Source: Bythopirellula sp.
Lineage (GTDB): Bacteria > Planctomycetota > Planctomycetia > Pirellulales > Lacipirellulaceae
Assembly: GCA_965216565.1 (NCBI GenBank)
Contig: OZ244170.1
Coordinates: forward strand, 2,368,001 to 2,432,000
Direction: 5' to 3'
DNA: 64,000 bases
A program made the position numbers and the translations under genes. Below the pieces are notes generated by a model, which was not told the origin of the DNA, made no database searches, and saw only the letters and a list, made by a program, of their open reading frames with translations. Positions 1 to 64,000 of the stretch are shown here, one piece after another (position 1 is the first letter of the stretch; each line of letters starts with the position of its first letter).

Positions 1-531
1 TGGCGAAAGCTGTTCGATAAAGATGTCCTCACCCGAAAGTGAGCAGACAACCGGCGGACCACAACGTTCGGCAATCATACGAGCCAGTCCGAGCATCATC
101 GAATTCGAGAGGTGCACCACGTCCGGCTTGACTTCGTCAATCAGCCAATCGACGAGGGCTTCCAATTCCTTTAATTGATTGCCACTTTCGCCACGTAGCA
201 TTGAGACAGTCAAATCGCCTAACTGACTAGGATCGACACTGTCGGCCCGCCCCGATAATTGCCGCAGAATGGCAGGATGATCGAGCCAGCGATCTATCCA
301 CCTCGGCAGGTGACGAAACAATTTCCACTTCTGCTGCAGGTAGACGTTGATTCCCCCAAAGAAGACGCGTTGTTCACTGACATCGGATTCGTCGGTTCGG
401 ATTGGGGTATAGATGGGGACTAATACGACGTCCTCGCCCATCTTCAGCATTTGAGCTGCCAAGGTGTTGTCGTGCAGACAACTGCCGCAATACATTCCCG
501 CGGCACCAGCAGCTAGATAGGCGATTCGCAT
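1..531 (-). CDS. Glycosyltransferase family 4 protein (N-terminal part; runs off the window edge)
   Basis: Not in the ORF track. Translated by hand from ATG at 531: MRIAYLAAGAAGMYCGSCLHDNTLAAQMLKMGEDVVLVPIYTPIRTDE..., a GT4-like N-terminus carrying a CGSC motif. Confidence 0.7.
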   Translation of the reverse strand, partial: MRIAYLAAGAAGMYCGSCLHDNTLAAQMLKMGEDVVLVPIYTPIRTDESDVSEQRVFFGGINVYLQQKWKLFRHLPRWIDRWLDHPAILRQLSGRADSVDPSQLGDLTVSMLRGESGNQLKELEALVDWLIDEVKPDVVHLSNSMMLGLARMIAERCGPPVVCSLSGEDIFIEQLSP

Positions 532-579
532 GAGAATGACTAACCACAGAGGCTCGAAGGGCACGGAAACTACTTGATA

Positions 580-2139
580 CTAAGAAGCCTCGGAAAAAAA
601 CTTTTCCAGGGTCGCTGCTTTCGGACGCTTAGTAATCAGAGAGACAGCAACTAATGCAATGGTCGAAGCAGTAAATATGGCGGCTACTGGCATGATTTCG
701 TAAACGCTTTCGCCAAGAGAAATGTTCAGAGAATATGTGCGGTTCTTTCCAAACCCAGATAGGTAGAACAAATAACCCCATGTCGTGGTGGCCGCCAATA
801 TACTGGCAATGGCTCCGGCCTTGGTGAGGCGTTGCCAATAGACAGACGCAAATATGAGAGGAAACAGAGAGGAAAAACCAGAGAAACACCAAACCGCCAA
901 GGCGAACACACTGCGGTTGTTCGAGAGACTCATCAGATAGGTCAGTATGACAATGCAGATGATGAATCCTCGCGTAGTTACCACTTGGCCGCGATCGCTG
1001 AGAGGTTTGCTTCGATAATGGTTCACAACATCAGTACTAAACATGGTCCCCAGACAGAGGAACTGACTATCCAGGCTAGACATGATCGCTGCTAGAATTC
1101 CCGCAGTGAGTAGCCCCCCCAACACCGGCGTGGTTTGGGTTTTGACCAAGAACGGTAGAATCGCGTTTGGATTCTTCGGCAGAGGAGGTGCGGAAGGGAC
1201 CAAACTCGTTGTGGCCCACACTCCTACTAGGACGCAAGGCACCCAGACGATCATGATAAATAGCGGATGAGCCACGACAGGAAGCTTGAATGAGTTGGCA
1301 CTCTTGGCAGTCAACCAATGTTGAAACAAGTGGGGAAACATACCTACGGATAGCGGTATGAGCATATAAGTGAAAAACTTTGTCTTCGACATCTCTACTC
1401 GAGTAGCTTTGTCGAGTGGAATCGCTTCACCGAGTATCTCCAAGTTCTCAAACAGAGTCGACTTGCCACCCAGTTTATTGGCAATCACGCAAAAGGTGAC
1501 AATTCCGAGCACCATGAAGACCATCGTTTGAAAGGCATTGGCCCACGCAGTCCCCCGCATCCCCCCCATAAACACGTAGCAGAGGACAACCAAACAAATT
1601 ACCAACGAACCAATTTGCGGCGGGACACCGCCATGGGTGGCGGGACTATCAGTGGCAAACATCGCCAAATCGGGATACGCGCCGGCTGTCATGCTCTGGA
1701 TGACAATTCCCCCGGACATCACTCCGATCAACAAGTAAGGAATCACCAATCCCACGAGGATAGGAAACAACAGAATCCCGATAAAATCACTGTCGAGCCT
1801 TTCTCGAAAATACTCGATTTGCGTCGTGTAGCCATGCTCTTTCGCAATGGCCCAGACTTTCACCCCGATTAGGAAGAAGCAAAGGGAATGAATAATTCCG
1901 CTTGAGGAGGCTAACATTCCATAGACGCCGATTCCTTCTTTGAATGCTTCGCCGCTCGATCCCACCAAAGCAAAGGCTGTCATCGTCGTTCCGAATAACG
2001 ACATGAGCAACAGGAACGGCCCAATCGAGTGACTCGCTAGTTGGTAATCTGATTTTGTCCCAGAAAAAAACCGACTCGCCACGTAACCCAGTAAGAGCAG
2101 TAATCCCAAATAACCAGCGATAATCCAGAGCTGCGTCAA
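580..2139 (-). CDS. Sodium:solute symporter (SSS) family transporter
   Basis: 519 aa with many TM helices; SSS-like segments GGMRGTAWANAFQ and LAAIMSSLDS. Confidence 0.9.
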   Translation of the reverse strand: MTQLWIIAGYLGLLLLLGYVASRFFSGTKSDYQLASHSIGPFLLLMSLFGTTMTAFALVGSSGEAFKEGIGVYGMLASSSGIIHSLCFFLIGVKVWAIAKEHGYTTQIEYFRERLDSDFIGILLFPILVGLVIPYLLIGVMSGGIVIQSMTAGAYPDLAMFATDSPATHGGVPPQIGSLVICLVVLCYVFMGGMRGTAWANAFQTMVFMVLGIVTFCVIANKLGGKSTLFENLEILGEAIPLDKATRVEMSKTKFFTYMLIPLSVGMFPHLFQHWLTAKSANSFKLPVVAHPLFIMIVWVPCVLVGVWATTSLVPSAPPLPKNPNAILPFLVKTQTTPVLGGLLTAGILAAIMSSLDSQFLCLGTMFSTDVVNHYRSKPLSDRGQVVTTRGFIICIVILTYLMSLSNNRSVFALAVWCFSGFSSLFPLIFASVYWQRLTKAGAIASILAATTTWGYLFYLSGFGKNRTYSLNISLGESVYEIMPVAAIFTASTIALVAVSLITKRPKAATLEKFFSEAS

Positions 2140-2345
2140 TTGCCGCTCCTTTTCGCATCGTCGATCTTAGGCCAATAGAACTTGATCGCCCAAAACCAAA
2201 GTGCACTTGCAGCAATCGAAATACAGGTGTGGTAAAAGAGCCCCACTGGCAGGAAGCCGAAGACCAACCGATCGTCCGTCCAAAACCAATTGTCTTGGTG
2301 CAAGACAATTAGAACTAAGACCATTGCCCACAATTTCACTGGCAT
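2136..2345 (-). CDS. DUF3311-like small membrane protein (SSS partner)
   Basis: MPVKLWAMVLVLIVLHQDNWFWTDDRLVFGFLPVGLFYH...; two TM segments; its stop overlaps the SSS start (TTGA); start trimmed from the ORF track. Confidence 0.7.
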   Translation of the reverse strand: MPVKLWAMVLVLIVLHQDNWFWTDDRLVFGFLPVGLFYHTCISIAASALWFWAIKFYWPKIDDAKRSGN

Positions 2346-2481
2346 CGAAGGTAGATCGCTTGGTTCGGAGGGCCGGGTGGGTCCTAGGACTGAGCCGAAC
2401 GAGAAGTTCGATCGTCCACTACGCTGGTCACAAGCTAGCAGATCAAGCACAAGAATTGAAGACCGGGCCACTCGTGGCCCA

Positions 2482-3720
2482 TTAGTCCGGCAAGCTGCCG
2501 CCGCGATTGCGGATCCAAGGATAAAGATCCTCAAATATTTCTCCGGTGCGGCCACTAAAGACTCGTCCAATCAGCAAATCGACCAACTCTTCCTGATGGT
2601 GCGGAAACTCTTGCAAGAACCGGCCGACGCGAAACTCTCCCGAGTAGAAGGCATGAACAAGCTTTCGAATCAATCCAGTCTGCTTAGAAAACTCGGGCAC
2701 CCATGACCCGAGCGCGTTGGCAGTTGTGTCGTTGTTCTTAATCGCACCAATAATACAATCTGCGGCGAGTTCCCCCGACTTTAACGCGAAGTAAACGCCC
2801 GAAGAATAGACAGGATCAATAAATCCCCAGGCATCTCCCACCAATACCCAACCGTCGCCGGCAGAACGACTGGTCGTATAAGAAAACTCTTTGGCCACCT
2901 TCATTTCGTTAACAGGCTCTGCTTCGTGAAGCCAACAACAAAGTGTGGGACACAATTGCTGCTCTTCTTCAAATACTTGCTGGGGTGTGCCGCGTCCTTT
3001 CAGTAAGTAGTCTCGGTCTCCCACCACGCCGACACTCACCATATTGTTGGACTGAGGAATGTACCAGAACCAGGATTTCTTTTCTGCGGTATGCATAATA
3101 ACTGTCTTCACACCGCCGCCAGCCTCGTCGCGATAGGCTCCGCGATAGTGGCACCAGATGGCTGCTTTTTTCAGATGAGGATTGACGGTACGCAATCCCT
3201 TCTTTGTAGCGACGACCGACTGCTGGCCGCTGGCGTCGACGATCACCTGCGCATAGATTTCTTGAATTTCGCCTGAAGGTACTTGAACCTTCACACCAAC
3301 CGCTCGCTCATCTTTGAAGATCACATCGACCACGCGCGTTCGATCCTGGCAGGTCGCTCCGAGGGACGCCGCATTCTCGAATAACATCTGGTCAAACTCA
3401 GCACGATCTACATGCCAAGTTTGTGTAGATTCGTGCGGATCGTGATTGCGGAAAAAAAACGGTGCCGATTCTTTACCCGCGTCGCTGACAAACTGAACGC
3501 CAACTTTTTGAGACCAAGCACTCTGCTTGAGCCGCTCGAGAACCCCAAGCCGTTGGAAAACCCAATACGTCTCCGGCATCAAGGACTCACCCACATGTTG
3601 GCGGGGCATAGACTCACGTTCGAGCTGAAGAACTTGAAAACCACCTTGGGCAACGAGGGCGGCTGTCGTTGAACCCGCGGGGCCGCCGCCAATGACAATG
3701 CAGTCGTATTGAGAATTCAT
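2482..3720 (-). CDS. FAD-dependent oxidoreductase, flavin-dependent halogenase-like
   Basis: GGGPAG FAD motif, WFWYIP (WxWxIP), FIDPVYSSG (FxxPxxSxG), and a Lys in QKVG at about the catalytic-Lys position. Confidence 0.75.
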   Translation of the reverse strand: MNSQYDCIVIGGGPAGSTTAALVAQGGFQVLQLERESMPRQHVGESLMPETYWVFQRLGVLERLKQSAWSQKVGVQFVSDAGKESAPFFFRNHDPHESTQTWHVDRAEFDQMLFENAASLGATCQDRTRVVDVIFKDERAVGVKVQVPSGEIQEIYAQVIVDASGQQSVVATKKGLRTVNPHLKKAAIWCHYRGAYRDEAGGGVKTVIMHTAEKKSWFWYIPQSNNMVSVGVVGDRDYLLKGRGTPQQVFEEEQQLCPTLCCWLHEAEPVNEMKVAKEFSYTTSRSAGDGWVLVGDAWGFIDPVYSSGVYFALKSGELAADCIIGAIKNNDTTANALGSWVPEFSKQTGLIRKLVHAFYSGEFRVGRFLQEFPHHQEELVDLLIGRVFSGRTGEIFEDLYPWIRNRGGSLPD

Positions 3721-3742
3721 GAGAAATGTGTACCGGCGCCAG

Positions 3743-4267
3743 TCATGAGAGGGCGATTTCCAGTAACTCCACCAGAACTTCGCCCTCCATCAATATCCTA
3801 GCAGTGCGACCAAAAACGGGAACCTCCGGATTGCACAAGAGATGGGTCTGCAACTCCTCCCCCGGTTGGACACGCCAGAGCTGGCACAATTCAACTTCTC
3901 GCAACAAATGATGACGAATCATGATTCGCCCTAAGGGCAATGCGCGCGATTCAATCTCCATACGAACAATTTCTGGCAGGCTAGCCAGATTAATCCGCAT
4001 GATCCCAAATTGCACAGGAGTTCCGTCGCGTTGGCGAGTTAAAACGATCCGCCGCGCGTATTTGTCCTTTTCTTGGACGGCTTCCAAGACATGAACGTCA
4101 ACCAAGCTATTGTGCCAGGCCTCGACGGTCACCGTCATATGATCAGTATGAGCTAGGAGTGAGGCGTACTGCTGTGATAGCTCGTCAGCCTCGACAGGCG
4201 TGAACTCTCCCACCTTATCGCGGGAAGAATAAAACTGCTTGATTAATGAGTCGAGTTGATCGTCCAC
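3743..4267 (-). CDS. Chorismate-pyruvate-lyase (UbiC/UTRA-fold)-like protein
   Basis: 174 aa; HMTVTVE, YARRIVL, ALPLGRIM and FGRTARI segments match the UbiC-like pattern. Confidence 0.55.
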   Translation of the reverse strand: MDDQLDSLIKQFYSSRDKVGEFTPVEADELSQQYASLLAHTDHMTVTVEAWHNSLVDVHVLEAVQEKDKYARRIVLTRQRDGTPVQFGIMRINLASLPEIVRMEIESRALPLGRIMIRHHLLREVELCQLWRVQPGEELQTHLLCNPEVPVFGRTARILMEGEVLVELLEIALS

Positions 4268-4338
4268 AATTCATCACAAGGGGGGAAGTAATCGGTGATC
4301 CAACCACTTAGACCATGTGGTTGAAGATTGAAACCAGT

Positions 4339-6225
4339 CTAAGTGGGAAGCGTTGGTTGAATGATGTTCAGTTGCGCTTCGGCAGGCCGTTCTAGTACCG
4401 TATCGACCAAATAGTAGAGTAAGCGACGAAGATTGTCTGGCGAAGTATCATCGGCAATTCGTTCGGCGCGTTCCTGGTACTTGTCGACTAAGGCATTGGC
4501 TTTTTCGAATACATCGGCTTGGCGGTAAAGGTGCTCGACTCGCGACAAGCGTTTCGTTGAATCTTCGGTTGAGTTGGCTAGCTCGATTAATTCCTGCTGA
4601 TCTGCGTTGGACAATTCTTCCAAGGCTAGGGCCCACAGTAGGGTGGGGCGACCCGCCAGTGCATCGAGCCCCGCAGCCAGCTTATTGTCTTGATCTCCCT
4701 GCCAATCTTTTAAGTCGTTGAGAATCTGAAATGCGATGCCCATGTACTTGGAAAACTGCTTCATCGGCTCGGCCAATTCACCCAACGGACCGGCACAGCG
4801 AAGTCCTCCCAGCAAAGCAGCTTCAAATGCTGGGGCCGTCTTAAGGGCATAGATTTTCAAGGCATCCAGAGGCGCGAGACGTTTGTCGTGCGAGTCTCTC
4901 CACAACAGTTCCGCGCCCTGACCCTCCGACAACCGCAAATGGGCATCCGCCAATTGGTCTAGTACGTCGCAAACCACTTCCGTCCCCAAGCTGCCCGATT
5001 CTCGACTGACAAGACGATATCCCAAACCGATCATGTAATCGCCGACATTGATGGCCGTGGACACTCCATGTTGACGATGGAGTGTTGGATTTCCATAGCG
5101 GAACTCATCGCCATCCTCGATGTCATCGTGCACCAGCGAAGCTTTGTGAAATGTTTCGATCGACAGAGCCACGCGGCGGACAGCGTCTGGTAGTTCGGCC
5201 AAATGCTCGGCCCCGGTGGGCAGCGTCCCTTCGCCGCCGGTCATCGCATCGTAAGCGGCCAGGGTGATGAAAGGCCGGGCATATTTGCCGCCTTGGCCAA
5301 GAAAATCTTGAGAGATCGTCTCCGTAGCGGCGATGGGATCGAGTCCAGCGGCGCCCTGACCATTGACTTCAACCAGGCTAGGTCCGCCCCGCTGTCGGGG
5401 AGCCAATCGCTGAAGGGTCGCGGGTTCAAACAGTCCTTTCGCTTCTCTCAACAAATGTAAATACGTGCTGCTCCGTTTCGGTGCCTGATCTTGTCGCACA
5501 TGAATCATCTCGTGTACCCAGTCTTCATCCACAGACGTATTTCGACAATCGCTGGAGAGAAGCGGCACCGCCATGCAAGGAATGCCAGCCAGGAGTACCT
5601 TGTCGATGGCTTTCTCAAGCACATTCAAGCAAGCCACGCCGACGATGGCATCGACATAGCCGCTGACAATGATTTTCATCACGATGGGAGAGCCTTCGGC
5701 CACAAGCACCTTGTAGCCCATCTCTTCGCCGATTGTTCGATAGTCGGCAATGCTGCATGCCCCACACTGCTTGCAGTCGAGGCCAAACTGATCGTAATCG
5801 GCCGGACAACCCTCGGCATGCTTCAGACAATGGGGTAGCAGGAGCAAACGACGCGAAGGCGGGACCGCAGCAACTTGATCTCGCCAAAACTCCGAGGCGA
5901 GCACCACCATCGTCCAACCGAGCAGTCCCTCGGGGAGTTCGAGTTCGTCGAGAATCTTTCGAGAAACCCACTCCAGGTCGTCCTTGGTGGGTGAAAGATC
6001 GGCGTCCATCTGCCGCGACACTTGTTGGCAGTGCTCGCGGAGGCGAACTCGTAGCTCCAGAGATTCCGGAACATCCTTAAGATGACTCGTGCGGCGACGA
6101 TTGCCACGGGCAGTCGAGTTAGCAGCCCGCCCCGTGGCAGACTGACTGGGGAGGGTCAGCTTATCAGACAACAACGACACCAACTCCTCCTTTCCGTTCG
6201 AACGTCGTCTCGTGCCCTGTTTCAA
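4339..6225 (-). CDS. DUF116 domain fused to a polyprenyl diphosphate synthase
   Basis: Cys-rich DUF116-like part (LLPHCLK, CKQCGACSI, GVAC); trans-IPPS part with GGKYARP, LVHDDIED, GQGAEL, KTA and ILNDLKD. Confidence 0.85.
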   Translation of the reverse strand: MKQGTRRRSNGKEELVSLLSDKLTLPSQSATGRAANSTARGNRRRTSHLKDVPESLELRVRLREHCQQVSRQMDADLSPTKDDLEWVSRKILDELELPEGLLGWTMVVLASEFWRDQVAAVPPSRRLLLLPHCLKHAEGCPADYDQFGLDCKQCGACSIADYRTIGEEMGYKVLVAEGSPIVMKIIVSGYVDAIVGVACLNVLEKAIDKVLLAGIPCMAVPLLSSDCRNTSVDEDWVHEMIHVRQDQAPKRSSTYLHLLREAKGLFEPATLQRLAPRQRGGPSLVEVNGQGAAGLDPIAATETISQDFLGQGGKYARPFITLAAYDAMTGGEGTLPTGAEHLAELPDAVRRVALSIETFHKASLVHDDIEDGDEFRYGNPTLHRQHGVSTAINVGDYMIGLGYRLVSRESGSLGTEVVCDVLDQLADAHLRLSEGQGAELLWRDSHDKRLAPLDALKIYALKTAPAFEAALLGGLRCAGPLGELAEPMKQFSKYMGIAFQILNDLKDWQGDQDNKLAAGLDALAGRPTLLWALALEELSNADQQELIELANSTEDSTKRLSRVEHLYRQADVFEKANALVDKYQERAERIADDTSPDNLRRLLYYLVDTVLERPAEAQLNIIQPTLPT

Positions 6226-6302
6226 TCGTGGGCTAAATCCAGCGAATCGGCCTCATCACAGATCCGCCTCAAGTTTCCATCGTTAGCATAGCAAAACTAG
6301 GG

Positions 6303-8255
6303 TCAAACTGCACTCGAAACCCTTGTCTTCTCTGCTTCCTGCGTTAGTTCTCGCCTGGCTCGGGCTAAGGCGCTCGAGGCAAAAATAAGCGGATACAGAC
6401 GCTCATAATACCACAACTTGGCGAAGTAGAAACCTATGGGGGCAGGCTCTTTGTGACGGTTCTGCTCGACGGCGTCGATCAACCAGGAGACTCCATGCTC
6501 GACGGCAGTTCGGAATTCCGGCTGGCGATCCACGAAAGGCAACAATGCCTCGATGGCCAGGGCGGTTTCTTCCACGCTGGGTGCAATTCCAGATTCGTTC
6601 ATTTGCTTGAGCAAAATTGGCTTCTTAGGCAAAGCGGTGCCCCAGGCGCCACTCGCATGCTGAACACTCGCCAGCCACTTGGCCGCACGCACCGCCATCT
6701 CTGTGTCGCACCATCCCAGGTCTCGGCACATCTGCAGCACTTTGGAAGTCCCATAGACAGGATTCTGTTCGGCCATGTGATGTTGATTGCCAAACCACAA
6801 GGGCAGGAAGCTACCGTCTGTTTGTTGCTGGCGTCCAAGATATTGAGATCCCAACGAGACAGCGCTGGAAACTCGCCGTGCGAATGGCTTGTTGGATTGT
6901 GAAAGATTGAGCAGAAGCTTCCAAGTGTTGAGCGCTCGCATGGCGTGGGCGGTGATATCGGTGCTGCTGCGGTCAAATGGCAATCGCCCCCAGCCCCGGC
7001 AGAAGGTCGGCCAACCGCCATCCTTATTCTGTATTTCCAAGAGCCACTTCACGCCAGCTCGGGCAGCAGTTTTGATTTCCGAGTCGCGAATCTCAGGCCA
7101 CCGACGGTTCCAAGCTGCCAAGGCTAGTAAGGCAGCCGCCGTATCGTCTGCATCGGGGATCCCACCGGACAGATCGGTCCAAGCCCAGCCACCTGGCAGC
7201 GCTCCCGTCGCTCTATGAATCTCCTGATGTTGACACGAAAGCAACCAATCAAGCGATTGGTGCGCCTCGGCCGAGGGTCCTCCCGTTTGGTAAGCATCGT
7301 CCTCCAGCTTCCAGTTGAGCGCTGTCAGCGTCTGGGAACTGTTCCAGGTAGCAAGATTGGAATCAATAGGCCAACTTCCATCTTCCCGGACCGAAGAGAG
7401 CAAGAATCGCACCCCGCGCCGTACCACCGGATGTTCGACCAGTCCCATACTCGAAAGACTCATCACTACAAAGCTTGTCAGCGGCGTGGCTTCCAGGAAA
7501 CCTCCCGAAGCGGGTTGCATTTCGTTCAGGATTTCCAAGCTGCGATTCTTGGCCGCAGTGCGTAACCAGCGCACTAATGGGTTGCGAGGCGCTGCGTGGT
7601 GAAAGCGAGCTTGCCCAATTGCTACCAGAGCCGGCAGGGCATAGCTGACGACTGGTAAATTCAAATGATGATAGAGTCGCTGCGGCAGGCAGGCCAGTTC
7701 AAAAGGCAACGCGGGAACCTTGCGCCACGGCACCATATCTGCAAGTGCACAGTTGGTAAGAATCGGTACCGCGAAGGTCTTGTCGCCGGCGTATCGCTGC
7801 TTGAGCGCCGGCAGACCTCCCTGAGCCGCGACATATTGTGCGGCTCGCGCCATCAGATCGTTGTACTTGGCTGGCACACCCGTTAGCTGAAATGCCGCCT
7901 GAACCAACATCGTGGTTGCGATATTCGACAGGCTTTGATCAGTATCGCCCCAGCCGCCATCCTCATTTTGTTGCCCAGCCAGCCAGTGCAACGAATGAAC
8001 GATTAGCTCGCTCAAATCTCCCTGATAAATTTCGTGGAGACTATCCTCAGAGCTTCCAGGAGAATAGGCAGGCAACCCGCAGCTTGTGCCATTCTGTTCC
8101 GCTAACACCAGTGCGCTGATGGCTGTAGCCGTAGAGAGCGGTGAACTCGACAGACGACCAGCCCAAAATCCGCGCGCATTTCGCTCCTCGAGCAGGTCAT
8201 TGCGAACAGATAGATGGGCGGCAGCTAACCGCTCAGTATCAACAGGGGAAGTCAT
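6303..8255 (-). CDS. Squalene-hopene cyclase-like class II terpene cyclase (prenyltransferase/squalene oxidase repeats)
   Basis: DADDTA (DxDD) motif; QW repeats QNEDGGWG, QPASGGF, REDGSW, QNKDGGW, QTDGSF, QHASGAW; ATG at 8255 chosen as start. Confidence 0.85.
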   Translation of the reverse strand: MTSPVDTERLAAAHLSVRNDLLEERNARGFWAGRLSSSPLSTATAISALVLAEQNGTSCGLPAYSPGSSEDSLHEIYQGDLSELIVHSLHWLAGQQNEDGGWGDTDQSLSNIATTMLVQAAFQLTGVPAKYNDLMARAAQYVAAQGGLPALKQRYAGDKTFAVPILTNCALADMVPWRKVPALPFELACLPQRLYHHLNLPVVSYALPALVAIGQARFHHAAPRNPLVRWLRTAAKNRSLEILNEMQPASGGFLEATPLTSFVVMSLSSMGLVEHPVVRRGVRFLLSSVREDGSWPIDSNLATWNSSQTLTALNWKLEDDAYQTGGPSAEAHQSLDWLLSCQHQEIHRATGALPGGWAWTDLSGGIPDADDTAAALLALAAWNRRWPEIRDSEIKTAARAGVKWLLEIQNKDGGWPTFCRGWGRLPFDRSSTDITAHAMRALNTWKLLLNLSQSNKPFARRVSSAVSLGSQYLGRQQQTDGSFLPLWFGNQHHMAEQNPVYGTSKVLQMCRDLGWCDTEMAVRAAKWLASVQHASGAWGTALPKKPILLKQMNESGIAPSVEETALAIEALLPFVDRQPEFRTAVEHGVSWLIDAVEQNRHKEPAPIGFYFAKLWYYERLYPLIFASSALARARRELTQEAEKTRVSSAV

Positions 8256-8453
8256 CGAGCCGACTGGCTCCGGGGTTGGTGGGGCAGCCGAACCAACCGG
8301 TCCGACGCAAATCAAATTTTAAGTGCAGTAGCCCAACGTGTCGAGTGCCGCGACCGCCAGCAATCGGGGGGGAAACCTTTCTGCCGCTAGTTTGATAGGC
8401 CCAAAACAGGCATAATATTTTGTATCAAAATCGTCCAAACCCAATAGGGCCGC

Positions 8454-9686
8454 ATGTATCTCCGCTACGCCAAAAGATTGCTGACCGAAACAGATAAACG
8501 GCTCCTTTGGAAGTTGACCTGGAATTTCGCGTACAAGGGCGCACGAGCCATCGGTAAGCATAAGCGCCGCCTCGCACGGGGGGAATTCTTCCCACCCTTC
8601 TTGTACATTTCGATCATCAATAGCTGCAATCTTCGCTGCCAGGGTTGCTGGGTGGATGTCGCTGCCAAACAGGAGAAGATTGAAGTCGATGCGCTGTCGC
8701 GCGTCATTACCGAAGCAAACGCGGCGGGGAACTACTTCTTCGGCATCGTCGGTGGCGAACCGTTTATGCATGCCGACATCCTCGAAATCTTTCGCCGGCA
8801 TCCAGACTGCTATTTCCAAGTCTTCACCAACGGGCATTTCATCACGCCCGAGGTCGCTGCGGAGCTGCGCAAATGTGGTAATGTCACGCCGCTGATTAGT
8901 GTCGAAGGCACAGAAATTGTGAGCGATGAGCGACGCGGCGGTGCCGATGTGCTCAACAAAACTATGCAGGGCATCCACAACTGTATCGAACACCGCGTCA
9001 TTACCGGCGTTTGCACGAGCGTTTGTAAAACGAATCTCGACGATCTGGTGAACGAGGCGTGGGTCGATCGCTTGATCGAGCTGGGCGTGCTGTACATGTG
9101 GTACCACACCTATCGACCCATGGGACCAGAGGCCGCGCCGGAACTGGCGTTGTCGCCGGAGGAGCAAGTTCGGATCCGACGCTTTGTGGTCGAGATGCGT
9201 TGCCGCAAACCGATCGGTATTATCGATGCCTACTACGACGCGGGCGGTCAGGCATTGTGCCCCGCCGCTACCGGTTTCACGCACCACATCAGCCCCTGGG
9301 GCGACATCGAGCCGTGCCCCATCGTGCAATTTGCCAAGGATTCGATTTACGACGAGCGCCCCTTGGCCGACACGTTTAACAATTCGGAGTTTTTGAAAGA
9401 CTTCCGCGAACTCGCCGCCTCGCAAACCCGTGGCTGCATCGTGCTCGAGCGCCCCGACCTGCTACACGAGCTAACAGTCCTTCACGGTGCCCGCGATACC
9501 ACAGCCCGTCAGAGCGCCGTTGGGGAACTGCAATCGATGCATCCCCGCCCCTCACAATACAACGTGCAGGAGCAAGTCCCCGAAAAAAGCTGGGCATACC
9601 GCTTCGCCAAACGGCACTTCTTCAACGACTTCGGAGCTTATGATGCGCCCCAGAATCCAATCGATCGTCTTACCCAGAACGCTTAA
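8454..9686 (+). CDS. Radical SAM/SPASM(twitch) domain protein
   Basis: CNLRCQGC, GGEPF, FTNG; C-terminal CPAA...GDIEPCP...GC. Confidence 0.9.
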   Translation: MYLRYAKRLLTETDKRLLWKLTWNFAYKGARAIGKHKRRLARGEFFPPFLYISIINSCNLRCQGCWVDVAAKQEKIEVDALSRVITEANAAGNYFFGIVGGEPFMHADILEIFRRHPDCYFQVFTNGHFITPEVAAELRKCGNVTPLISVEGTEIVSDERRGGADVLNKTMQGIHNCIEHRVITGVCTSVCKTNLDDLVNEAWVDRLIELGVLYMWYHTYRPMGPEAAPELALSPEEQVRIRRFVVEMRCRKPIGIIDAYYDAGGQALCPAATGFTHHISPWGDIEPCPIVQFAKDSIYDERPLADTFNNSEFLKDFRELAASQTRGCIVLERPDLLHELTVLHGARDTTARQSAVGELQSMHPRPSQYNVQEQVPEKSWAYRFAKRHFFNDFGAYDAPQNPIDRLTQNA

Positions 9687-9699
9687 AACGACTTTCTAG

Positions 9700-10089
9700 G
9701 TGTCGTCCTACAGACTGTTTCGAGAGGCTAGCGTGGATCCATTTCCTGAAGATTGGGAACTTCTGGCTCTATTCGAGGTCGAGCCCGTGCTCACTGACCT
9801 AAACGTCCCTTGGTCTTACAACAAGCTGACGTTTGAAACTAAGAGGGAAGAATACCTTGTTCGGTGTGAGATTGAGCCAAGTTATGAAATCATTCGACTC
9901 TCATGCTGGCAGATGGGACGAGAGCTTTTCTCTCTCGACCTACACTGGGTAATTTCTTTGCGAGTGCACACGGGAGAGGGCAAAGACTACTTCGTAGCTC
10001 ACTTCCGCGACCCCAATCTTCTTCCTCTCGAATTTCATCTAAAACCCTCGGTTAGATTGCTTTGGGGAACAAGCTCTGATTGTCCTTAA
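9700..10089 (+). CDS. Hypothetical protein
   Basis: 129 aa ORF directly after the radical SAM gene, with globular-looking composition; family not recognised. Confidence 0.55.
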   Translation: MSSYRLFREASVDPFPEDWELLALFEVEPVLTDLNVPWSYNKLTFETKREEYLVRCEIEPSYEIIRLSCWQMGRELFSLDLHWVISLRVHTGEGKDYFVAHFRDPNLLPLEFHLKPSVRLLWGTSSDCP

Positions 10090-10200
10090 GCTCTACTAGT
10101 TCCCCGCCGGGGGCTTATTCCGGCTTACATCTAAACGCAATCTGCATTCGCATTGAAGCTGATTCGTCCGTGCTCGAAGCGGTTCGTGTGTTGCCTAAGT

Positions 10201-10356
10201 CCGTAGGCTGGGTTAGCCGCTAGGCGTAACCCAGCTTTAGGTTATGTCAGAATTGTCACCGCACCTCTGCCTGCCGGTATCCCACAATGGAGCATCTAAT
10301 TCTGAGAGGCCAATGAGGGATGCTGGGTTACGCCTAGCGGCTAACCCAGCCTACGG
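10201..10356. repeat. REPIN-like element: inverted pair of GTAG-type REP palindromes
   Basis: CCGTAGGCTGGGTTAGCCGCTAGGCGTAACCCAGC (10201-10235) is the exact reverse complement of 10322-10356; each copy is internally palindromic. Confidence 0.9.
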
Positions 10357-10453
10357 TACTACGATTCTGTGCTGCTGAAAAAAGCTGCTACAATAACGAA
10401 AGCAATCCAGCAGCAGTAGCACCGAAGAAACCTCGTGGGGGAGGGCCCTCTTT

Positions 10454-11281
10454 TTGGCGGAGCGATCTAAATCTGCGGAGCAAGATCCGCGTCGGTTGCT
10501 TGCGGAACGTCGCATGCAGGCGGCGCATGCGGAGTTGGAAGCCAAGGAGGCTGAATCTTCTCGCTCGCGTCGCAAACCTAAACCGACGAGGGACCGAGAT
10601 TTCAAGGCCGCCGATCTGCAGCCCTCGATCTCCGGTTCTACGATTATCCATTGCATCTTGCTGATGATGGTGCTCCTGCTCTGCGACCTCTCGGTCATCG
10701 GTTGCCTGATCTTGCTGAGCGTGGTGCCCATTGCTGCTTGGGCGACATGTTTGGCAGCGGGCGTGCTCAATGCCGTCGGGCTCTCCTACGCATCGGCGTA
10801 CTATCTGGGAGTCATCGAATCGACATCCAACGGACATACGACTCCCGATGAATCGTTGCGGGAAGATTGGCGGAGTTGGTTTTGGACCTTGCCCTCCACC
10901 CTGGGCATGTTGGCGCTCGCGGCGTTTGTCGGCTATGGCTTGAGTCGTGTCGTTCCCAATTTATCGATCGAGATCATCGGCATCACCACTTGGTTCCTCT
11001 ATCCAATTCTCCAACTCTCGACACTAGAGACAGGATCACCGCTCGAACCAATTTCTATGCCGATACTCCGCACGCTCGTTACGCGGCCCTTGGCCTGGTT
11101 AGCGTTCTACTCTGTTTCTTTTCTGTTCATGTTGTTTGGTTATGTGCTTATGCGGCTCACTTGGATGGATCCACCGATCCTTTCGGTATTGCTCGGCGGA
11201 CCGATGGAGGCGGTTGGGTTGTTATGCTACGGTTGGATGTTGGGGCAACTTGGCAAATACTTCACGCTGGGTGGTGGATAA
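10454..11281 (+). CDS. Hypothetical integral membrane protein
   Basis: Charged N-terminus followed by about 6 hydrophobic segments; G-rich RBS-like sequence upstream. Confidence 0.7.
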   Translation: MAERSKSAEQDPRRLLAERRMQAAHAELEAKEAESSRSRRKPKPTRDRDFKAADLQPSISGSTIIHCILLMMVLLLCDLSVIGCLILLSVVPIAAWATCLAAGVLNAVGLSYASAYYLGVIESTSNGHTTPDESLREDWRSWFWTLPSTLGMLALAAFVGYGLSRVVPNLSIEIIGITTWFLYPILQLSTLETGSPLEPISMPILRTLVTRPLAWLAFYSVSFLFMLFGYVLMRLTWMDPPILSVLLGGPMEAVGLLCYGWMLGQLGKYFTLGGG

Positions 11282-11315
11282 TTATATTTTTTTTTTGGGG
11301 GGGGGGTACGCGATC

Positions 11316-11924
11316 GTGACGACTCTACAAAAATCGAAAACGCTGTATGCTTCTATCCACATCGCTTTGCTGTTGATGTTAGTCGGCTGCGGTTCCCAAC
11401 CGGCTGAAATCCCGACGAGCTACGCCCCGTACTTTTCCAAAGGTGGAACCTTCCAGTGCGAGGTCCCGGAAGACTGGGAGGCCAAAGGGGGCGGCAAGCA
11501 TGGTCCTGAGTGGGCGAAGATCGCTTCCGGCGATGCGTTGATTCACATCAAGGTCGGCGTGGCCGGCTCTTTGATGAACGACGCGGCAGGTGGAAGTATC
11601 CCCGGCGGAGGGGGCCTCCCACAGTTTGAACCCGTCCATGATATTCACATCGTCAATGCGGAAATCGCAGAGCAGCAGTACCCAGAATACACCGAACTTG
11701 CAGGTAGCCCGGTAGTGCTCAAATGCAAGCTGGGCCCCGCGCGAATTAGCGAGTTCACCGCCCAATCGGCATTCGGCACCGACCAGCACGGTTATCGCGC
11801 CACAATCATCGGCCACAGCAAATCGCTCAATGTCATTTGCATCTGCAACGAATCTGATTGGGCAGCACTTAAGCCAACTTTCGACAGAGTCTTCGTCACG
11901 CTGGATCGCGGTACGAGCGAATGA
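11316..11924 (+). CDS. Hypothetical lipoprotein
   Basis: From GTG at 11316: MTTLQKSKTLYASIHIALLLMLVG-CGSQ, a lipobox-like signal. Confidence 0.65.
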   Translation: MTTLQKSKTLYASIHIALLLMLVGCGSQPAEIPTSYAPYFSKGGTFQCEVPEDWEAKGGGKHGPEWAKIASGDALIHIKVGVAGSLMNDAAGGSIPGGGGLPQFEPVHDIHIVNAEIAEQQYPEYTELAGSPVVLKCKLGPARISEFTAQSAFGTDQHGYRATIIGHSKSLNVICICNESDWAALKPTFDRVFVTLDRGTSE

Positions 11925-11947
11925 ATCCGCTAAGCGGCAACCCACTA

Positions 11948-11990
11948 GTCCCCCACCCACGTTTTCGGGGGAGGGGTTAGGGCAGGGGGC
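11948..11990. repeat. C-rich/G-rich palindromic repeat between convergent genes
   Basis: GTCCCCCACCCACGTTTTCGGGGGAGGGGTTAGGGCAGGGGGC; related copies near 35646 and 38184-38213. Confidence 0.55.
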
Positions 11991-11992
11991 TT

Positions 11993-13318
11993 TCACAATT
12001 CGTACAAATTCTCGAAATCGCGTCGCACACTGCGTCGGACAAACAACCTGCAAAGACCACCCAACACCAACAGTTGCCAGGAGAAAGGCTCGGGGATAGC
12101 CGCTACGGAAGCTGGGGTGCCAGTCCACTCTTCCTGCCACTTTAGAAAATCCAAACCGTCAACGTGGCCATCGCCATTGGCATCCCCCTCGGAGCGCAAC
12201 GTGCCTGTGGCGTAGCCCGTCTCCCAGACTGTACGATCGGCGGAATCGACCGTCCTGGTGAAATTGAAATCACTTCCCGCGATGCTCGGCAAACGAAAAT
12301 CGACCACCACCGGCAGGTGATCGTAATTGTCACCAAACGTATCGACCGTGATGTCGTAAAGCTGAAGCCCTGTAGCGACACGCTCTGCCGGGCTCATGGC
12401 AACCGTATTCAGCACAAATTGATTACCGACGTCCAACACCGAATCGGAGTAGATAATGTAATCGAGGACTCCGGGATCGAAGCTTGAGTTGTCGTTTCTC
12501 CAAGTGTATTCGTCGGTGCCCGAGCCATTGTGAACCGGACGGGCATCGGTCAGATGGCTGCCATCCCAATCGGGAATAAAATCGGGGCCGTAGGTCGATT
12601 CGTCGATGATATTGCCGTCGATCAAAGTATCGAGCGGTTGAGGTCCGCCAACGATATTCAAATCTCCCAAGACCGCAAACGGTGTTCCCGGCGTTAGGTC
12701 GACCGCACCGCCGGGCGTGCGTGCATCGCGAAGCCAATTGACGATGGCGTCCGACTGCTCTTGTCTCTGATCGTCTTCACTGCTTCCTGGACTGCCACAA
12801 CATTTGTAATGGTTGTTCATGAAATAAAAATCAGACTCGAATTGCGCATCGGGCAAGTCGACCAGCGCGATCGCTTGTTGCCTATCCCCTGAGGGAACCG
12901 TATCGACGGCAGTCATCGAGAGCGGGTACTTGCTGGCAATCACATTGTCGCCACCCTGATGCACCTGCCAGCCATTGCCACCGATCGGGTCAATCGTATT
13001 GAGCAACGTTTGCACGTCCGCCGCTGTCTTCGGGATGCAGGACTGACAAAAGAAGTGGCCGATCTCCTGCAGATTCCAAATGTCGGCGTCCAATGCGGCA
13101 ACCACCCGTTCGAACTTAGCCGCTTGTGACGGATTGTTTTCGGCAAAAATCGTATCCCACAAGACGTTGTAGGAAACAACCCGCAAATCCGTGGCTTGCT
13201 GACGATCAACAAAAGTCCCAGTCTGGGCCGTGACACGGGGGGCCTGGCAAAAGACAAGTGCCAAGAATAGCCAACCCAAAGTCAGCGAACCTACCAGCTG
13301 AAAGTCTAATCTGTACAT
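11993..13318 (-). CDS. Secreted endonuclease/exonuclease/phosphatase-family protein with dockerin-like EF-hands and a PEP-CTERM tail
   Basis: Signal peptide; SYNV, LQE, GDLN, LDYI and DHLPV motifs; GDANGDGHVDGLDF; IPEP plus TM segment plus RR. Confidence 0.85.
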   Translation of the reverse strand: MYRLDFQLVGSLTLGWLFLALVFCQAPRVTAQTGTFVDRQQATDLRVVSYNVLWDTIFAENNPSQAAKFERVVAALDADIWNLQEIGHFFCQSCIPKTAADVQTLLNTIDPIGGNGWQVHQGGDNVIASKYPLSMTAVDTVPSGDRQQAIALVDLPDAQFESDFYFMNNHYKCCGSPGSSEDDQRQEQSDAIVNWLRDARTPGGAVDLTPGTPFAVLGDLNIVGGPQPLDTLIDGNIIDESTYGPDFIPDWDGSHLTDARPVHNGSGTDEYTWRNDNSSFDPGVLDYIIYSDSVLDVGNQFVLNTVAMSPAERVATGLQLYDITVDTFGDNYDHLPVVVDFRLPSIAGSDFNFTRTVDSADRTVWETGYATGTLRSEGDANGDGHVDGLDFLKWQEEWTGTPASVAAIPEPFSWQLLVLGGLCRLFVRRSVRRDFENLYEL

Positions 13319-13473
13319 TGTACGGTTGTTCCTGAATTGACTGTGCGCGGACTAGCTCCATTGTCAGCCCCACTCACTTTTGGGATAATTATTAGTTTAC
13401 ACAAATCTTTCATTGCTGAACTGCAGAAAACCTTGCCATGACTCAGCAGGTTTGACCAAAAGCCAGGATTACG

Positions 13474-17184
<3,711 letters not shown>

Positions 17185-17250
17185 TCAAACTCTGTCACTC
17201 GTCAGTGTGAGGTGCCACCGCGCAGCGGGGGTATACCGTTCCTGCCTGCC

Positions 17251-18402
17251 TTATTGTTCCTCAGTAGCAGCTTTATTCTGCTGGTCTTCGACCTCGAATT
17301 TCAAAGCTGCAGAGTTCATGCAGTAACGAAGGCCCGTAGGTTCAGGTCCGTCGTTGAAGACGTGTCCTAAGTGGGCATCGCAGCGGGCACAGCGGGTTTC
17401 GGTTCGCGTATAAAGGAGTTTGCGATCCTTGTGCTCAGAAACGTTGTCTTTATCGATGGGCTGATAGAAGCTGGGCCAACCCGTGCCCGACTTATATTTG
17501 GTTTCTGCATCGAAAAGCGGCAGTCCACAACATACGCACTTGTATACGCCATCGCGTTTGTTATCCCAGTATTCATTCTGGAAAGGACGCTCTGTCCCTT
17601 CTTGCCGCGTGACGCGGTACTGCTCGGGCGTGAGTTTGCTCTTCCAGTCTACCTCTGACCAGTTGACTTCCTCGGCTGGACTCGATTCTTTGCTTTCCAT
17701 GTTGCCCTCGTCATTCTTTCTGAGAATTCCGTCGAATGCCTTACGGAATTTGCTAAGCTTCGGTGCGATGATTGCTCGGCAATAACCTTGCTCGGGGTTA
17801 CGACTAAAGTAATCCTGATGATATTTCTCGGCGGGATAGAATTCCTCGGCAGGGCTAATTTCCGTAACAATCGGACCGGCAAAAGCGCCTGACTCATCCA
17901 GTTTGGATCGGATCTCTTCGGCGATTTCCTTTTGACTTTCGTTCTCGTAGAAAATCACGGAGCGGTATTGCGTTCCGACGTCTGCTCCCTGTCGATTGAG
18001 CGTAGTTGGATCGTGTGTTCGCCAAAAGACTTCCAGCAATTGGGCAAAGGAGACTTTCTGCGGATCAAACTCGATTCGAACGACCTCGGCATGGCCGGTA
18101 AAACCAGAGCAAATTTCTTCGTAGGTAGGATTTGCTTTCTTTCCTCCGCTGTAGCCTGAGGTTACTGAGTGAACGCCGTCAATTTCTTGATAAACAGCCT
18201 CGGTACACCAGAAACAGCCGCCTCCAAACGTGGCTTTGGCTAAGTTAGAATCTTGGTTCATTTTTTCCTCAGCTTGATCAGACTTAGTGTCACTTCCCTG
18301 TGAGAGCGGTTGCTCGGCGGGCGGGATCGCATAGGCTGCCAGGCAGACCAATGCCAGGCCAAAAAACAATGTTAGATAATGCGTAAGCTTGAAGCGAATC
18401 AT
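17251..18402 (-). CDS. msrAB: Bifunctional methionine sulfoxide reductase MsrA/MsrB with signal peptide
   Basis: GGGCFWC (MsrA); GTGWPSF, HLGHVF and RYCMN (MsrB); hydrophobic N-terminal leader. Confidence 0.95.
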
Positions 18403-18599
18403 GGATGTTGCCTCCTCAGGGCTCGCAAAAGTAGCCGATGTCTACAGGAATAGACGGCTCAAGCAAGTATCCCTTACAACATTATTGATTTTAGACCGAG
18501 ATTAGCAGACGGGCACCCCGCATTCCGCCGAACCTGGGAAGCAAGGCTTCTGAACCTGATCGGTTGCGATCCCGCAAGTCTCGATTTTAGCGTCGGATT

Positions 18600-19400
18600 C
18601 TAGCGCCGTTTGAGAATCGACCGCTCGCCGCTACGAGGTTCGGGACTGGGTGGAACCAATAGTTCGGAAGAATCGTCAGGCGCTGTCACCGGCCCCGGGT
18701 CCTGCTGCCTTTGACTACCGTCTGGATCGCCCAAGATTGGACCGGCTTGTGTGAATCGGTCTACGACCAACTCCAGAGTAAAAAGGGTAGCTTTGAAAGG
18801 CTGCAGCTTCGAAATTTTTGCAAACTCAGCATCGTTCGCAACATTGCGAAAACGGTCTAATTTTTTCTCTAGTGCTGACAAGTCGATTGCCACTTCCTCG
18901 ATTCCTGGCGAACCAAGTGCAGTATCGGGAATCTCTAGATAGCGTTGCCAACCTGTGGGGTCGTCAAACTTCTCAAGTGAATCATGCAAGATTCGGGAAA
19001 GATCCCGCAGCGCAGAGACTAGTTCGGTTAACTCTAGCGCCTCGAGTTCCGCAGGACTCGGCAATGGGGGAGTTTCAGCCAGAGTCGGTGGCTCGGCTTG
19101 CACTTGGCCGAAGCTCTGCGATTGCTCAGTTTGTTCCAATGCTCTTCGTTCGGCGCGGATCTGACGTCTTAGTAGTCGGCGACGGGGGCCTACTTGAACG
19201 GCGCCTGGATCCACGGCAACGAATGGGGCTCGTACCGACGTTCCACCATAGGCGCCAACATCGACGCGTACAAAGGGAGCACGGACGGTAAGCCCGCCGC
19301 CTGGATATCTGCGGACAATCTGACTGTTGGCGTCTCCCGCCAAAACAAAGGTTATGGCGAAAAGTGAAAGGGCAATTTGCAATCCAAGCTTGCAACTCAT
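18600..19400 (-). CDS. Hypothetical secreted protein
   Basis: Signal peptide from ATG at 19400; repeated VRAPFV motif. Confidence 0.65.
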   Translation of the reverse strand: MSCKLGLQIALSLFAITFVLAGDANSQIVRRYPGGGLTVRAPFVRVDVGAYGGTSVRAPFVAVDPGAVQVGPRRRLLRRQIRAERRALEQTEQSQSFGQVQAEPPTLAETPPLPSPAELEALELTELVSALRDLSRILHDSLEKFDDPTGWQRYLEIPDTALGSPGIEEVAIDLSALEKKLDRFRNVANDAEFAKISKLQPFKATLFTLELVVDRFTQAGPILGDPDGSQRQQDPGPVTAPDDSSELLVPPSPEPRSGERSILKRR

Positions 19401-19540
19401 GTTGAGTTCTCTTTTTATTGAGCGATCAATCGGGAGGGTATCAGGCGAGGCTGGAATTCTAGTCGATTCAACAAATCCAGGCAAACGCCCAATACGCACC
19501 AACCTGACCTGGGGTTCAGAAAGCACCCTAAACCCATACT

Positions 19541-20131
19541 TCAGCGTCGTTTAGCAGGCTTGTCGGTTGCGTCTATCTCAGCACTGGTGCTGGCAAGCTC
19601 CTTCACGCCCTGAGCCGGTCGGATGAGTCTTGCCCAGGCAGACAATTCATCCAGTTCACGCTCGTCGCTCGACACAACCTGGACATTGAATCCTTTGCTG
19701 GTGAAGAAAATGAATTGACGGACAAAAAGTCGCGTTTCGTCATCTTTAGCAAATTCCATCTCAACCTGAAGCGGCTTAGTGAAATCTGTGTCCTTCAGGT
19801 TTGGGACTCGATTAGAGACTAGCTTGAATCCGGAGTTCTTTAAACCATTTGCAATTCCATTCACGTAGCCTTTGAGGCCGGCAACTCGCGATTCCTTTTT
19901 CGAGCGATCGTAAGACGTCTCGATCTGAACGATTACTTTGCTCACACCTTGATCGTCCGAAAGCTGAACGTGGTAGCCAACGATTTCGTCTTCCACCCGC
20001 AAAGCTTGCTTCGATACCGACATCCCTTCGGGCGGTTCCGGCATGCTTAGCAGCACTTCGTGGCCAGCCTCCGCTGCGAGTGGCATGACGAGTGGTAAGA
20101 CGAATACAGCGAACACGATGCGAATAGCCAT
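19541..20131 (-). CDS. Hypothetical secreted protein
   Basis: Signal peptide ending AEA; AGGAG upstream. Confidence 0.7.
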   Translation of the reverse strand: MAIRIVFAVFVLPLVMPLAAEAGHEVLLSMPEPPEGMSVSKQALRVEDEIVGYHVQLSDDQGVSKVIVQIETSYDRSKKESRVAGLKGYVNGIANGLKNSGFKLVSNRVPNLKDTDFTKPLQVEMEFAKDDETRLFVRQFIFFTSKGFNVQVVSSDERELDELSAWARLIRPAQGVKELASTSAEIDATDKPAKRR

Positions 20132-20286
20132 ACTTGCTAGTTTCTCCTCACGAGCAATTAAGTTCGTATTACGTTTGAAGTTTGATTTTAAGTCAATTCT
20201 ATAATATCAAATGGGCATAAATCGTAACCGCATCGGGACGAATCGCCAATGCGGATGGCTTTGCTAGCAGAAATGCCCAGAGCATA

Positions 20287-20982
20287 TTAGAACTTTAGCT
20301 TCACCGCTTGGCACAGAAAGGCCATCCACGACTTTCCGGCACGGAAGTTGGACATGACCTCTTTTACTAGATCGGGACCAAACAGCACATCGTGATCGAG
20401 TTGATGGACAGCGATAAAATCTTTTCGCTTTAAATCTTCGATCATTGGATGCTCGGCATCGTATCCACGAGGGGGCCGCTTTAAACTGTCGCCCACTATC
20501 TGAAACCGATCGCGGAAGGCTTTGCCGCCTTTGGCTTTCTTCCAGAGATCAGGTTTCTTATCAATCATTTGACGAATCTTTCTTAATGCCCCCGAATCTG
20601 GGTGCCACATTCCGACTCCCAAGAACACCTCGTTGGGGTCGATGTGAAGATAGAACCCAGGTGCATGGACGTCGCGTCCTTTCTCATGACGAAATTGAAT
20701 TCCGACATTCGTCTTGTAAGGACGTTTATCTTTAGAAAACCGTACGTCTCGGTAAATTCGCATTAGCGAGCCGCCAACCGTTTTCGGCTCTGCTCGAAAA
20801 TGTGGCGAGAGCTTAGCCAGAGGCACTTGCATCGCCTCGATAAATGCCAATGCAGGAGTGCGGATCTCCTCTTCATAGCGAAACTTATTGGCCTGGAACC
20901 ATTTTCGATCATTGTTCTTTGACAACTCACTGAGAAAGTGCAACATGCTCAATGAGAATCCTGGAAATTTAGTCTTAAGCAC
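20287..20982 (-). CDS. DUF2461 (TIGR02453-like) protein
   Basis: NNDRKWF, RIYRDVRFSKDKRPYK, PGFYLH, LKRPPRGY; GTG start after GAGG. Confidence 0.9.
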   Translation of the reverse strand: MLKTKFPGFSLSMLHFLSELSKNNDRKWFQANKFRYEEEIRTPALAFIEAMQVPLAKLSPHFRAEPKTVGGSLMRIYRDVRFSKDKRPYKTNVGIQFRHEKGRDVHAPGFYLHIDPNEVFLGVGMWHPDSGALRKIRQMIDKKPDLWKKAKGGKAFRDRFQIVGDSLKRPPRGYDAEHPMIEDLKRKDFIAVHQLDHDVLFGPDLVKEVMSNFRAGKSWMAFLCQAVKLKF

Positions 20983-21207
20983 TCTACCTCTCCGCAAGGT
21001 TGTTGCTTCTCTTTTGTTCTCATACCCCTCCAGGCCAATCTGAACTTGGCAATTCGCAATCGCGCATTGGAGAACGGGACCGACTAATGCCGATATTCCG
21101 ATTGACACAATATCCTACCGCCGAGGGATCGGCCCTGCTAGTTTGCCCCACCGCTAGACCCGCCCATTCAGGCCCTACAGGCCGTAAACCTTCACAGGAT
21201 TCCAAGG

Positions 21208-22122
21208 ATGGAAGCCTTCCGAAATAGACTACTGTTCGTGCTGTCGCTCTGCGCTTTGGCCAGTGGTTGTGGACTGAACACGGCCGTCATCCAATCGGGT
21301 GGCAATGGTCGCAAAGGTGTGTTGCTCAACTATTCTTGCGGGGCACACCCCTGTGATCCCATCGATCCATCCAAGCCCACGATCGTTATCACACACGGGT
21401 GGAATCCTCTGCCCAAACGAATTCACACCACTTTCGGATGCGCAGGGGCAAACGCTCTGAAATGTCGCTGTGGCGATCGTTACAACCTACTTAGCTGGGA
21501 TTGGAATGCCGTGAAAGTTTCGCCGTTCAACGACGAACCCCTGCGCATTGGTAGATGCCAAGGGCGGATGTTGGCGGCGGCTTTGCGTTGCCGGGGGGTT
21601 CAGCCTTGCCGTACCCAAATTATCGCCCATAGCTTAGGAACCGTAGCCGCTTCTCAGGCAGCCGCATGCTTAAGCGATCTCGGCCCCATACGTCAGCTGA
21701 CGCTCCTCGATCCCCCTGAGCAATTTCACGATGAAATCTTCTGCTGCCTAGGAGCCACGAGGCATGCCTGTGTTGTGGAAAACTATTGGGCACCTGGCAT
21801 TAGCGGATATGGTGCCGAGGCGAATCAACGGGGCGTTCGAAATTACAAGGTGAAAGGCACCGCTCCGGTTCGCGGGATCGTCGATCTGAGCGTGTCGAAT
21901 CATGTGCATGTGATGCGTTGGTATTACGATACCATGCGATGCGGCTCGATCCCTTGCGGTTTTCAGAATAGTTGTTTTCCTTGCTGCAATTCTTGTCACA
22001 TTCTATCTGACAATGATCTAGGCACCGAAGAGAGCAACGAGAAACACCCCGAAGAGACTGTCGAATCCACCGGACAGGTCACATCAGCAGAAATTGAAGT
22101 GGCTTCACGCCCCCAGCACTAA
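21208..22122 (+). CDS. Cys-rich lipase-like alpha/beta hydrolase lipoprotein
   Basis: Lipobox LASGC; THGWN, AHSLG nucleophile elbow, LTLLDP. Confidence 0.75.
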   Translation: MEAFRNRLLFVLSLCALASGCGLNTAVIQSGGNGRKGVLLNYSCGAHPCDPIDPSKPTIVITHGWNPLPKRIHTTFGCAGANALKCRCGDRYNLLSWDWNAVKVSPFNDEPLRIGRCQGRMLAAALRCRGVQPCRTQIIAHSLGTVAASQAAACLSDLGPIRQLTLLDPPEQFHDEIFCCLGATRHACVVENYWAPGISGYGAEANQRGVRNYKVKGTAPVRGIVDLSVSNHVHVMRWYYDTMRCGSIPCGFQNSCFPCCNSCHILSDNDLGTEESNEKHPEETVESTGQVTSAEIEVASRPQH

Positions 22123-22132
22123 GAACACCTCG

Positions 22133-23206
22133 TCAGAGATCAAACTCTTCCAGGGCGTCGATCAAGTCGTCCAGTTCATCCTTGGCTGAGGCAGTGGGTG
22201 GTTCAGACTCATGGCGTCTGGGAACACCAATACCCACACCAAGCGGTTCGCGCCCGACTTTCATCAACTGCTCGTCCCGTTCGCGGGCTGCCACCTCCAG
22301 GGCCTTCTCGGCACCGGGCTCCCCCGGATCAGGAGCTCCAAATAACAGAGACAGATCGATCTTCATGTTGCCGCCAACTTCGTTGCTGCCGGCAATGGTG
22401 GGACTCTTATGTTGTGGGAAGATGATCGCATTCTCGGGACACACGCGGCTACACGCAGGGCACCCTTGCCGACAATTGTCGGGCTGCTCAACAAGAATCG
22501 TCTCTTGCCCATCGATGCCATAAACGCCAAATAAACAGAAGTCGATACACTCTAAGCAGTTGGTGCACCGACTAAAATCAATCACCGGATACCAGCGTCG
22601 TGCCACATTGCCCTCTACCGGCTCCGACGATGCAGGCTGCTTGCCACCATTCACACCAGAGTCGTCCGCATTCAGGTAGCGCTCCATCTGCTCGGGTTTT
22701 GGATCGCCTTGGATCCAGCTCCCTAGTTCTACCGTCGGCGTGCTGAGTTCCTGGGAAATTCGCTCAACCTCATCCAAGTACTGCGTGGCAGTTTCGTGAG
22801 CGCGGAGGTCGAGGCAATAGATGCGCCGCGCTGGCAACTCGAGTTGGTCGATCACGCGTGGCTTGGACTCTAAATCGTCTGCTTCCTCGGCGGCCTCTTC
22901 TTCGTCGCCATCTTCACCAAGCGATTTCAAAAGCGAGACGCCTTCGCGACCGCGCACTCCGTTGCGGTCCAAAATCCATCGCGCCGCCCGGGGGTAGAGC
23001 CAGCTACACACCACCACGTCGCCAGCCAGTCCCGTCAGGCAAAGCATCCCGGTGCCATCCGCCTTCAAATCGTAGAGGTGGGGCACCACGGTAACATCGA
23101 TGCCGGGCCTGCCAAGCAGCTCGCCGACGATAGACTCTTCGAGCATCCGTTTCTTCGGATTTTGGCTGCGGCTCTGAGAAACAACAACGGTAAGGCGATG
23201 GGGCAT
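22133..23206 (-). CDS. 2x[4Fe-4S] dicluster ferredoxin-domain protein
   Basis: CTNCLECIDFC and CRQGCPACSRVCP, plus an N-terminal domain containing VPHLYDL. Confidence 0.85.
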   Translation of the reverse strand: MPHRLTVVVSQSRSQNPKKRMLEESIVGELLGRPGIDVTVVPHLYDLKADGTGMLCLTGLAGDVVVCSWLYPRAARWILDRNGVRGREGVSLLKSLGEDGDEEEAAEEADDLESKPRVIDQLELPARRIYCLDLRAHETATQYLDEVERISQELSTPTVELGSWIQGDPKPEQMERYLNADDSGVNGGKQPASSEPVEGNVARRWYPVIDFSRCTNCLECIDFCLFGVYGIDGQETILVEQPDNCRQGCPACSRVCPENAIIFPQHKSPTIAGSNEVGGNMKIDLSLLFGAPDPGEPGAEKALEVAARERDEQLMKVGREPLGVGIGVPRRHESEPPTASAKDELDDLIDALEEFDL

Positions 23207-23361
23207 GTTCAAAGGTCAGCAAACGTAGCCGGGCAATTCTTGAAGACCCCCTGATTGTAGCCGATCGCAGGCAAGGGACAATGTGTGGCCGTTTTCGCAC
23301 AGACTTTACGGCAACAGAAAGTTTTTCCGACGTTAGTTTGTCAGGGGGTCGTCGAACCCAC

Positions 23362-23820
23362 TCACTTGTTCAATTGCCCTTTGATCGTCTGCTGAGTTAC
23401 TTCCCACACGGCTGCCAGATGCACCAGATATTCTTTGGGACTTAAAAGTTCGTGGCTCGCGACCCGTAGCTCAAACAGCCAGCCATTGCCGTACTTGTCG
23501 ACGTTGATGGCCGAAGGATCTTGCAACAAACTGTCGTTGATGGCCACCAGCTCACCGCCACAGGGTGCGTAGAGCGAGGCTTCTGCCTTCTGGCTTTCGA
23601 TCTGCCCGATCTCTTGCTTTTCAACCAGCATCGTGCCGGGCGGATGATCCCAATCGAGGAAGTACACATCTTGCAGCAAACGGACCGCGTAGGCGGCAAA
23701 GCCAAACTGGAATCGATCCTGGCCAGCCTCCTTGGCCCACATATGATTTCGCGCGTAAAGTCGATCCGACGGAAACTCCGCCTGATACTCGCCCATCATA
23801 AAGTGCAACTCGTCTACCAT
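23362..23820 (-). CDS. Glycine cleavage H-like (lipoyl-carrier) protein
   Basis: YARNHMW, IESQKAEASLYAP (lipoyl Lys retained), INVDKYGNGWLF; no gcvP or gcvT in the window. Confidence 0.85.
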   Translation of the reverse strand: MVDELHFMMGEYQAEFPSDRLYARNHMWAKEAGQDRFQFGFAAYAVRLLQDVYFLDWDHPPGTMLVEKQEIGQIESQKAEASLYAPCGGELVAINDSLLQDPSAINVDKYGNGWLFELRVASHELLSPKEYLVHLAAVWEVTQQTIKGQLNK

Positions 23821-23848
23821 TTCTATCAAACGCTAACTTTCACTTTGT

Positions 23849-23980
23849 TAGCCACAGAGTGCACAGAGGAGTTCTTGTACCTAGGCAACAATAGCAGTTT
23901 TATTGGTCGCCGATTCAAATGGTTTATTGCTTAATATGCTGAGCGATTGATCTCTGTGCTCTCTGTGTTCTCTGTGGCTA
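23849..23980. repeat. Inverted pair of CACAGAG-unit repeats
   Basis: TAGCCACAGAGTGCACAGAG (23849-23868) versus CTCTGTGCTCTCTGTGTTCTCTGTGGCTA (23952-23980); a degenerate copy lies near 541-570. Confidence 0.75.
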
Positions 23981-23996
23981 GTTCCTTAAACTGTCC

Positions 23997-25301
23997 CTAC
24001 GTGTAGCGGACATCCTGGTGTTGCGGTTCAAAGAATGCGGGCAGTAAGGCATCGGCCCGCAACAGGCCCTCGCGAGTTAGCCGAATGTGATCCCCGTCGA
24101 TCTCTGCCCAACCTTGGTCGGCATAGTCCTGCCAAACGTCGGCCCACTTCTCTAACACATTCTGCCCAAACTTCTGCTGGAAGTAATTCGTATCCAGATA
24201 ACCCCGCTTCAAAAGCAGAATCATTTCCCGAATCAACTGTTGCTCCGGAGTCGTCTCCAGCGCTCGACTCAACGGCAGCTGCTCTTCTTCCAGCGAATGA
24301 CAGTAAGCCTCCCACTCCGGAAGGTTTTGGTAGTGGACCCCAGAAACATGGCCAAAACTGGCAATCCCTGTCGCCAGCAGATCGCTCCCTTGCCACAGAT
24401 TATCGCGGTAGCTGAAGATCACGCGCGTCGGATCTTTCACAAGTGTATACGCGCTAGAAATGGAGTATCCCGCATCGACAAAGCGATCGAATGCGTAATC
24501 GACCCACCGCCGCTTAGTCGGCCAGTCGGCCACGGGCGTTTCTATCTTGTTGCCTAAAATGTCCTGCGAGTAAACCGTGTTGAATGGCAGCTCCATTTGA
24601 TAAATCGTGACGCTGTCGGGCTCCATGGCCAGCGCCTGCTCGACGGCGTCCTGCCATTTGTCGTCGGTATCACCCACCATGCCCGCAATCAGATCGATGT
24701 TGACGTTGTAAAACCCAGCCGCTTGGATCCAGGGCCAAGCACGCTCGATCTCTGCCGACTCGTGGGCTCGACCATTGTTTCTAAGAATCTCGTCGTCGAA
24801 GTGCTCTACCCCCAGGCTCAGCCGCGTGACGCCCAATTCGCGGAGCGTATGGACTTTGGCCTCGCTCAACGTGCCCGGTTCGCACTCGAACGTCACTTCT
24901 TCTGCCTGATCCCAATTGATGTTGGCCTGCAGTCGTTCGACCAATCGCTTCAATTGCCGGGAACTTAAAAACGACGGCGTGCCCCCACCGAAGTACACAA
25001 ACCGAAAGGGCCGATCCCCCATCACCGGCAGCGCACTCACCAGTTCGATCTCTTTGGAAAGGGCTGCCAGATAGCGCTCTACCTCTTGCGAGTTCTTATC
25101 GGTGAACACTTTGAAGTAGCAGAACTTGCAGCGTTTGCGACAGAAGGGAATATGCAAGTACAAACCCAGAGGAACCTTTGCCGGCTGCGAAGCAAAGGCC
25201 TGTCGCACCGCTGGGAGATTCTCCTCCGACCATTGCGAGAAGGGCGGATAGTTACTGATAAAGTAACTTCCAACTTCCGTCTTTTTCGAATCTGTGGCCA
25301 T
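23997..25301 (-). CDS. HemN-like (class C) radical SAM protein
   Basis: YLHIPFCRKRCKFCYF, GGGTPS, RLSLGV, NIDLIAG. Confidence 0.9.
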   Translation of the reverse strand: MATDSKKTEVGSYFISNYPPFSQWSEENLPAVRQAFASQPAKVPLGLYLHIPFCRKRCKFCYFKVFTDKNSQEVERYLAALSKEIELVSALPVMGDRPFRFVYFGGGTPSFLSSRQLKRLVERLQANINWDQAEEVTFECEPGTLSEAKVHTLRELGVTRLSLGVEHFDDEILRNNGRAHESAEIERAWPWIQAAGFYNVNIDLIAGMVGDTDDKWQDAVEQALAMEPDSVTIYQMELPFNTVYSQDILGNKIETPVADWPTKRRWVDYAFDRFVDAGYSISSAYTLVKDPTRVIFSYRDNLWQGSDLLATGIASFGHVSGVHYQNLPEWEAYCHSLEEEQLPLSRALETTPEQQLIREMILLLKRGYLDTNYFQQKFGQNVLEKWADVWQDYADQGWAEIDGDHIRLTREGLLRADALLPAFFEPQHQDVRYT

Positions 25302-25328
25302 CAAACAGGTGCTTTCGCTCGATTCACG

Positions 25329-26474
25329 TCAATCTCTCTCGCTGCTCTCTTCGCGCGGCCCAAAGCAATACAACGTTCCATCGCTATTGGCGATCACAAG
25401 TTTTCCGTCGCTCACCGCTGGAGAAGCGAGAAAGTTCCCTCCAGCCTCATACTCCCAGTTTTGCTTGCCTGTTGCCAGTTCCAGCGAAATCAATCGGCCT
25501 CGCTTCGTGCCGAACAGTACGGAATTCCCCACGATGATCGGAGCACTCTCCACGGGCATCCGGACCGACGTGTCCCATTCTAGCTTGCCTGAGTCGGGAT
25601 TGAGAGCGTAGATTTTCTTTCCTTTGGAGGTGTAAACCACCGTTGCGTCGCTCGTGGCAGCGGAGTACGACTCCTGTTGCGAGTCGTCTTCGTAGGTCCA
25701 GGTGACCTCTAAATCGTCGATGCGATAGAATGTTCCTCCGAAGGTCCCAAAAAACATGCCTTCCTGCCATCGCGCGGGAGTCGAACCGGTTTGTCCTGCC
25801 AATTCGAAACTTTGAGTCTCCTGCCCCGTCTGCAAATCGACCGAGTGCAGTCGGCTATCGCAACCGGCGAGAAACACATTGCCGGCAACGATCGTGGGCC
25901 AGCAACGTAGCGGAGCCTCGATTTCGAACTTCCACTGCAGTTTGCCGGTGTCGGCAGCGAGGCAAATCAATTCGCCTGCCTCAGTGGTCACCAACACTCG
26001 GCCTTCATGCACATTGGGCCCGGCATACATCTCGCCGCGGGCCTCGTACTGCCAAAGCAACTTTCCTGAATCCGCCGCCAATGAGCGGAGCATGCCATTG
26101 AAATCGCCGACGAACACCTTGCCATCCACCACCGCGGCTGCCGAAATAAAGCCACTGTCTGCGAACTCTTTCTTCCACAGCAACTTTCCATCCGCGATTT
26201 TGACAGCGTAGAAAGTGCCATCCACGTCTCCTAGGTAGGCAATCCCCTTGGCAATGACGGGGGTCACCTCGAATCCACTTTCTTCGATCTCAAAACGCCA
26301 CAATTCTTTTGGCTCTTGCGAGAATTGGCCAGCGGCAGTGCCAGTCGCGGCTCGATCGCCCCGTTCGAACGGCCAATCGCCTGCTGCCGAGTAAGCTCCC
26401 AGCACAAATAGCGCGATTCCAAATAGGCTGAACAGCCGGAGCGCATCGAAAGCTGCCCAGTCACTGCGCTGCAT
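25329..26474 (-). CDS. PQQ-like (BamB-type) beta-propeller repeat protein, probably exported
   Basis: Repeated xDGKLLW/TGKLQW blades; hydrophobic leader before WPFERGD; start uncertain (ORF is open to 26591). Confidence 0.85.
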   Translation of the reverse strand: MQRSDWAAFDALRLFSLFGIALFVLGAYSAAGDWPFERGDRAATGTAAGQFSQEPKELWRFEIEESGFEVTPVIAKGIAYLGDVDGTFYAVKIADGKLLWKKEFADSGFISAAAVVDGKVFVGDFNGMLRSLAADSGKLLWQYEARGEMYAGPNVHEGRVLVTTEAGELICLAADTGKLQWKFEIEAPLRCWPTIVAGNVFLAGCDSRLHSVDLQTGQETQSFELAGQTGSTPARWQEGMFFGTFGGTFYRIDDLEVTWTYEDDSQQESYSAATSDATVVYTSKGKKIYALNPDSGKLEWDTSVRMPVESAPIIVGNSVLFGTKRGRLISLELATGKQNWEYEAGGNFLASPAVSDGKLVIANSDGTLYCFGPREESSERD

Positions 26475-26574
26475 GAGAAATGGACCGTCCGCGCTAGCCA
26501 CGGGTGCCTCGCCCAGGCTTACACTATCGGCAACTGACGCTCGTGCGTTCGGATTCTCGATTTGAGTATCTACT

Positions 26575-27723
26575 CTAGTAAGCTTTTTCATATAGACCGA
26601 GCAAGTCGTCGACGTCGACGGCGATTGGATTGAACGTGGCGGTCCACTGCTTGGCAGCTTCTTCCGCGAGTGTCGCTAAGCTCTCTTTCGGCACTTCCTT
26701 CTCTTGCAGTGTACCGGGCAGCCCCGCCTGCGTGGCGATCGAGGCAAGAAAATCGGCAAGCTCTTCACTGCCACCGGAGGGACAATCCGCAAACTCGGCT
26801 GTCACCGCAAGCAGTTCTTCGTACCATGCTTCGCACTCTTTTGCGTTGAATCGCACCACCTGCGGCAACATCAGCGCAATGGCCTCTCCATGGGCAATGC
26901 CGAAGTTGGCCGTTAAGGGATTCGCAAGGGCATGGGCAGCACCTAGCATGGAGTTTTCGATCGCCACGCCCGCGCAACAGGCTCCCAACTGCATATGCGA
27001 TCGCGCTTCGATATCGTCCGGCGTTTGCAACACCTTGAGATAGTTGGGTGCAAGTTCCAGCCACGCCTCCTGACTAAAATGGCAAGAAATTTCCGTTCGC
27101 TTGGTGGTCACAAATGTTTCGACCGCATGGGAAATGGCATCGAAGCCCGAGAGGGCGGCCACACGCGGAGGCTGCGTAAGCGTCAACTCTGGATCGAGTA
27201 CCGCAATGCGAAAGGCGGCGCGTTTATCGCCACAGGCCATTTTCACGTGCGTCTCAGCGTCGGAGATCAGCGCGAACGATTGAGTCTCGCTGCCCGTGCC
27301 CGCGGTGGTGGGTACCGCAATCATGGGGAGCAACGGGCCCGTGGCCTTTCCTACACCCCAATAGTCCTGCATCCGCCCGCCACAGGAATAGAGAAAGTTA
27401 ATCCCCTTGGCACAATCCATCGAGCTTCCACCGCCAAGCCCAATAATCAGTTCCGGCTGAAACCCTTTTGCCTGTTTGAGTCCCGACTCAACGTGGTCGG
27501 TTGTAGGATTTTCCTCGACGCCACCAAAGAGCGCCGTTTCGAGACCTGCCTTCTGCAACGAGGTCAGACCCCGTTCGGTATGACCAGCCGAGATCACCCC
27601 CTGATCGCTGACAACCAGCACCCGCCGCGCTTCCAAATCCTGTGCAAAACTGCCCAGCTCATCAAGGCGGCCGACACCAAATTCGATCCTGGTCGGCGAA
27701 GCGTACTGGTCGATTTGGGCCAT
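26575..27723 (-). CDS. Iron-containing alcohol dehydrogenase
   Basis: GGGSSMD, PTTAGTGSE, DAISHAVE, HALANP...HG. Confidence 0.93.
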   Translation of the reverse strand: MAQIDQYASPTRIEFGVGRLDELGSFAQDLEARRVLVVSDQGVISAGHTERGLTSLQKAGLETALFGGVEENPTTDHVESGLKQAKGFQPELIIGLGGGSSMDCAKGINFLYSCGGRMQDYWGVGKATGPLLPMIAVPTTAGTGSETQSFALISDAETHVKMACGDKRAAFRIAVLDPELTLTQPPRVAALSGFDAISHAVETFVTTKRTEISCHFSQEAWLELAPNYLKVLQTPDDIEARSHMQLGACCAGVAIENSMLGAAHALANPLTANFGIAHGEAIALMLPQVVRFNAKECEAWYEELLAVTAEFADCPSGGSEELADFLASIATQAGLPGTLQEKEVPKESLATLAEEAAKQWTATFNPIAVDVDDLLGLYEKAY

Positions 27724-27845
27724 GGCGGTCGCAGATTCAGAGGTGCGGTCGGGGGGAGTGGAATTATTGAAGCTTCGAAAGATTTGGCAAGTTTAAATCA
27801 AATACTTGTTACATCTAGCCAAATGACTCAGTGCAATCACAATGA

Positions 27846-29270
27846 CTACTCACTATGCACCTGCAAGGCACGATTGCGATACAACAACTCGGTGAGATTG
27901 CCTTCGTGGGGTTGTAGCCAATTGAGTTGCGGAGTGGGAATCGGCCCTAGGTTGAGCCGGTCGATATGGGTGGTAGCAATCAATTGTCGGCGAAACGCTT
28001 CGTCGTCTGTAATCGCCGATGCGACTAGGGTGGGTCCAATTGAATCGAGCATCTTCGATTGCTCGCATTGCACAACGCTTACTAGCGGAAACATGTACTC
28101 TTTGTTGGCGGCCGCGCACTCGGGAGATTCGCAGTGCAACACAGTGGGACGTAAATAAGCGCAAGTTTCTCGCCTGTCTAATCGCGAACCATACTCAGCC
28201 GTGGCATGAGTTGTGCCGCTATCTTCGGCGTCGCGCTCGACCATCTTCCAAATCGCCTCAGCAACATCTGCATTGGTAAACGCCGCGAGCCCCGCTTCGG
28301 GATCCTCAGGCGGCAACGCGGTAACAGGTCCCAATCGCTCGGCAAGCGCCGCGGCAATCTCCTGTGTGTGACGCGATGCATAAATGCTGGAGCAGTTAAT
28401 ACAACTCCGCCCACCATTGCGGTAGACGCTATCGACCATCAAATCGAGATGCTGTTCCCACTCGTCGACTTTGTCGTCGCCCAACAAGATCTTGCTGAAA
28501 CCTGGACCATGCACCTGCACGCCAGGATTCCCGGCGTATTGTTGAATCGTCTGCTCCCCTCCAAAAATCATGCTCCGCCGATAACTCGCCAACAGGGCAC
28601 CTCCGACGTCCGCCCCACTACCTGGGTAAATGGAAATTGCAGCAGCGGGAATGCCGGCCTCAGTCATCGCGGCCGCCACGCGGAAGGGTGTCCAAGGTTC
28701 TTGCGAACCGGGCTTGAGCGCCAACCCAATTTGCAAAGCCACCACTGGCAGCCATAACGTATGCACGCCGGGAGAGTTTGACGGCAACACGGCACCCAGC
28801 ACGTCGGTCTGGGCCTGATAGCTCACCGTCACGTTGCGACCCTCTTCGCCATAGCCGCGGGCAAGAATGTTCAGATCAAGACCGCGCGTCAGGGCATCGA
28901 GAATTTTATCGATGTTCTTCAGCACAAACGCGTTCTTTGCCACGTTGGCCTCGCACATGGAATGCGGCATGCCTGTGGTGGCCGACTGCTGTTTGACAAA
29001 GTCGGCGGGCGACTGCGTGGAATCACCAATCTTGAGATTCCCCGACTCGAATAACTCGCCTGCTTGCTTACAACAGGCAATCAGCTCCGCAGGATTCATC
29101 TGTTGCAACGATTCACGTGCCTTGGCGGCATGTCGAGAATCACGCCGTACGATTCCCGCACCTGTGAGTCCGACGCGAGCAACAACCTCTCCCGTGAGGA
29201 AATCTATAATCTCCTCAGATTCCAAAGATTCGTAGGGCTCACCCCAACGAAGCGGAGAAAGATTCACCAT
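27846..29270 (-). CDS. Aldehyde dehydrogenase-fold protein, EhpG/acyl-reductase-like
   Basis: LPSNSP, LKPG, catalytic Cys in NGGRSC, EYMFP; HGPGFSK where hydrolytic ALDHs have ELGGK. Confidence 0.8.
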   Translation of the reverse strand: MVNLSPLRWGEPYESLESEEIIDFLTGEVVARVGLTGAGIVRRDSRHAAKARESLQQMNPAELIACCKQAGELFESGNLKIGDSTQSPADFVKQQSATTGMPHSMCEANVAKNAFVLKNIDKILDALTRGLDLNILARGYGEEGRNVTVSYQAQTDVLGAVLPSNSPGVHTLWLPVVALQIGLALKPGSQEPWTPFRVAAAMTEAGIPAAAISIYPGSGADVGGALLASYRRSMIFGGEQTIQQYAGNPGVQVHGPGFSKILLGDDKVDEWEQHLDLMVDSVYRNGGRSCINCSSIYASRHTQEIAAALAERLGPVTALPPEDPEAGLAAFTNADVAEAIWKMVERDAEDSGTTHATAEYGSRLDRRETCAYLRPTVLHCESPECAAANKEYMFPLVSVVQCEQSKMLDSIGPTLVASAITDDEAFRRQLIATTHIDRLNLGPIPTPQLNWLQPHEGNLTELLYRNRALQVHSE

Positions 29271-29334
29271 ATTTAGTACCAGTGTGAGAAACCTTGTGCC
29301 CTAAAGCTGCGCCGTCAGAAGAAGTCGCGGGCGA

Positions 29335-30465
29335 TTAATAAACCCCAACCGTTGTGGATTGTTCCAATTTGTGGAATGGCCGCACGCCGCTCACACCGTC
29401 CCACGGATACCAGTTACTCGGAGGTTCTCGCTCTCCCTCGTCCCGTTCCAGGAATCCCGGCACGAAGAATTCCTTGGTAAGTGTGGTGAGTTTGATGCGC
29501 CCTGTCTCACCGTACTCTACGAGTCGATTGGAGTCTTCGAAGTCGACGACCTCGACCACTGCGCGAGGTTGTGGCGAGTGGTAAGTTATCTTGTAACCGT
29601 TCTCTTTACTAATGGGTTCACTGCAAGCGAGCCCCATGAGCGTATTTCCGTAGGTAGGCGTCATATAGATGCCACTTTCCTGCGGCGGCCCGCCGAAGAG
29701 TTCTTCCACGCAGAACTTTGTCCACTGCGGCGTAAACTCCGTGCCGCCAGAGAATATGCCGCAGATGCCCATTTCTGCCAGGCTCGTCCCACGATCTTCC
29801 AATGCCAAGCACAGTGCCTCGATCAACTTCGGCGTGCCAAACATGCATCGAACATCGTGGCCAGCTTCGAGAATTGTAATCGCCTGATCGATGCAGTGAT
29901 TCTTATATTCCTCGAGATGCTCCATCCACCCTTTCTTTATGAGCTTCACGACCCAGCGGGGATCGAGATCGATACAAAACGAAATACCACCGCGATGTTG
30001 GGCTAAATGCTCGACTGCCAACCGCAGCCTGCGCGGACCACTTGGCCCCAACATCAACCAGTTTGCCCCAGGCGGAAAATAGCGGTCCGGCAAGGTATCG
30101 CTGAACAGCGAATAATCGGTGCGAAAATCATCAATTGAAATTCGACTCTTCGGCGTGCCCGTCGTTCCTCCAGTTTCGAACACATAGACGGGCTTGTCCG
30201 CCATGGCCTGTGGCACCCAACGCCGCACTGGTCCGCCCCGCAACCACTCGTCTTGAAATGGCTCGAACTTCTGCAAGTCTTCGAAGCAAGAAATTTCCGA
30301 CAGTGGATCGAACTTGAGCGAACGTTTCTTTTCCAGCCAAAATGGGCAGCCTGTCGCATCGTCGAAGTGCCACCGCACTGTCTTTACAGTATGAGCATCC
30401 AACAGTGCTTTGGCAGAGTCGACGCGTGTGAGCGCATCTGACTGATCGTTCGACAAAGGAGACAT
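29335..30465 (-). CDS. EhpF-like adenylate-forming (phenylacetate-CoA-ligase-like) enzyme
   Basis: RWHFDDATGCPFWL, ETGGTTGTPK P-loop, IDLDPRWV, GGTE, YG, ERD and C-terminal GVY, resembling phenazine-modifying EhpF as I recall it. Confidence 0.75.
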   Translation of the reverse strand: MSPLSNDQSDALTRVDSAKALLDAHTVKTVRWHFDDATGCPFWLEKKRSLKFDPLSEISCFEDLQKFEPFQDEWLRGGPVRRWVPQAMADKPVYVFETGGTTGTPKSRISIDDFRTDYSLFSDTLPDRYFPPGANWLMLGPSGPRRLRLAVEHLAQHRGGISFCIDLDPRWVVKLIKKGWMEHLEEYKNHCIDQAITILEAGHDVRCMFGTPKLIEALCLALEDRGTSLAEMGICGIFSGGTEFTPQWTKFCVEELFGGPPQESGIYMTPTYGNTLMGLACSEPISKENGYKITYHSPQPRAVVEVVDFEDSNRLVEYGETGRIKLTTLTKEFFVPGFLERDEGEREPPSNWYPWDGVSGVRPFHKLEQSTTVGVY

Positions 30466-30647
30466 GGGTTTGCCTTTCGCTACGCAGCTATTGCGACGAA
30501 TCCGACAGGGAATACGACCTGGCAACCATGCCAAGTATCTATGGTTGAGCAATATCTTGAGCAACCATCAAAAAATAACGTATCGCCATTGGAACAGCAA
30601 GCTACCGAACGCGCATCCAACTCACTTATCTGCTCAAACTCGGGCAT

Positions 30648-30706
30648 AAAAAAAGCCACGGTCGGCAAGCCAGTCGCATGAAGCGAACGGCCAACTCTCC
30701 GTGGCT
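30648..30706 (-). terminator. Long GC-rich hairpin plus T7 tract; intrinsic terminator-like
   Basis: AGCCACGG (30654-30661) pairs with CCGTGGCT (30699-30706), with an inner stem; the A7 run on + is a U-tract on -. Confidence 0.6.
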
Positions 30707-30760
30707 CTGGGTTTTATATTCTATTCGGTTCGGGTTGCTTAGAAGCAGTATCTAAACCAA

Positions 30761-30839
30761 TGAGCCGAACGCGCTAGCGCCGGGTAGCATCAGAACAATA
30801 CCTAGACTTACGCTACCGGCGGCTAGCGCCTTCGGCTCA
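30761..30839. repeat. Imperfect inverted REP-like pair
   Basis: TGAGCCGAACGCGCTAGCGCCGGGTAGC versus GCTACCGGCGGCTAGCGCCTTCGGCTCA. Confidence 0.75.
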
Positions 30840-30871
30840 CATAGAATTGTTTTCGATTCTTGAATCTGTTT

Positions 30872-31336
30872 CTAGTGAGGCTGTGATGTCGTAGCAGCAG
30901 GAGTACTGCTGAGCTGAGCAAGCACCTGGATCACACCATTGAGATGGGCAAGCCGCGGACCGAAGCGGTCCACGAATTCGTTCAACATAAATTCGCCATC
31001 TTCCATATCCTCGGCAGTGTCGCGAATCTCATCGGTCATGCGCTCCAGGTATTCTACCTGAACTCTCGAAAGCGATTCGGCTGCTTCTCGGCACGACTCC
31101 GCCAAATCGGGATTCGCGTGACGCCATTGATGCAATTCCTGGGAGCGCTGTTTGTGCGAACTTGCCATCACGGAGACTAAGTCTTCCAGCAATTCGTTCG
31201 TGCGATCTTGAGCGGCTAATACTTCTCGCAGCAACACGGTATTTTCGTCCCCTGATGAATCCGATTCAGAAGAACTACCGGCGCTAACGTCTACCTGTGA
31301 AAATATTGGGAGCGAAGGATGCTGACTCTGAGACAT
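30872..31336 (-). CDS. Hypothetical helical protein
   Basis: 154 aa, coiled-coil-like, FVDRFGPRLAHLNG; AAGGA upstream. Confidence 0.75.
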   Translation of the reverse strand: MSQSQHPSLPIFSQVDVSAGSSSESDSSGDENTVLLREVLAAQDRTNELLEDLVSVMASSHKQRSQELHQWRHANPDLAESCREAAESLSRVQVEYLERMTDEIRDTAEDMEDGEFMLNEFVDRFGPRLAHLNGVIQVLAQLSSTPAATTSQPH

Positions 31337-31819
31337 GTTAGAAGGTTATCCTTTTGTGTTTCTAAGTCTGTGTTTCGAAGAACGAGTCGATGAGGAGTGA
31401 AATGAGTTCCAGCTTGTCCATTGTCACTGGGATTGGAAGTCACCTACTGAGACCCCATCTTGAGAAGACAGGAAACGTAGGTCGATGCCAGGGAGGTAAT
31501 CCTAGGCAAGTTCTTGGCCTGGATGGCCATGGAGGGTAAAAGTGCCTCTTTGCTGCTAAAGTAGTTGACACCGCTAGCAAGAAACCCCCCAGCGGCTCTT
31601 ACTACTGCGATCAAATGATCTGGATACGTCCCAGTTTAACGAAAACTTCCAGAAATTCCAGATTTCTGCACCCAACTTTTCCTCAATCCCCTGAATTCTA
31701 AAGTTCTGTACGGATCGGGTTCGATGGAGGGGTTATTGCCTCAGTCGAATGATGGGCAAAATTTAGGCCCACCGCCAACCCTTTCTGCGACCCACAGTCG
31801 GGTCACCCGCTGGATTTCA

Positions 31820-32404
31820 ATGCCCACCCAAACCGCTAAACCCTTGGCTGCCTTCGGCTTTTTGACGGCTATCGAAGATCCTACGCACGGGCTGTTCGGC
31901 GGCTATCTCACCCTCTCTACGCTCGGCAGGCCTTTGGAGTTTCATTGCACAACGCCCGTACTTCCCTCACCAGCCCAGGAAATCCTGTACGGGGCCTCGA
32001 TTCGTCCCTATCTATTTGGTGAATTAATCGGTCAAACCCTCCTCTCCAAGGCGCAACTACCAGTCGTCGCTGTGCTTACGGACACCCATGAGATGCTAGC
32101 GACTCAGCTTTGGCGGGATGAACCCATTCTTTGGCTTAGGGACGGCGAAAAAATTGCGTTATCTGCCCCGACACTTGGACAAACTGATTCCAATCGGGCT
32201 CAGATTCAACTAGGAAACCTCTCGCTCTGCGGCGAGGCGCACGGTGTTTGGCAGGCTGATGATGTTCGCGATGCCCTCCAGCCGCTCTCGAAGAATATTG
32301 ACTTAGCCGAACCGTTTCAGCGAATTGCCGATGCTATTCGCGAAGCACAACGCATCACCGAACCTGCCGATGAGGTTACAAATGATTCCTCAGAAGCAGC
32401 CTAA
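31820..32404 (+). CDS. Hypothetical protein
   Basis: GGYLTL...GRPLEFHCT...EPFQRI; overlaps the start of the SNF2 gene. Confidence 0.7.
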   Translation: MPTQTAKPLAAFGFLTAIEDPTHGLFGGYLTLSTLGRPLEFHCTTPVLPSPAQEILYGASIRPYLFGELIGQTLLSKAQLPVVAVLTDTHEMLATQLWRDEPILWLRDGEKIALSAPTLGQTDSNRAQIQLGNLSLCGEAHGVWQADDVRDALQPLSKNIDLAEPFQRIADAIREAQRITEPADEVTNDSSEAA

Positions 32405-34154
32405 TCCAATCCAGGCACCAGCCAACGCTTCAACGTTGAGTTGCTTTACCTTTGGAGATCTAAACATCGGGCCCCCCGCACTGCGGTCGACTCCCGAGCA
32501 CTCTCTTACTTTGGAAACTCCCGAAGCGATCAGGGTGCCGTTTGAATCTCCTTCGATTCGCACGGTCGGTTGTCTACTTGTCGATGTGGACTCGGCTATC
32601 GACTCGTCAAAAACTAAAAGCAGCAACAACACTGCTGTGCCGACGGTGCAAGCCGCGGGTTCACCGAGTGCGACTACGTTTCGAGATTCTCCAGCGGCCA
32701 CCTCACGCACCCGGATCCGTCCGCCGCGCGACGTGGTAAAACTGGAGGACCGTCTGCACTTCCTCCTGCAGCCTCCGCTGGAGAATGTTTTCGCCGGCGC
32801 GCAATTGGAGTTTCCCTTTCGGCCATTTCCGTATCAATTCGAAGGCATCGCGTTTCTCTATCCTCGTCATGAAGCCGTACTGGCCGACGAGATGGGACTG
32901 GGCAAAACTATGCAGGCCGTCGTGGGCATGCGATTGCTCGCACATCAACGCATTGTCAAACGAGCACTACTGGTTTGCCCCAAGCCCTTAGTCACCAATT
33001 GGCAACGCGAGTTTGCCATGTGGGCACCGGAACTGCTCGTGACCGTCCTCAAGGGCAACCAAGCCACCCGCGAATTCCTCTGGAAGTCCGGCGGGGCAGG
33101 GGTGCTACTGGCGAATTACGAACTCCTGGTTCGTGATCGAGAATTCCTGAAAGAAATTGACCAACCATTCGATCTTATGGTCATCGACGAATCGCAGCGC
33201 ATCAAGAATCGTCTCGGCACCACCAACGAAGTCATCTGCAGCGTGCCCCGTTCGCGCAGTTGGGCCCTTACCGGCACGCCCATCGAAAATAGCATCGAAG
33301 ACCTGGTCGGTATCTTTCAATTTGTTTCGCCTGGCTGCCTCCAGCCCGGCATGAAAGCCCCCGCCATCCGCCGTTCGGTCGACGACTACGTCATCCGCCG
33401 CACCAAGGACCACGTCCTCACCGACTTGCCACCCAAACTGTTCCGCGACGCCGAGATCGATCTCTCACCCGAGCAATGGCAATCGTACACCCGGGCCGAG
33501 AACGACGGCGTCATCCAACTCAGCGAGATGAAAGCCGAACTCACTATCCAGCACGTCTTCGAACTCGTGCTCCGCCTGAAACAAATCTGCAACTTCGATC
33601 CCACCACCGGAGCGAGCTCTAAAGCAGACCGCCTGGAAGCCGATCTCGAGGAGTGCGTGGCCAGCGGCCGCAAAGCAATCGTTTTCAGCCAATGGGTAAA
33701 AACGATCGAAACGCTTTCGAGCCGACTCGCGCGTTTCAACCCACTCCAATACCACGGCAAGATCCCCACTTCGCAGCGCGACGGCGTGATCGACACATTC
33801 CGCAACGAAGCAGACCGACACATTTTGCTGATGAGTTACGGCGCCGGCAGCGTAGGCCTCAATCTGCAGTTTGCCGGCTACGTGTTTCTGTACGATCGCT
33901 GGTGGAACCCAGCCGTGGAAGACCAGGCCATCAACCGCGCCCACCGCATCGGTGCCGCCGGCCCCGTGACAGTCACCAGAATGCTCGCCCTCGGCACGAT
34001 CGAAGAGCGAATCAACAAGGTGCTCGAAGAAAAACGCGAACTATTCGACTCCGTCTTCAACGCCTCCGACCCTCCCAACAAAAAGCTCGGCCTCTCGCGT
34101 GACGAAATCTTCGGCTTGTTCGATTTGCAATTTCCGGGTGCCGAGGCAGCATAA
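32382..34154 (+). CDS. SNF2-family helicase/ATPase
   Basis: LADEMGLGKT, DESQRIKN, LTGTPIEN, GLNLQ, WWNPAVEDQAINRAHRIG. Confidence 0.95.
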   Translation: MIPQKQPNPIQAPANASTLSCFTFGDLNIGPPALRSTPEHSLTLETPEAIRVPFESPSIRTVGCLLVDVDSAIDSSKTKSSNNTAVPTVQAAGSPSATTFRDSPAATSRTRIRPPRDVVKLEDRLHFLLQPPLENVFAGAQLEFPFRPFPYQFEGIAFLYPRHEAVLADEMGLGKTMQAVVGMRLLAHQRIVKRALLVCPKPLVTNWQREFAMWAPELLVTVLKGNQATREFLWKSGGAGVLLANYELLVRDREFLKEIDQPFDLMVIDESQRIKNRLGTTNEVICSVPRSRSWALTGTPIENSIEDLVGIFQFVSPGCLQPGMKAPAIRRSVDDYVIRRTKDHVLTDLPPKLFRDAEIDLSPEQWQSYTRAENDGVIQLSEMKAELTIQHVFELVLRLKQICNFDPTTGASSKADRLEADLEECVASGRKAIVFSQWVKTIETLSSRLARFNPLQYHGKIPTSQRDGVIDTFRNEADRHILLMSYGAGSVGLNLQFAGYVFLYDRWWNPAVEDQAINRAHRIGAAGPVTVTRMLALGTIEERINKVLEEKRELFDSVFNASDPPNKKLGLSRDEIFGLFDLQFPGAEAA

Positions 34155-34217
34155 ACGCGTAGCTGGATTCGCAAGAATTTAAGCTATCGGCTCCGAAGAA
34201 GCGTTTGGGCTACCCCA

Positions 34218-35231
34218 CTAAAGGCGTCGCCGAGCAAACACTGGCAGTAGAAGCGCCGTTTGGAAGAGCAACAGTGAAGTCGGTTCAGGCACAAAAACCA
34301 TTATCCTCACGTCGTCTACTCTTGCAAAATCGAAAGTTCCATTCTGCTTCACCCATTGGAAACTCACGTTTTGCCCGGCATAGGTATCTGCGATAGTAAA
34401 AGAGTGCGATTGGGGTCCCGCATTTCCGGTTGCAGGCACGATAAACAGTGGAGTGAAAGAACCAGACCCAACCTTCACCTGCAACTCGGTAGAACGCGTC
34501 ATCGAGTCGTAAGAAAAATTAATAACCGCCCCATCAGCAGGAATGGCCAACTCGATTGTTCTTAGGTGGTTTAAAGGAACTGAGGATGTATTTTGTGCGT
34601 GGTAAATGCCATCGGCTGCGTCTGGAGAGAATGAACGAGACCAACCGCTGGTGTCAGACCATTTGTTAGGATCAAAACCGCAGCATGTCTCAAAGCTGTC
34701 CTCAAAGAGAGTAGCCATAAATGGTGGTAGTTCCCTTTCGGCGATTTTCACGTCGTCAACTCTTGCACTATCAGTACTTCCGCTCTGCTTGACCCATTGG
34801 AAACTCACATTTTGCCCGGCATAGATGTCTGCGACAGTAAAAGAGTGCGATTGGGGTCCCGCAGTTCCGGTTGCAGGCGCGGTATACAGTGGACTGAAAG
34901 AACCAGACCCAACCTTCGCCTGCAACTCGGTGAAACGCGTAAACGAGTCGTAAGAAAAATTAACAACCGCGCCTTCAGCGGGAATGGCCAGGTCGATTGT
35001 TCTTAGGTTGTTAAAAGTAGCTGAGGATGAGTTTTGTGCATGGTAATTGCCATCGGCTGCGCTCGAGGAGAATGTACGAGACCAACCGCTGGTGTCAGAC
35101 CATTTAGTGGGATCAATACTGCAGCATGTCTCGAAACTGTCTTCAAACAAAATCGTCTCACCGAATGCAATGGGAGACATCGAAAATAATGCTACAACAA
35201 AGACACCTAGAAACGCTTTCATTTTCTTCAC
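34218..35231 (-). CDS. PEP-CTERM protein with two tandem copies of a beta-rich domain
   Basis: Signal peptide; LFEDSFETCC...ARVDDV occurs twice; VPEPTS plus TM segment plus RRR. Confidence 0.85.
   Translation of the reverse strand: MKKMKAFLGVFVVALFSMSPIAFGETILFEDSFETCCSIDPTKWSDTSGWSRTFSSSAADGNYHAQNSSSATFNNLRTIDLAIPAEGAVVNFSYDSFTRFTELQAKVGSGSFSPLYTAPATGTAGPQSHSFTVADIYAGQNVSFQWVKQSGSTDSARVDDVKIAERELPPFMATLFEDSFETCCGFDPNKWSDTSGWSRSFSPDAADGIYHAQNTSSVPLNHLRTIELAIPADGAVINFSYDSMTRSTELQVKVGSGSFTPLFIVPATGNAGPQSHSFTIADTYAGQNVSFQWVKQNGTFDFARVDDVRIMVFVPEPTSLLLFQTALLLPVFARRRL
34308..35151. repeat. Intragenic direct repeat with a 441 bp period
   Basis: About 34308-34710 aligns with about 34749-35151, with long identical runs such as GTAAAAGAGTGCGATTGGGGTCCCGCA. 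Confidence 0.9.
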
Positions 35232-35645
35232 GAGACTACCCTTATCACTGCATGGATGCGAACGCAACTGACGAATAGAGCCAAAATCGATTCGGCAGGA
35301 ATAGCACCACTCAATCACATGTCATTTGGCTAGCGCTCTATTGTCTATACGCAGTCCGATCCCTGTCAACGAAATTAACACCCATTTATGTTGTATTAAA
35401 TCTCAGAGGAGAGCAAACAATAGGTGGCAACAAACTACTTCTGCCCGTCCTGCAAAAGACTTCGACATCTGACCGCGGTGGAATGCTCGCAGTAATGGAC
35501 GAGGGCTTTCGGCTCTTAGCTCTCAGCACTCAGCCCTACCGAGCTGTCATCTCGACGTCCGCCGAGGGATCTTATCTCCAATAGCGCGAGCTTAGCCATG
35601 TGTTGCTCGCCCCGGCGAGTAAACTACGGCAACAAGGCTACCGCA

Positions 35646-35800
35646 GTCCCCTGACGAGTTGAGGGAGGGGCTAGGAAAGGTGCCAAAAAGCCACCAACCG
35701 TCTCCACCCACCACAATAGCCCCAAAGGGGCTCCAGATAATAGCCAGGGGCGCAAGCCCCTGGAAAGTAAGCCACAACAATAGAAAGCCCTGCAGGGACG
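35646..35800. repeat. Cluster of short REP-like palindromes
   Basis: AGCCCCAAAGGGGCT (35718-35732), CCAGGGGCGCAAGCCCCTGG (35744-35763), and GTCCCC...GGGAGGGGCTAGG near 35646. Confidence 0.6.
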
Positions 35801-35836
35801 AAAGTCAACAACTTCAAGGCTGTTTTCCCAATCGCC

Positions 35837-37672
35837 TCAAGCCGCAAACGGCGAACCAAATGCAAAAGGATCGTCGTCGACATCATCCTGCATAGAATAT
35901 GCCATCGACGCGAACGCGGCATCGGTAGCTGATACCGATGCAGCAACTGTAGCTGTACGGCTTCCACTCCCACCAGAAGATTGCGCTTGTTGAGATGCTC
36001 CAGGCCAATTTGTGAAATCGATACCATCATTGCCCAATAGTAGGGACAGATCGGGCGTGTGAACGTCACCATCACCCGTAAAGTCGCCTTCTAAGTAAGT
36101 TTGTGAACCCGGAGGTTGGCTAAAATTCCCGAGAAGGACTGACAAGTCAGGCGTATCCACAATGTTGTTCGGCCCCGAATCGCCGACGAAATCGCCAGGG
36201 AGAATTGTAAAGTAAAACTCAAAATCACCACCTGCCGTACCATTGCCAGAACCATTTGAAAGATCACTCAACCCTATAGAACCCTGCGAAAGTGAGGTGG
36301 GATTCGTCCACTCGCCATCCAAAAAGACACCGGCATCATCAGTCACCGCATCATCTAGTCTGAGTACCATTTGGTCGGTATCAAACTGATCATTGGCATC
36401 AAGCGGAGTCAGTTCCCAAGACGCCGTGTTGGTACCAGCATTGTAACCGACATACGAAAGAGAAGAAGTATAGTCGTTTGTTGTAAACGCACCTTCCAAT
36501 GTTAGCTCTGTTCCATCAAGTACTACGTCCTCATTGAAGGTAATACTTATGATGTCTGCTCCTCCAATCGGGACAGTTCGAAGTTGCTCGCCCGAGCCTG
36601 TTGGAATCGTGTAAGAGCCGTTGAAGCCATCTAGTGTGTTTGGTCCAGCTATGGTTACTGCGGTAACCTGGGGGGCTACGATGTCTACAACAGAATCTAT
36701 CCAGCTAGCTTGCGTCGACACTCGCGTGTCACCCCCAAATTCTCCAAAGCTGGAATTGGATCCTGGAACACTGTCCCCAGTTCCTCCTGATGCAATCGCA
36801 CTAAATGATGTTACACCAGCAATTCTACCATTAACTAAAGTCGGTCCTCCTGAATCTCCAGGAGCTGTCAGCACTTCTAAATTACCTAAACCTAGATCGA
36901 CGAGGCCAGCGATCAGATCAAATGTATCGTTGGCCGCCAATCCATTGTCAAAGTCATACAGGATTATGTCTTCTTTGTTATTCCAATAAAGTTCGTATAG
37001 ATTTTGACCGTCTCGCTTCGTGCCTGCAGGGAACGAAACTGTATCGACCTGACCTTGTCCTGATTGCCCATATCCAAACTTGTTACCTATCAACGTTAGC
37101 TCATTGGCCTCGCGGTAGATATCGTATCTTTCGGCAGCAGCGGGAGCCAAACTAGCTAGTTCCAATACAGCAATATCGTCTCCGTCACCAAGAACTCCAT
37201 TCCAGTTAGGATGGATTGTAATATCGTTTACCGCTACTGGCACAACAATATCCCCTCCAGGTAACTCAAAAGTAACATTAACCCCAGTTGCATTGAGATT
37301 GCCACCACTATCAGTGAGACAGTGCGCTGCCGTTAAAATATGAGATCCGGTTGGTAACAAAGCACCAGAACATATGAAGTTACCAGTGGCTGTCGCTATG
37401 TTTATCAAAGTGACACCGTCCGCTCCAGTTCCAGTTGCAGTCTCGTGATTCGCTGGTGCGTCTACAGTTGTATAGGTGGGTTGAAGAGAAATCTCACTGA
37501 GATCTACATAGTCAGCTAGGACACTACTTGCTGAAAGTACCTTTCGTTCCTCCAGCCCTTCCATCCGCAAACAACGCGAAGACTGCAACTGAGCCTTCTT
37601 TGCCTTTCTCCTCTTCCTGTTGAAGCCAAGTTTCGTAAGTGTGTTGTTCCAAGAGTTCGGTAGATTGCGCAT
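35837..37672 (-). CDS. Secreted trypsin-like (S1) serine protease with a Planctomycete extracellular motif and a dockerin-like C-terminus
   Basis: LRMEGLEERKVLS; triad TAAHC / DIAVLEL / GDSGGP; GDFTGDGDVHTPDL. Confidence 0.9.
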   Translation of the reverse strand: MRNLPNSWNNTLTKLGFNRKRRKAKKAQLQSSRCLRMEGLEERKVLSASSVLADYVDLSEISLQPTYTTVDAPANHETATGTGADGVTLINIATATGNFICSGALLPTGSHILTAAHCLTDSGGNLNATGVNVTFELPGGDIVVPVAVNDITIHPNWNGVLGDGDDIAVLELASLAPAAAERYDIYREANELTLIGNKFGYGQSGQGQVDTVSFPAGTKRDGQNLYELYWNNKEDIILYDFDNGLAANDTFDLIAGLVDLGLGNLEVLTAPGDSGGPTLVNGRIAGVTSFSAIASGGTGDSVPGSNSSFGEFGGDTRVSTQASWIDSVVDIVAPQVTAVTIAGPNTLDGFNGSYTIPTGSGEQLRTVPIGGADIISITFNEDVVLDGTELTLEGAFTTNDYTSSLSYVGYNAGTNTASWELTPLDANDQFDTDQMVLRLDDAVTDDAGVFLDGEWTNPTSLSQGSIGLSDLSNGSGNGTAGGDFEFYFTILPGDFVGDSGPNNIVDTPDLSVLLGNFSQPPGSQTYLEGDFTGDGDVHTPDLSLLLGNDGIDFTNWPGASQQAQSSGGSGSRTATVAASVSATDAAFASMAYSMQDDVDDDPFAFGSPFAA

Positions 37673-37914
37673 CCTGACGCCTCCGTAAGAAAGGTTGTCG
37701 GCGATTCGTGCCGACTGAAAAAACAATGTTCCGTCGGAAGCCATCCTGTTTAGATGCCTATGGCTTACCTTCTCGCGTTATATGGCTGCGCAGTTTGCCG
37801 TTCAAGCAGTTTTTTTGGCCTATTAGAGAAACTTGGGTAAAGTAAATCACTAAACTGCTCTCCCAAGTTTGCTAATCACCCCAATTCAGAATTGCCATAA
37901 TTGACTTGACAGAC

Positions 37915-38805
37915 TCACCAGAACCGTCGCATGAGGGTGGCCCAGGCTTCGTTCAGTTCCTGGAATTGCTCGTCGGTGGGTGCGGCGTCGTTTGTGGGTG
38001 CGGCGTCGTTTGTGGGTGCGGCTGCGTCGGTGGGTTGGAAGCCGGTCCACTCGAGCCGGAAGGGCCAGCCACGGAGCGCGGCGGTTTCGTTCACGCGGCC
38101 CTGGATTCGCAAACCCCAGAGACTGCCGAAGCTGTCGCGAAAGGTTTTCCAACGTTGGGTGAATTCGGCGAGAGATGGCTCGCAAGCCCCTCCCCAAGAA
38201 CGGGGAGAGGGACTGCCTATTGTCACCACTAAGCTCGCGACTAAAAAGGCCACGATCGCCAGGGCCATCATCTCTCCCGGGTCGAAACCAGACTCGGGCC
38301 AGAGGAATTCGGTGAGCAACGCCAACTGCCCCCCGGCGACGAGCAGCGCCGCAAACCAGTTACGTGTGCTCAGGTAATTCAAAAGCCCAACAACGACCAG
38401 GCCGAAGAGAAACAGCTTCCAAGCGACGAACAGCGACAGTTCGCTCCGCGAGAGCCATGCTTGGCCGGCAGGCCAAACTAGCACCAACCACAGGCTGGCG
38501 ACGACCCATTGCCAGCCGCGGTGTTGGGGGCGTTTGGCACCGAGCACCGCCATCACGGGGCAGAACGTGCCCGCCGCCACGGCAAAGCGAATCGTCGCAG
38601 AAGTCGCGCCGCCACTGGCAAAGTGCCGTTCCGCGACGATCGCCAAACTTCCGCAAACCGCAATCGCCCACCAGCACGGGGCCGCAAGCGTCGTCCCCCT
38701 TAATCGACGAAGGACGGTACCAAGCACCACCACCAACGTTGCCCCTGCAACAAGGCAGACGGCACGCGGTCCTAAGCTCAAAACGCCTGGCTCCGGAAGT
38801 ATCAC
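37915..38805 (-). CDS. Hypothetical integral membrane protein
   Basis: About 7 TM segments; LGAKRP and FRDSFG.LWGLR. Confidence 0.75.
   Translation of the reverse strand: MILPEPGVLSLGPRAVCLVAGATLVVVLGTVLRRLRGTTLAAPCWWAIAVCGSLAIVAERHFASGGATSATIRFAVAAGTFCPVMAVLGAKRPQHRGWQWVVASLWLVLVWPAGQAWLSRSELSLFVAWKLFLFGLVVVGLLNYLSTRNWFAALLVAGGQLALLTEFLWPESGFDPGEMMALAIVAFLVASLVVTIGSPSPRSWGGACEPSLAEFTQRWKTFRDSFGSLWGLRIQGRVNETAALRGWPFRLEWTGFQPTDAAAPTNDAAPTNDAAPTDEQFQELNEAWATLMRRFW
37972..38034. repeat. In-frame 18 bp tandem repeat encoding DAAPTN
   Basis: GTCGTTTGTGGGTGCGGC twice, plus flanking partial copies. Confidence 0.85.
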
Positions 38806-39015
38806 AATCCCTACGACCTGAATGAATGGAGGCTTGCCGCCCCTGAGAAAGCCTGTCCTGTAAAAGATGACGATTGTAGCGTCTCAGTAAGGATTTTGGA
38901 CGAGCGAAATGTCAGGTGTTGCGTTTGCTCAACACGCCAGAGTAACCCATGCTTCGCTAGTAGCACGAACTTCCCCCGAATCCCACCTCGTGCCAACCCA
39001 AACAAGGACCTCCCC

Positions 39016-39684
39016 ATGCGTCAACAATTCCTGCTCAGCTCTGTCGCCTTGATGCTCGCCCTCTTGCCTTTGGCAGGAGAGAGCCATGCCCGATTGTTCT
39101 GGCAGACTTATGGATCCGTTGTCAGCGACGGAACTTGCGGCTGCAATTGGAATACGAATCAAGACTTTTTTGTCCCACGTCACAGCGATAGCTGTCGGTA
39201 CGGATTGTTCAGCCCCTGCAAGTCGAGTTGCACCAGCTCACCAGCCTGCAAACATTGCCATCCGCTGTATCCAGGATATTGCAGCAACTATGGCCGCTTG
39301 CATTACGGTTGGCGGAACTTGGTTTATGGCTGCTATTGCGGGTGCCAGGCTGTTCGCCCCTATCGATGTGGCTGCTCGCCAACTCCGTACTGCGGACCCT
39401 GGCTGTATGGTAGCCGAAGAGGCTGCGGACCAACCTGCGGAGGTCATTGCCAAGCGGGACGATGCGGCAACATCGGTTGTCAATCGATGATGGGCTGCCA
39501 ATGGCCCCTGGAGATGGTCGCCCCCAACGTGGAACCTGCGGGAATGCAGATTATCGGCGGCTTGCCGATTCAAGGTGACGAACTGCTAGCGAGTATGAGC
39601 GTCGACCTGGAACCCTCAGCCGGACGATCCATCCCCAGCGATCAACCACAGCAGACTCTGCCCTCGCTGGGTGCTCCCAGGTAG
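39016..39684 (+). CDS. Cys/Gly-rich secreted protein
   Basis: AAGGA RBS; signal peptide ending SHA; dense Cys cluster. Confidence 0.7.
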   Translation: MRQQFLLSSVALMLALLPLAGESHARLFWQTYGSVVSDGTCGCNWNTNQDFFVPRHSDSCRYGLFSPCKSSCTSSPACKHCHPLYPGYCSNYGRLHYGWRNLVYGCYCGCQAVRPYRCGCSPTPYCGPWLYGSRRGCGPTCGGHCQAGRCGNIGCQSMMGCQWPLEMVAPNVEPAGMQIIGGLPIQGDELLASMSVDLEPSAGRSIPSDQPQQTLPSLGAPR

Positions 39685-39795
39685 TGCAGGTTTGACCAAC
39701 CCGTAGAGTTTAACAACAAGAAAACCAACTACAGCTTTCAGAGCGGTGTGCCTACTGGGGAGTGTGGCTTGCTGCGACGAAGCTGACCGAGAGTG

Positions 39796-39832
39796 GGCAG
39801 GTTTCCGCAAGGAGATCTGCCTGCTTTCTTTT
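39796..39832 (+). terminator. Intrinsic terminator
   Basis: 11 bp stem GGCAGGTTTCC / GGAGATCTGCC with a GCAA loop, followed by TGCTTTCTTTT. Confidence 0.65.
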
Positions 39833-39890
39833 ACTAACCCAAAATGTCGACCAGTTTGATAAGACCCTGGGTATTGTCTATAGCGTCACG

Positions 39891-40007
39891 TGCCGACCGG
39901 TCGATAGAAGTAGTACAACGCTAACGGGAGGGCGAAACACACGTAGTGTTTTGCTTCAGGATAGAGGTCATGGCAAGACGACGGATCGACTTGCCATGAC
40001 CTTTTTT
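39891..40007 (+). ncRNA. Candidate small RNA
   Basis: TTGATA-N17-TATAGC upstream (39856-39884), an internal 9 bp hairpin, and its own terminator. Confidence 0.35.
39965..40007 (+). terminator. Intrinsic terminator
   Basis: AGGTCATGGCAAG ... CTTGCCATGACC followed by T6. Confidence 0.75.
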
Positions 40008-40020
40008 AATTCCTCGACTG

Positions 40021-41454
40021 CTATTTGTTTAGCTCAGCCTTGAGCTTATCCAGCAACTGCTGGGCTTCGCGTCGGAAAAGGAATAGGCCCTTGCTCTGCT
40101 TGAGCACCTGTTCCAATGTAGCCGCAGCCTGTTCCTTCTGCTTTTCTTGCTCAGACATAATTCGGGCCACTAGATAGGCCGAATTCGCAGGCAAGTTGCC
40201 CGATTGGGCACCTTTTTGCAATGCCGCTTGTGCCTTGGCAGCTTGCTTCAAATTGTAGAGTACCCAACCATAGGTGACGTTGGCCTGCACGCTCTGCGGA
40301 AATCTCTGAGCGTTCATTTCAGCGTACTGCAGAGCCCGCTTTTGATCCTTGCTGGCGTCGCTCTCGATGAGTAGTAATGCCAAAATATTGGTCGCGGCAG
40401 GATGGGCTGGATTGATGTCGAGTACTTTAGCTAAGGCATCCTCAGCTTTCTTACGCTCGCCACGCATCAAATTCACGATTCCATCTAGCAGCAGGGCTTG
40501 AATGGAATCGGGAGATTGCTTGCTGAGGGTCGATGCTACCTCTTGGGCATCGTCCAATTCGTCCTGTTGAATTAACCACTCGGCATAAGCCTGGGCAACT
40601 TTTATATCCGTCTGATCCTCCTTGTAGGCTCTCTCGAACGCCATCTTGGCATTTTTGTTCTCTCCCTTTTGCGAGAATAGCCGCGCCATGAAGACGAATG
40701 GATGCCCTAAGGAGGGTTCAATTTCACGTGCCTTCTTAAAACTATTGAGGGCTCCCTTCGAGTCATCCAGGTTAAACATAACAACGCCAAGTCTTTGATA
40801 GGCAGCCGCGCTGTCTGGATCCTTCTCCAACCACTCTCCGAGGAGCTCTTTCGCTTGCTCCCATTGCTGCCGTCGTTCGGCCACAGCCGATCGACCTGCG
40901 ATTACTCGAATCTCAAAGTTTTCCTTGCGAAGTTTATTTTCGTTGAACTTTTGAACGTAAGGATCAGCCAATTCAAACAGTGCCTGCGCTTCGGTCGTAC
41001 GGCCTCCTACAAACGCTTGATCCGCCAGCAGAAGATAAGACTCTGGATCTCCCGGATGCTCGACGACTGCTCGTTCCAGTAGGAGACGGACTGCCTTTCC
41101 GTTTCGAGCAGCGAGCTGCATCTTTGCCATCGTGATGTCTGTGGGCGGCAGCTTAGGGTACTTATCTTTGGCTTGATTGAGATAGTCTAGCGCACCTTGA
41201 ACATCGGTGTTTTTGAACCGTTGAATGGCTTTCTCAATCTCGGGATAGTCCTTTTTCTTCAGAGAAACGGCCGTGCCGATCAGGTTTTCCACCGTCAGTG
41301 GATCATTCTGCGTCTTCGCTTCGGCTTCGGGATCCAGAGAGTCCTGGGCGTAAACGTTCGAAGTTGATCCAGAAATCTGTGAAAGAACAAGCAGCCAACA
41401 GGCCGCAAGGCAGAATGTCATACGAATAAAAGGTCGATTGGGAGTCTTCATCAA
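40021..41454 (-). CDS. Exported tetratricopeptide repeat protein
   Basis: Signal peptide and multiple TPR-like helical repeats; GAGG upstream. Confidence 0.85.
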   Translation of the reverse strand: MMKTPNRPFIRMTFCLAACWLLVLSQISGSTSNVYAQDSLDPEAEAKTQNDPLTVENLIGTAVSLKKKDYPEIEKAIQRFKNTDVQGALDYLNQAKDKYPKLPPTDITMAKMQLAARNGKAVRLLLERAVVEHPGDPESYLLLADQAFVGGRTTEAQALFELADPYVQKFNENKLRKENFEIRVIAGRSAVAERRQQWEQAKELLGEWLEKDPDSAAAYQRLGVVMFNLDDSKGALNSFKKAREIEPSLGHPFVFMARLFSQKGENKNAKMAFERAYKEDQTDIKVAQAYAEWLIQQDELDDAQEVASTLSKQSPDSIQALLLDGIVNLMRGERKKAEDALAKVLDINPAHPAATNILALLLIESDASKDQKRALQYAEMNAQRFPQSVQANVTYGWVLYNLKQAAKAQAALQKGAQSGNLPANSAYLVARIMSEQEKQKEQAAATLEQVLKQSKGLFLFRREAQQLLDKLKAELNK

Positions 41455-41915
41455 TTTCCTCAGTTAAATAGTTCTCATGCGTCATACCTTGGACGCGTGG
41501 GTAGCTCGATTAGTTCTAAATGCACCAAAACAGCGGCTGTGCGGCTGCCTTCGCCCGTTTGGAGATAATACTGCATTCTAGACGAAAAGGCGACGTAGAG
41601 TACACAGGCCAAGTCTCAGAGTTGTATCTCCGAGTGGATCTCTCTGGCAAAATATAACAATCTGTAGGGATCGCGTGAAATATGGACAAATCTAGGCATC
41701 TCGACTCGCTTCTCGAAGCTGCCTATAGTATCTCTATGAGACGGAATGCTGCGTTTTCCTGGGACGCTAAACTCTCTTGTGGACAGCAAGCCTGTACCAT
41801 GAACTCTCTAGAAAAGTAGTGCCTAGGAAACACCTGACTCAGCTGACTGCTGGGAGGCCAGAACAAACCTCCTTTCCTCTCTTTCGATTCACTCCTATCG
41901 CTTAAGGTAGCAAGA

Positions 41916-43682
41916 TTGCTCGTTGGGCCTGTATTCAGTCGCGAGGTAAATACCTCTCCGCGTAACTGGCGGCACTTTTTCTCGCGCTCGCTCTATGTCG
42001 CTGCGCTGTTTGGCTTGGTGGTAACTGCTTGGTTGATCTTGATGGTCGACGGGCTCGATGATCTGGCTCGATTTGGGGCGGCCGCCTTCTCGCTGCTGGC
42101 ACCACTCCAGATGACCATGGCAATGATGTTCTCCGCATTGCTAACCGCTGCCGCGGTGGCCCAAGAAAAAGATCGCCGGACGCTCGACTTGCTGTTAATG
42201 ACCAATCTCTCAAATTCAGAATTGGTTTTGGGTAAACTACTCGCCAGCATGTTGGGCGTCCTGGTTCTGATTGCTGCCTCGTTACCTCTGTTCATGCTGC
42301 TAACGCTCTTGGGAGGAATATCTTTCGGGCAAATTGCTAGGACAATGGCAGTGACTGTGTCAGTAGCAGCAGTGGCAGGCAGTTTGGGATCCATGATCGG
42401 TCTGTGGCGAGAAAAAACTTTTCAGTCGCTGGCACTCACCGCTTTGATCCTCGTGTTTTGGATCTTGTTGGGGGAAGCGGTCGCTTCTGGCCAAATGGGG
42501 ACAGAATGGGATGGTATTTCAACCGTCCATTGGGCTGCCGCAATCTCCCCGCTGCGGGCTATTTTCGCTGCAATGCACCCCTTCCCTCCGGCCACAGACA
42601 TCATGTTCTGGTGTGGGGGACCTGCGAACCTGTTCTTGATCCTCTCTACCTCCGCCGCGGTATTGATCAACCTCTGGGCAATCGCGCGCGTGCGCATTTG
42701 GAATCCAACCCAGGCGGTTATCTTGCGTCGAGATTCATCGGACAGCAGTGAGGCGGACGGTGCGACAAATGACCTTACCTCTGAAGACCATCAATCGAAG
42801 GTCGTTTGGGATAATCCAATTCTCTGGCGGGAAATTCGCACCTGGGCCTATGGAAAGAAAATCATTGTCGTCCGCTTGGCCTATCTAGTGATATTTGGCA
42901 TTTGTGCGGCAACCATGTTCATGGCCCTGGGCAATAGTGATGCGGGTATCCATTCCACGGAATTGATCCCAGCTGCAGCAAAGCCATTGGTACCGTTAAC
43001 TGTATTGGGTTTAGTGCTAGTTAACGCGTTAGCAGTAACTTCTCTGACGAATGAACGCGATCTTCGCGCCCTAGATCTCTTATTGGTCACTGATTTGACG
43101 CCCAAAGAGATCATCTACGGAAAGCTCGGTGGAATTTTCTACAATTCCAAAGAGATCATAATTCTCCCGATTCTCCTCTGTGGAGTCCTGTGGTTCACCA
43201 ACCATCTTTCGGGCGAGAATTTAGTCTTTGTCATCCTTGCCATGCTAGTGCTCACAAGTTTTGTAGCTGTGCTCGGCGTCCATACGGGCATGACGTATTT
43301 TGAATCGCGAGTGGCAGTAGCGGTCAGCCTTAGCACGGTCTTATTTCTGCTCTTGGGAATTGCGGTCTGTATGCGCATGATGGTTGCATTCCGTGGCTCG
43401 TTCAGTAAACAACTATTCGCATTTTCATCATTCATGGTCGGAGGGGGGGCGGGAATGACGCTGGCTCTGGGTCACAGGAATCCCTCCAATGCAATTTTCA
43501 CCGCGTCCATGATCACACCCTTCGCTACCTTCTATGTCATTACTAGTTTCTTGCAGGGCGATTACACAGCAGCTTTTCTGGCGACCGTGGTAACCTACGG
43601 GTTTGCAACAGCTACCATGCTCGTCCCCGCAGTGGACGAGTTCGATGTTGCAACTGGGCGGACCACATCGCAAGCAGGCTAA
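41916..43682 (+). CDS. ABC-2-type permease with two homologous halves
   Basis: QEKDRRTLDLLLMTNLS...GKL and NERDLRALDLLLVTDLT...GKL. Confidence 0.8.
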   Translation: MLVGPVFSREVNTSPRNWRHFFSRSLYVAALFGLVVTAWLILMVDGLDDLARFGAAAFSLLAPLQMTMAMMFSALLTAAAVAQEKDRRTLDLLLMTNLSNSELVLGKLLASMLGVLVLIAASLPLFMLLTLLGGISFGQIARTMAVTVSVAAVAGSLGSMIGLWREKTFQSLALTALILVFWILLGEAVASGQMGTEWDGISTVHWAAAISPLRAIFAAMHPFPPATDIMFWCGGPANLFLILSTSAAVLINLWAIARVRIWNPTQAVILRRDSSDSSEADGATNDLTSEDHQSKVVWDNPILWREIRTWAYGKKIIVVRLAYLVIFGICAATMFMALGNSDAGIHSTELIPAAAKPLVPLTVLGLVLVNALAVTSLTNERDLRALDLLLVTDLTPKEIIYGKLGGIFYNSKEIIILPILLCGVLWFTNHLSGENLVFVILAMLVLTSFVAVLGVHTGMTYFESRVAVAVSLSTVLFLLLGIAVCMRMMVAFRGSFSKQLFAFSSFMVGGGAGMTLALGHRNPSNAIFTASMITPFATFYVITSFLQGDYTAAFLATVVTYGFATATMLVPAVDEFDVATGRTTSQAG

Positions 43683-43749
43683 ATCGCAAATTGGTAGAAA
43701 AGAAATACTTCGGCTAGAGGACCGACGAACACAAGATTCATAGAAAACG

Positions 43750-45009
43750 ATGATCCTCGAATTTCTTCCCCACTTTATCGCAATGGCGTTCTTGGCAATC
43801 GCGTCGGGGTTTTTCTCTTGTAGCGAAGCGGCACTTTTCTCTCTCAAGCCCGACGATCGGCGAATATTGAAATCTGGCACCGTTGCGCAGCGAATCGCTG
43901 TGGAGTTACTGGAAAATCCTGACAAGCTGCTCACGGCGATTTTATTCTGGAACCTAATCGTCAACATTGTGTTCTTTGCCTTGGCATCAGTGATCGGGAT
44001 CCAACTCGAGCGTGAGGGCCGCACGGCGGAAGCGGGACTCGTAGCGTTGGGGTCTCTCGTGGCAATAATTCTTTGTAGCGAGATGGTCCCTAAGACCATC
44101 GGAGTCATGGTTCCCCAACTGATGTCGAGCCTCATCAGTTTGCCGCTGGCAATTGCAATCCGAGTGTTTGCTCCCATCGCACCTCTGTTTGGCGCGGTGA
44201 ATAGAGGTCTTCGGAGATTGATTTTTCCTAAGTTTCAGATCGAACCGTATCTGGAAATTAGCGATCTAGAACAAGCCATCTCCGTGAGCACCGTCGACAA
44301 AGAACTTGTCTCGCAAGAGCGTCTGGCCCTGCAGAATATTGTTTCCCTGTCTGATCTTCAGGCTGAGGAACTAATGCGTCCCCGTACTCAGTACCAGTCG
44401 TTTCATCCGCCTGTCAGCCTCGAAGACCTAGGCGGGCAACTGACCCGCAGTGGATATTTGTTGGTGACTGAACCAGACTCCGACGAAGTTGCAGGCGCTA
44501 TCGCACTCAAGTATCTCCCGAGCATTCCTCGGCAGCATTTGGAACATTTCGCTCAGCCTGTGGTTTACGTTCCTTGGTGCACAACGGTCGCAGCAGTGTT
44601 CGACGAATTGCAGTCTAGCAATCGCGAAGTGGCTGCCATCATCAACGAGCTCGGCGAGACTATTGGCATCATCACGCTGGAAGATCTGTTGCGGGCTGTA
44701 TTCGAAGAAGAAGCAAGCCGAAGTGCGTTGTTGTTGGCAACTGCTTCACTCGAGCAAATCTCGGAAAGCCGTTGGCGGGCCACTGGCATGACCGGCTTGA
44801 GGCGGTTGCGGCGTGCCTTCGATCTTACCTTGCCTCCTCGCAAAAGCACCACCGTGGGTGGCTTGATCCAGGAGAAACTGCAGCGGATTCCCGAGCCTGG
44901 GGATCGCGTGCGGTGGTTCGTCTTCGACTTCCACGTGATCGACACCAACCAGTTAGGACAGATGACTGTGGAACTGGAAATCCTCGATAGCCCTGTTGAG
45001 GAGTCATGA
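43750..45009 (+). CDS. CNNM/DUF21-CBS-CorC family protein
   Basis: SGFFSCSEAALFSL, EMVPK, GIITLEDLL, TVGGLI. Confidence 0.9.
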   Translation: MILEFLPHFIAMAFLAIASGFFSCSEAALFSLKPDDRRILKSGTVAQRIAVELLENPDKLLTAILFWNLIVNIVFFALASVIGIQLEREGRTAEAGLVALGSLVAIILCSEMVPKTIGVMVPQLMSSLISLPLAIAIRVFAPIAPLFGAVNRGLRRLIFPKFQIEPYLEISDLEQAISVSTVDKELVSQERLALQNIVSLSDLQAEELMRPRTQYQSFHPPVSLEDLGGQLTRSGYLLVTEPDSDEVAGAIALKYLPSIPRQHLEHFAQPVVYVPWCTTVAAVFDELQSSNREVAAIINELGETIGIITLEDLLRAVFEEEASRSALLLATASLEQISESRWRATGMTGLRRLRRAFDLTLPPRKSTTVGGLIQEKLQRIPEPGDRVRWFVFDFHVIDTNQLGQMTVELEILDSPVEES

Positions 45010-45971
45010 CACAAATTCTATTAATATTCCTGGTGGGGTTATTGCTGAGCGCGTTTTTTAGCGGCTCAGAGACGGGATTCTATCGCGTCACAAGGGTGCG
45101 TCTCGCCATCGAGGCGCTTGCGGGAAGTAAAATTTCACAGGCGCTGATGTGGCTCACGGGACAACCGACCTTATTCGTGGCGACTGCCTTGGTGGGAAAC
45201 AATTTGGCCAATTACCTTGTCTCGTTGTCGGTCGTGATGGCATCGCAACGGCTTTATCCGACGGGCGGAGCATTGGTCGATGTGCTCGGGCCAATTGTCG
45301 TCGCCCCGATTGTATTTGTTTGCGGTGAATTGCTGCCGAAGAACCTGTTCTACGAAGCTCCCAATCGGCTCTTAAAAAGATGCGCTCTGCCACTGTTTCT
45401 CTGCACAATTCTCTTCGCACCCATAACGATCCTGCTGTGGTTGTTCGGTCGAGTCTTGCAGGTCTTGACCAAGTCGTCTCCCCAACAACTTCGTTTACGG
45501 TTGGCTCGTCGGGAATTGGCGGAGCTGATTGCCGAAGGGCACGAAGTAGGAATCCTTCGTCCCGCCCAGCAATCGTTGGCCCAGGCGATGATGGCGGTGG
45601 CGGCGTTCCCGGTGAAGCAGTATATGGCCCCCTCGGGCCGTGTCGTTCGGGTGACCACCACCATGAAAAAAAGCGACGTACTCCGCCTGGCCCAACGTCA
45701 CACGCGAACGCTTCTGCCAGTGGAGGACGCGCGCGACAATAGAAAACTGGTTGGCTATTGGCGTGTTGTTGATCTCTATGTCGACGATTCAGCCGAGCTA
45801 CCCGAACCGCTGCCGATGGTGGAACTTCGCGACAATCTATCGTGCCTGTCTGCCCTGAGACATCTGAGTCATGCCGAGGACCCACTCGGCCACGTGGTCG
45901 ATCACGCCGGCAATACCGTCGGATTTCTTACCGGGCGCGAACTACGCATGGCACTGTTACGGGCACAATAA
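45006..45971 (+). CDS. CNNM/DUF21-CBS family protein
   Basis: SAFFSGSETGFY, LVGNN, GELLPK; ATGA overlap with the upstream gene. Confidence 0.9.
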   Translation: MTQILLIFLVGLLLSAFFSGSETGFYRVTRVRLAIEALAGSKISQALMWLTGQPTLFVATALVGNNLANYLVSLSVVMASQRLYPTGGALVDVLGPIVVAPIVFVCGELLPKNLFYEAPNRLLKRCALPLFLCTILFAPITILLWLFGRVLQVLTKSSPQQLRLRLARRELAELIAEGHEVGILRPAQQSLAQAMMAVAAFPVKQYMAPSGRVVRVTTTMKKSDVLRLAQRHTRTLLPVEDARDNRKLVGYWRVVDLYVDDSAELPEPLPMVELRDNLSCLSALRHLSHAEDPLGHVVDHAGNTVGFLTGRELRMALLRAQ

Positions 45972-45973
45972 GT

Positions 45974-46960
45974 ATGGTCGAACATCTCAAGCGTCGCTGG
46001 TTTCTGCTGCTGCTCTGCTTCGTGCTCGTTGTTGGAATGTCTGCTGCCGAACAACTTGAAGGCTTCGCCAAAGCCATTCCCAAGGATTGGGTGATCGCGG
46101 CGGTGTTGTTTGCCATGTCGTTGTCTCTACGAACGGATGCCATCGTGCTGGTGCTCCGCCGCCCTGGTCCGGCGGTACTTGCGGTCGTCGTCAATATGCT
46201 GGTGCTCCCATTGATTGCTCTCCCGGCAAGTCAACTACTGAACGACGACCTGGCGATCGGGCTGATCATTGCCTCTGCCGTGCCCTGCACGCTAGCCTCG
46301 GCATCTGTTTGGACGCGGCTTGCCGGCGGCAACGATGCGGTCAGCATGCTGGTCACGGTGATCACCAACCTCACCTGCTTTGTCGTGACGCCCGCTTGGT
46401 TGCTTCTATTGGAAGATCAGCGCGGCGAATCGATCGATCTCAAAGCCATGGCGGCCAGACTGTTTGCCATTGTCATTCTCCCCATGTGCCTGGCCCAACT
46501 CATGAGAGTACTCCCCGCCGTCCGGAGATCAGTCGACAGCGTCAAATTGGAATTGAGCACGCTTGCACAAATAGGTGTACTTGTCATGGTATTCATCGGA
46601 GCGGTGTTCAGCGGTTTGCAAATTGCTGCACTCGATGAGGAGCTTTCCGCCCTGACATTTCAACTTTGCCTGATGATCTTCTTGGCAGCAGCCATTCACC
46701 TAATCGCCTGGCGAATCGGATACTCGACGGCAGGAGCAATCGGATTCGCCCGAGCCGACCAATTGGCGGTGGCGTTCGCAGGAAGCCAGAAAACGCTGAT
46801 GGTCGGGCTCGCCATTGCGATCGAATACAGCGGACTCGCGATCCTCCCCATGCTGGCGTACCACGTCCTGCAGCTACTCATCGACACGCTACTCGCCGAC
46901 CGCTGCCGAGCTGGGACCGAGCCAGCGAGCAAGATAGGTGCCACACCTACCGACTCTTGA
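45974..46960 (+). CDS. Bile acid:sodium symporter (SBF-like) family protein
   Basis: PCTLASASVWTRLAGGN, SQKTL, YHVLQL. Confidence 0.9.
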   Translation: MVEHLKRRWFLLLLCFVLVVGMSAAEQLEGFAKAIPKDWVIAAVLFAMSLSLRTDAIVLVLRRPGPAVLAVVVNMLVLPLIALPASQLLNDDLAIGLIIASAVPCTLASASVWTRLAGGNDAVSMLVTVITNLTCFVVTPAWLLLLEDQRGESIDLKAMAARLFAIVILPMCLAQLMRVLPAVRRSVDSVKLELSTLAQIGVLVMVFIGAVFSGLQIAALDEELSALTFQLCLMIFLAAAIHLIAWRIGYSTAGAIGFARADQLAVAFAGSQKTLMVGLAIAIEYSGLAILPMLAYHVLQLLIDTLLADRCRAGTEPASKIGATPTDS

Positions 46961-47173
46961 GGTGACACGAAGCACGTGCCACACCGTACAATTCTCTCTC
47001 CAGGTGCAGAGTGTGTTGGTGTGGGTGGCAGTTGATCGTGGGTGTTTGGTGTTTACGGCCGAGGCAGTTTGGCGATTGAGCGAAATGTGCTCGGGTATTG
47101 GCCACCCAAGCTAAATTATGAATCTCGCATTACCGCGATGTGCACGAGTGGCTTCACATATAACGGTTTGTTG

Positions 47174-48016
47174 TCAGGTTTCCGTCCAGCGCCCTAGATG
47201 CGGCGGTGGATCATCAACGCAGGAGCCGTGCACCATTGCCTCGATGTCCCGGTACTTTGAGAGGTATTCCCAATATGAAAGAGATGCCGTGCGAGTTGCT
47301 TCGATCGCTTGTCCCAGAAGAAGATAAAAATGCAGTAACACGTCCGAAGGATTACTCGATGTATGCACGGCGACGCCACGGGCATCCATTGGATTGGGGC
47401 AAACGCCACCGTCATCGCAATATGTCACGAGGTAACGATCGAGAGCAATAATTGCATTCGGCAAGCAGCTAACAGTAGTGCTGAACGCTTCTTCAAGCAA
47501 TACGTCCGCCATAGTTTCAGGGGCCATTGCATCACCGATCACAAGTAGAAATCCAAATATCTGATGCAGGTGATTCGCGGATGGTGACAATTTTTCCCCG
47601 TAACGAGTGTCATACGCAGTGCCGTTTGCTGAGCGATCTAATGCCTTTACTGATGCTAAATTCTCGATTGCATGTTTGAGTTTATCCTTTCCGGTTACGG
47701 CGGATTTGACTTGCCCGACAGCAACGATAGCCTCACAAGGGAACAGAGACTTTCCACCCGGGATATTAAACCGAGGGCAAACGTTGGCGTCAAAGATCAC
47801 AATGTCCAACTGGCGGCTGAGACGTCCTGTGCAATCAAAGGCGAACCCCGTAGAAACATCAAATCGTCGTGGAAGATGTGCGCTGAGAAACTCACGCACG
47901 ATCTGTTCACGGGCGGTTCCCAATTCGCCAGGGTGTGGGAGTAATCGCAATTGCAATTCGGCACGCATATTGTCGGCAGCTGCTACGAGCAAATCTGAAA
48001 GTGGAAGTTCACTCAT
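47174..48016 (-). CDS. DUF6602-like predicted PD-(D/E)xK nuclease-fold protein
   Basis: GTAREQIVREFL..HLP, SRQLDIVIFD, FPCEAIVAVGQVKS. Confidence 0.7.
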   Translation of the reverse strand: MSELPLSDLLVAAADNMRAELQLRLLPHPGELGTAREQIVREFLSAHLPRRFDVSTGFAFDCTGRLSRQLDIVIFDANVCPRFNIPGGKSLFPCEAIVAVGQVKSAVTGKDKLKHAIENLASVKALDRSANGTAYDTRYGEKLSPSANHLHQIFGFLLVIGDAMAPETMADVLLEEAFSTTVSCLPNAIIALDRYLVTYCDDGGVCPNPMDARGVAVHTSSNPSDVLLHFYLLLGQAIEATRTASLSYWEYLSKYRDIEAMVHGSCVDDPPPHLGRWTET

Positions 48017-48052
48017 TTTGCTGAATTACCATTATTAATTTCCAGTCTAGAG

Positions 48053-48844
48053 CTAAATCAATTTCGTAAAACTTCGAATCATTTCACTTCGAGATGCAGC
48101 ATTTGCTGGTGCGACACGGACACGTTTTGGCATATCATCGAAAGTTCGTCCCTCTAAAAGTCTACCCGCTTCACGCTTACGTACGCCTCCCCACTGCTTG
48201 AAGAAGAATGGGACATCAGCTTCTAAGCACTGACGTTTGATGCCAAGAACCCAATTTGGATCTAATGGTCGTGCACCAGGTCCACTTTCCCCGCCGACGA
48301 TAACCCAATCGATCCCCGTGAGATCAATATCACCTAAATCTTCCAGCAGCGGCTCGATCGAGAGGAAACGCACAGCAGCGGGTGCCCGGCGGAGTAGGTC
48401 AATTCGTGGTACCCCATACTTTCTGTCCTCGACACTGACGCCCCACCAAATGTGCTCTAACTCGGAGGCGAATCGAATCCTGCCAGACAACATTTCTTTA
48501 AGTCGTTCACCTCGCTTTGTAAGCACCTGATAAGTATGCCAGTTAGCCATCTCCATCACACGCGTAACCTGCTCTACGTATTCGTCTGGCACACCATCTT
48601 GAAACAAGTCGCTCATAGAGTTTACAAAAACGACTCTTGGAGTGCTCCAACGTAGAGGATCTACGAGCTTGTGGGGGACAATGCGGAGATCAAATCCCTG
48701 TTCGTATGGGTGGCCTGGCACGCCCCTAAATCGCTCGGCAAATGTTTCTGCGTAGCAGTGTTTGCAGCCTGGGCTCACCTTCGTACAGCCCCTAACAGGA
48801 TTCCATGTTGCGTCGGTCCATTCGATGGATGATTTAGCACTCAT
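48053..48844 (-). CDS. DUF5131 / phage Gp37-Gp68 family protein (three-Cys motif)
   Basis: IEWTDATWNP, GCTKVSPGCKHCYA, NSMSDLF, LTKR, SIEPLL, GGESG, FFFKQWGG. Confidence 0.92.
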   Translation of the reverse strand: MSAKSSIEWTDATWNPVRGCTKVSPGCKHCYAETFAERFRGVPGHPYEQGFDLRIVPHKLVDPLRWSTPRVVFVNSMSDLFQDGVPDEYVEQVTRVMEMANWHTYQVLTKRGERLKEMLSGRIRFASELEHIWWGVSVEDRKYGVPRIDLLRRAPAAVRFLSIEPLLEDLGDIDLTGIDWVIVGGESGPGARPLDPNWVLGIKRQCLEADVPFFFKQWGGVRKREAGRLLEGRTFDDMPKRVRVAPANAASRSEMIRSFTKLI

Positions 48845-50001
48845 GTCTTTTTCCTCTTCTTACGCTTCTGCTTGAGCTTGGGGAAGGTGAAGGTGGTTCT
48901 GTCGGCACATGTGATCTTTCCTAGTCGCTTGGGACGTTTGTCGTACGATGGATTCCCCACGATCTTGCCTTCTTGTTCAAGGCATGTCAAAACTTCTTTG
49001 TAGTTGGATTCTATGTAGGGAAGTCCTACATTGTGCTGTTCGTATATTTTGCTCATAGTCACTGTTTTGCCCGCAAAGTCTTTCATTAGAAGAGATGCCA
49101 AGTCTTCCAAAGGACGTGCGAGATCAAACAATAGCGGCTGCCGTTTCGTGGCAGGGCTGTATTCGAACGATGGCACACCCTGGGCTCTCGACGAGCTTTC
49201 TTTGGCCATCACTTCCTTCATGATTTTGTAACCCAATGGGTGCTTACTTACAAAGATCAAATGGTGGCTAGTCCGTGTACCTTCAGCGTTTCTGAAGCGA
49301 AAAGGAAGTGTGAACTTCCCGCCCATATCCACCAACGCCGCAGACAATTCTTCGATAATAGTTAGCTCGCGTTCTGCTGGATCAAGATCTTGAAGTTTAT
49401 CGCGCATTGCATCACCTCGATCTTCACCGAACAACGCATCCATATGCTCTTTAACAAGATTGTTGCTTAGGCCCATATTGATTCGATTGTAGTTGAAGAA
49501 GAAAATGCATTCGCACGCCCAATCTTTGAGCACTGAATTGATAAGCCTCAAGGAGAGTCCTTTGTATCCCCATGGGTCAACAAACATCAGCGTCGGAATG
49601 ATATTCATCTCTTCAAACTCTTTGACGATGCTTGTCCCAACTTCTTGAGTGCTCAAACCTGGAGCGTGTTTCAACGTTTCGACACCTTGCAGTTTCTTTA
49701 TCTCTTTCAACAGAGAGCTGGCGTTTTCACTGTCTTTATCATTAAACATCGTTACCAAACTGTTTCGCAGGCTTTCATCAGCGATTGCTTGTTCCAATAT
49801 GTACAGGGGCGTCGACTTTGATCCGTTCTTGTATCGTCCTGGCCCTGCGAAGAGGTCTACGTAGCCTATCCGCTGCTCCTGGCCCACTCGCTTTTGGTAT
49901 CCAAGTATCACCTTTGACCATGCTCCAAAGTACTTGGCTACAATCGTAGTCTTGACCTCAGATTGCTCGGCTTGCTCGTCAAAAAAAGGATGCTTAGCCA
50001 T
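48841..50001 (-). CDS. tcmP: Three-Cys-motif partner protein (SAM-methyltransferase-like fold, probable C-terminal wHTH)
   Basis: KTTIVAKYF..W, YVDLFAGPG, GSKSTP, FVDPWGY, HLIFVSKH..G...MKEVM; ATGA-coupled to DUF5131. Confidence 0.85.
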   Translation of the reverse strand: MAKHPFFDEQAEQSEVKTTIVAKYFGAWSKVILGYQKRVGQEQRIGYVDLFAGPGRYKNGSKSTPLYILEQAIADESLRNSLVTMFNDKDSENASSLLKEIKKLQGVETLKHAPGLSTQEVGTSIVKEFEEMNIIPTLMFVDPWGYKGLSLRLINSVLKDWACECIFFFNYNRINMGLSNNLVKEHMDALFGEDRGDAMRDKLQDLDPAERELTIIEELSAALVDMGGKFTLPFRFRNAEGTRTSHHLIFVSKHPLGYKIMKEVMAKESSSRAQGVPSFEYSPATKRQPLLFDLARPLEDLASLLMKDFAGKTVTMSKIYEQHNVGLPYIESNYKEVLTCLEQEGKIVGNPSYDKRPKRLGKITCADRTTFTFPKLKQKRKKRKKT

Positions 50002-50441
50002 TGCAGGCCCTTCATGAAAGGCATTCTGTAGGAATCTAGTCGCGTCAGCGGGGCTTATGAACCCACTACAATAAGTGTACTGATGACCACTAATCTGGGC
50101 AACCTGAATGTATCAACCCGCGCGATTTTCGCAGAATCCCAAGCTGCACAGGTCCGACACGCTGAGGCACCAAAGAATCAGGCTATACCCTGCAAGAAAT
50201 GGCGGTCCTTCGCCTAGCTTTGGGCTCTTCAACTAACTAGGCCCGCGGCAGATTCAGCGGCTGATACAATGACTTCTCACCCCACCAGCAAACACTAATG
50301 CAATCCCTGCAATGCCTATGAAACCTATTTGACTGGGTTTTGTCACTCTCGTGTTGCTAACTGGATTTTTGAATGGCAAGGCGGCGGCGGCTCAAGAAGA
50401 TTCGGCTGTAGTGCCGCAGTGGGAGGAGATAGTCGGCGGGC

Positions 50442-51227
50442 TCACTCCAGACGCCCCCGCGCTCGGTTCACCAGTTCTTGCACCTGGTCGTGGGCTTGGT
50501 CTTTGACTTGCATACTGGAGTGTTCGCTTTGTGAGATGGGGGCACCTGCTTCCACGGCCACATGTAGTCTTTTCAGCGAAGCTACTTCCTTGATATGGAC
50601 CATGAACTTTTCTTTGCCGTAGTAAGCAGCGTCGTCGCCGTAGGCGATTCCTAGGGGGACGATCTCTGCCTTGGCGCGACGCGCGGCGTTGAAGGCACCA
50701 TTGCGGAATCTTTGCACTTCGTCGCCGGGGCTCACCGTTCCTTCGGGGAACATGGCAACCGCTTCGCCGTCGGCGAGAACTTTTTCGACCTTCTTAAGAA
50801 CCGATGCCCCGCTCTTGCGGTTGCGGCGATCGACGAACAGGGTGCCCACTCGCTTGGCACCTGCACCGATCAACGGCCAATCGGCCACGTCGTGTCGGCT
50901 AATGCAATGGGCCTCGGCCACCACAAACATAATGGGAATGTCTAAGCCCGAGCTATGATTCGCCACAAAGATACGGCCCACACCATTTTCTGCGCAACGC
51001 GGATAGAGCTGGCCCTCCTCGAGATGGGGCCCGTTTCGCTGGACGACAACACCAAAAATCCAGAGGTTGATTTTCGCCCAACGCGGGACCCAGGTATTGA
51101 TACGATCGATCCGCGGACTATTCCGCCAGACGAGCCCGGAGAGTTCAAAACAAGTCCAACAGCAGACGGTATTGATCACAAACGCTACGAGGCGCGTAGC
51201 AAATCGCAGCGTTCGGAGAATCTTCAT
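50442..51227 (-). CDS. 1-acyl-sn-glycerol-3-phosphate acyltransferase (PlsC-like)
   Basis: NHSSGLD (HxxxxD), FVDR, FPEGT. Confidence 0.9.
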   Translation of the reverse strand: MKILRTLRFATRLVAFVINTVCCWTCFELSGLVWRNSPRIDRINTWVPRWAKINLWIFGVVVQRNGPHLEEGQLYPRCAENGVGRIFVANHSSGLDIPIMFVVAEAHCISRHDVADWPLIGAGAKRVGTLFVDRRNRKSGASVLKKVEKVLADGEAVAMFPEGTVSPGDEVQRFRNGAFNAARRAKAEIVPLGIAYGDDAAYYGKEKFMVHIKEVASLKRLHVAVEAGAPISQSEHSSMQVKDQAHDQVQELVNRARGRLE

Positions 51228-51271
51228 AGACGATTGATCGAGTGACCCCGAAAGCGGGCGCTTTCAAAATC

Positions 51272-51658
51272 TCAGTTGGAAATCTTTAGTTGGACTGTCG
51301 GCTCTGATTGGCCCACAGGCTGCAGCCGAACCACAGCTTCTGTGTTTGCAGGAATGACGGCGGTGAGCGTTTCGCCCTCGGTGCTGGCGACGCCTGCGTA
51401 GGTATTTCGCGGTTCTTTCTCGAACGAAATGTCGTAGTCGACGTGTTCTGTTTTGTCCTGAGGATGAACATAAACAGAAATCGGTGCCCCTGGCGAACTG
51501 ACGATCACCTTGACGGTTTTCTCTTGGCTGAACGGACCGAAGACGATCGGTACGATTTCGCCCGCCTTCATCGTGACTTCGCGATTGTCTATCAGGCTGG
51601 GCGAGCAACCGCAACAGATTGATAACAGACAACAAAGCAGGATTTGTCGGATTCGCAT
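51272..51658 (-). CDS. Hypothetical lipoprotein
   Basis: MRIRQILLCCLLSICCG-C lipobox-like signal; GAGG upstream. Confidence 0.65.
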   Translation of the reverse strand: MRIRQILLCCLLSICCGCSPSLIDNREVTMKAGEIVPIVFGPFSQEKTVKVIVSSPGAPISVYVHPQDKTEHVDYDISFEKEPRNTYAGVASTEGETLTAVIPANTEAVVRLQPVGQSEPTVQLKISN

Positions 51659-51768
51659 GGCAACCTCACCACTGTTAGCAAAGGCAACTTCCTCATCGAC
51701 GTTAAGATCGACGTCAAGCAAGAGTATCCCGCAAGTGAGACTGCGAGTAAAGCAAGAAATCTGGGGAG

Positions 51769-52176
51769 TTAATCCGAATCTCTGGATAGGGCTGGCGTAG
51801 ATTTCAAGAACCGCACGACATCCGTCGCATCGATGAGCAGGGAGCCCATCGTCATGGCAATAGAAAAGGTTAACCAGATCTTGTAGCTATCGAACTCTGC
51901 TTCCCATGGAAATAGGTAGATCGAGACGGCCAGCATGGGGATCCAGGGAGCATGAATGATGCCGAGTAGTTTGGTGTAGCGTCCCTGTACTCGAATCAGT
52001 ACCAAGGCCAAAATCACAGCTGTGAAAGTCGCTACCAGCGTTACCACAGCCGTAAGCTGGGGGAGAAAGAACGCGGGAGCCACACCATTGGCCACCATCA
52101 ACAACATCATCCAACCCCGCCAAAAAGCACCTAGAGCCCAGGCACCTCGGACGAATTCGCGACATTCCTGGTACAT
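51769..52176 (-). CDS. Hypothetical membrane protein
   Basis: Four TM segments; GGAGG before ATG at 52176. Confidence 0.7.
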   Translation of the reverse strand: MYQECREFVRGAWALGAFWRGWMMLLMVANGVAPAFFLPQLTAVVTLVATFTAVILALVLIRVQGRYTKLLGIIHAPWIPMLAVSIYLFPWEAEFDSYKIWLTFSIAMTMGSLLIDATDVVRFLKSTPALSRDSD

Positions 52177-52433
52177 CGTAAAACAACCTCCCAATTGCGG
52201 CTCGGGGCCCTTGGTCATTGCAGCAAAGAACCCAGTTTCAAGTGGTCGGGAACTCCTAGTTCTGGCACTTGTGAACAAGCTGCGAGACTGGTATTCTAGT
52301 GGATTCGATCAATAGCCCTATCGGCATTATGCTGGCAGCAACCAGCTGATGCACTTGAAAATTGACTTTCGAGCAGACGGGCCGAAAACTTACTCGGCTA
52401 GAAGACTCGGACGCTCAAACAGGAATCGTTGTT

Positions 52434-52676
52434 ATGCAAGCAGACATTCATCCAGACTACCACGAAACTAGCGTCACCTGCGGCTGCGGAAACAGCTTCA
52501 CGACTCGCAGCACTCGCAAAGAGCTGAAAGTCGATATCTGCAATGCCTGCCATCCCTTTTACACGGGCAAACTAAAATTCGTCGATACCGCTGGGCGGAT
52601 TGAGAAATTCAAGAATAAGTTTGCGGGTGGCTATGCAAGTTTGAAGAAGGGCAAAAAAGCCAAAGCTGAAGAATAA
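52434..52676 (+). CDS. rpmE: 50S ribosomal protein L31 (Zn-binding type)
   Basis: [32 protein letters not shown]. Confidence 0.97.
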
Positions 52677-52696
52677 CTTCGACTGACCAATTCCAT

Positions 52697-52734
52697 TGGC
52701 CATTGCAAATATGAGGTTTGCGATGGCCATTTTT
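52697..52734 (+). terminator. Intrinsic terminator after rpmE
   Basis: TGGCCATTGCAAA ... TTTGCGATGGCCA followed by T5. Confidence 0.7.
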
Positions 52735-52767
52735 GCGTTTAGCAACCTTCATTCGTGAATCACTAGC

Positions 52768-53841
52768 ATGCGCGAACTACTGGAAAAACAACTCGCCCGC
52801 TTCGAGGAACTCGAACGACAGCTGGTCGATCCCGAAGTCCTGGGAAACTCTTCGCAACTAGCGGCAGTTGCGCGCGAACACGGTTCGCTGGCGAAGCTTG
52901 CGGGAAAGTATCGGCGCTTCAAGGAGTTGAATCAAGAAATCAGCGATGCTCGCGAAATGGCGGCCAGCGAGGATGCTGAGATGCGCGAGTTGGCCGAAGC
53001 CGAAGCTGAGCAGCTCGTCGAAGAGCGCGAATCGCTTTGGAGCGAGTTGCTCGAAATGACACTGGGCGGAGCCGACGCCAATCGGACTCGCTGCGTGATG
53101 GAAATCCGCGCCGGCACAGGGGGCGACGAAGCAGCGCTTTTTGCACGTGACTTGTACGAGATGTACAAACATCATGCGGAAAGCAAGAAATGGAAAGTCG
53201 AGATTCTCGACCACAGCCCGACCGAACTGGGCGGATTCAAAGAAATCTCGCTCGCTCTCGAAGGGGAGGGCGTGTTTCGAGAAATGCAATACGAGAGCGG
53301 CGGTCACCGTGTGCAACGCGTCCCAGAAACAGAGACTCAGGGGCGCATCCACACCTCAGCGGCAACAGTTGCTGTGATGGCAGAACCGGAAGATGTGGAA
53401 GTCAACATTAAGCCGGACGATTATCGATTGGATAAATTCAGCGCCAGCGGACCCGGTGGTCAGCACGTGAACAAGACCGAAAGCGCGGTGCGACTAACGC
53501 ACCACGAAACGGGAATTGTCGTTCAATGCCAGGACGAAAAAAGCCAGCACAAGAATTTGGCCAAAGCGCTTCGCGTCTTGAAGAGCCGCGTCTACGAGGC
53601 CAAACAACAGGAAGAACAAAAGAAACGTGCTGACGAGCGTAAGACGCTCGTCGGCTCTGGCGATCGCAGCCAGCGGATCCGCACTTACAATTTCCCCGAC
53701 AATCGGGTCACGGATCACCGTATCGGGCTCACCATCCACAAACTCGACCAAATTATCGCCGGCAACATGCAGATGGTGACCGACGGATTGATCGAGTACG
53801 ACCGACAACAACTGCGAGACTCGTTTAGCGTGGACGACTGA
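52768..53841 (+). CDS. prfA: Peptide chain release factor 1
   Basis: VQRVPETE (PxT), [15 protein letters not shown]. Confidence 0.97.
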
Positions 53842-53920
53842 TTTCCTCAGTTTGCAGCATGGACCGTTTGCAAACATTCCGTTGCTGGGGTGCATGTGCA
53901 ATGCCTATGATCGAAGTCAA

Positions 53921-54793
53921 ATGAATGACGAACCCTGGACCATTGGTCGGCTATTACAATGGACGACGGACTTTCTTCGCGAAAAGGGCGCTGACAATCC
54001 GCGGCTGGATGCAGAAGTCCTGCTAGCGCACGCCTGCGATTGTCCTCGCATCCAGTTGTATACCACGTTCGATGATGAGCCCTCGGAGCAAACACGCACT
54101 TCCTACCGCGAGTTGGTAAAGCGACGTGCCGCGGGCACCCCAGTTGCCTATCTAGTGGGGCATCGTGAGTTTTTTTCGCTCACCTTCGAAGTCACCCCCG
54201 ATGTGCTAATCCCGCGCCCCGAAACTGAGCAGCTTGTTGTGCGCGCGATAGATCTCGCAAAAGAAGCCCGGGTCGCTTCGATTGCTGACGTGGGAACAGG
54301 CAGTGGCATCCTCGCCGTATGTTGTGCAAAGCATTTACCGCTGGCCAGTGTGACAGCCATTGATATTAGCGCAACTGCCCTTGCAGTGGCCACCAGAAAT
54401 GCGGAGCGGCACAGTGTCGCCGAGCGAATCACATTCGTAGAGAGTAATCTGTTCGAGAACTTGCCAAACCAACAACAATTCGACCTGATCCTCAGCAACC
54501 CACCTTATGTTTCTACCGAGGAGATGGCTGAGCTTGATCCAGAAGTTCGCGACTTCGAGCCGCATCTCGCCCTCGATGGGGGAGTGCAGGGCATGGAAAT
54601 TGTTGAGAGGCTATTGAAGCAATCCGTGGATCGCTTACGTCCCGACGGTTGGCTTCTCATCGAAGTGAGCCCGATGAATGCCAAGCGAGTGGAACAGCTT
54701 GTCGACGAAATGACTGGCCTCAATCGACAAGCCACCCTTAACGACTTGGCAGGCCATGCCCGCGTGATTCAAGTAACCCGAGCTTCGTCCTAG
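53921..54793 (+). CDS. prmC: Release factor glutamine methyltransferase
   Basis: LIPRPETE, DVGTGSG, SNPPY; follows prfA. Confidence 0.95.
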   Translation: MNDEPWTIGRLLQWTTDFLREKGADNPRLDAEVLLAHACDCPRIQLYTTFDDEPSEQTRTSYRELVKRRAAGTPVAYLVGHREFFSLTFEVTPDVLIPRPETEQLVVRAIDLAKEARVASIADVGTGSGILAVCCAKHLPLASVTAIDISATALAVATRNAERHSVAERITFVESNLFENLPNQQQFDLILSNPPYVSTEEMAELDPEVRDFEPHLALDGGVQGMEIVERLLKQSVDRLRPDGWLLIEVSPMNAKRVEQLVDEMTGLNRQATLNDLAGHARVIQVTRASS

Positions 54794-55115
54794 GATTAGG
54801 AAATCTCGGCATCAGTAAAATATCCAGTTAAGCTACGAATATTTATTCTTTAACTTACATATCAAGTGCGACAGATTGTCGCCGATGTCTCTTGGGCGTC
54901 TCCTTTGCAAGTCACTTCTCGGGTTGCACATGGATCCTAATGGTAGAGAATAAACTGCAACTTATCTGCAGGGTGGAAACAGTTCCGCGAATTCTTTTGG
55001 CTATTTTGCAGGTACGCAATTTTGCAGGTACTCTGACGCTTGAATGGTCTTGTAAGTCAAGTTGTATCGCAATTCCCTATAAAGAAACGCAATAACAAAG
55101 AGAGTTGGTGTCACT

Positions 55116-55601
55116 ATGTCCACGCCTAAACCTCCTCCATCGCCACTCCCAGTTCCTCCCCAAAAACCTTTGCCTCACCCTGGCCCCCAGCCTCCCCCAT
55201 CGGTGCCCGTCCCACCAAGTCCACGTCCACCAAAGCCGAAACCGGTGATGGATGCAGCCGTCGATTGGTTGGTTTCCAAGGCTACGCAAATTGATCCCGC
55301 GTGGCATGTTAAGAATTCACACCTTCGACGAATTGGCTTCAGCCAACCGGCTTTGCAATCGGTGCCCGATCCTGATCCTAAGAGACCGAATCCCGCAATC
55401 GAACCGGGAACCGACGTGCCCAAACCCTCCGAGCCCACGAAAGATTCGCCCAGCCCCAGCCAATCGCCCAGCAGCCCTCGACCGAGTAGCACACCTCCCA
55501 CCGATCCGGGACCCAACTCTCCAGGGCCAGAAACTCCTGTGTTTTTTCTACCTCCGCTCCGCCCCACGAAAAAAATCCGAAGCCGATACATAAGCACATG
55601 A
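55116..55601 (+). CDS. Proline-rich hypothetical protein
   Basis: 161 aa low-complexity ORF, co-oriented with the downstream genes. Confidence 0.45.
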   Translation: MSTPKPPPSPLPVPPQKPLPHPGPQPPPSVPVPPSPRPPKPKPVMDAAVDWLVSKATQIDPAWHVKNSHLRRIGFSQPALQSVPDPDPKRPNPAIEPGTDVPKPSEPTKDSPSPSQSPSSPRPSSTPPTDPGPNSPGPETPVFFLPPLRPTKKIRSRYIST

Positions 55602-55679
55602 ATCTAAAGCTGCTCTTATCACGACGTGATGCCCCTTTGTTGTAGATTCGATCCACCCTTTTCGATTTATTGAACTTTC

Positions 55680-56924
55680 ATGAAACCGATATATCTCGCA
55701 TCTGTTGTTTGGTTTTTCTTCGCGGCCATTCCTGTAATGGCTCAAGACAGTTCGAATACCGAATCTGGCGAAGAGGCTAATAATGCCCAGACCGAAGAGC
55801 CCGATGTTGTTGAAAAAGTATCCGTCAACGAAGTGACGCCCGACGGTGCCATCCGGGATCGGCTTGTCAATATCTTAGCTGCGACGGAATGGTTCGAGGA
55901 TATCGAGGTTGATGTCCGCGACAGTGTCGCTTTTCTCGATGGCAAAGCCACAGATGACGAACAAAAGGAGTGGGCCGGACAATTGGCTCGAAATACCGAG
56001 GGCGTCGCTGCGGTGGTGAATCGGATTGGCGTTGAAAAAACGGTAGACTTTCCGGGAGCCTTTGACGTAGTCACCAGCAGTGTAAAGAGCCTTTGGAAAG
56101 ATTTTCTGGCGCGCTCGCCACTTATCCTGGCTGGTGTCCTCGCTCTGCTTGTGACAGGACTAATTAGCAAAGCTGCGGGTTTCGTCGTGAAGCGACTCTC
56201 CCAAAGAAGCCGCCTCCGCACCAGCTTACAAGACTTAATTCTGCAGCTGTTCACAATCGGAATATGGACTGCAGGGCTACTGGTGGCCGCCGTCATCATG
56301 TTTCCAGGAATGACCCCAGCCAAGGCACTCACCGTGCTGGGACTGGGTTCGGTGGCGATCGGCTTTGCTTTCAAAGATATCTTTGAAAACTTTTTCGCTG
56401 GCATTCTAATCCTGTGGAAGTATCCCTTTGATCGAGGCGACTTCATCGAGTCGGGTAATGTCAACGGACGCATCGAAGAGATTACGATCAGGAACACGAT
56501 GATTCGGCAAGTCGACGGGCAACTTGTGGTGGTGCCCAATGCAATGCTTTTCAAGAATGCAGTAGATGTTCTTACCAATCGTTCGTCCCGCCGCACCACC
56601 GTCATGTGCGGGGTGGCCTACGATACGAATTTGGATCAGGCCCAGGAAATCCTAGAGAACACGCTGAAAGGCTGTGAAACGGTCCGCGAGGGACAGGCCG
56701 TAGAAGTTTTCGCACGCGAGTTTGGCGATTCGAGTATTAATTTCGAACTAACCTGGTGGACCGGTTCCACTCCGCTTGATATTCGAAAGTCGCAGGATGA
56801 GGTGGTTCGTGCTGTAAAACTTGCCTTGGACGAAGCAGGCATTGAGATTCCATTCCCACAACGTACTCTCTGGTCCCCGGATCCATTACGGATAGAACAG
56901 TCAAATCAAACCTCTGCAGAGTGA
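55680..56924 (+). CDS. BON domain plus MscS-family mechanosensitive channel
   Basis: Signal peptide, BON-like ...EGVAAVVNRI, GFAFKDIFENFFAG, VPN, FGDSSINF, IPFPQR. Confidence 0.9.
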   Translation: MKPIYLASVVWFFFAAIPVMAQDSSNTESGEEANNAQTEEPDVVEKVSVNEVTPDGAIRDRLVNILAATEWFEDIEVDVRDSVAFLDGKATDDEQKEWAGQLARNTEGVAAVVNRIGVEKTVDFPGAFDVVTSSVKSLWKDFLARSPLILAGVLALLVTGLISKAAGFVVKRLSQRSRLRTSLQDLILQLFTIGIWTAGLLVAAVIMFPGMTPAKALTVLGLGSVAIGFAFKDIFENFFAGILILWKYPFDRGDFIESGNVNGRIEEITIRNTMIRQVDGQLVVVPNAMLFKNAVDVLTNRSSRRTTVMCGVAYDTNLDQAQEILENTLKGCETVREGQAVEVFAREFGDSSINFELTWWTGSTPLDIRKSQDEVVRAVKLALDEAGIEIPFPQRTLWSPDPLRIEQSNQTSAE

Positions 56925-57009
56925 TCTGTAGTAGCATGCGTTTTGCAACTCTCTCTCAACGTGCATTTTGTTGCATACGACATATAAAACGATTGTGAGC
57001 GAAACCACG

Positions 57010-57609
57010 ATGAGCGCTGAAGAGAAATTCCCAAATTTATTGGTTGTTATTGGCGCATCTGCCGGAGGCCTGCAACCCATCAAGACTATTCTTGGTGAGT
57101 TACCAGAAGATTTGCAAGCCACAGTGATTGTTGCCACGCATCGAGACCCCGCACTTCACGACAACGTACTTGCCGATATCCTCGAGCGAGCCACAGACAT
57201 GGATGTTCAGGAGCCATTGGAAAACGATCACCTCAATTGCGCGACCATCTACGTGGGTAAGCCGAAAGATACGGTATCTGTGGAAGGAAAGAGTATTCAT
57301 CTCAAGCGACTTTTTGATGCTTTTGGTCGGCTTCATCGCATAGATGATTTATTCCTATCTGCAGCAGAAAGTGCTAGAGAGAATACAGTGGGAATCATCC
57401 TTTCTGGAATGCTGTACGACGGCGTACAGGGTCTAGAGGCGATCGCCGATGAAGGTGGCAAGTGTATCGTTCAAGATCCCGCTGAGGCACGGTTTGATTC
57501 GATGCCAAAAAATGCCTTAGCGGCAGTCGATGTCGATTTTGTGGGCTCAGCCGAAGAGATTGCCGAGCTGTTGATCCAACTTGCTGCGGACCGAAGTTGT
57601 CAAGGATGA
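57010..57609 (+). CDS. Stand-alone CheB-type methylesterase
   Basis: IGASAGG, H, ILSG..DG..GL, VQDP..A.FDSMP. Confidence 0.85.
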   Translation: MSAEEKFPNLLVVIGASAGGLQPIKTILGELPEDLQATVIVATHRDPALHDNVLADILERATDMDVQEPLENDHLNCATIYVGKPKDTVSVEGKSIHLKRLFDAFGRLHRIDDLFLSAAESARENTVGIILSGMLYDGVQGLEAIADEGGKCIVQDPAEARFDSMPKNALAAVDVDFVGSAEEIAELLIQLAADRSCQG

Positions 57610-57740
57610 TTAGCTTATCAGCGGTAACAACTGAGTTCGGCCAAATGAAGCACTTCTCAGTTCCCTACTGACATCAACACTCATCAATGCCGACGGCTGC
57701 ATAGAGTAATGCCCACCCACATCAGCGAGATTCCTGCTGC

Positions 57741-59102
57741 ATGAGAACCTATCTGCTTCATCTCTGGGATACTATCCGGACCAGCTATTGGTTCGTTCCT
57801 TCATTATTCGCAATTTCGGCAATCGTGCTTGCAACAGTTCTTCCACTGCTTGATGAGCACTTTGTGAGTTCCGAAAGAGAACTTCCCGAATGGGTTTTAA
57901 CGACCACCGATACTGCTCGCACTACGCTCTCAGCGATGGCAGGAGCCATGATCGCTGTTACCGGTACCGTGTTCTCGATCACGATTGTCACTCTATCGCT
58001 AACTTCTCAACAATTCGGACCCAGGCTGCTTCGGCGGTTCATGTACGACTTGGCAACGCAGTTGACTCTGGGTTTGTTTCTATCAACGGGATTTTACTGT
58101 TTGCTAATTTTAAGAGTTGTCGAAAGCAAAGAGGATGGCCTTATTGCTCCCCACATTTCTGTACTCGCCGCCGTGGGGTTCGCAGTCTTAAGTATGGGGA
58201 TGCTGATCGTATTCATTCATCATATCGCGATGCTTATCCAGGCTCCTAATGTGGTTGCGGCTGTAGCCGATGACTTAGACGACGCCATCGTGCGACTCTT
58301 TCCAGAGAAAATTGGCGAAGCACTTTCCGAGAGCGAGGAAAAACTAGAAGATCGACCTGAGTTCAAGAAACTTGCAGCCAAAGACCCATTCATCGTAAGA
58401 TCAAATTTGATCGGGTACGTCCAGGCGATCGATGGAAAAGGTCTCATCGAGCAGGCGATTGAAAAAGATCTGATTATCAATCTCCGCTCCCAACCGGGTC
58501 ATTTCATATCAGAAGGCACCACGCTTGCCGAAGTATGGCCTGCAAAGACCCGAGATTCTGAGAAGCTTGACGAAGAGGAACTCTCAGAACTGCTGAATGA
58601 GACCTTCATCACTGGAGTCCGCAGGACGCCCAGGCAGGATTTGAACTGCGCCGTCGAAGAATTAGTTGAAGTGGCTGTACGCTCGCTGTCGCCTGGTATT
58701 AACGATCCCGTCACGGCAATGAATTGCATCGACTATCTTGGCGCAGCACTTAGTCAGCTGGCAGAAAGAAAGCTTCCGGGAGCATATCGCTGCGATCAGG
58801 AAGGTCGGCTACGCGTTATCGCACGACCTCTTGAATTCTCAAATGTAATTGATGCCGCCTTTAATCAGATTCGACAGTATGGCCGTGATAGCGTGGCAGT
58901 CATAATTCGTCTTCTAGAAACATTGACCTTCGTCGCAGAACACATTTCTCGTGATGAAGATCGAGCGGCGGTAAAGCGTCACGGGGAAATGATCTTCCAA
59001 ACGGCCGAGAGCATTCCGCAAGAATTCGATCAGAATGATATCCACGAACGATACGAAGCTCTTAAGAAAGCATTGGAGAAAAAGGCCAACTGTGCTGAAT
59101 AA
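57741..59102 (+). CDS. DUF2254 membrane protein
   Basis: SYWFVP, SQQFGPRLL, RSLSPGINDP.TA. Confidence 0.88.
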   Translation: MRTYLLHLWDTIRTSYWFVPSLFAISAIVLATVLPLLDEHFVSSERELPEWVLTTTDTARTTLSAMAGAMIAVTGTVFSITIVTLSLTSQQFGPRLLRRFMYDLATQLTLGLFLSTGFYCLLILRVVESKEDGLIAPHISVLAAVGFAVLSMGMLIVFIHHIAMLIQAPNVVAAVADDLDDAIVRLFPEKIGEALSESEEKLEDRPEFKKLAAKDPFIVRSNLIGYVQAIDGKGLIEQAIEKDLIINLRSQPGHFISEGTTLAEVWPAKTRDSEKLDEEELSELLNETFITGVRRTPRQDLNCAVEELVEVAVRSLSPGINDPVTAMNCIDYLGAALSQLAERKLPGAYRCDQEGRLRVIARPLEFSNVIDAAFNQIRQYGRDSVAVIIRLLETLTFVAEHISRDEDRAAVKRHGEMIFQTAESIPQEFDQNDIHERYEALKKALEKKANCAE

Positions 59103-59123
59103 GACCCCAAGTCTCGGTTCAAT

Positions 59124-60545
59124 CTATTGGCGACCGAGTTCCTTGACCTGCCGAGCTTCCGGACGCTCTTTGTAAAAACTATCCAGCGGATAGCAGCCCG
59201 AAACCATGCCGTTGCGTGGTGCCGTGGTGCAATCGCTAAATGTGCGACAGATCTTCTTCCGCTGATATGGTTTTCCGGCCAGCACGGCAACGGGCAATTC
59301 GGGATAAGAGAGAACCATTCGGCCTAGTCCCACCGAATCGACCATTCCTTGCCGAACTACGCTTTGAGCGACGTGTCCCAACCAATCTTGTAAGTAGCTG
59401 TAGCCCGAACCAACGACGATCAACTCTGGGTGACGTTTCTTGAGTTGGGCAGTCGCGTTGATCTGACGCGCCACACCAATCAGTGGGTCCTCAGGTGGCA
59501 GATAACCGTCCGAGGGCGGAAATGCTGCGGGCCGTAAGATATGGGGATTGTAATAAGGACTCCCTGCCGAGGTGCAAACGAGCTTAATCCTAAGTTCACT
59601 TAACAAAGTCATGAATTTTTCTGGCTCCGTCAAGTCGATGCCCTGCCCACTGCCATCTCCTCCGAAAGCGTAATCGTAAGAGTTCCCGTGTGACGGCACG
59701 CCCACTTCATCTGCGCCCCGTTGGAAGGGAATAAAATCGAAGATGCTGACTCTCACCCCCAATTCCAAGCCCGGAGCCTCAGATCGGATCCCCGCACAGA
59801 TTTGTCGTAGAAAATTCGTTCGACCTTCGAAACTTCCTCCGTAACGACCGGTTCGGTCGAAAGCAGACAATAGTTCGTGCCCCAAATAACCGTGACAGTG
59901 CTTGATGTCGACAAATGAATAGCCGGCCTGTTGAGCTAGTTTTGCTGCATCTACGAAATCGTCTACTAAGCGGTCTAGCTCTTCGTCTGAGAGCACAGGT
60001 GCTTCATCTTTCACCCCAACTCGTGCATCGAGAATAGGATGAGGGTAGGCGATTCTAGGTTCCGGCAAATCTTTCTTATTGGGTCGGGCGAATCTGCCTG
60101 AATGGGTTAACTGGAGCCCCACCAACAGATCGTTGACCTGGCCAATACTATCTTGGTGAGCTTGTTCTAGCTCAATCCTCAAAGACTCAATGGAACTAAC
60201 GGTCGAATCGTTGATTAAGAGTTGGTTCGGGTTGGCTCTACCGTCAGGGCGAACTGCCACTGCTTCGCCGCCCCAAATCAACTTGGCTCCACTCTTGCCG
60301 AAGTTTCGCCAACGCCTGCGGGTCAGCTCGGTCGGTGTGCCGTCCCGCTCGCCATCCCAGCCCTCCATAGGCAAAATGCAAAAGCGGTTGCCAATTTTCT
60401 GATTCCCTAATTCAAGTGAGCTCGCCAGCGGTGCATCGCTGTTGGTCTGTAATTCCTCATCAATAGGAATATTGATTCCCAGCGACGCTTCGTGGTCGCG
60501 GAAAGATTCGACCGTCTTGATACTGGCAATTTTGGGGAAGCTCAC
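59124..60545 (-). CDS. NADH:flavin oxidoreductase (Old Yellow Enzyme-like)
   Basis: [37 protein letters not shown]. Confidence 0.88.
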
Positions 60546-60556
60546 GGACAATTCCT

Positions 60557-61192
60557 TTATTCATCAGTCGCCAGTTTCACAGCCTCACGAGCCAATTGCT
60601 CGATTTGGGAAAAGTCGCCTGCTGTGATGAGATTGGATTTCACCATCCAACTACCGCCACAAGCGATCACGCTATTGATTGCCAAATAGTCTCGCAAGTT
60701 ACCGGCATGAATTCCCCCAGTAGGGATGAATCGGACCATCCCGTAAGGAGCAGATATCGCCTTGAGAGTCGCAACTCCCCCGCAACCCTCGGCAGGGAAA
60801 AACTTGACGACGCTTAGTCCCAGTTCCATTGCCATCTCAACGTCCGTGGGCGTGCTGATGCCGGGAAAAATAGGGAGCTCAATTTCCTGGCAATGACGCG
60901 CTACGGTTGGGTTGAACCCCGGTGACACAGCGAATTTCGCCCCTGCATCTAAGGCTCTATCTGCCTGCTCCGTGGTTAAGACCGTTCCCGCACCAACCAG
61001 TACGTCATCGCGTCTAGCCATCGTTCGTATCGACTCTTCCGCAGCCTCCGTACGGAACGTCACTTCAGCGACAGGCAATCCACCGGCGACCAATGCGTCG
61101 GCCAATGCCCCCGCATCCGTCGAGTTTTCCAAAGCAATCACCGGGATTACTCTTAGCTCACTTAGTGTTTCAACAATGATGTCGGTTTGCAT
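60557..61192 (-). CDS. eda: KDPG/KHG aldolase
   Basis: EVTFRT, GAGTV, VSPG, KFFPA, PTGGI. Confidence 0.95.
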
Positions 61193-61219
61193 TGTGTAGG
61201 ACTCTGCTAGTAAGTTCTG

Positions 61220-62002
61220 TTATAGACGGCTTACCGTGAGGCCCCCATCAACGGGAATCACCGCTCCCGTCGAATAGGAAAGCGCACCGCTAGCCAGAAT
61301 CGAAACGGCCCGTCCCACATCGTCTGGTTTGCCCCAGCGGGGATCGATAGTGAGCCCAGACGCCAACAACTTGTCGTATTTTTCACTAACGCCGGCGGTC
61401 ATGTCGGTTTTGATGATCCCTGGTCGTACTTCATAGACGGGTATGCCATACTCGCCTAAGCGCATTGCCCACAACTGCGTCGCCATGGCGACACCTGCTT
61501 TGGAAATGCAGTATTCCCCACGGTTCACAGAAGCAATGGCCGCGCTGATCGACGATACGTTGATAATCGAGCCTTGAAATTGCTCATTCTGCTGACGTTG
61601 TTCGACCATCCAGCGAGCGACGCGCTGCGTGAGAAAATAAGGCCCCCGCAAATTGATCTTCATGAGGCGATCGAAACTCTCTGGAGTTGCTTCCATCACG
61701 TCGGTACGTTGCTCGGGTGCCACTCCCGCATTGTTGACCAGTACATCCAGCCGCCCGAACTTTTGCTCAACCTCGTTGATCATCCCTTCGTGTTCAGCGA
61801 GTTCGCCGATGTCAGATTGGCAATAGAGGGGCTCTCCACCCAGTTGCTCGAGTTGCCCTAGCACTTCGCTCACATCATTGGCGGGGCGTCTGCCATTTAT
61901 AACCACGCGCAGTCCATCTCGTGCGAGGTGTTTGGCAATTCCAAAACCGATCCCGCGGCTACCACCGGTAATAAGCGCAACTCTCTTCTCTCCACTCTTC
62001 AT
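61220..62002 (-). CDS. Short-chain dehydrogenase/reductase
   Basis: TGGSRGIG, NNAG, YCISK. Confidence 0.93.
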   Translation of the reverse strand: MKSGEKRVALITGGSRGIGFGIAKHLARDGLRVVINGRRPANDVSEVLGQLEQLGGEPLYCQSDIGELAEHEGMINEVEQKFGRLDVLVNNAGVAPEQRTDVMEATPESFDRLMKINLRGPYFLTQRVARWMVEQRQQNEQFQGSIINVSSISAAIASVNRGEYCISKAGVAMATQLWAMRLGEYGIPVYEVRPGIIKTDMTAGVSEKYDKLLASGLTIDPRWGKPDDVGRAVSILASGALSYSTGAVIPVDGGLTVSRL

Positions 62003-62049
62003 TGAATACTCGTGTCGCTTCTTCGGTTATTGAGGTTCAGACTAGTCGA

Positions 62050-63438
62050 TTACGAACAGTCGGGGCCAAAAAATGTGTAGTAGGGTTCGTCGTTTGCGAG
62101 CCGCTGAACGTAAAGAGCCGCCTCGCGAAGATGATAGTCTCCCCACATACATGCCTCACCACAGGGTGAAGTACGACCCTCGGGGATGTGGTCCCAGCCA
62201 TTGGGGCGGTGGTAAATGGAATGGAGCAGAAGTCCTTCATGAGACGCTTCCGTAGACAAATATGGCTCTGCGATCAGCGTCTTGAATACCGTTAGCCCCG
62301 CCTGATTGTATCGCTTTGCTTTCTCGGTTTCACCCTTTGCTTGAAGCAATCTGCCTAACCGTAAAAGCCCCTGGCATGCAATCGCGGCGGCAGAGCTATC
62401 GACTGGCTCAATGTCGTTGAAGGGGTCAGCCGGTCTGTCGAGGTGGTCCTCGAGTTCAACCAGACCAGGGGCGCCGGTATCCCAGTAAGGAACTCCGCAG
62501 GTGGGCGTGTTCTCAATGTAGAAATCACAAGTGGCGCGAGCTGCTTTGAGGAAAGTGTGTTCAACCTCTGTTCTGCCACCGTGGGGTGACAATGCCTCGT
62601 CTGAAATAGTCGCCATCCATTCGAGAAGCTCGGCAAAACCTAGCATCGCCCACGACAACCCACGAGTCCAAGTGGTGAAGGGGGAATATCCTTGCTGTGT
62701 CGATGGGCAACGATAGTCGCCACTATTCGTATTGAAAAGCGATTCGTGCGCCGTGCGCCCACGAACATCGTAGAGGTCTCGCTCCTCTCCGTACCAAATA
62801 TTGTACTTTGCTGTCGCCTGGGCATGAGCAATGATTCGACCTAGTAGGCAAATCGGCTCGTCGCGCTCGCCCATCATTTGGTGATTCAACCGATAGGCCA
62901 TTGCCAGGGCTCGACACGATCGGATCGTGTCGACAAACAATGACTGCGGGCCATTGAACGAGTAGATATAGCCTCCGCCATCTCTAGTTTTCGCCCAACG
63001 CGAAGCCTGCACAGAGCCACTTACTTTGATTGCTAACTCGTAGAAATTTCGCTCCCAGGAAGATTCTTCAACTCGCCCCTCATTCATCAAACGCAGTAGC
63101 GCACCATACGTACTGACGTTGTTGAATCCATGGTCATGGACACCCGTGTGAGTCACGTGCGATGTCATCATCGTGGATACGCGTTGCCGACCACGTTCTA
63201 GCCACTGCTCATCGCCCGTAGCGTCAAACTGGAGTATTAACGATCCATATTGAAAACCCTGGGTCCATTCGGTCCACCCTTGAGGTTGGTACACCCCGGC
63301 CACAGTAAACACGGGCGTCTGCAGACTCTCTTCGCTTCGCTGCTCAATAAGAGGCAGCTTCTCAGCCGAGGCTTCCCAAAGTGTGTTTACGCCTGGGAGT
63401 AAATCGGGGGGCGACAGGCTATTATTGATTTCAATCAT
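62050..63438 (-). CDS. Glycoside hydrolase family 88-like (unsaturated glucuronyl hydrolase)
   Basis: WTQGF, HDHGF, QGYS..TTWTRGLSW, PYWD, DSSAAAI, WGDY. Confidence 0.8.
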   Translation of the reverse strand: MIEINNSLSPPDLLPGVNTLWEASAEKLPLIEQRSEESLQTPVFTVAGVYQPQGWTEWTQGFQYGSLILQFDATGDEQWLERGRQRVSTMMTSHVTHTGVHDHGFNNVSTYGALLRLMNEGRVEESSWERNFYELAIKVSGSVQASRWAKTRDGGGYIYSFNGPQSLFVDTIRSCRALAMAYRLNHQMMGERDEPICLLGRIIAHAQATAKYNIWYGEERDLYDVRGRTAHESLFNTNSGDYRCPSTQQGYSPFTTWTRGLSWAMLGFAELLEWMATISDEALSPHGGRTEVEHTFLKAARATCDFYIENTPTCGVPYWDTGAPGLVELEDHLDRPADPFNDIEPVDSSAAAIACQGLLRLGRLLQAKGETEKAKRYNQAGLTVFKTLIAEPYLSTEASHEGLLLHSIYHRPNGWDHIPEGRTSPCGEACMWGDYHLREAALYVQRLANDEPYYTFFGPDCS

Positions 63439-63589
63439 TGGGAGCTTGATAAATCTACGAATTCAGCTGAATACAACCTCTTCGGCTCACAAAAGCTTGC
63501 GGTTTTCTAGGATATTTGCATTTCATTCGGGTGTCTTGGATAATCGGATATAGTGGACTTTGCAATTCGGGCATTCAACCATTATTCCT

Positions 63590-64000
63590 GTGGCACTCAA
63601 AACTCTCACCAAACGTGCTTTATCCGAAACTCTACCTAGTTGGGGGATTTTCGTCTTAGAAAGCCACCATGCACCGGGCTTCATCATGGAATGGCGTCGG
63701 CATGAATTCATCAAGGTGGTCTACGCACTCCAGGGGAGGGGAGTCCTCCATACTGCAAAAAACAAATGCGAGTTCAAGGCTAAGGATGTATTGGTGATCC
63801 CCGCACAACTCCGAAATCGAATTGTAGATGCCCCGGGCGAACCAAGTTCCCTTTACGTGCTCTGCGTAAGCCCTCAGTTGCTGGCTTTTGATCCGAAGAT
63901 AACTAAGCGGCTGGAAAGCGGTCGACTTGCCCGTTCTGAGTACTTGGCAAATCGGGTAGAATCTTTATTTCGACGTATGTTATTTCAGCAATCTCATGGT
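63590..64000 (+). CDS. AraC-family regulator, N-terminal cupin part (runs off the window edge)
   Basis: Not in the ORF track. Translated by hand: ...VLESHHAPGFIMEWRRHEFIKVVYALQGRG...DVLVIP...; divergent from the catabolic operon; HTH not visible. Confidence 0.65.
   Translation, partial: MALKTLTKRALSETLPSWGIFVLESHHAPGFIMEWRRHEFIKVVYALQGRGVLHTAKNKCEFKAKDVLVIPAQLRNRIVDAPGEPSSLYVLCVSPQLLAFDPKITKRLESGRLARSEYLANRVESLFRRMLFQQSHG

Follow-up and report, generated by a model that had tools for sequence, protein, structure and literature searches.

Within the window, which is the entire 64,000-nucleotide stretch of DNA analyzed, three neighboring genes on the minus strand encode a ferredoxin-domain protein (22133-23206, 357 aa counted from the ATG), a GcvH-like protein, hereafter H-like protein (23362-23820, 152 aa, Pfam GCV_H E-value 1.9e-20), and a HemN-like radical SAM enzyme (23997-25301) featuring Radical_SAM and HemN_C domains and the motif CRKRCKFC. 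Further genes on the same strand encode a PQQ/BamB-type beta-propeller protein (25329..26591), an iron-containing alcohol dehydrogenase, Fe-ADH (26575..27723), an EhpG-like reductase of the aldehyde dehydrogenase fold (ALDH-like, 27846..29270, with Cys290 in the motif GRSC) and an EhpF-like adenylating enzyme (29335-30564), the true start of which is probably located about 35 codons inside the open reading frame. The three genes, the lysine in the ESQKA motif of the H-like protein (Lys78, codon 23587-23589) and the EhpF-like ligase described in the sequence-only reading were all confirmed. At the beginning of the window, the minus strand encodes the 5' part of a GT4 glycosyltransferase (1..531), which extends beyond the window edge (full gene: G000 C1:2367242-2368531), a sodium:solute symporter with a small DUF3311 partner (580..2570), a flavin-dependent halogenase-like protein (2482..3720, top PDB match PltA), a weakly assigned chorismate-lyase-like protein (3743..4267), a fusion of a Cys-rich DUF116 domain and a polyprenyl diphosphate synthase (4339..6225) and a squalene-hopene-cyclase-like class II cyclase with an intact DADD motif (6303..8315). 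A second radical SAM enzyme is encoded on the plus strand (8454..9686). Counts of promoters and terminators were no different from those obtained for shuffled sequences.

In a survey of 301 genomes, confined to Planctomycetota, these genes were assigned to two modules. The core of module A comprises the EhpF-like ligase, the EhpG-like reductase, the Fe-ADH, the HemN-like enzyme and the halogenase-like protein; in the window, the beta-propeller, chorismate-lyase-like, symporter and GT4 genes also belong to it. Module B consists of the ferredoxin, the DUF116-polyprenyl synthase, a prenyltransferase barrel, the 'SHC-like' cyclase and the second radical SAM enzyme. Fifteen weak EhpF matches (E-values 1e-33 to 1e-47) were excluded from module A, and an ALDH partner was present in none of the 12 of these that were fetched. 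As raw counts over genomes that are not independent of each other, the H-like protein was found in 47/47 genomes featuring both modules, in 0/12 with module A only, in 4/30 with module B only and in 0/212 with neither. It was accordingly accompanied by module B in all 51 genomes, and 47 of these 51 carriers also possess EhpF. Since it is absent from 26 of the 30 B-only genomes, the H-like protein is not required by module B everywhere.

Co-variation of sequences, calculated as distance-matrix rho over 19-29 genomes, linked the H-like protein to the ferredoxin (0.85), the DUF116-synthase (0.84), the barrel (0.85) and a CobW-like (G3E) GTPase (0.90), the latter occurring in 20/20 A+B genomes vs. 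0/12 A-only genomes. Moderate values were obtained for the cyclase (0.50) and the second radical SAM enzyme (0.41), and low ones for EhpF (0.23-0.26), ALDH (0.14) and HemN (0.26). Among 30 distant loci, most of them retrieved via ferredoxin matches, the H-like gene is accompanied by the DUF116-synthase gene in 27 and located directly behind HemN in two. The H-like protein and the ferredoxin therefore belong with a widespread planctomycete terpene-cyclase gene set and not with their ligase and HemN-like neighbors. In 11 of 12 close relatives, the H-like gene directly follows the HemN-like gene, so that this arrangement is not due to chance; a lineage-specific junction joining modules A and B explains it best.

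The ferredoxin protein is composed of a flavodoxin-like N-terminal domain and a 2x[4Fe-4S] domain with CxxCxxCxxxC and CxxxCxxCxxxC motifs at residues 214 and 245, respectively. In fold searches, its N-terminal domain matched flavodoxin-like folds of a generic kind (Z up to 8.5). This domain corresponds, in Cys-degenerate form, to a domain with four Cys in relatives, and the protein's profile matches HdrA through the ferredoxin part only. Ferredoxin and cyclase occur together in 75/77 genomes; ferredoxin without EhpF was observed in 29 genomes, and EhpF plus HemN without ferredoxin in 12. The suggestion that the ferredoxin reduces the HemN-like enzyme was rejected on this distribution, in which the ferredoxin tracks the cyclase.

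The cyclase, encoded in 76 of the 301 Planctomycetota genomes (about a quarter), scored 107 bits against a cut-off of 431 on TIGR01507, retains the DxDD motif in 20/21 homologs and is encoded next to the DUF116-synthase. Based on scores and context, it probably belongs to the orphan 'SHC-like' or 'unknown function' clade of class II cyclases, which is described from PVC, FCB, Spirochaetota and Acidobacteriota and likewise combines a divergent cyclase and an intact catalytic motif with a neighboring polyprenyl synthase (PMC7306690, PMC12324236; accessible parts). This synthase is the only neighbor mentioned in those parts of the two papers; the ferredoxin, GcvH-like, CobW-like, desulfurase and module A genes are not. 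In some lineages, the second radical SAM enzyme is replaced by a different one of 511 aa. The second radical SAM enzyme was also considered as a private lipoate synthase and rejected, because it occurs without the H-like protein in six genomes (G300, G006, G007, G161, G244, G277), and G008 encodes the H-like protein together with another radical SAM enzyme instead. The barrel protein is weakly similar to RabGGTase beta (E-value 2e-5). A function as Zn-dependent S-prenyltransferase was dismissed for it, since Leu and Tyr stand where the Zn-binding Cys and His would be expected.

Regarding module A, the only two PDB sequence matches of the EhpF-like protein are both EhpF (E-value 1.4e-41). As in D-alanylgriseoluteic acid (phenazine) biosynthesis, the EhpF-like gene (E-value 1e-41 to 3HGU) is followed by the EhpG-like ALDH gene, and the two products are 32% and 30% identical to the corresponding pair in a Burkholderia phenazine cluster. 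In contrast to that system, phenazine genes were not recognized here, and the pair is joined to Fe-ADH, HemN-like, chorismate-lyase-like, halogenase-like, GT4 and transport genes. The EhpF-like gene adjoins its Cys-bearing ALDH-fold partner in 35/44 loci, the ALDH-like Cys290 is kept in 24/24 homologs, and both proteins co-vary (rho 0.80). These patterns speak against the proposal that the EhpF-like ligase loads the lysine of the H-like protein, as does the phenazine cluster, which contains EhpF and the same ALDH and for which the annotation lists no H protein. A separate cascade from acid via aldehyde to alcohol, formed by the EhpF-like, EhpG-like and Fe-ADH enzymes and not requiring the H-like protein, would best explain these genes.

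The HemN-like protein remained below all listed NCBIfam equivalog cut-offs (HutW, the best, 199.7 vs. 400; hemN 178 vs. 325; hemW 170 vs. 205), and a separate HemN-family paralog is encoded at C1:4584058. Its Radical_SAM plus HemN_C architecture with CxxxCxxC fits class C radical SAM methyltransferases, suggesting chemistry of this type. For the chorismate-lyase-like protein, the match to Pfam Rv2949c-like (E-value 0.021) did not reach the cut-off, and its family profile matched PDB entry 2NWI with an E-value of 2e-4. Members of the halogenase-like family feature WxWxIP in 16/16 sequences and lysine at the catalytic-Lys column in 15/16.

The AF2 model of the H-like protein (pLDDT 94) features the H-protein fold, with a Foldseek E-value of 3e-12 to 1ONL. 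Like GcvH (1ONL, 3AB9, 1HTP), the protein displays a lysine at a beta-turn, E-x-x-K-A, a His-Trp cavity and an acidic surface, and Lys78, Glu75, Ala79, His26 and Trp28 are invariant in all 34 aligned H-like sequences, which are only 21-29% identical. Unlike GcvH, it stays below the equivalog cut-offs (72.6 vs. 115.85 bits for TIGR00527 (gcvH) and 87.6 vs. 117 for NF002270), is not linked to P, T or L genes and possesses an extra N-terminal hairpin and a long C-terminal helix, both specific to the H-like family. Moreover, none of the 34 H-like sequences has glutamate at the positions of Glu12 and Glu14, the residues that bind the aminomethyl arm in true GcvH (PMC7733448, accessible part), and the position of Glu14 is non-acidic and mostly hydrophobic in 34/34. 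These features support the view that the H-like protein would not function as a glycine-cleavage H protein. It resembles GcvH-L (Streptococcus/Staphylococcus 5A35; Chlamydia TIGR03077) in being a GcvH paralog outside the glycine cleavage system (GCS); however, similarity is weak (18% identity to 5A35; 28.6 vs. 144 bits for TIGR03077). GcvH-L genes are found in the context of sirtuin and macrodomain genes, neither of which was seen at the H-like cluster.

Positions matching E. coli ligase contacts, as listed in the accessible part of 10.64898/2026.10.01.755906, are acidic in 28/34, 17/34, 34/34, 24/34 and 25/34 H-like sequences; the window's own protein carries Ser at the Asp68 position. The median pI of the family is 4.7, and none of its cysteines (0-3 per sequence) is invariant. 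As judged from the sequences, the lipoylation determinants thus appear to be largely kept, and this acidic ligase-contact surface, together with a ligase-like gene adjoining in two genomes, speaks against the non-lipoyl group previously proposed for the lysine.

The separate canonical gcvTHP locus that the sequence-only reading had asked for is present at C1:3082516-3088734, where gcvT-gcvH-gcvPA precede an ORF of the size of gcvPB and a gene of the lipoate ligase family. The gcvH encoded there passes both cut-offs (137.9 bits for TIGR00527, 151.2 bits for NF002270). The genome also encodes LipA, scoring above the cut-off, and a second lipoate-ligase-like gene, resulting in two members of this family. 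Near the window locus, the genome search revealed neither a further H gene nor a lipoate-ligase-family gene, so that the absence of P, T, L and ligase partners holds locally and not genome-wide; the H-like gene is an 'orphan' in the local sense only. In P. limnophila, the sole COG0509 gene in the essential list from TraDIS is Plim_2594, numbered beside gcvP (PMC10632474, accessible part). Supplement file 1 of that study contains no COG0635, 1454, 1541, 0523, 1852, 0644, 0535, 1012 or 5029; neither observation is used as evidence here.

LipA was found in 60/62 genomes. Across genomes, the distribution of the second ligase-like gene does not follow that of the H-like protein. In the loci of G065 and G106 (one family), the H-like gene directly adjoins genes for a lipoate-ligase-like protein and a cysteine desulfurase, whereas no ligase gene was found in the other fetched cluster loci. 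The second LplA-like gene was consequently rejected as a general dedicated ligase. A cysteine desulfurase is encoded in the locus of 15/26 genomes with a type-2 H-like protein and in 0/8 module-B loci without the protein; type-1 loci, including the one in the window, showed no linked desulfurase.

Judging from which genes are present and occur together, how their sequences co-vary and which residues are conserved, the H-like protein may represent a dedicated, stand-alone lipoylated sulfur or redox shuttle of the uncharacterized module-B terpenoid pathway, a reading to which we assign about an even chance. The LipM/LplA-type ligase of the cell, together with LipA, would act in trans to furnish Lys78 with an octanoyl or lipoyl group. 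The resulting dithiol could then shuttle sulfur or electrons together with the CobW-like GTPase and usually a cysteine desulfurase, either to build, repair or reduce Fe-S centers of module B or to pass sulfur to its product, and the ferredoxin would serve the radical SAM enzyme or the DUF116 domain of module B. The near-dependence on module A (47/51) is not accounted for by this shuttle unless it reflects lifestyle, as it may, e.g., oxygen exposure. A sulfur/electron shuttle role has been proposed for LbpA of sHdr sulfur oxidation, which is also a stand-alone GcvH-like protein encoded next to Fe-S proteins (PMC6067878, accessible part). Unlike LbpA, the H-like protein features neither two conserved cysteines nor a basic ligase-facing surface, the latter being acidic, and its partners are terpenoid enzymes without hdr-like linkage. 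Among the unassigned cluster ORFs, no recurring Hdr or LipS family was found, and LipS1/S2-type genes were not recognized.

Alternatively, the lipoylated H-like protein might replace an acyl carrier protein between the modules, passing a chorismate-derived, halogenated or methylated aryl unit of module A as dihydrolipoamide thioester to two module-B enzymes, the polyprenyl synthase and the orphan cyclase, with a meroterpenoid or glycolipid as product. This idea fits the AND-like distribution described above, the replacement of the cavity Glu14 in 34/34 sequences and nine module-A loci whose 253 small ORFs all lack a DSL motif of the ACP type. It is also in line with the nearest solved relatives of the halogenase-like protein including PltA, ChlB4, 3E1T, 5BVA and 5BUK, which are carrier-dependent. 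However, the A-only genomes G011, G124 and G156 (94-100% complete) lack the H-like protein yet retain halogenase-like, PaaK-like and HemN genes, four draft genomes (86-95% complete) encode the H-like protein without EhpF, ALDH or HemN orthologs, sequence co-variation with module A is missing, and the presence of a PaaK-like ligase and a thioesterase suggests CoA as the tether. Such a coupling role is therefore considered doubtful.

A structural or regulatory subunit that binds the ferredoxin or the CobW-like GTPase via the extra hairpin and helix, with lysine modification as a switch, is somewhat less probable still. Indeed, no other genes are linked to the H-like gene as tightly and persistently as the ferredoxin and CobW-like genes, and the family-specific invariant residues Arg47, Tyr131 and Leu135 are distant in sequence from the Lys motif, the extra helix (residues 128-146) being well predicted; yet a working arm is favored by the fact that Lys78, Glu75 and the His-Trp cavity are invariant at such low overall identity. 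A spare GcvH, or an octanoyl/lipoyl relay donor for other lipoyl domains, agrees with the fold and the acidic surface but is very unlikely given scores below cut-offs that the true gcvH passes, the missing Glu12 and Glu14, and the tie to module B in 51/51 genomes. Loading of Lys78 with a non-lipoyl acyl or aryl group by the EhpF-like ligase, with the ferredoxin reducing the HemN-like enzyme, is the least credible reading: the one-strand run of EhpF, ALDH, Fe-ADH and HemN with the H-like gene in close relatives, the invariant lysine and EhpF in most carriers are outweighed by the pairing of EhpF with ALDH, the ferredoxin following the cyclase, 12 genomes with EhpF and HemN but neither H-like protein nor ferredoxin, and a cluster showing no amidotransferase able to release a lysine amide. 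The earlier view of an H-like protein serving a biosynthetic cluster and not the GCS is hence retained, whereas the partners proposed for it, EhpF and HemN, are probably wrong.

In the literature searched, mostly outside subscription journals, the whole cluster is described nowhere. What 'SHC-like' cyclases act on and produce is named as an open issue in terpenoid evolution and biomarker research (PMC7306690, PMC12324236; accessible parts). The gene list around this orphan cyclase is now given as two separable modules and an accessory unit consisting of the GcvH-like, CobW-like and desulfurase genes, and naturally occurring A-only, B-only and A+B genomes make comparative lipidomics and targeted deletions directly feasible. 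If the doubtful aryl thioester carrier proved true, many Planctomycetota would make a meroterpenoid membrane lipid, halogenated or glycosylated, that has yet to be described, natural-product assembly would employ a lipoyl domain as biosynthetic carrier, and it would be clear what the orphan SHC-like clade produces. The preferred shuttle role, in turn, would add another use of the H-protein fold outside the GCS, alongside LbpA and GcvH-L.

The ferredoxin-domain gene (22133-23206, 357 aa), the GcvH-like gene (23362-23820, 152 aa) encoding the H-like protein with its ESQKA motif, and the HemN-like radical SAM gene (23997-25301) described in the sequence-only reading were all confirmed at these positions. 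Upstream on the same strand, genes for a PQQ-type propeller, an Fe-ADH, an ALDH-fold protein (ALDH) and an EhpF-like enzyme were observed. Relatives are Planctomycetota. In three related loci (L007, L008, L024), a homolog (57-81% identity) of the 154-aa protein encoded at 30872-31336 precedes the EhpF-like gene; searches of Pfam and NCBIfam with this protein gave no match.

The cluster consists of two modules. Module A comprises PQQ propellers, a symporter, EhpF-like, ALDH, Fe-ADH, HemN-like, chorismate-lyase-like, halogenase-like, GT4, thioesterase, EamA-like, PaaK-like and ABC genes, and module B encodes the ferredoxin (plus a small four-Cys protein or domain), a radical SAM protein, a DUF116-polyprenyl synthase, a prenyltransferase-type barrel and an SHC-like cyclase. 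A large part of these two gene sets is located at 1-9686 of the window; the remaining genes are scattered over the genome (one contig, C1; completeness 94%), with barrel and thioesterase genes just before the window, a CobW-like gene at C1:2171600 and the PaaK-like gene at C1:3143403. The barrel (C1:2363014-2363925), a constant module B member, features DLLST and DxEY motifs and lacks the Zn-ligand residues of protein prenyltransferases. Between the two halves of the cluster, about 12 kb (9700-22122) harbor seemingly unrelated genes, named from ORF reading as MetH-like, an MsrA/B-like fusion and a PEP-CTERM-like nuclease-fold protein, and DUF2461, the one name taken from a library match.

A set of 301 genomes of the phylum (completeness at least 85%) was searched with the EhpF-like protein, the ferredoxin, a 34-sequence H-like profile and the cyclase (6303-8255), and fetched loci were also mapped. 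Strong EhpF matches (E <=1e-85; 15 weak matches excluded) were obtained in 59 genomes, the ferredoxin and the cyclase in 76 each, occurring together in 75 of 77, and the H-like gene in 51. The latter was present in 47/47 genomes with both modules, 0/12 with A only, 4/30 with B only and 0/212 with neither, counts that include kin and hence are not independent. Corresponding contrasts were also observed between members of one genus or family (G108 vs. G141, G011 vs. G145, G177 vs. G235, G211 vs. G182). The four B-only genomes possessing the H-like gene also lack ALDH and HemN orthologs, but as drafts they leave true loss uncertain. Within a subset of 62 genomes (20 of the 47 with both modules, all A-only and all B-only genomes), HemN followed EhpF exactly (32/32 with EhpF, 0/30 without), and the CobW-like gene occurred in 20/20, 0/12 and 7/30 genomes with A+B, A only and B only, respectively. 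Two genomes (G157: L128, L037; G232: L157) combine a module A resembling that of their family with a module B of the type-2 lineage (the window being type-1), which suggests horizontal replacement of module B together with the H-like gene.

Distance-matrix correlations (10-29 genomes each; raw values without significance test) linked the H-like protein to CobW-like (0.90), ferredoxin (0.85), barrel (0.85) and DUF116-synthase (0.84), to a lesser degree to the cysteine desulfurase (0.62), cyclase (0.50) and second radical SAM (0.41), and poorly to EhpF (0.23-0.26), HemN (0.26), halogenase-like (0.21) and ALDH (0.14). The H-like gene has HemN as its immediate upstream neighbour in 11/12 close relatives, compared with 2/30 more distant loci, most of which were fetched around ferredoxin matches; the genes in these distant loci are typically arranged as H-like, CobW-like, small Cys protein, ferredoxin, radical SAM, DUF116-synthase, barrel, cyclase. 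The desulfurase was detected in the locus of 15/26 type-2 genomes (several loci being cut by contig ends), in 0/8 module B loci without the H-like protein, and in linkage with no type-1 locus, including that of the window. Two genomes, G065 and G106, carry a lipoate-ligase-like gene next to the desulfurase and H-like genes. We consider it about evenly probable that the H-like protein is a lipoylated sulfur or redox shuttle serving module B: it would be lipoylated and would transfer sulfur or electrons in a putative terpenoid pathway.

Alternatively, a lipoyl-thioester carrier could couple modules A and B. The AND-like distribution of the H-like gene, a halogenase-like protein of carrier type, the absence of an ACP motif and the hydrophobic cavity of the H-like protein favor this role, but A-only genomes that are nearly complete retain halogenase-like and PaaK-like genes while lacking the H-like protein, and this role is regarded as unlikely.

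The predicted model of the H-like protein shows the H-protein fold, extended by a hairpin at the N terminus and a long helix at the C terminus. Its 34 sequences form two subfamilies sharing only 21-29% identity, and Lys78, Glu75, Ala79, His26, Trp28 and Arg47 are invariant in all of them; a scaffold or switch role is considered quite improbable. According to PMC7733448, E. coli GcvH holds the aminomethyl arm by Glu12 and Glu14, whereas the H-like family never has Glu at these positions, position 14 being mostly hydrophobic. Residues D43, E46, E61, D68 and D86 make up the acidic surface that canonical ligases recognise, according to a 2026 preprint (10.64898/2026.10.01.755906). In our own mapping, the equivalents are acidic in 28, 17, 34, 24 and 25 of the 34 sequences, respectively, and the median pI is 4.7, so that the ligase-contact surface resembles GcvH and is not LbpA-like.

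Only one further GCV_H gene was found by genome search. It resides in gcvT-gcvH-gcvPA, followed by a gcvPB-sized ORF and a lipoate-ligase-family gene, and thus the separate glycine cleavage locus for which a check had been proposed does exist. The product of this second gene passed the gcvH cut-offs, which the H-like protein failed, and LipA is encoded as well; that the H-like protein is a spare GcvH is very doubtful.

EhpF correlated with PaaK-like (0.86), ALDH (0.80) and HemN (0.61) in the same type of analysis. Since EhpF is followed by ALDH in 35/44 loci, and the pair also occurs in an annotated phenazine cluster whose annotation lists no H protein, the ALDH cysteine is most likely the natural acceptor, by analogy to the EhpF/EhpG precedent. 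The originally proposed scheme, in which EhpF directly acylates the H-like Lys and the ferredoxin serves HemN, conflicts with these correlations and with the pairing of ferredoxin with cyclase and of HemN with EhpF, and is the least probable reading. L064-L071 and L075 (family f34 and G256; e.g., L066:752-14105) contain a distantly related EhpF-like gene (33-35% identity) that lacks the ALDH partner. In the f34 loci inspected (L064, L066 and L068), it is accompanied by a conserved run of male-sterility-type reductase, SCP2, MMPL exporter, U32-family and class III aminotransferase genes, which may represent another undescribed lipid pathway.

Regarding the iron-sulfur proteins of module B, two radical SAM families alternate (30 vs. 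20 genomes, one overlap): a 511-aa protein (20 genomes; e.g., L115:10048-11583), weakly similar to B12-binding TIGR04013, stands in for the 410-aa one. In most lineages, the N-terminal ferredoxin domain contains four conserved Cys and is frequently encoded by a small gene of its own (compare L127:10726-11082 and L142:6016-6789), but most of these Cys are lost in type-1 ferredoxins, including that at 22133-23206. In the B-only loci L138, L140, L142 and L143, genes for NuoEF-like and 2Fe-2S/GltD-like oxidoreductases are positioned shortly upstream of that for the ferredoxin, and these enzymes may be its electron source in B-only genomes.

The module B cyclase agrees with what has been described for the functionally uncharacterised 'SHC-like' clade, for which Santana-Molina et al. 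(PMC7306690) note a polyprenyl-synthase neighbour and predict a non-squalene substrate; the clade is also treated in PMC12324236. Two Chloroflexia MAG loci (L018, L019) harbor three GcvH-like genes, several lipoate-ligase-like genes, radical SAMs and Hdr/ETF-like genes, and look similar to sHdr-LbpA group III. Literature searches yielded no description of the full cluster or of the H-like family. New in this study are the split into modules A and B, the AND pattern of the H-like gene and the co-variation test. The original observation is real, and the H-like protein would represent a variant of stand-alone lipoyl proteins in an uncharacterised pathway.
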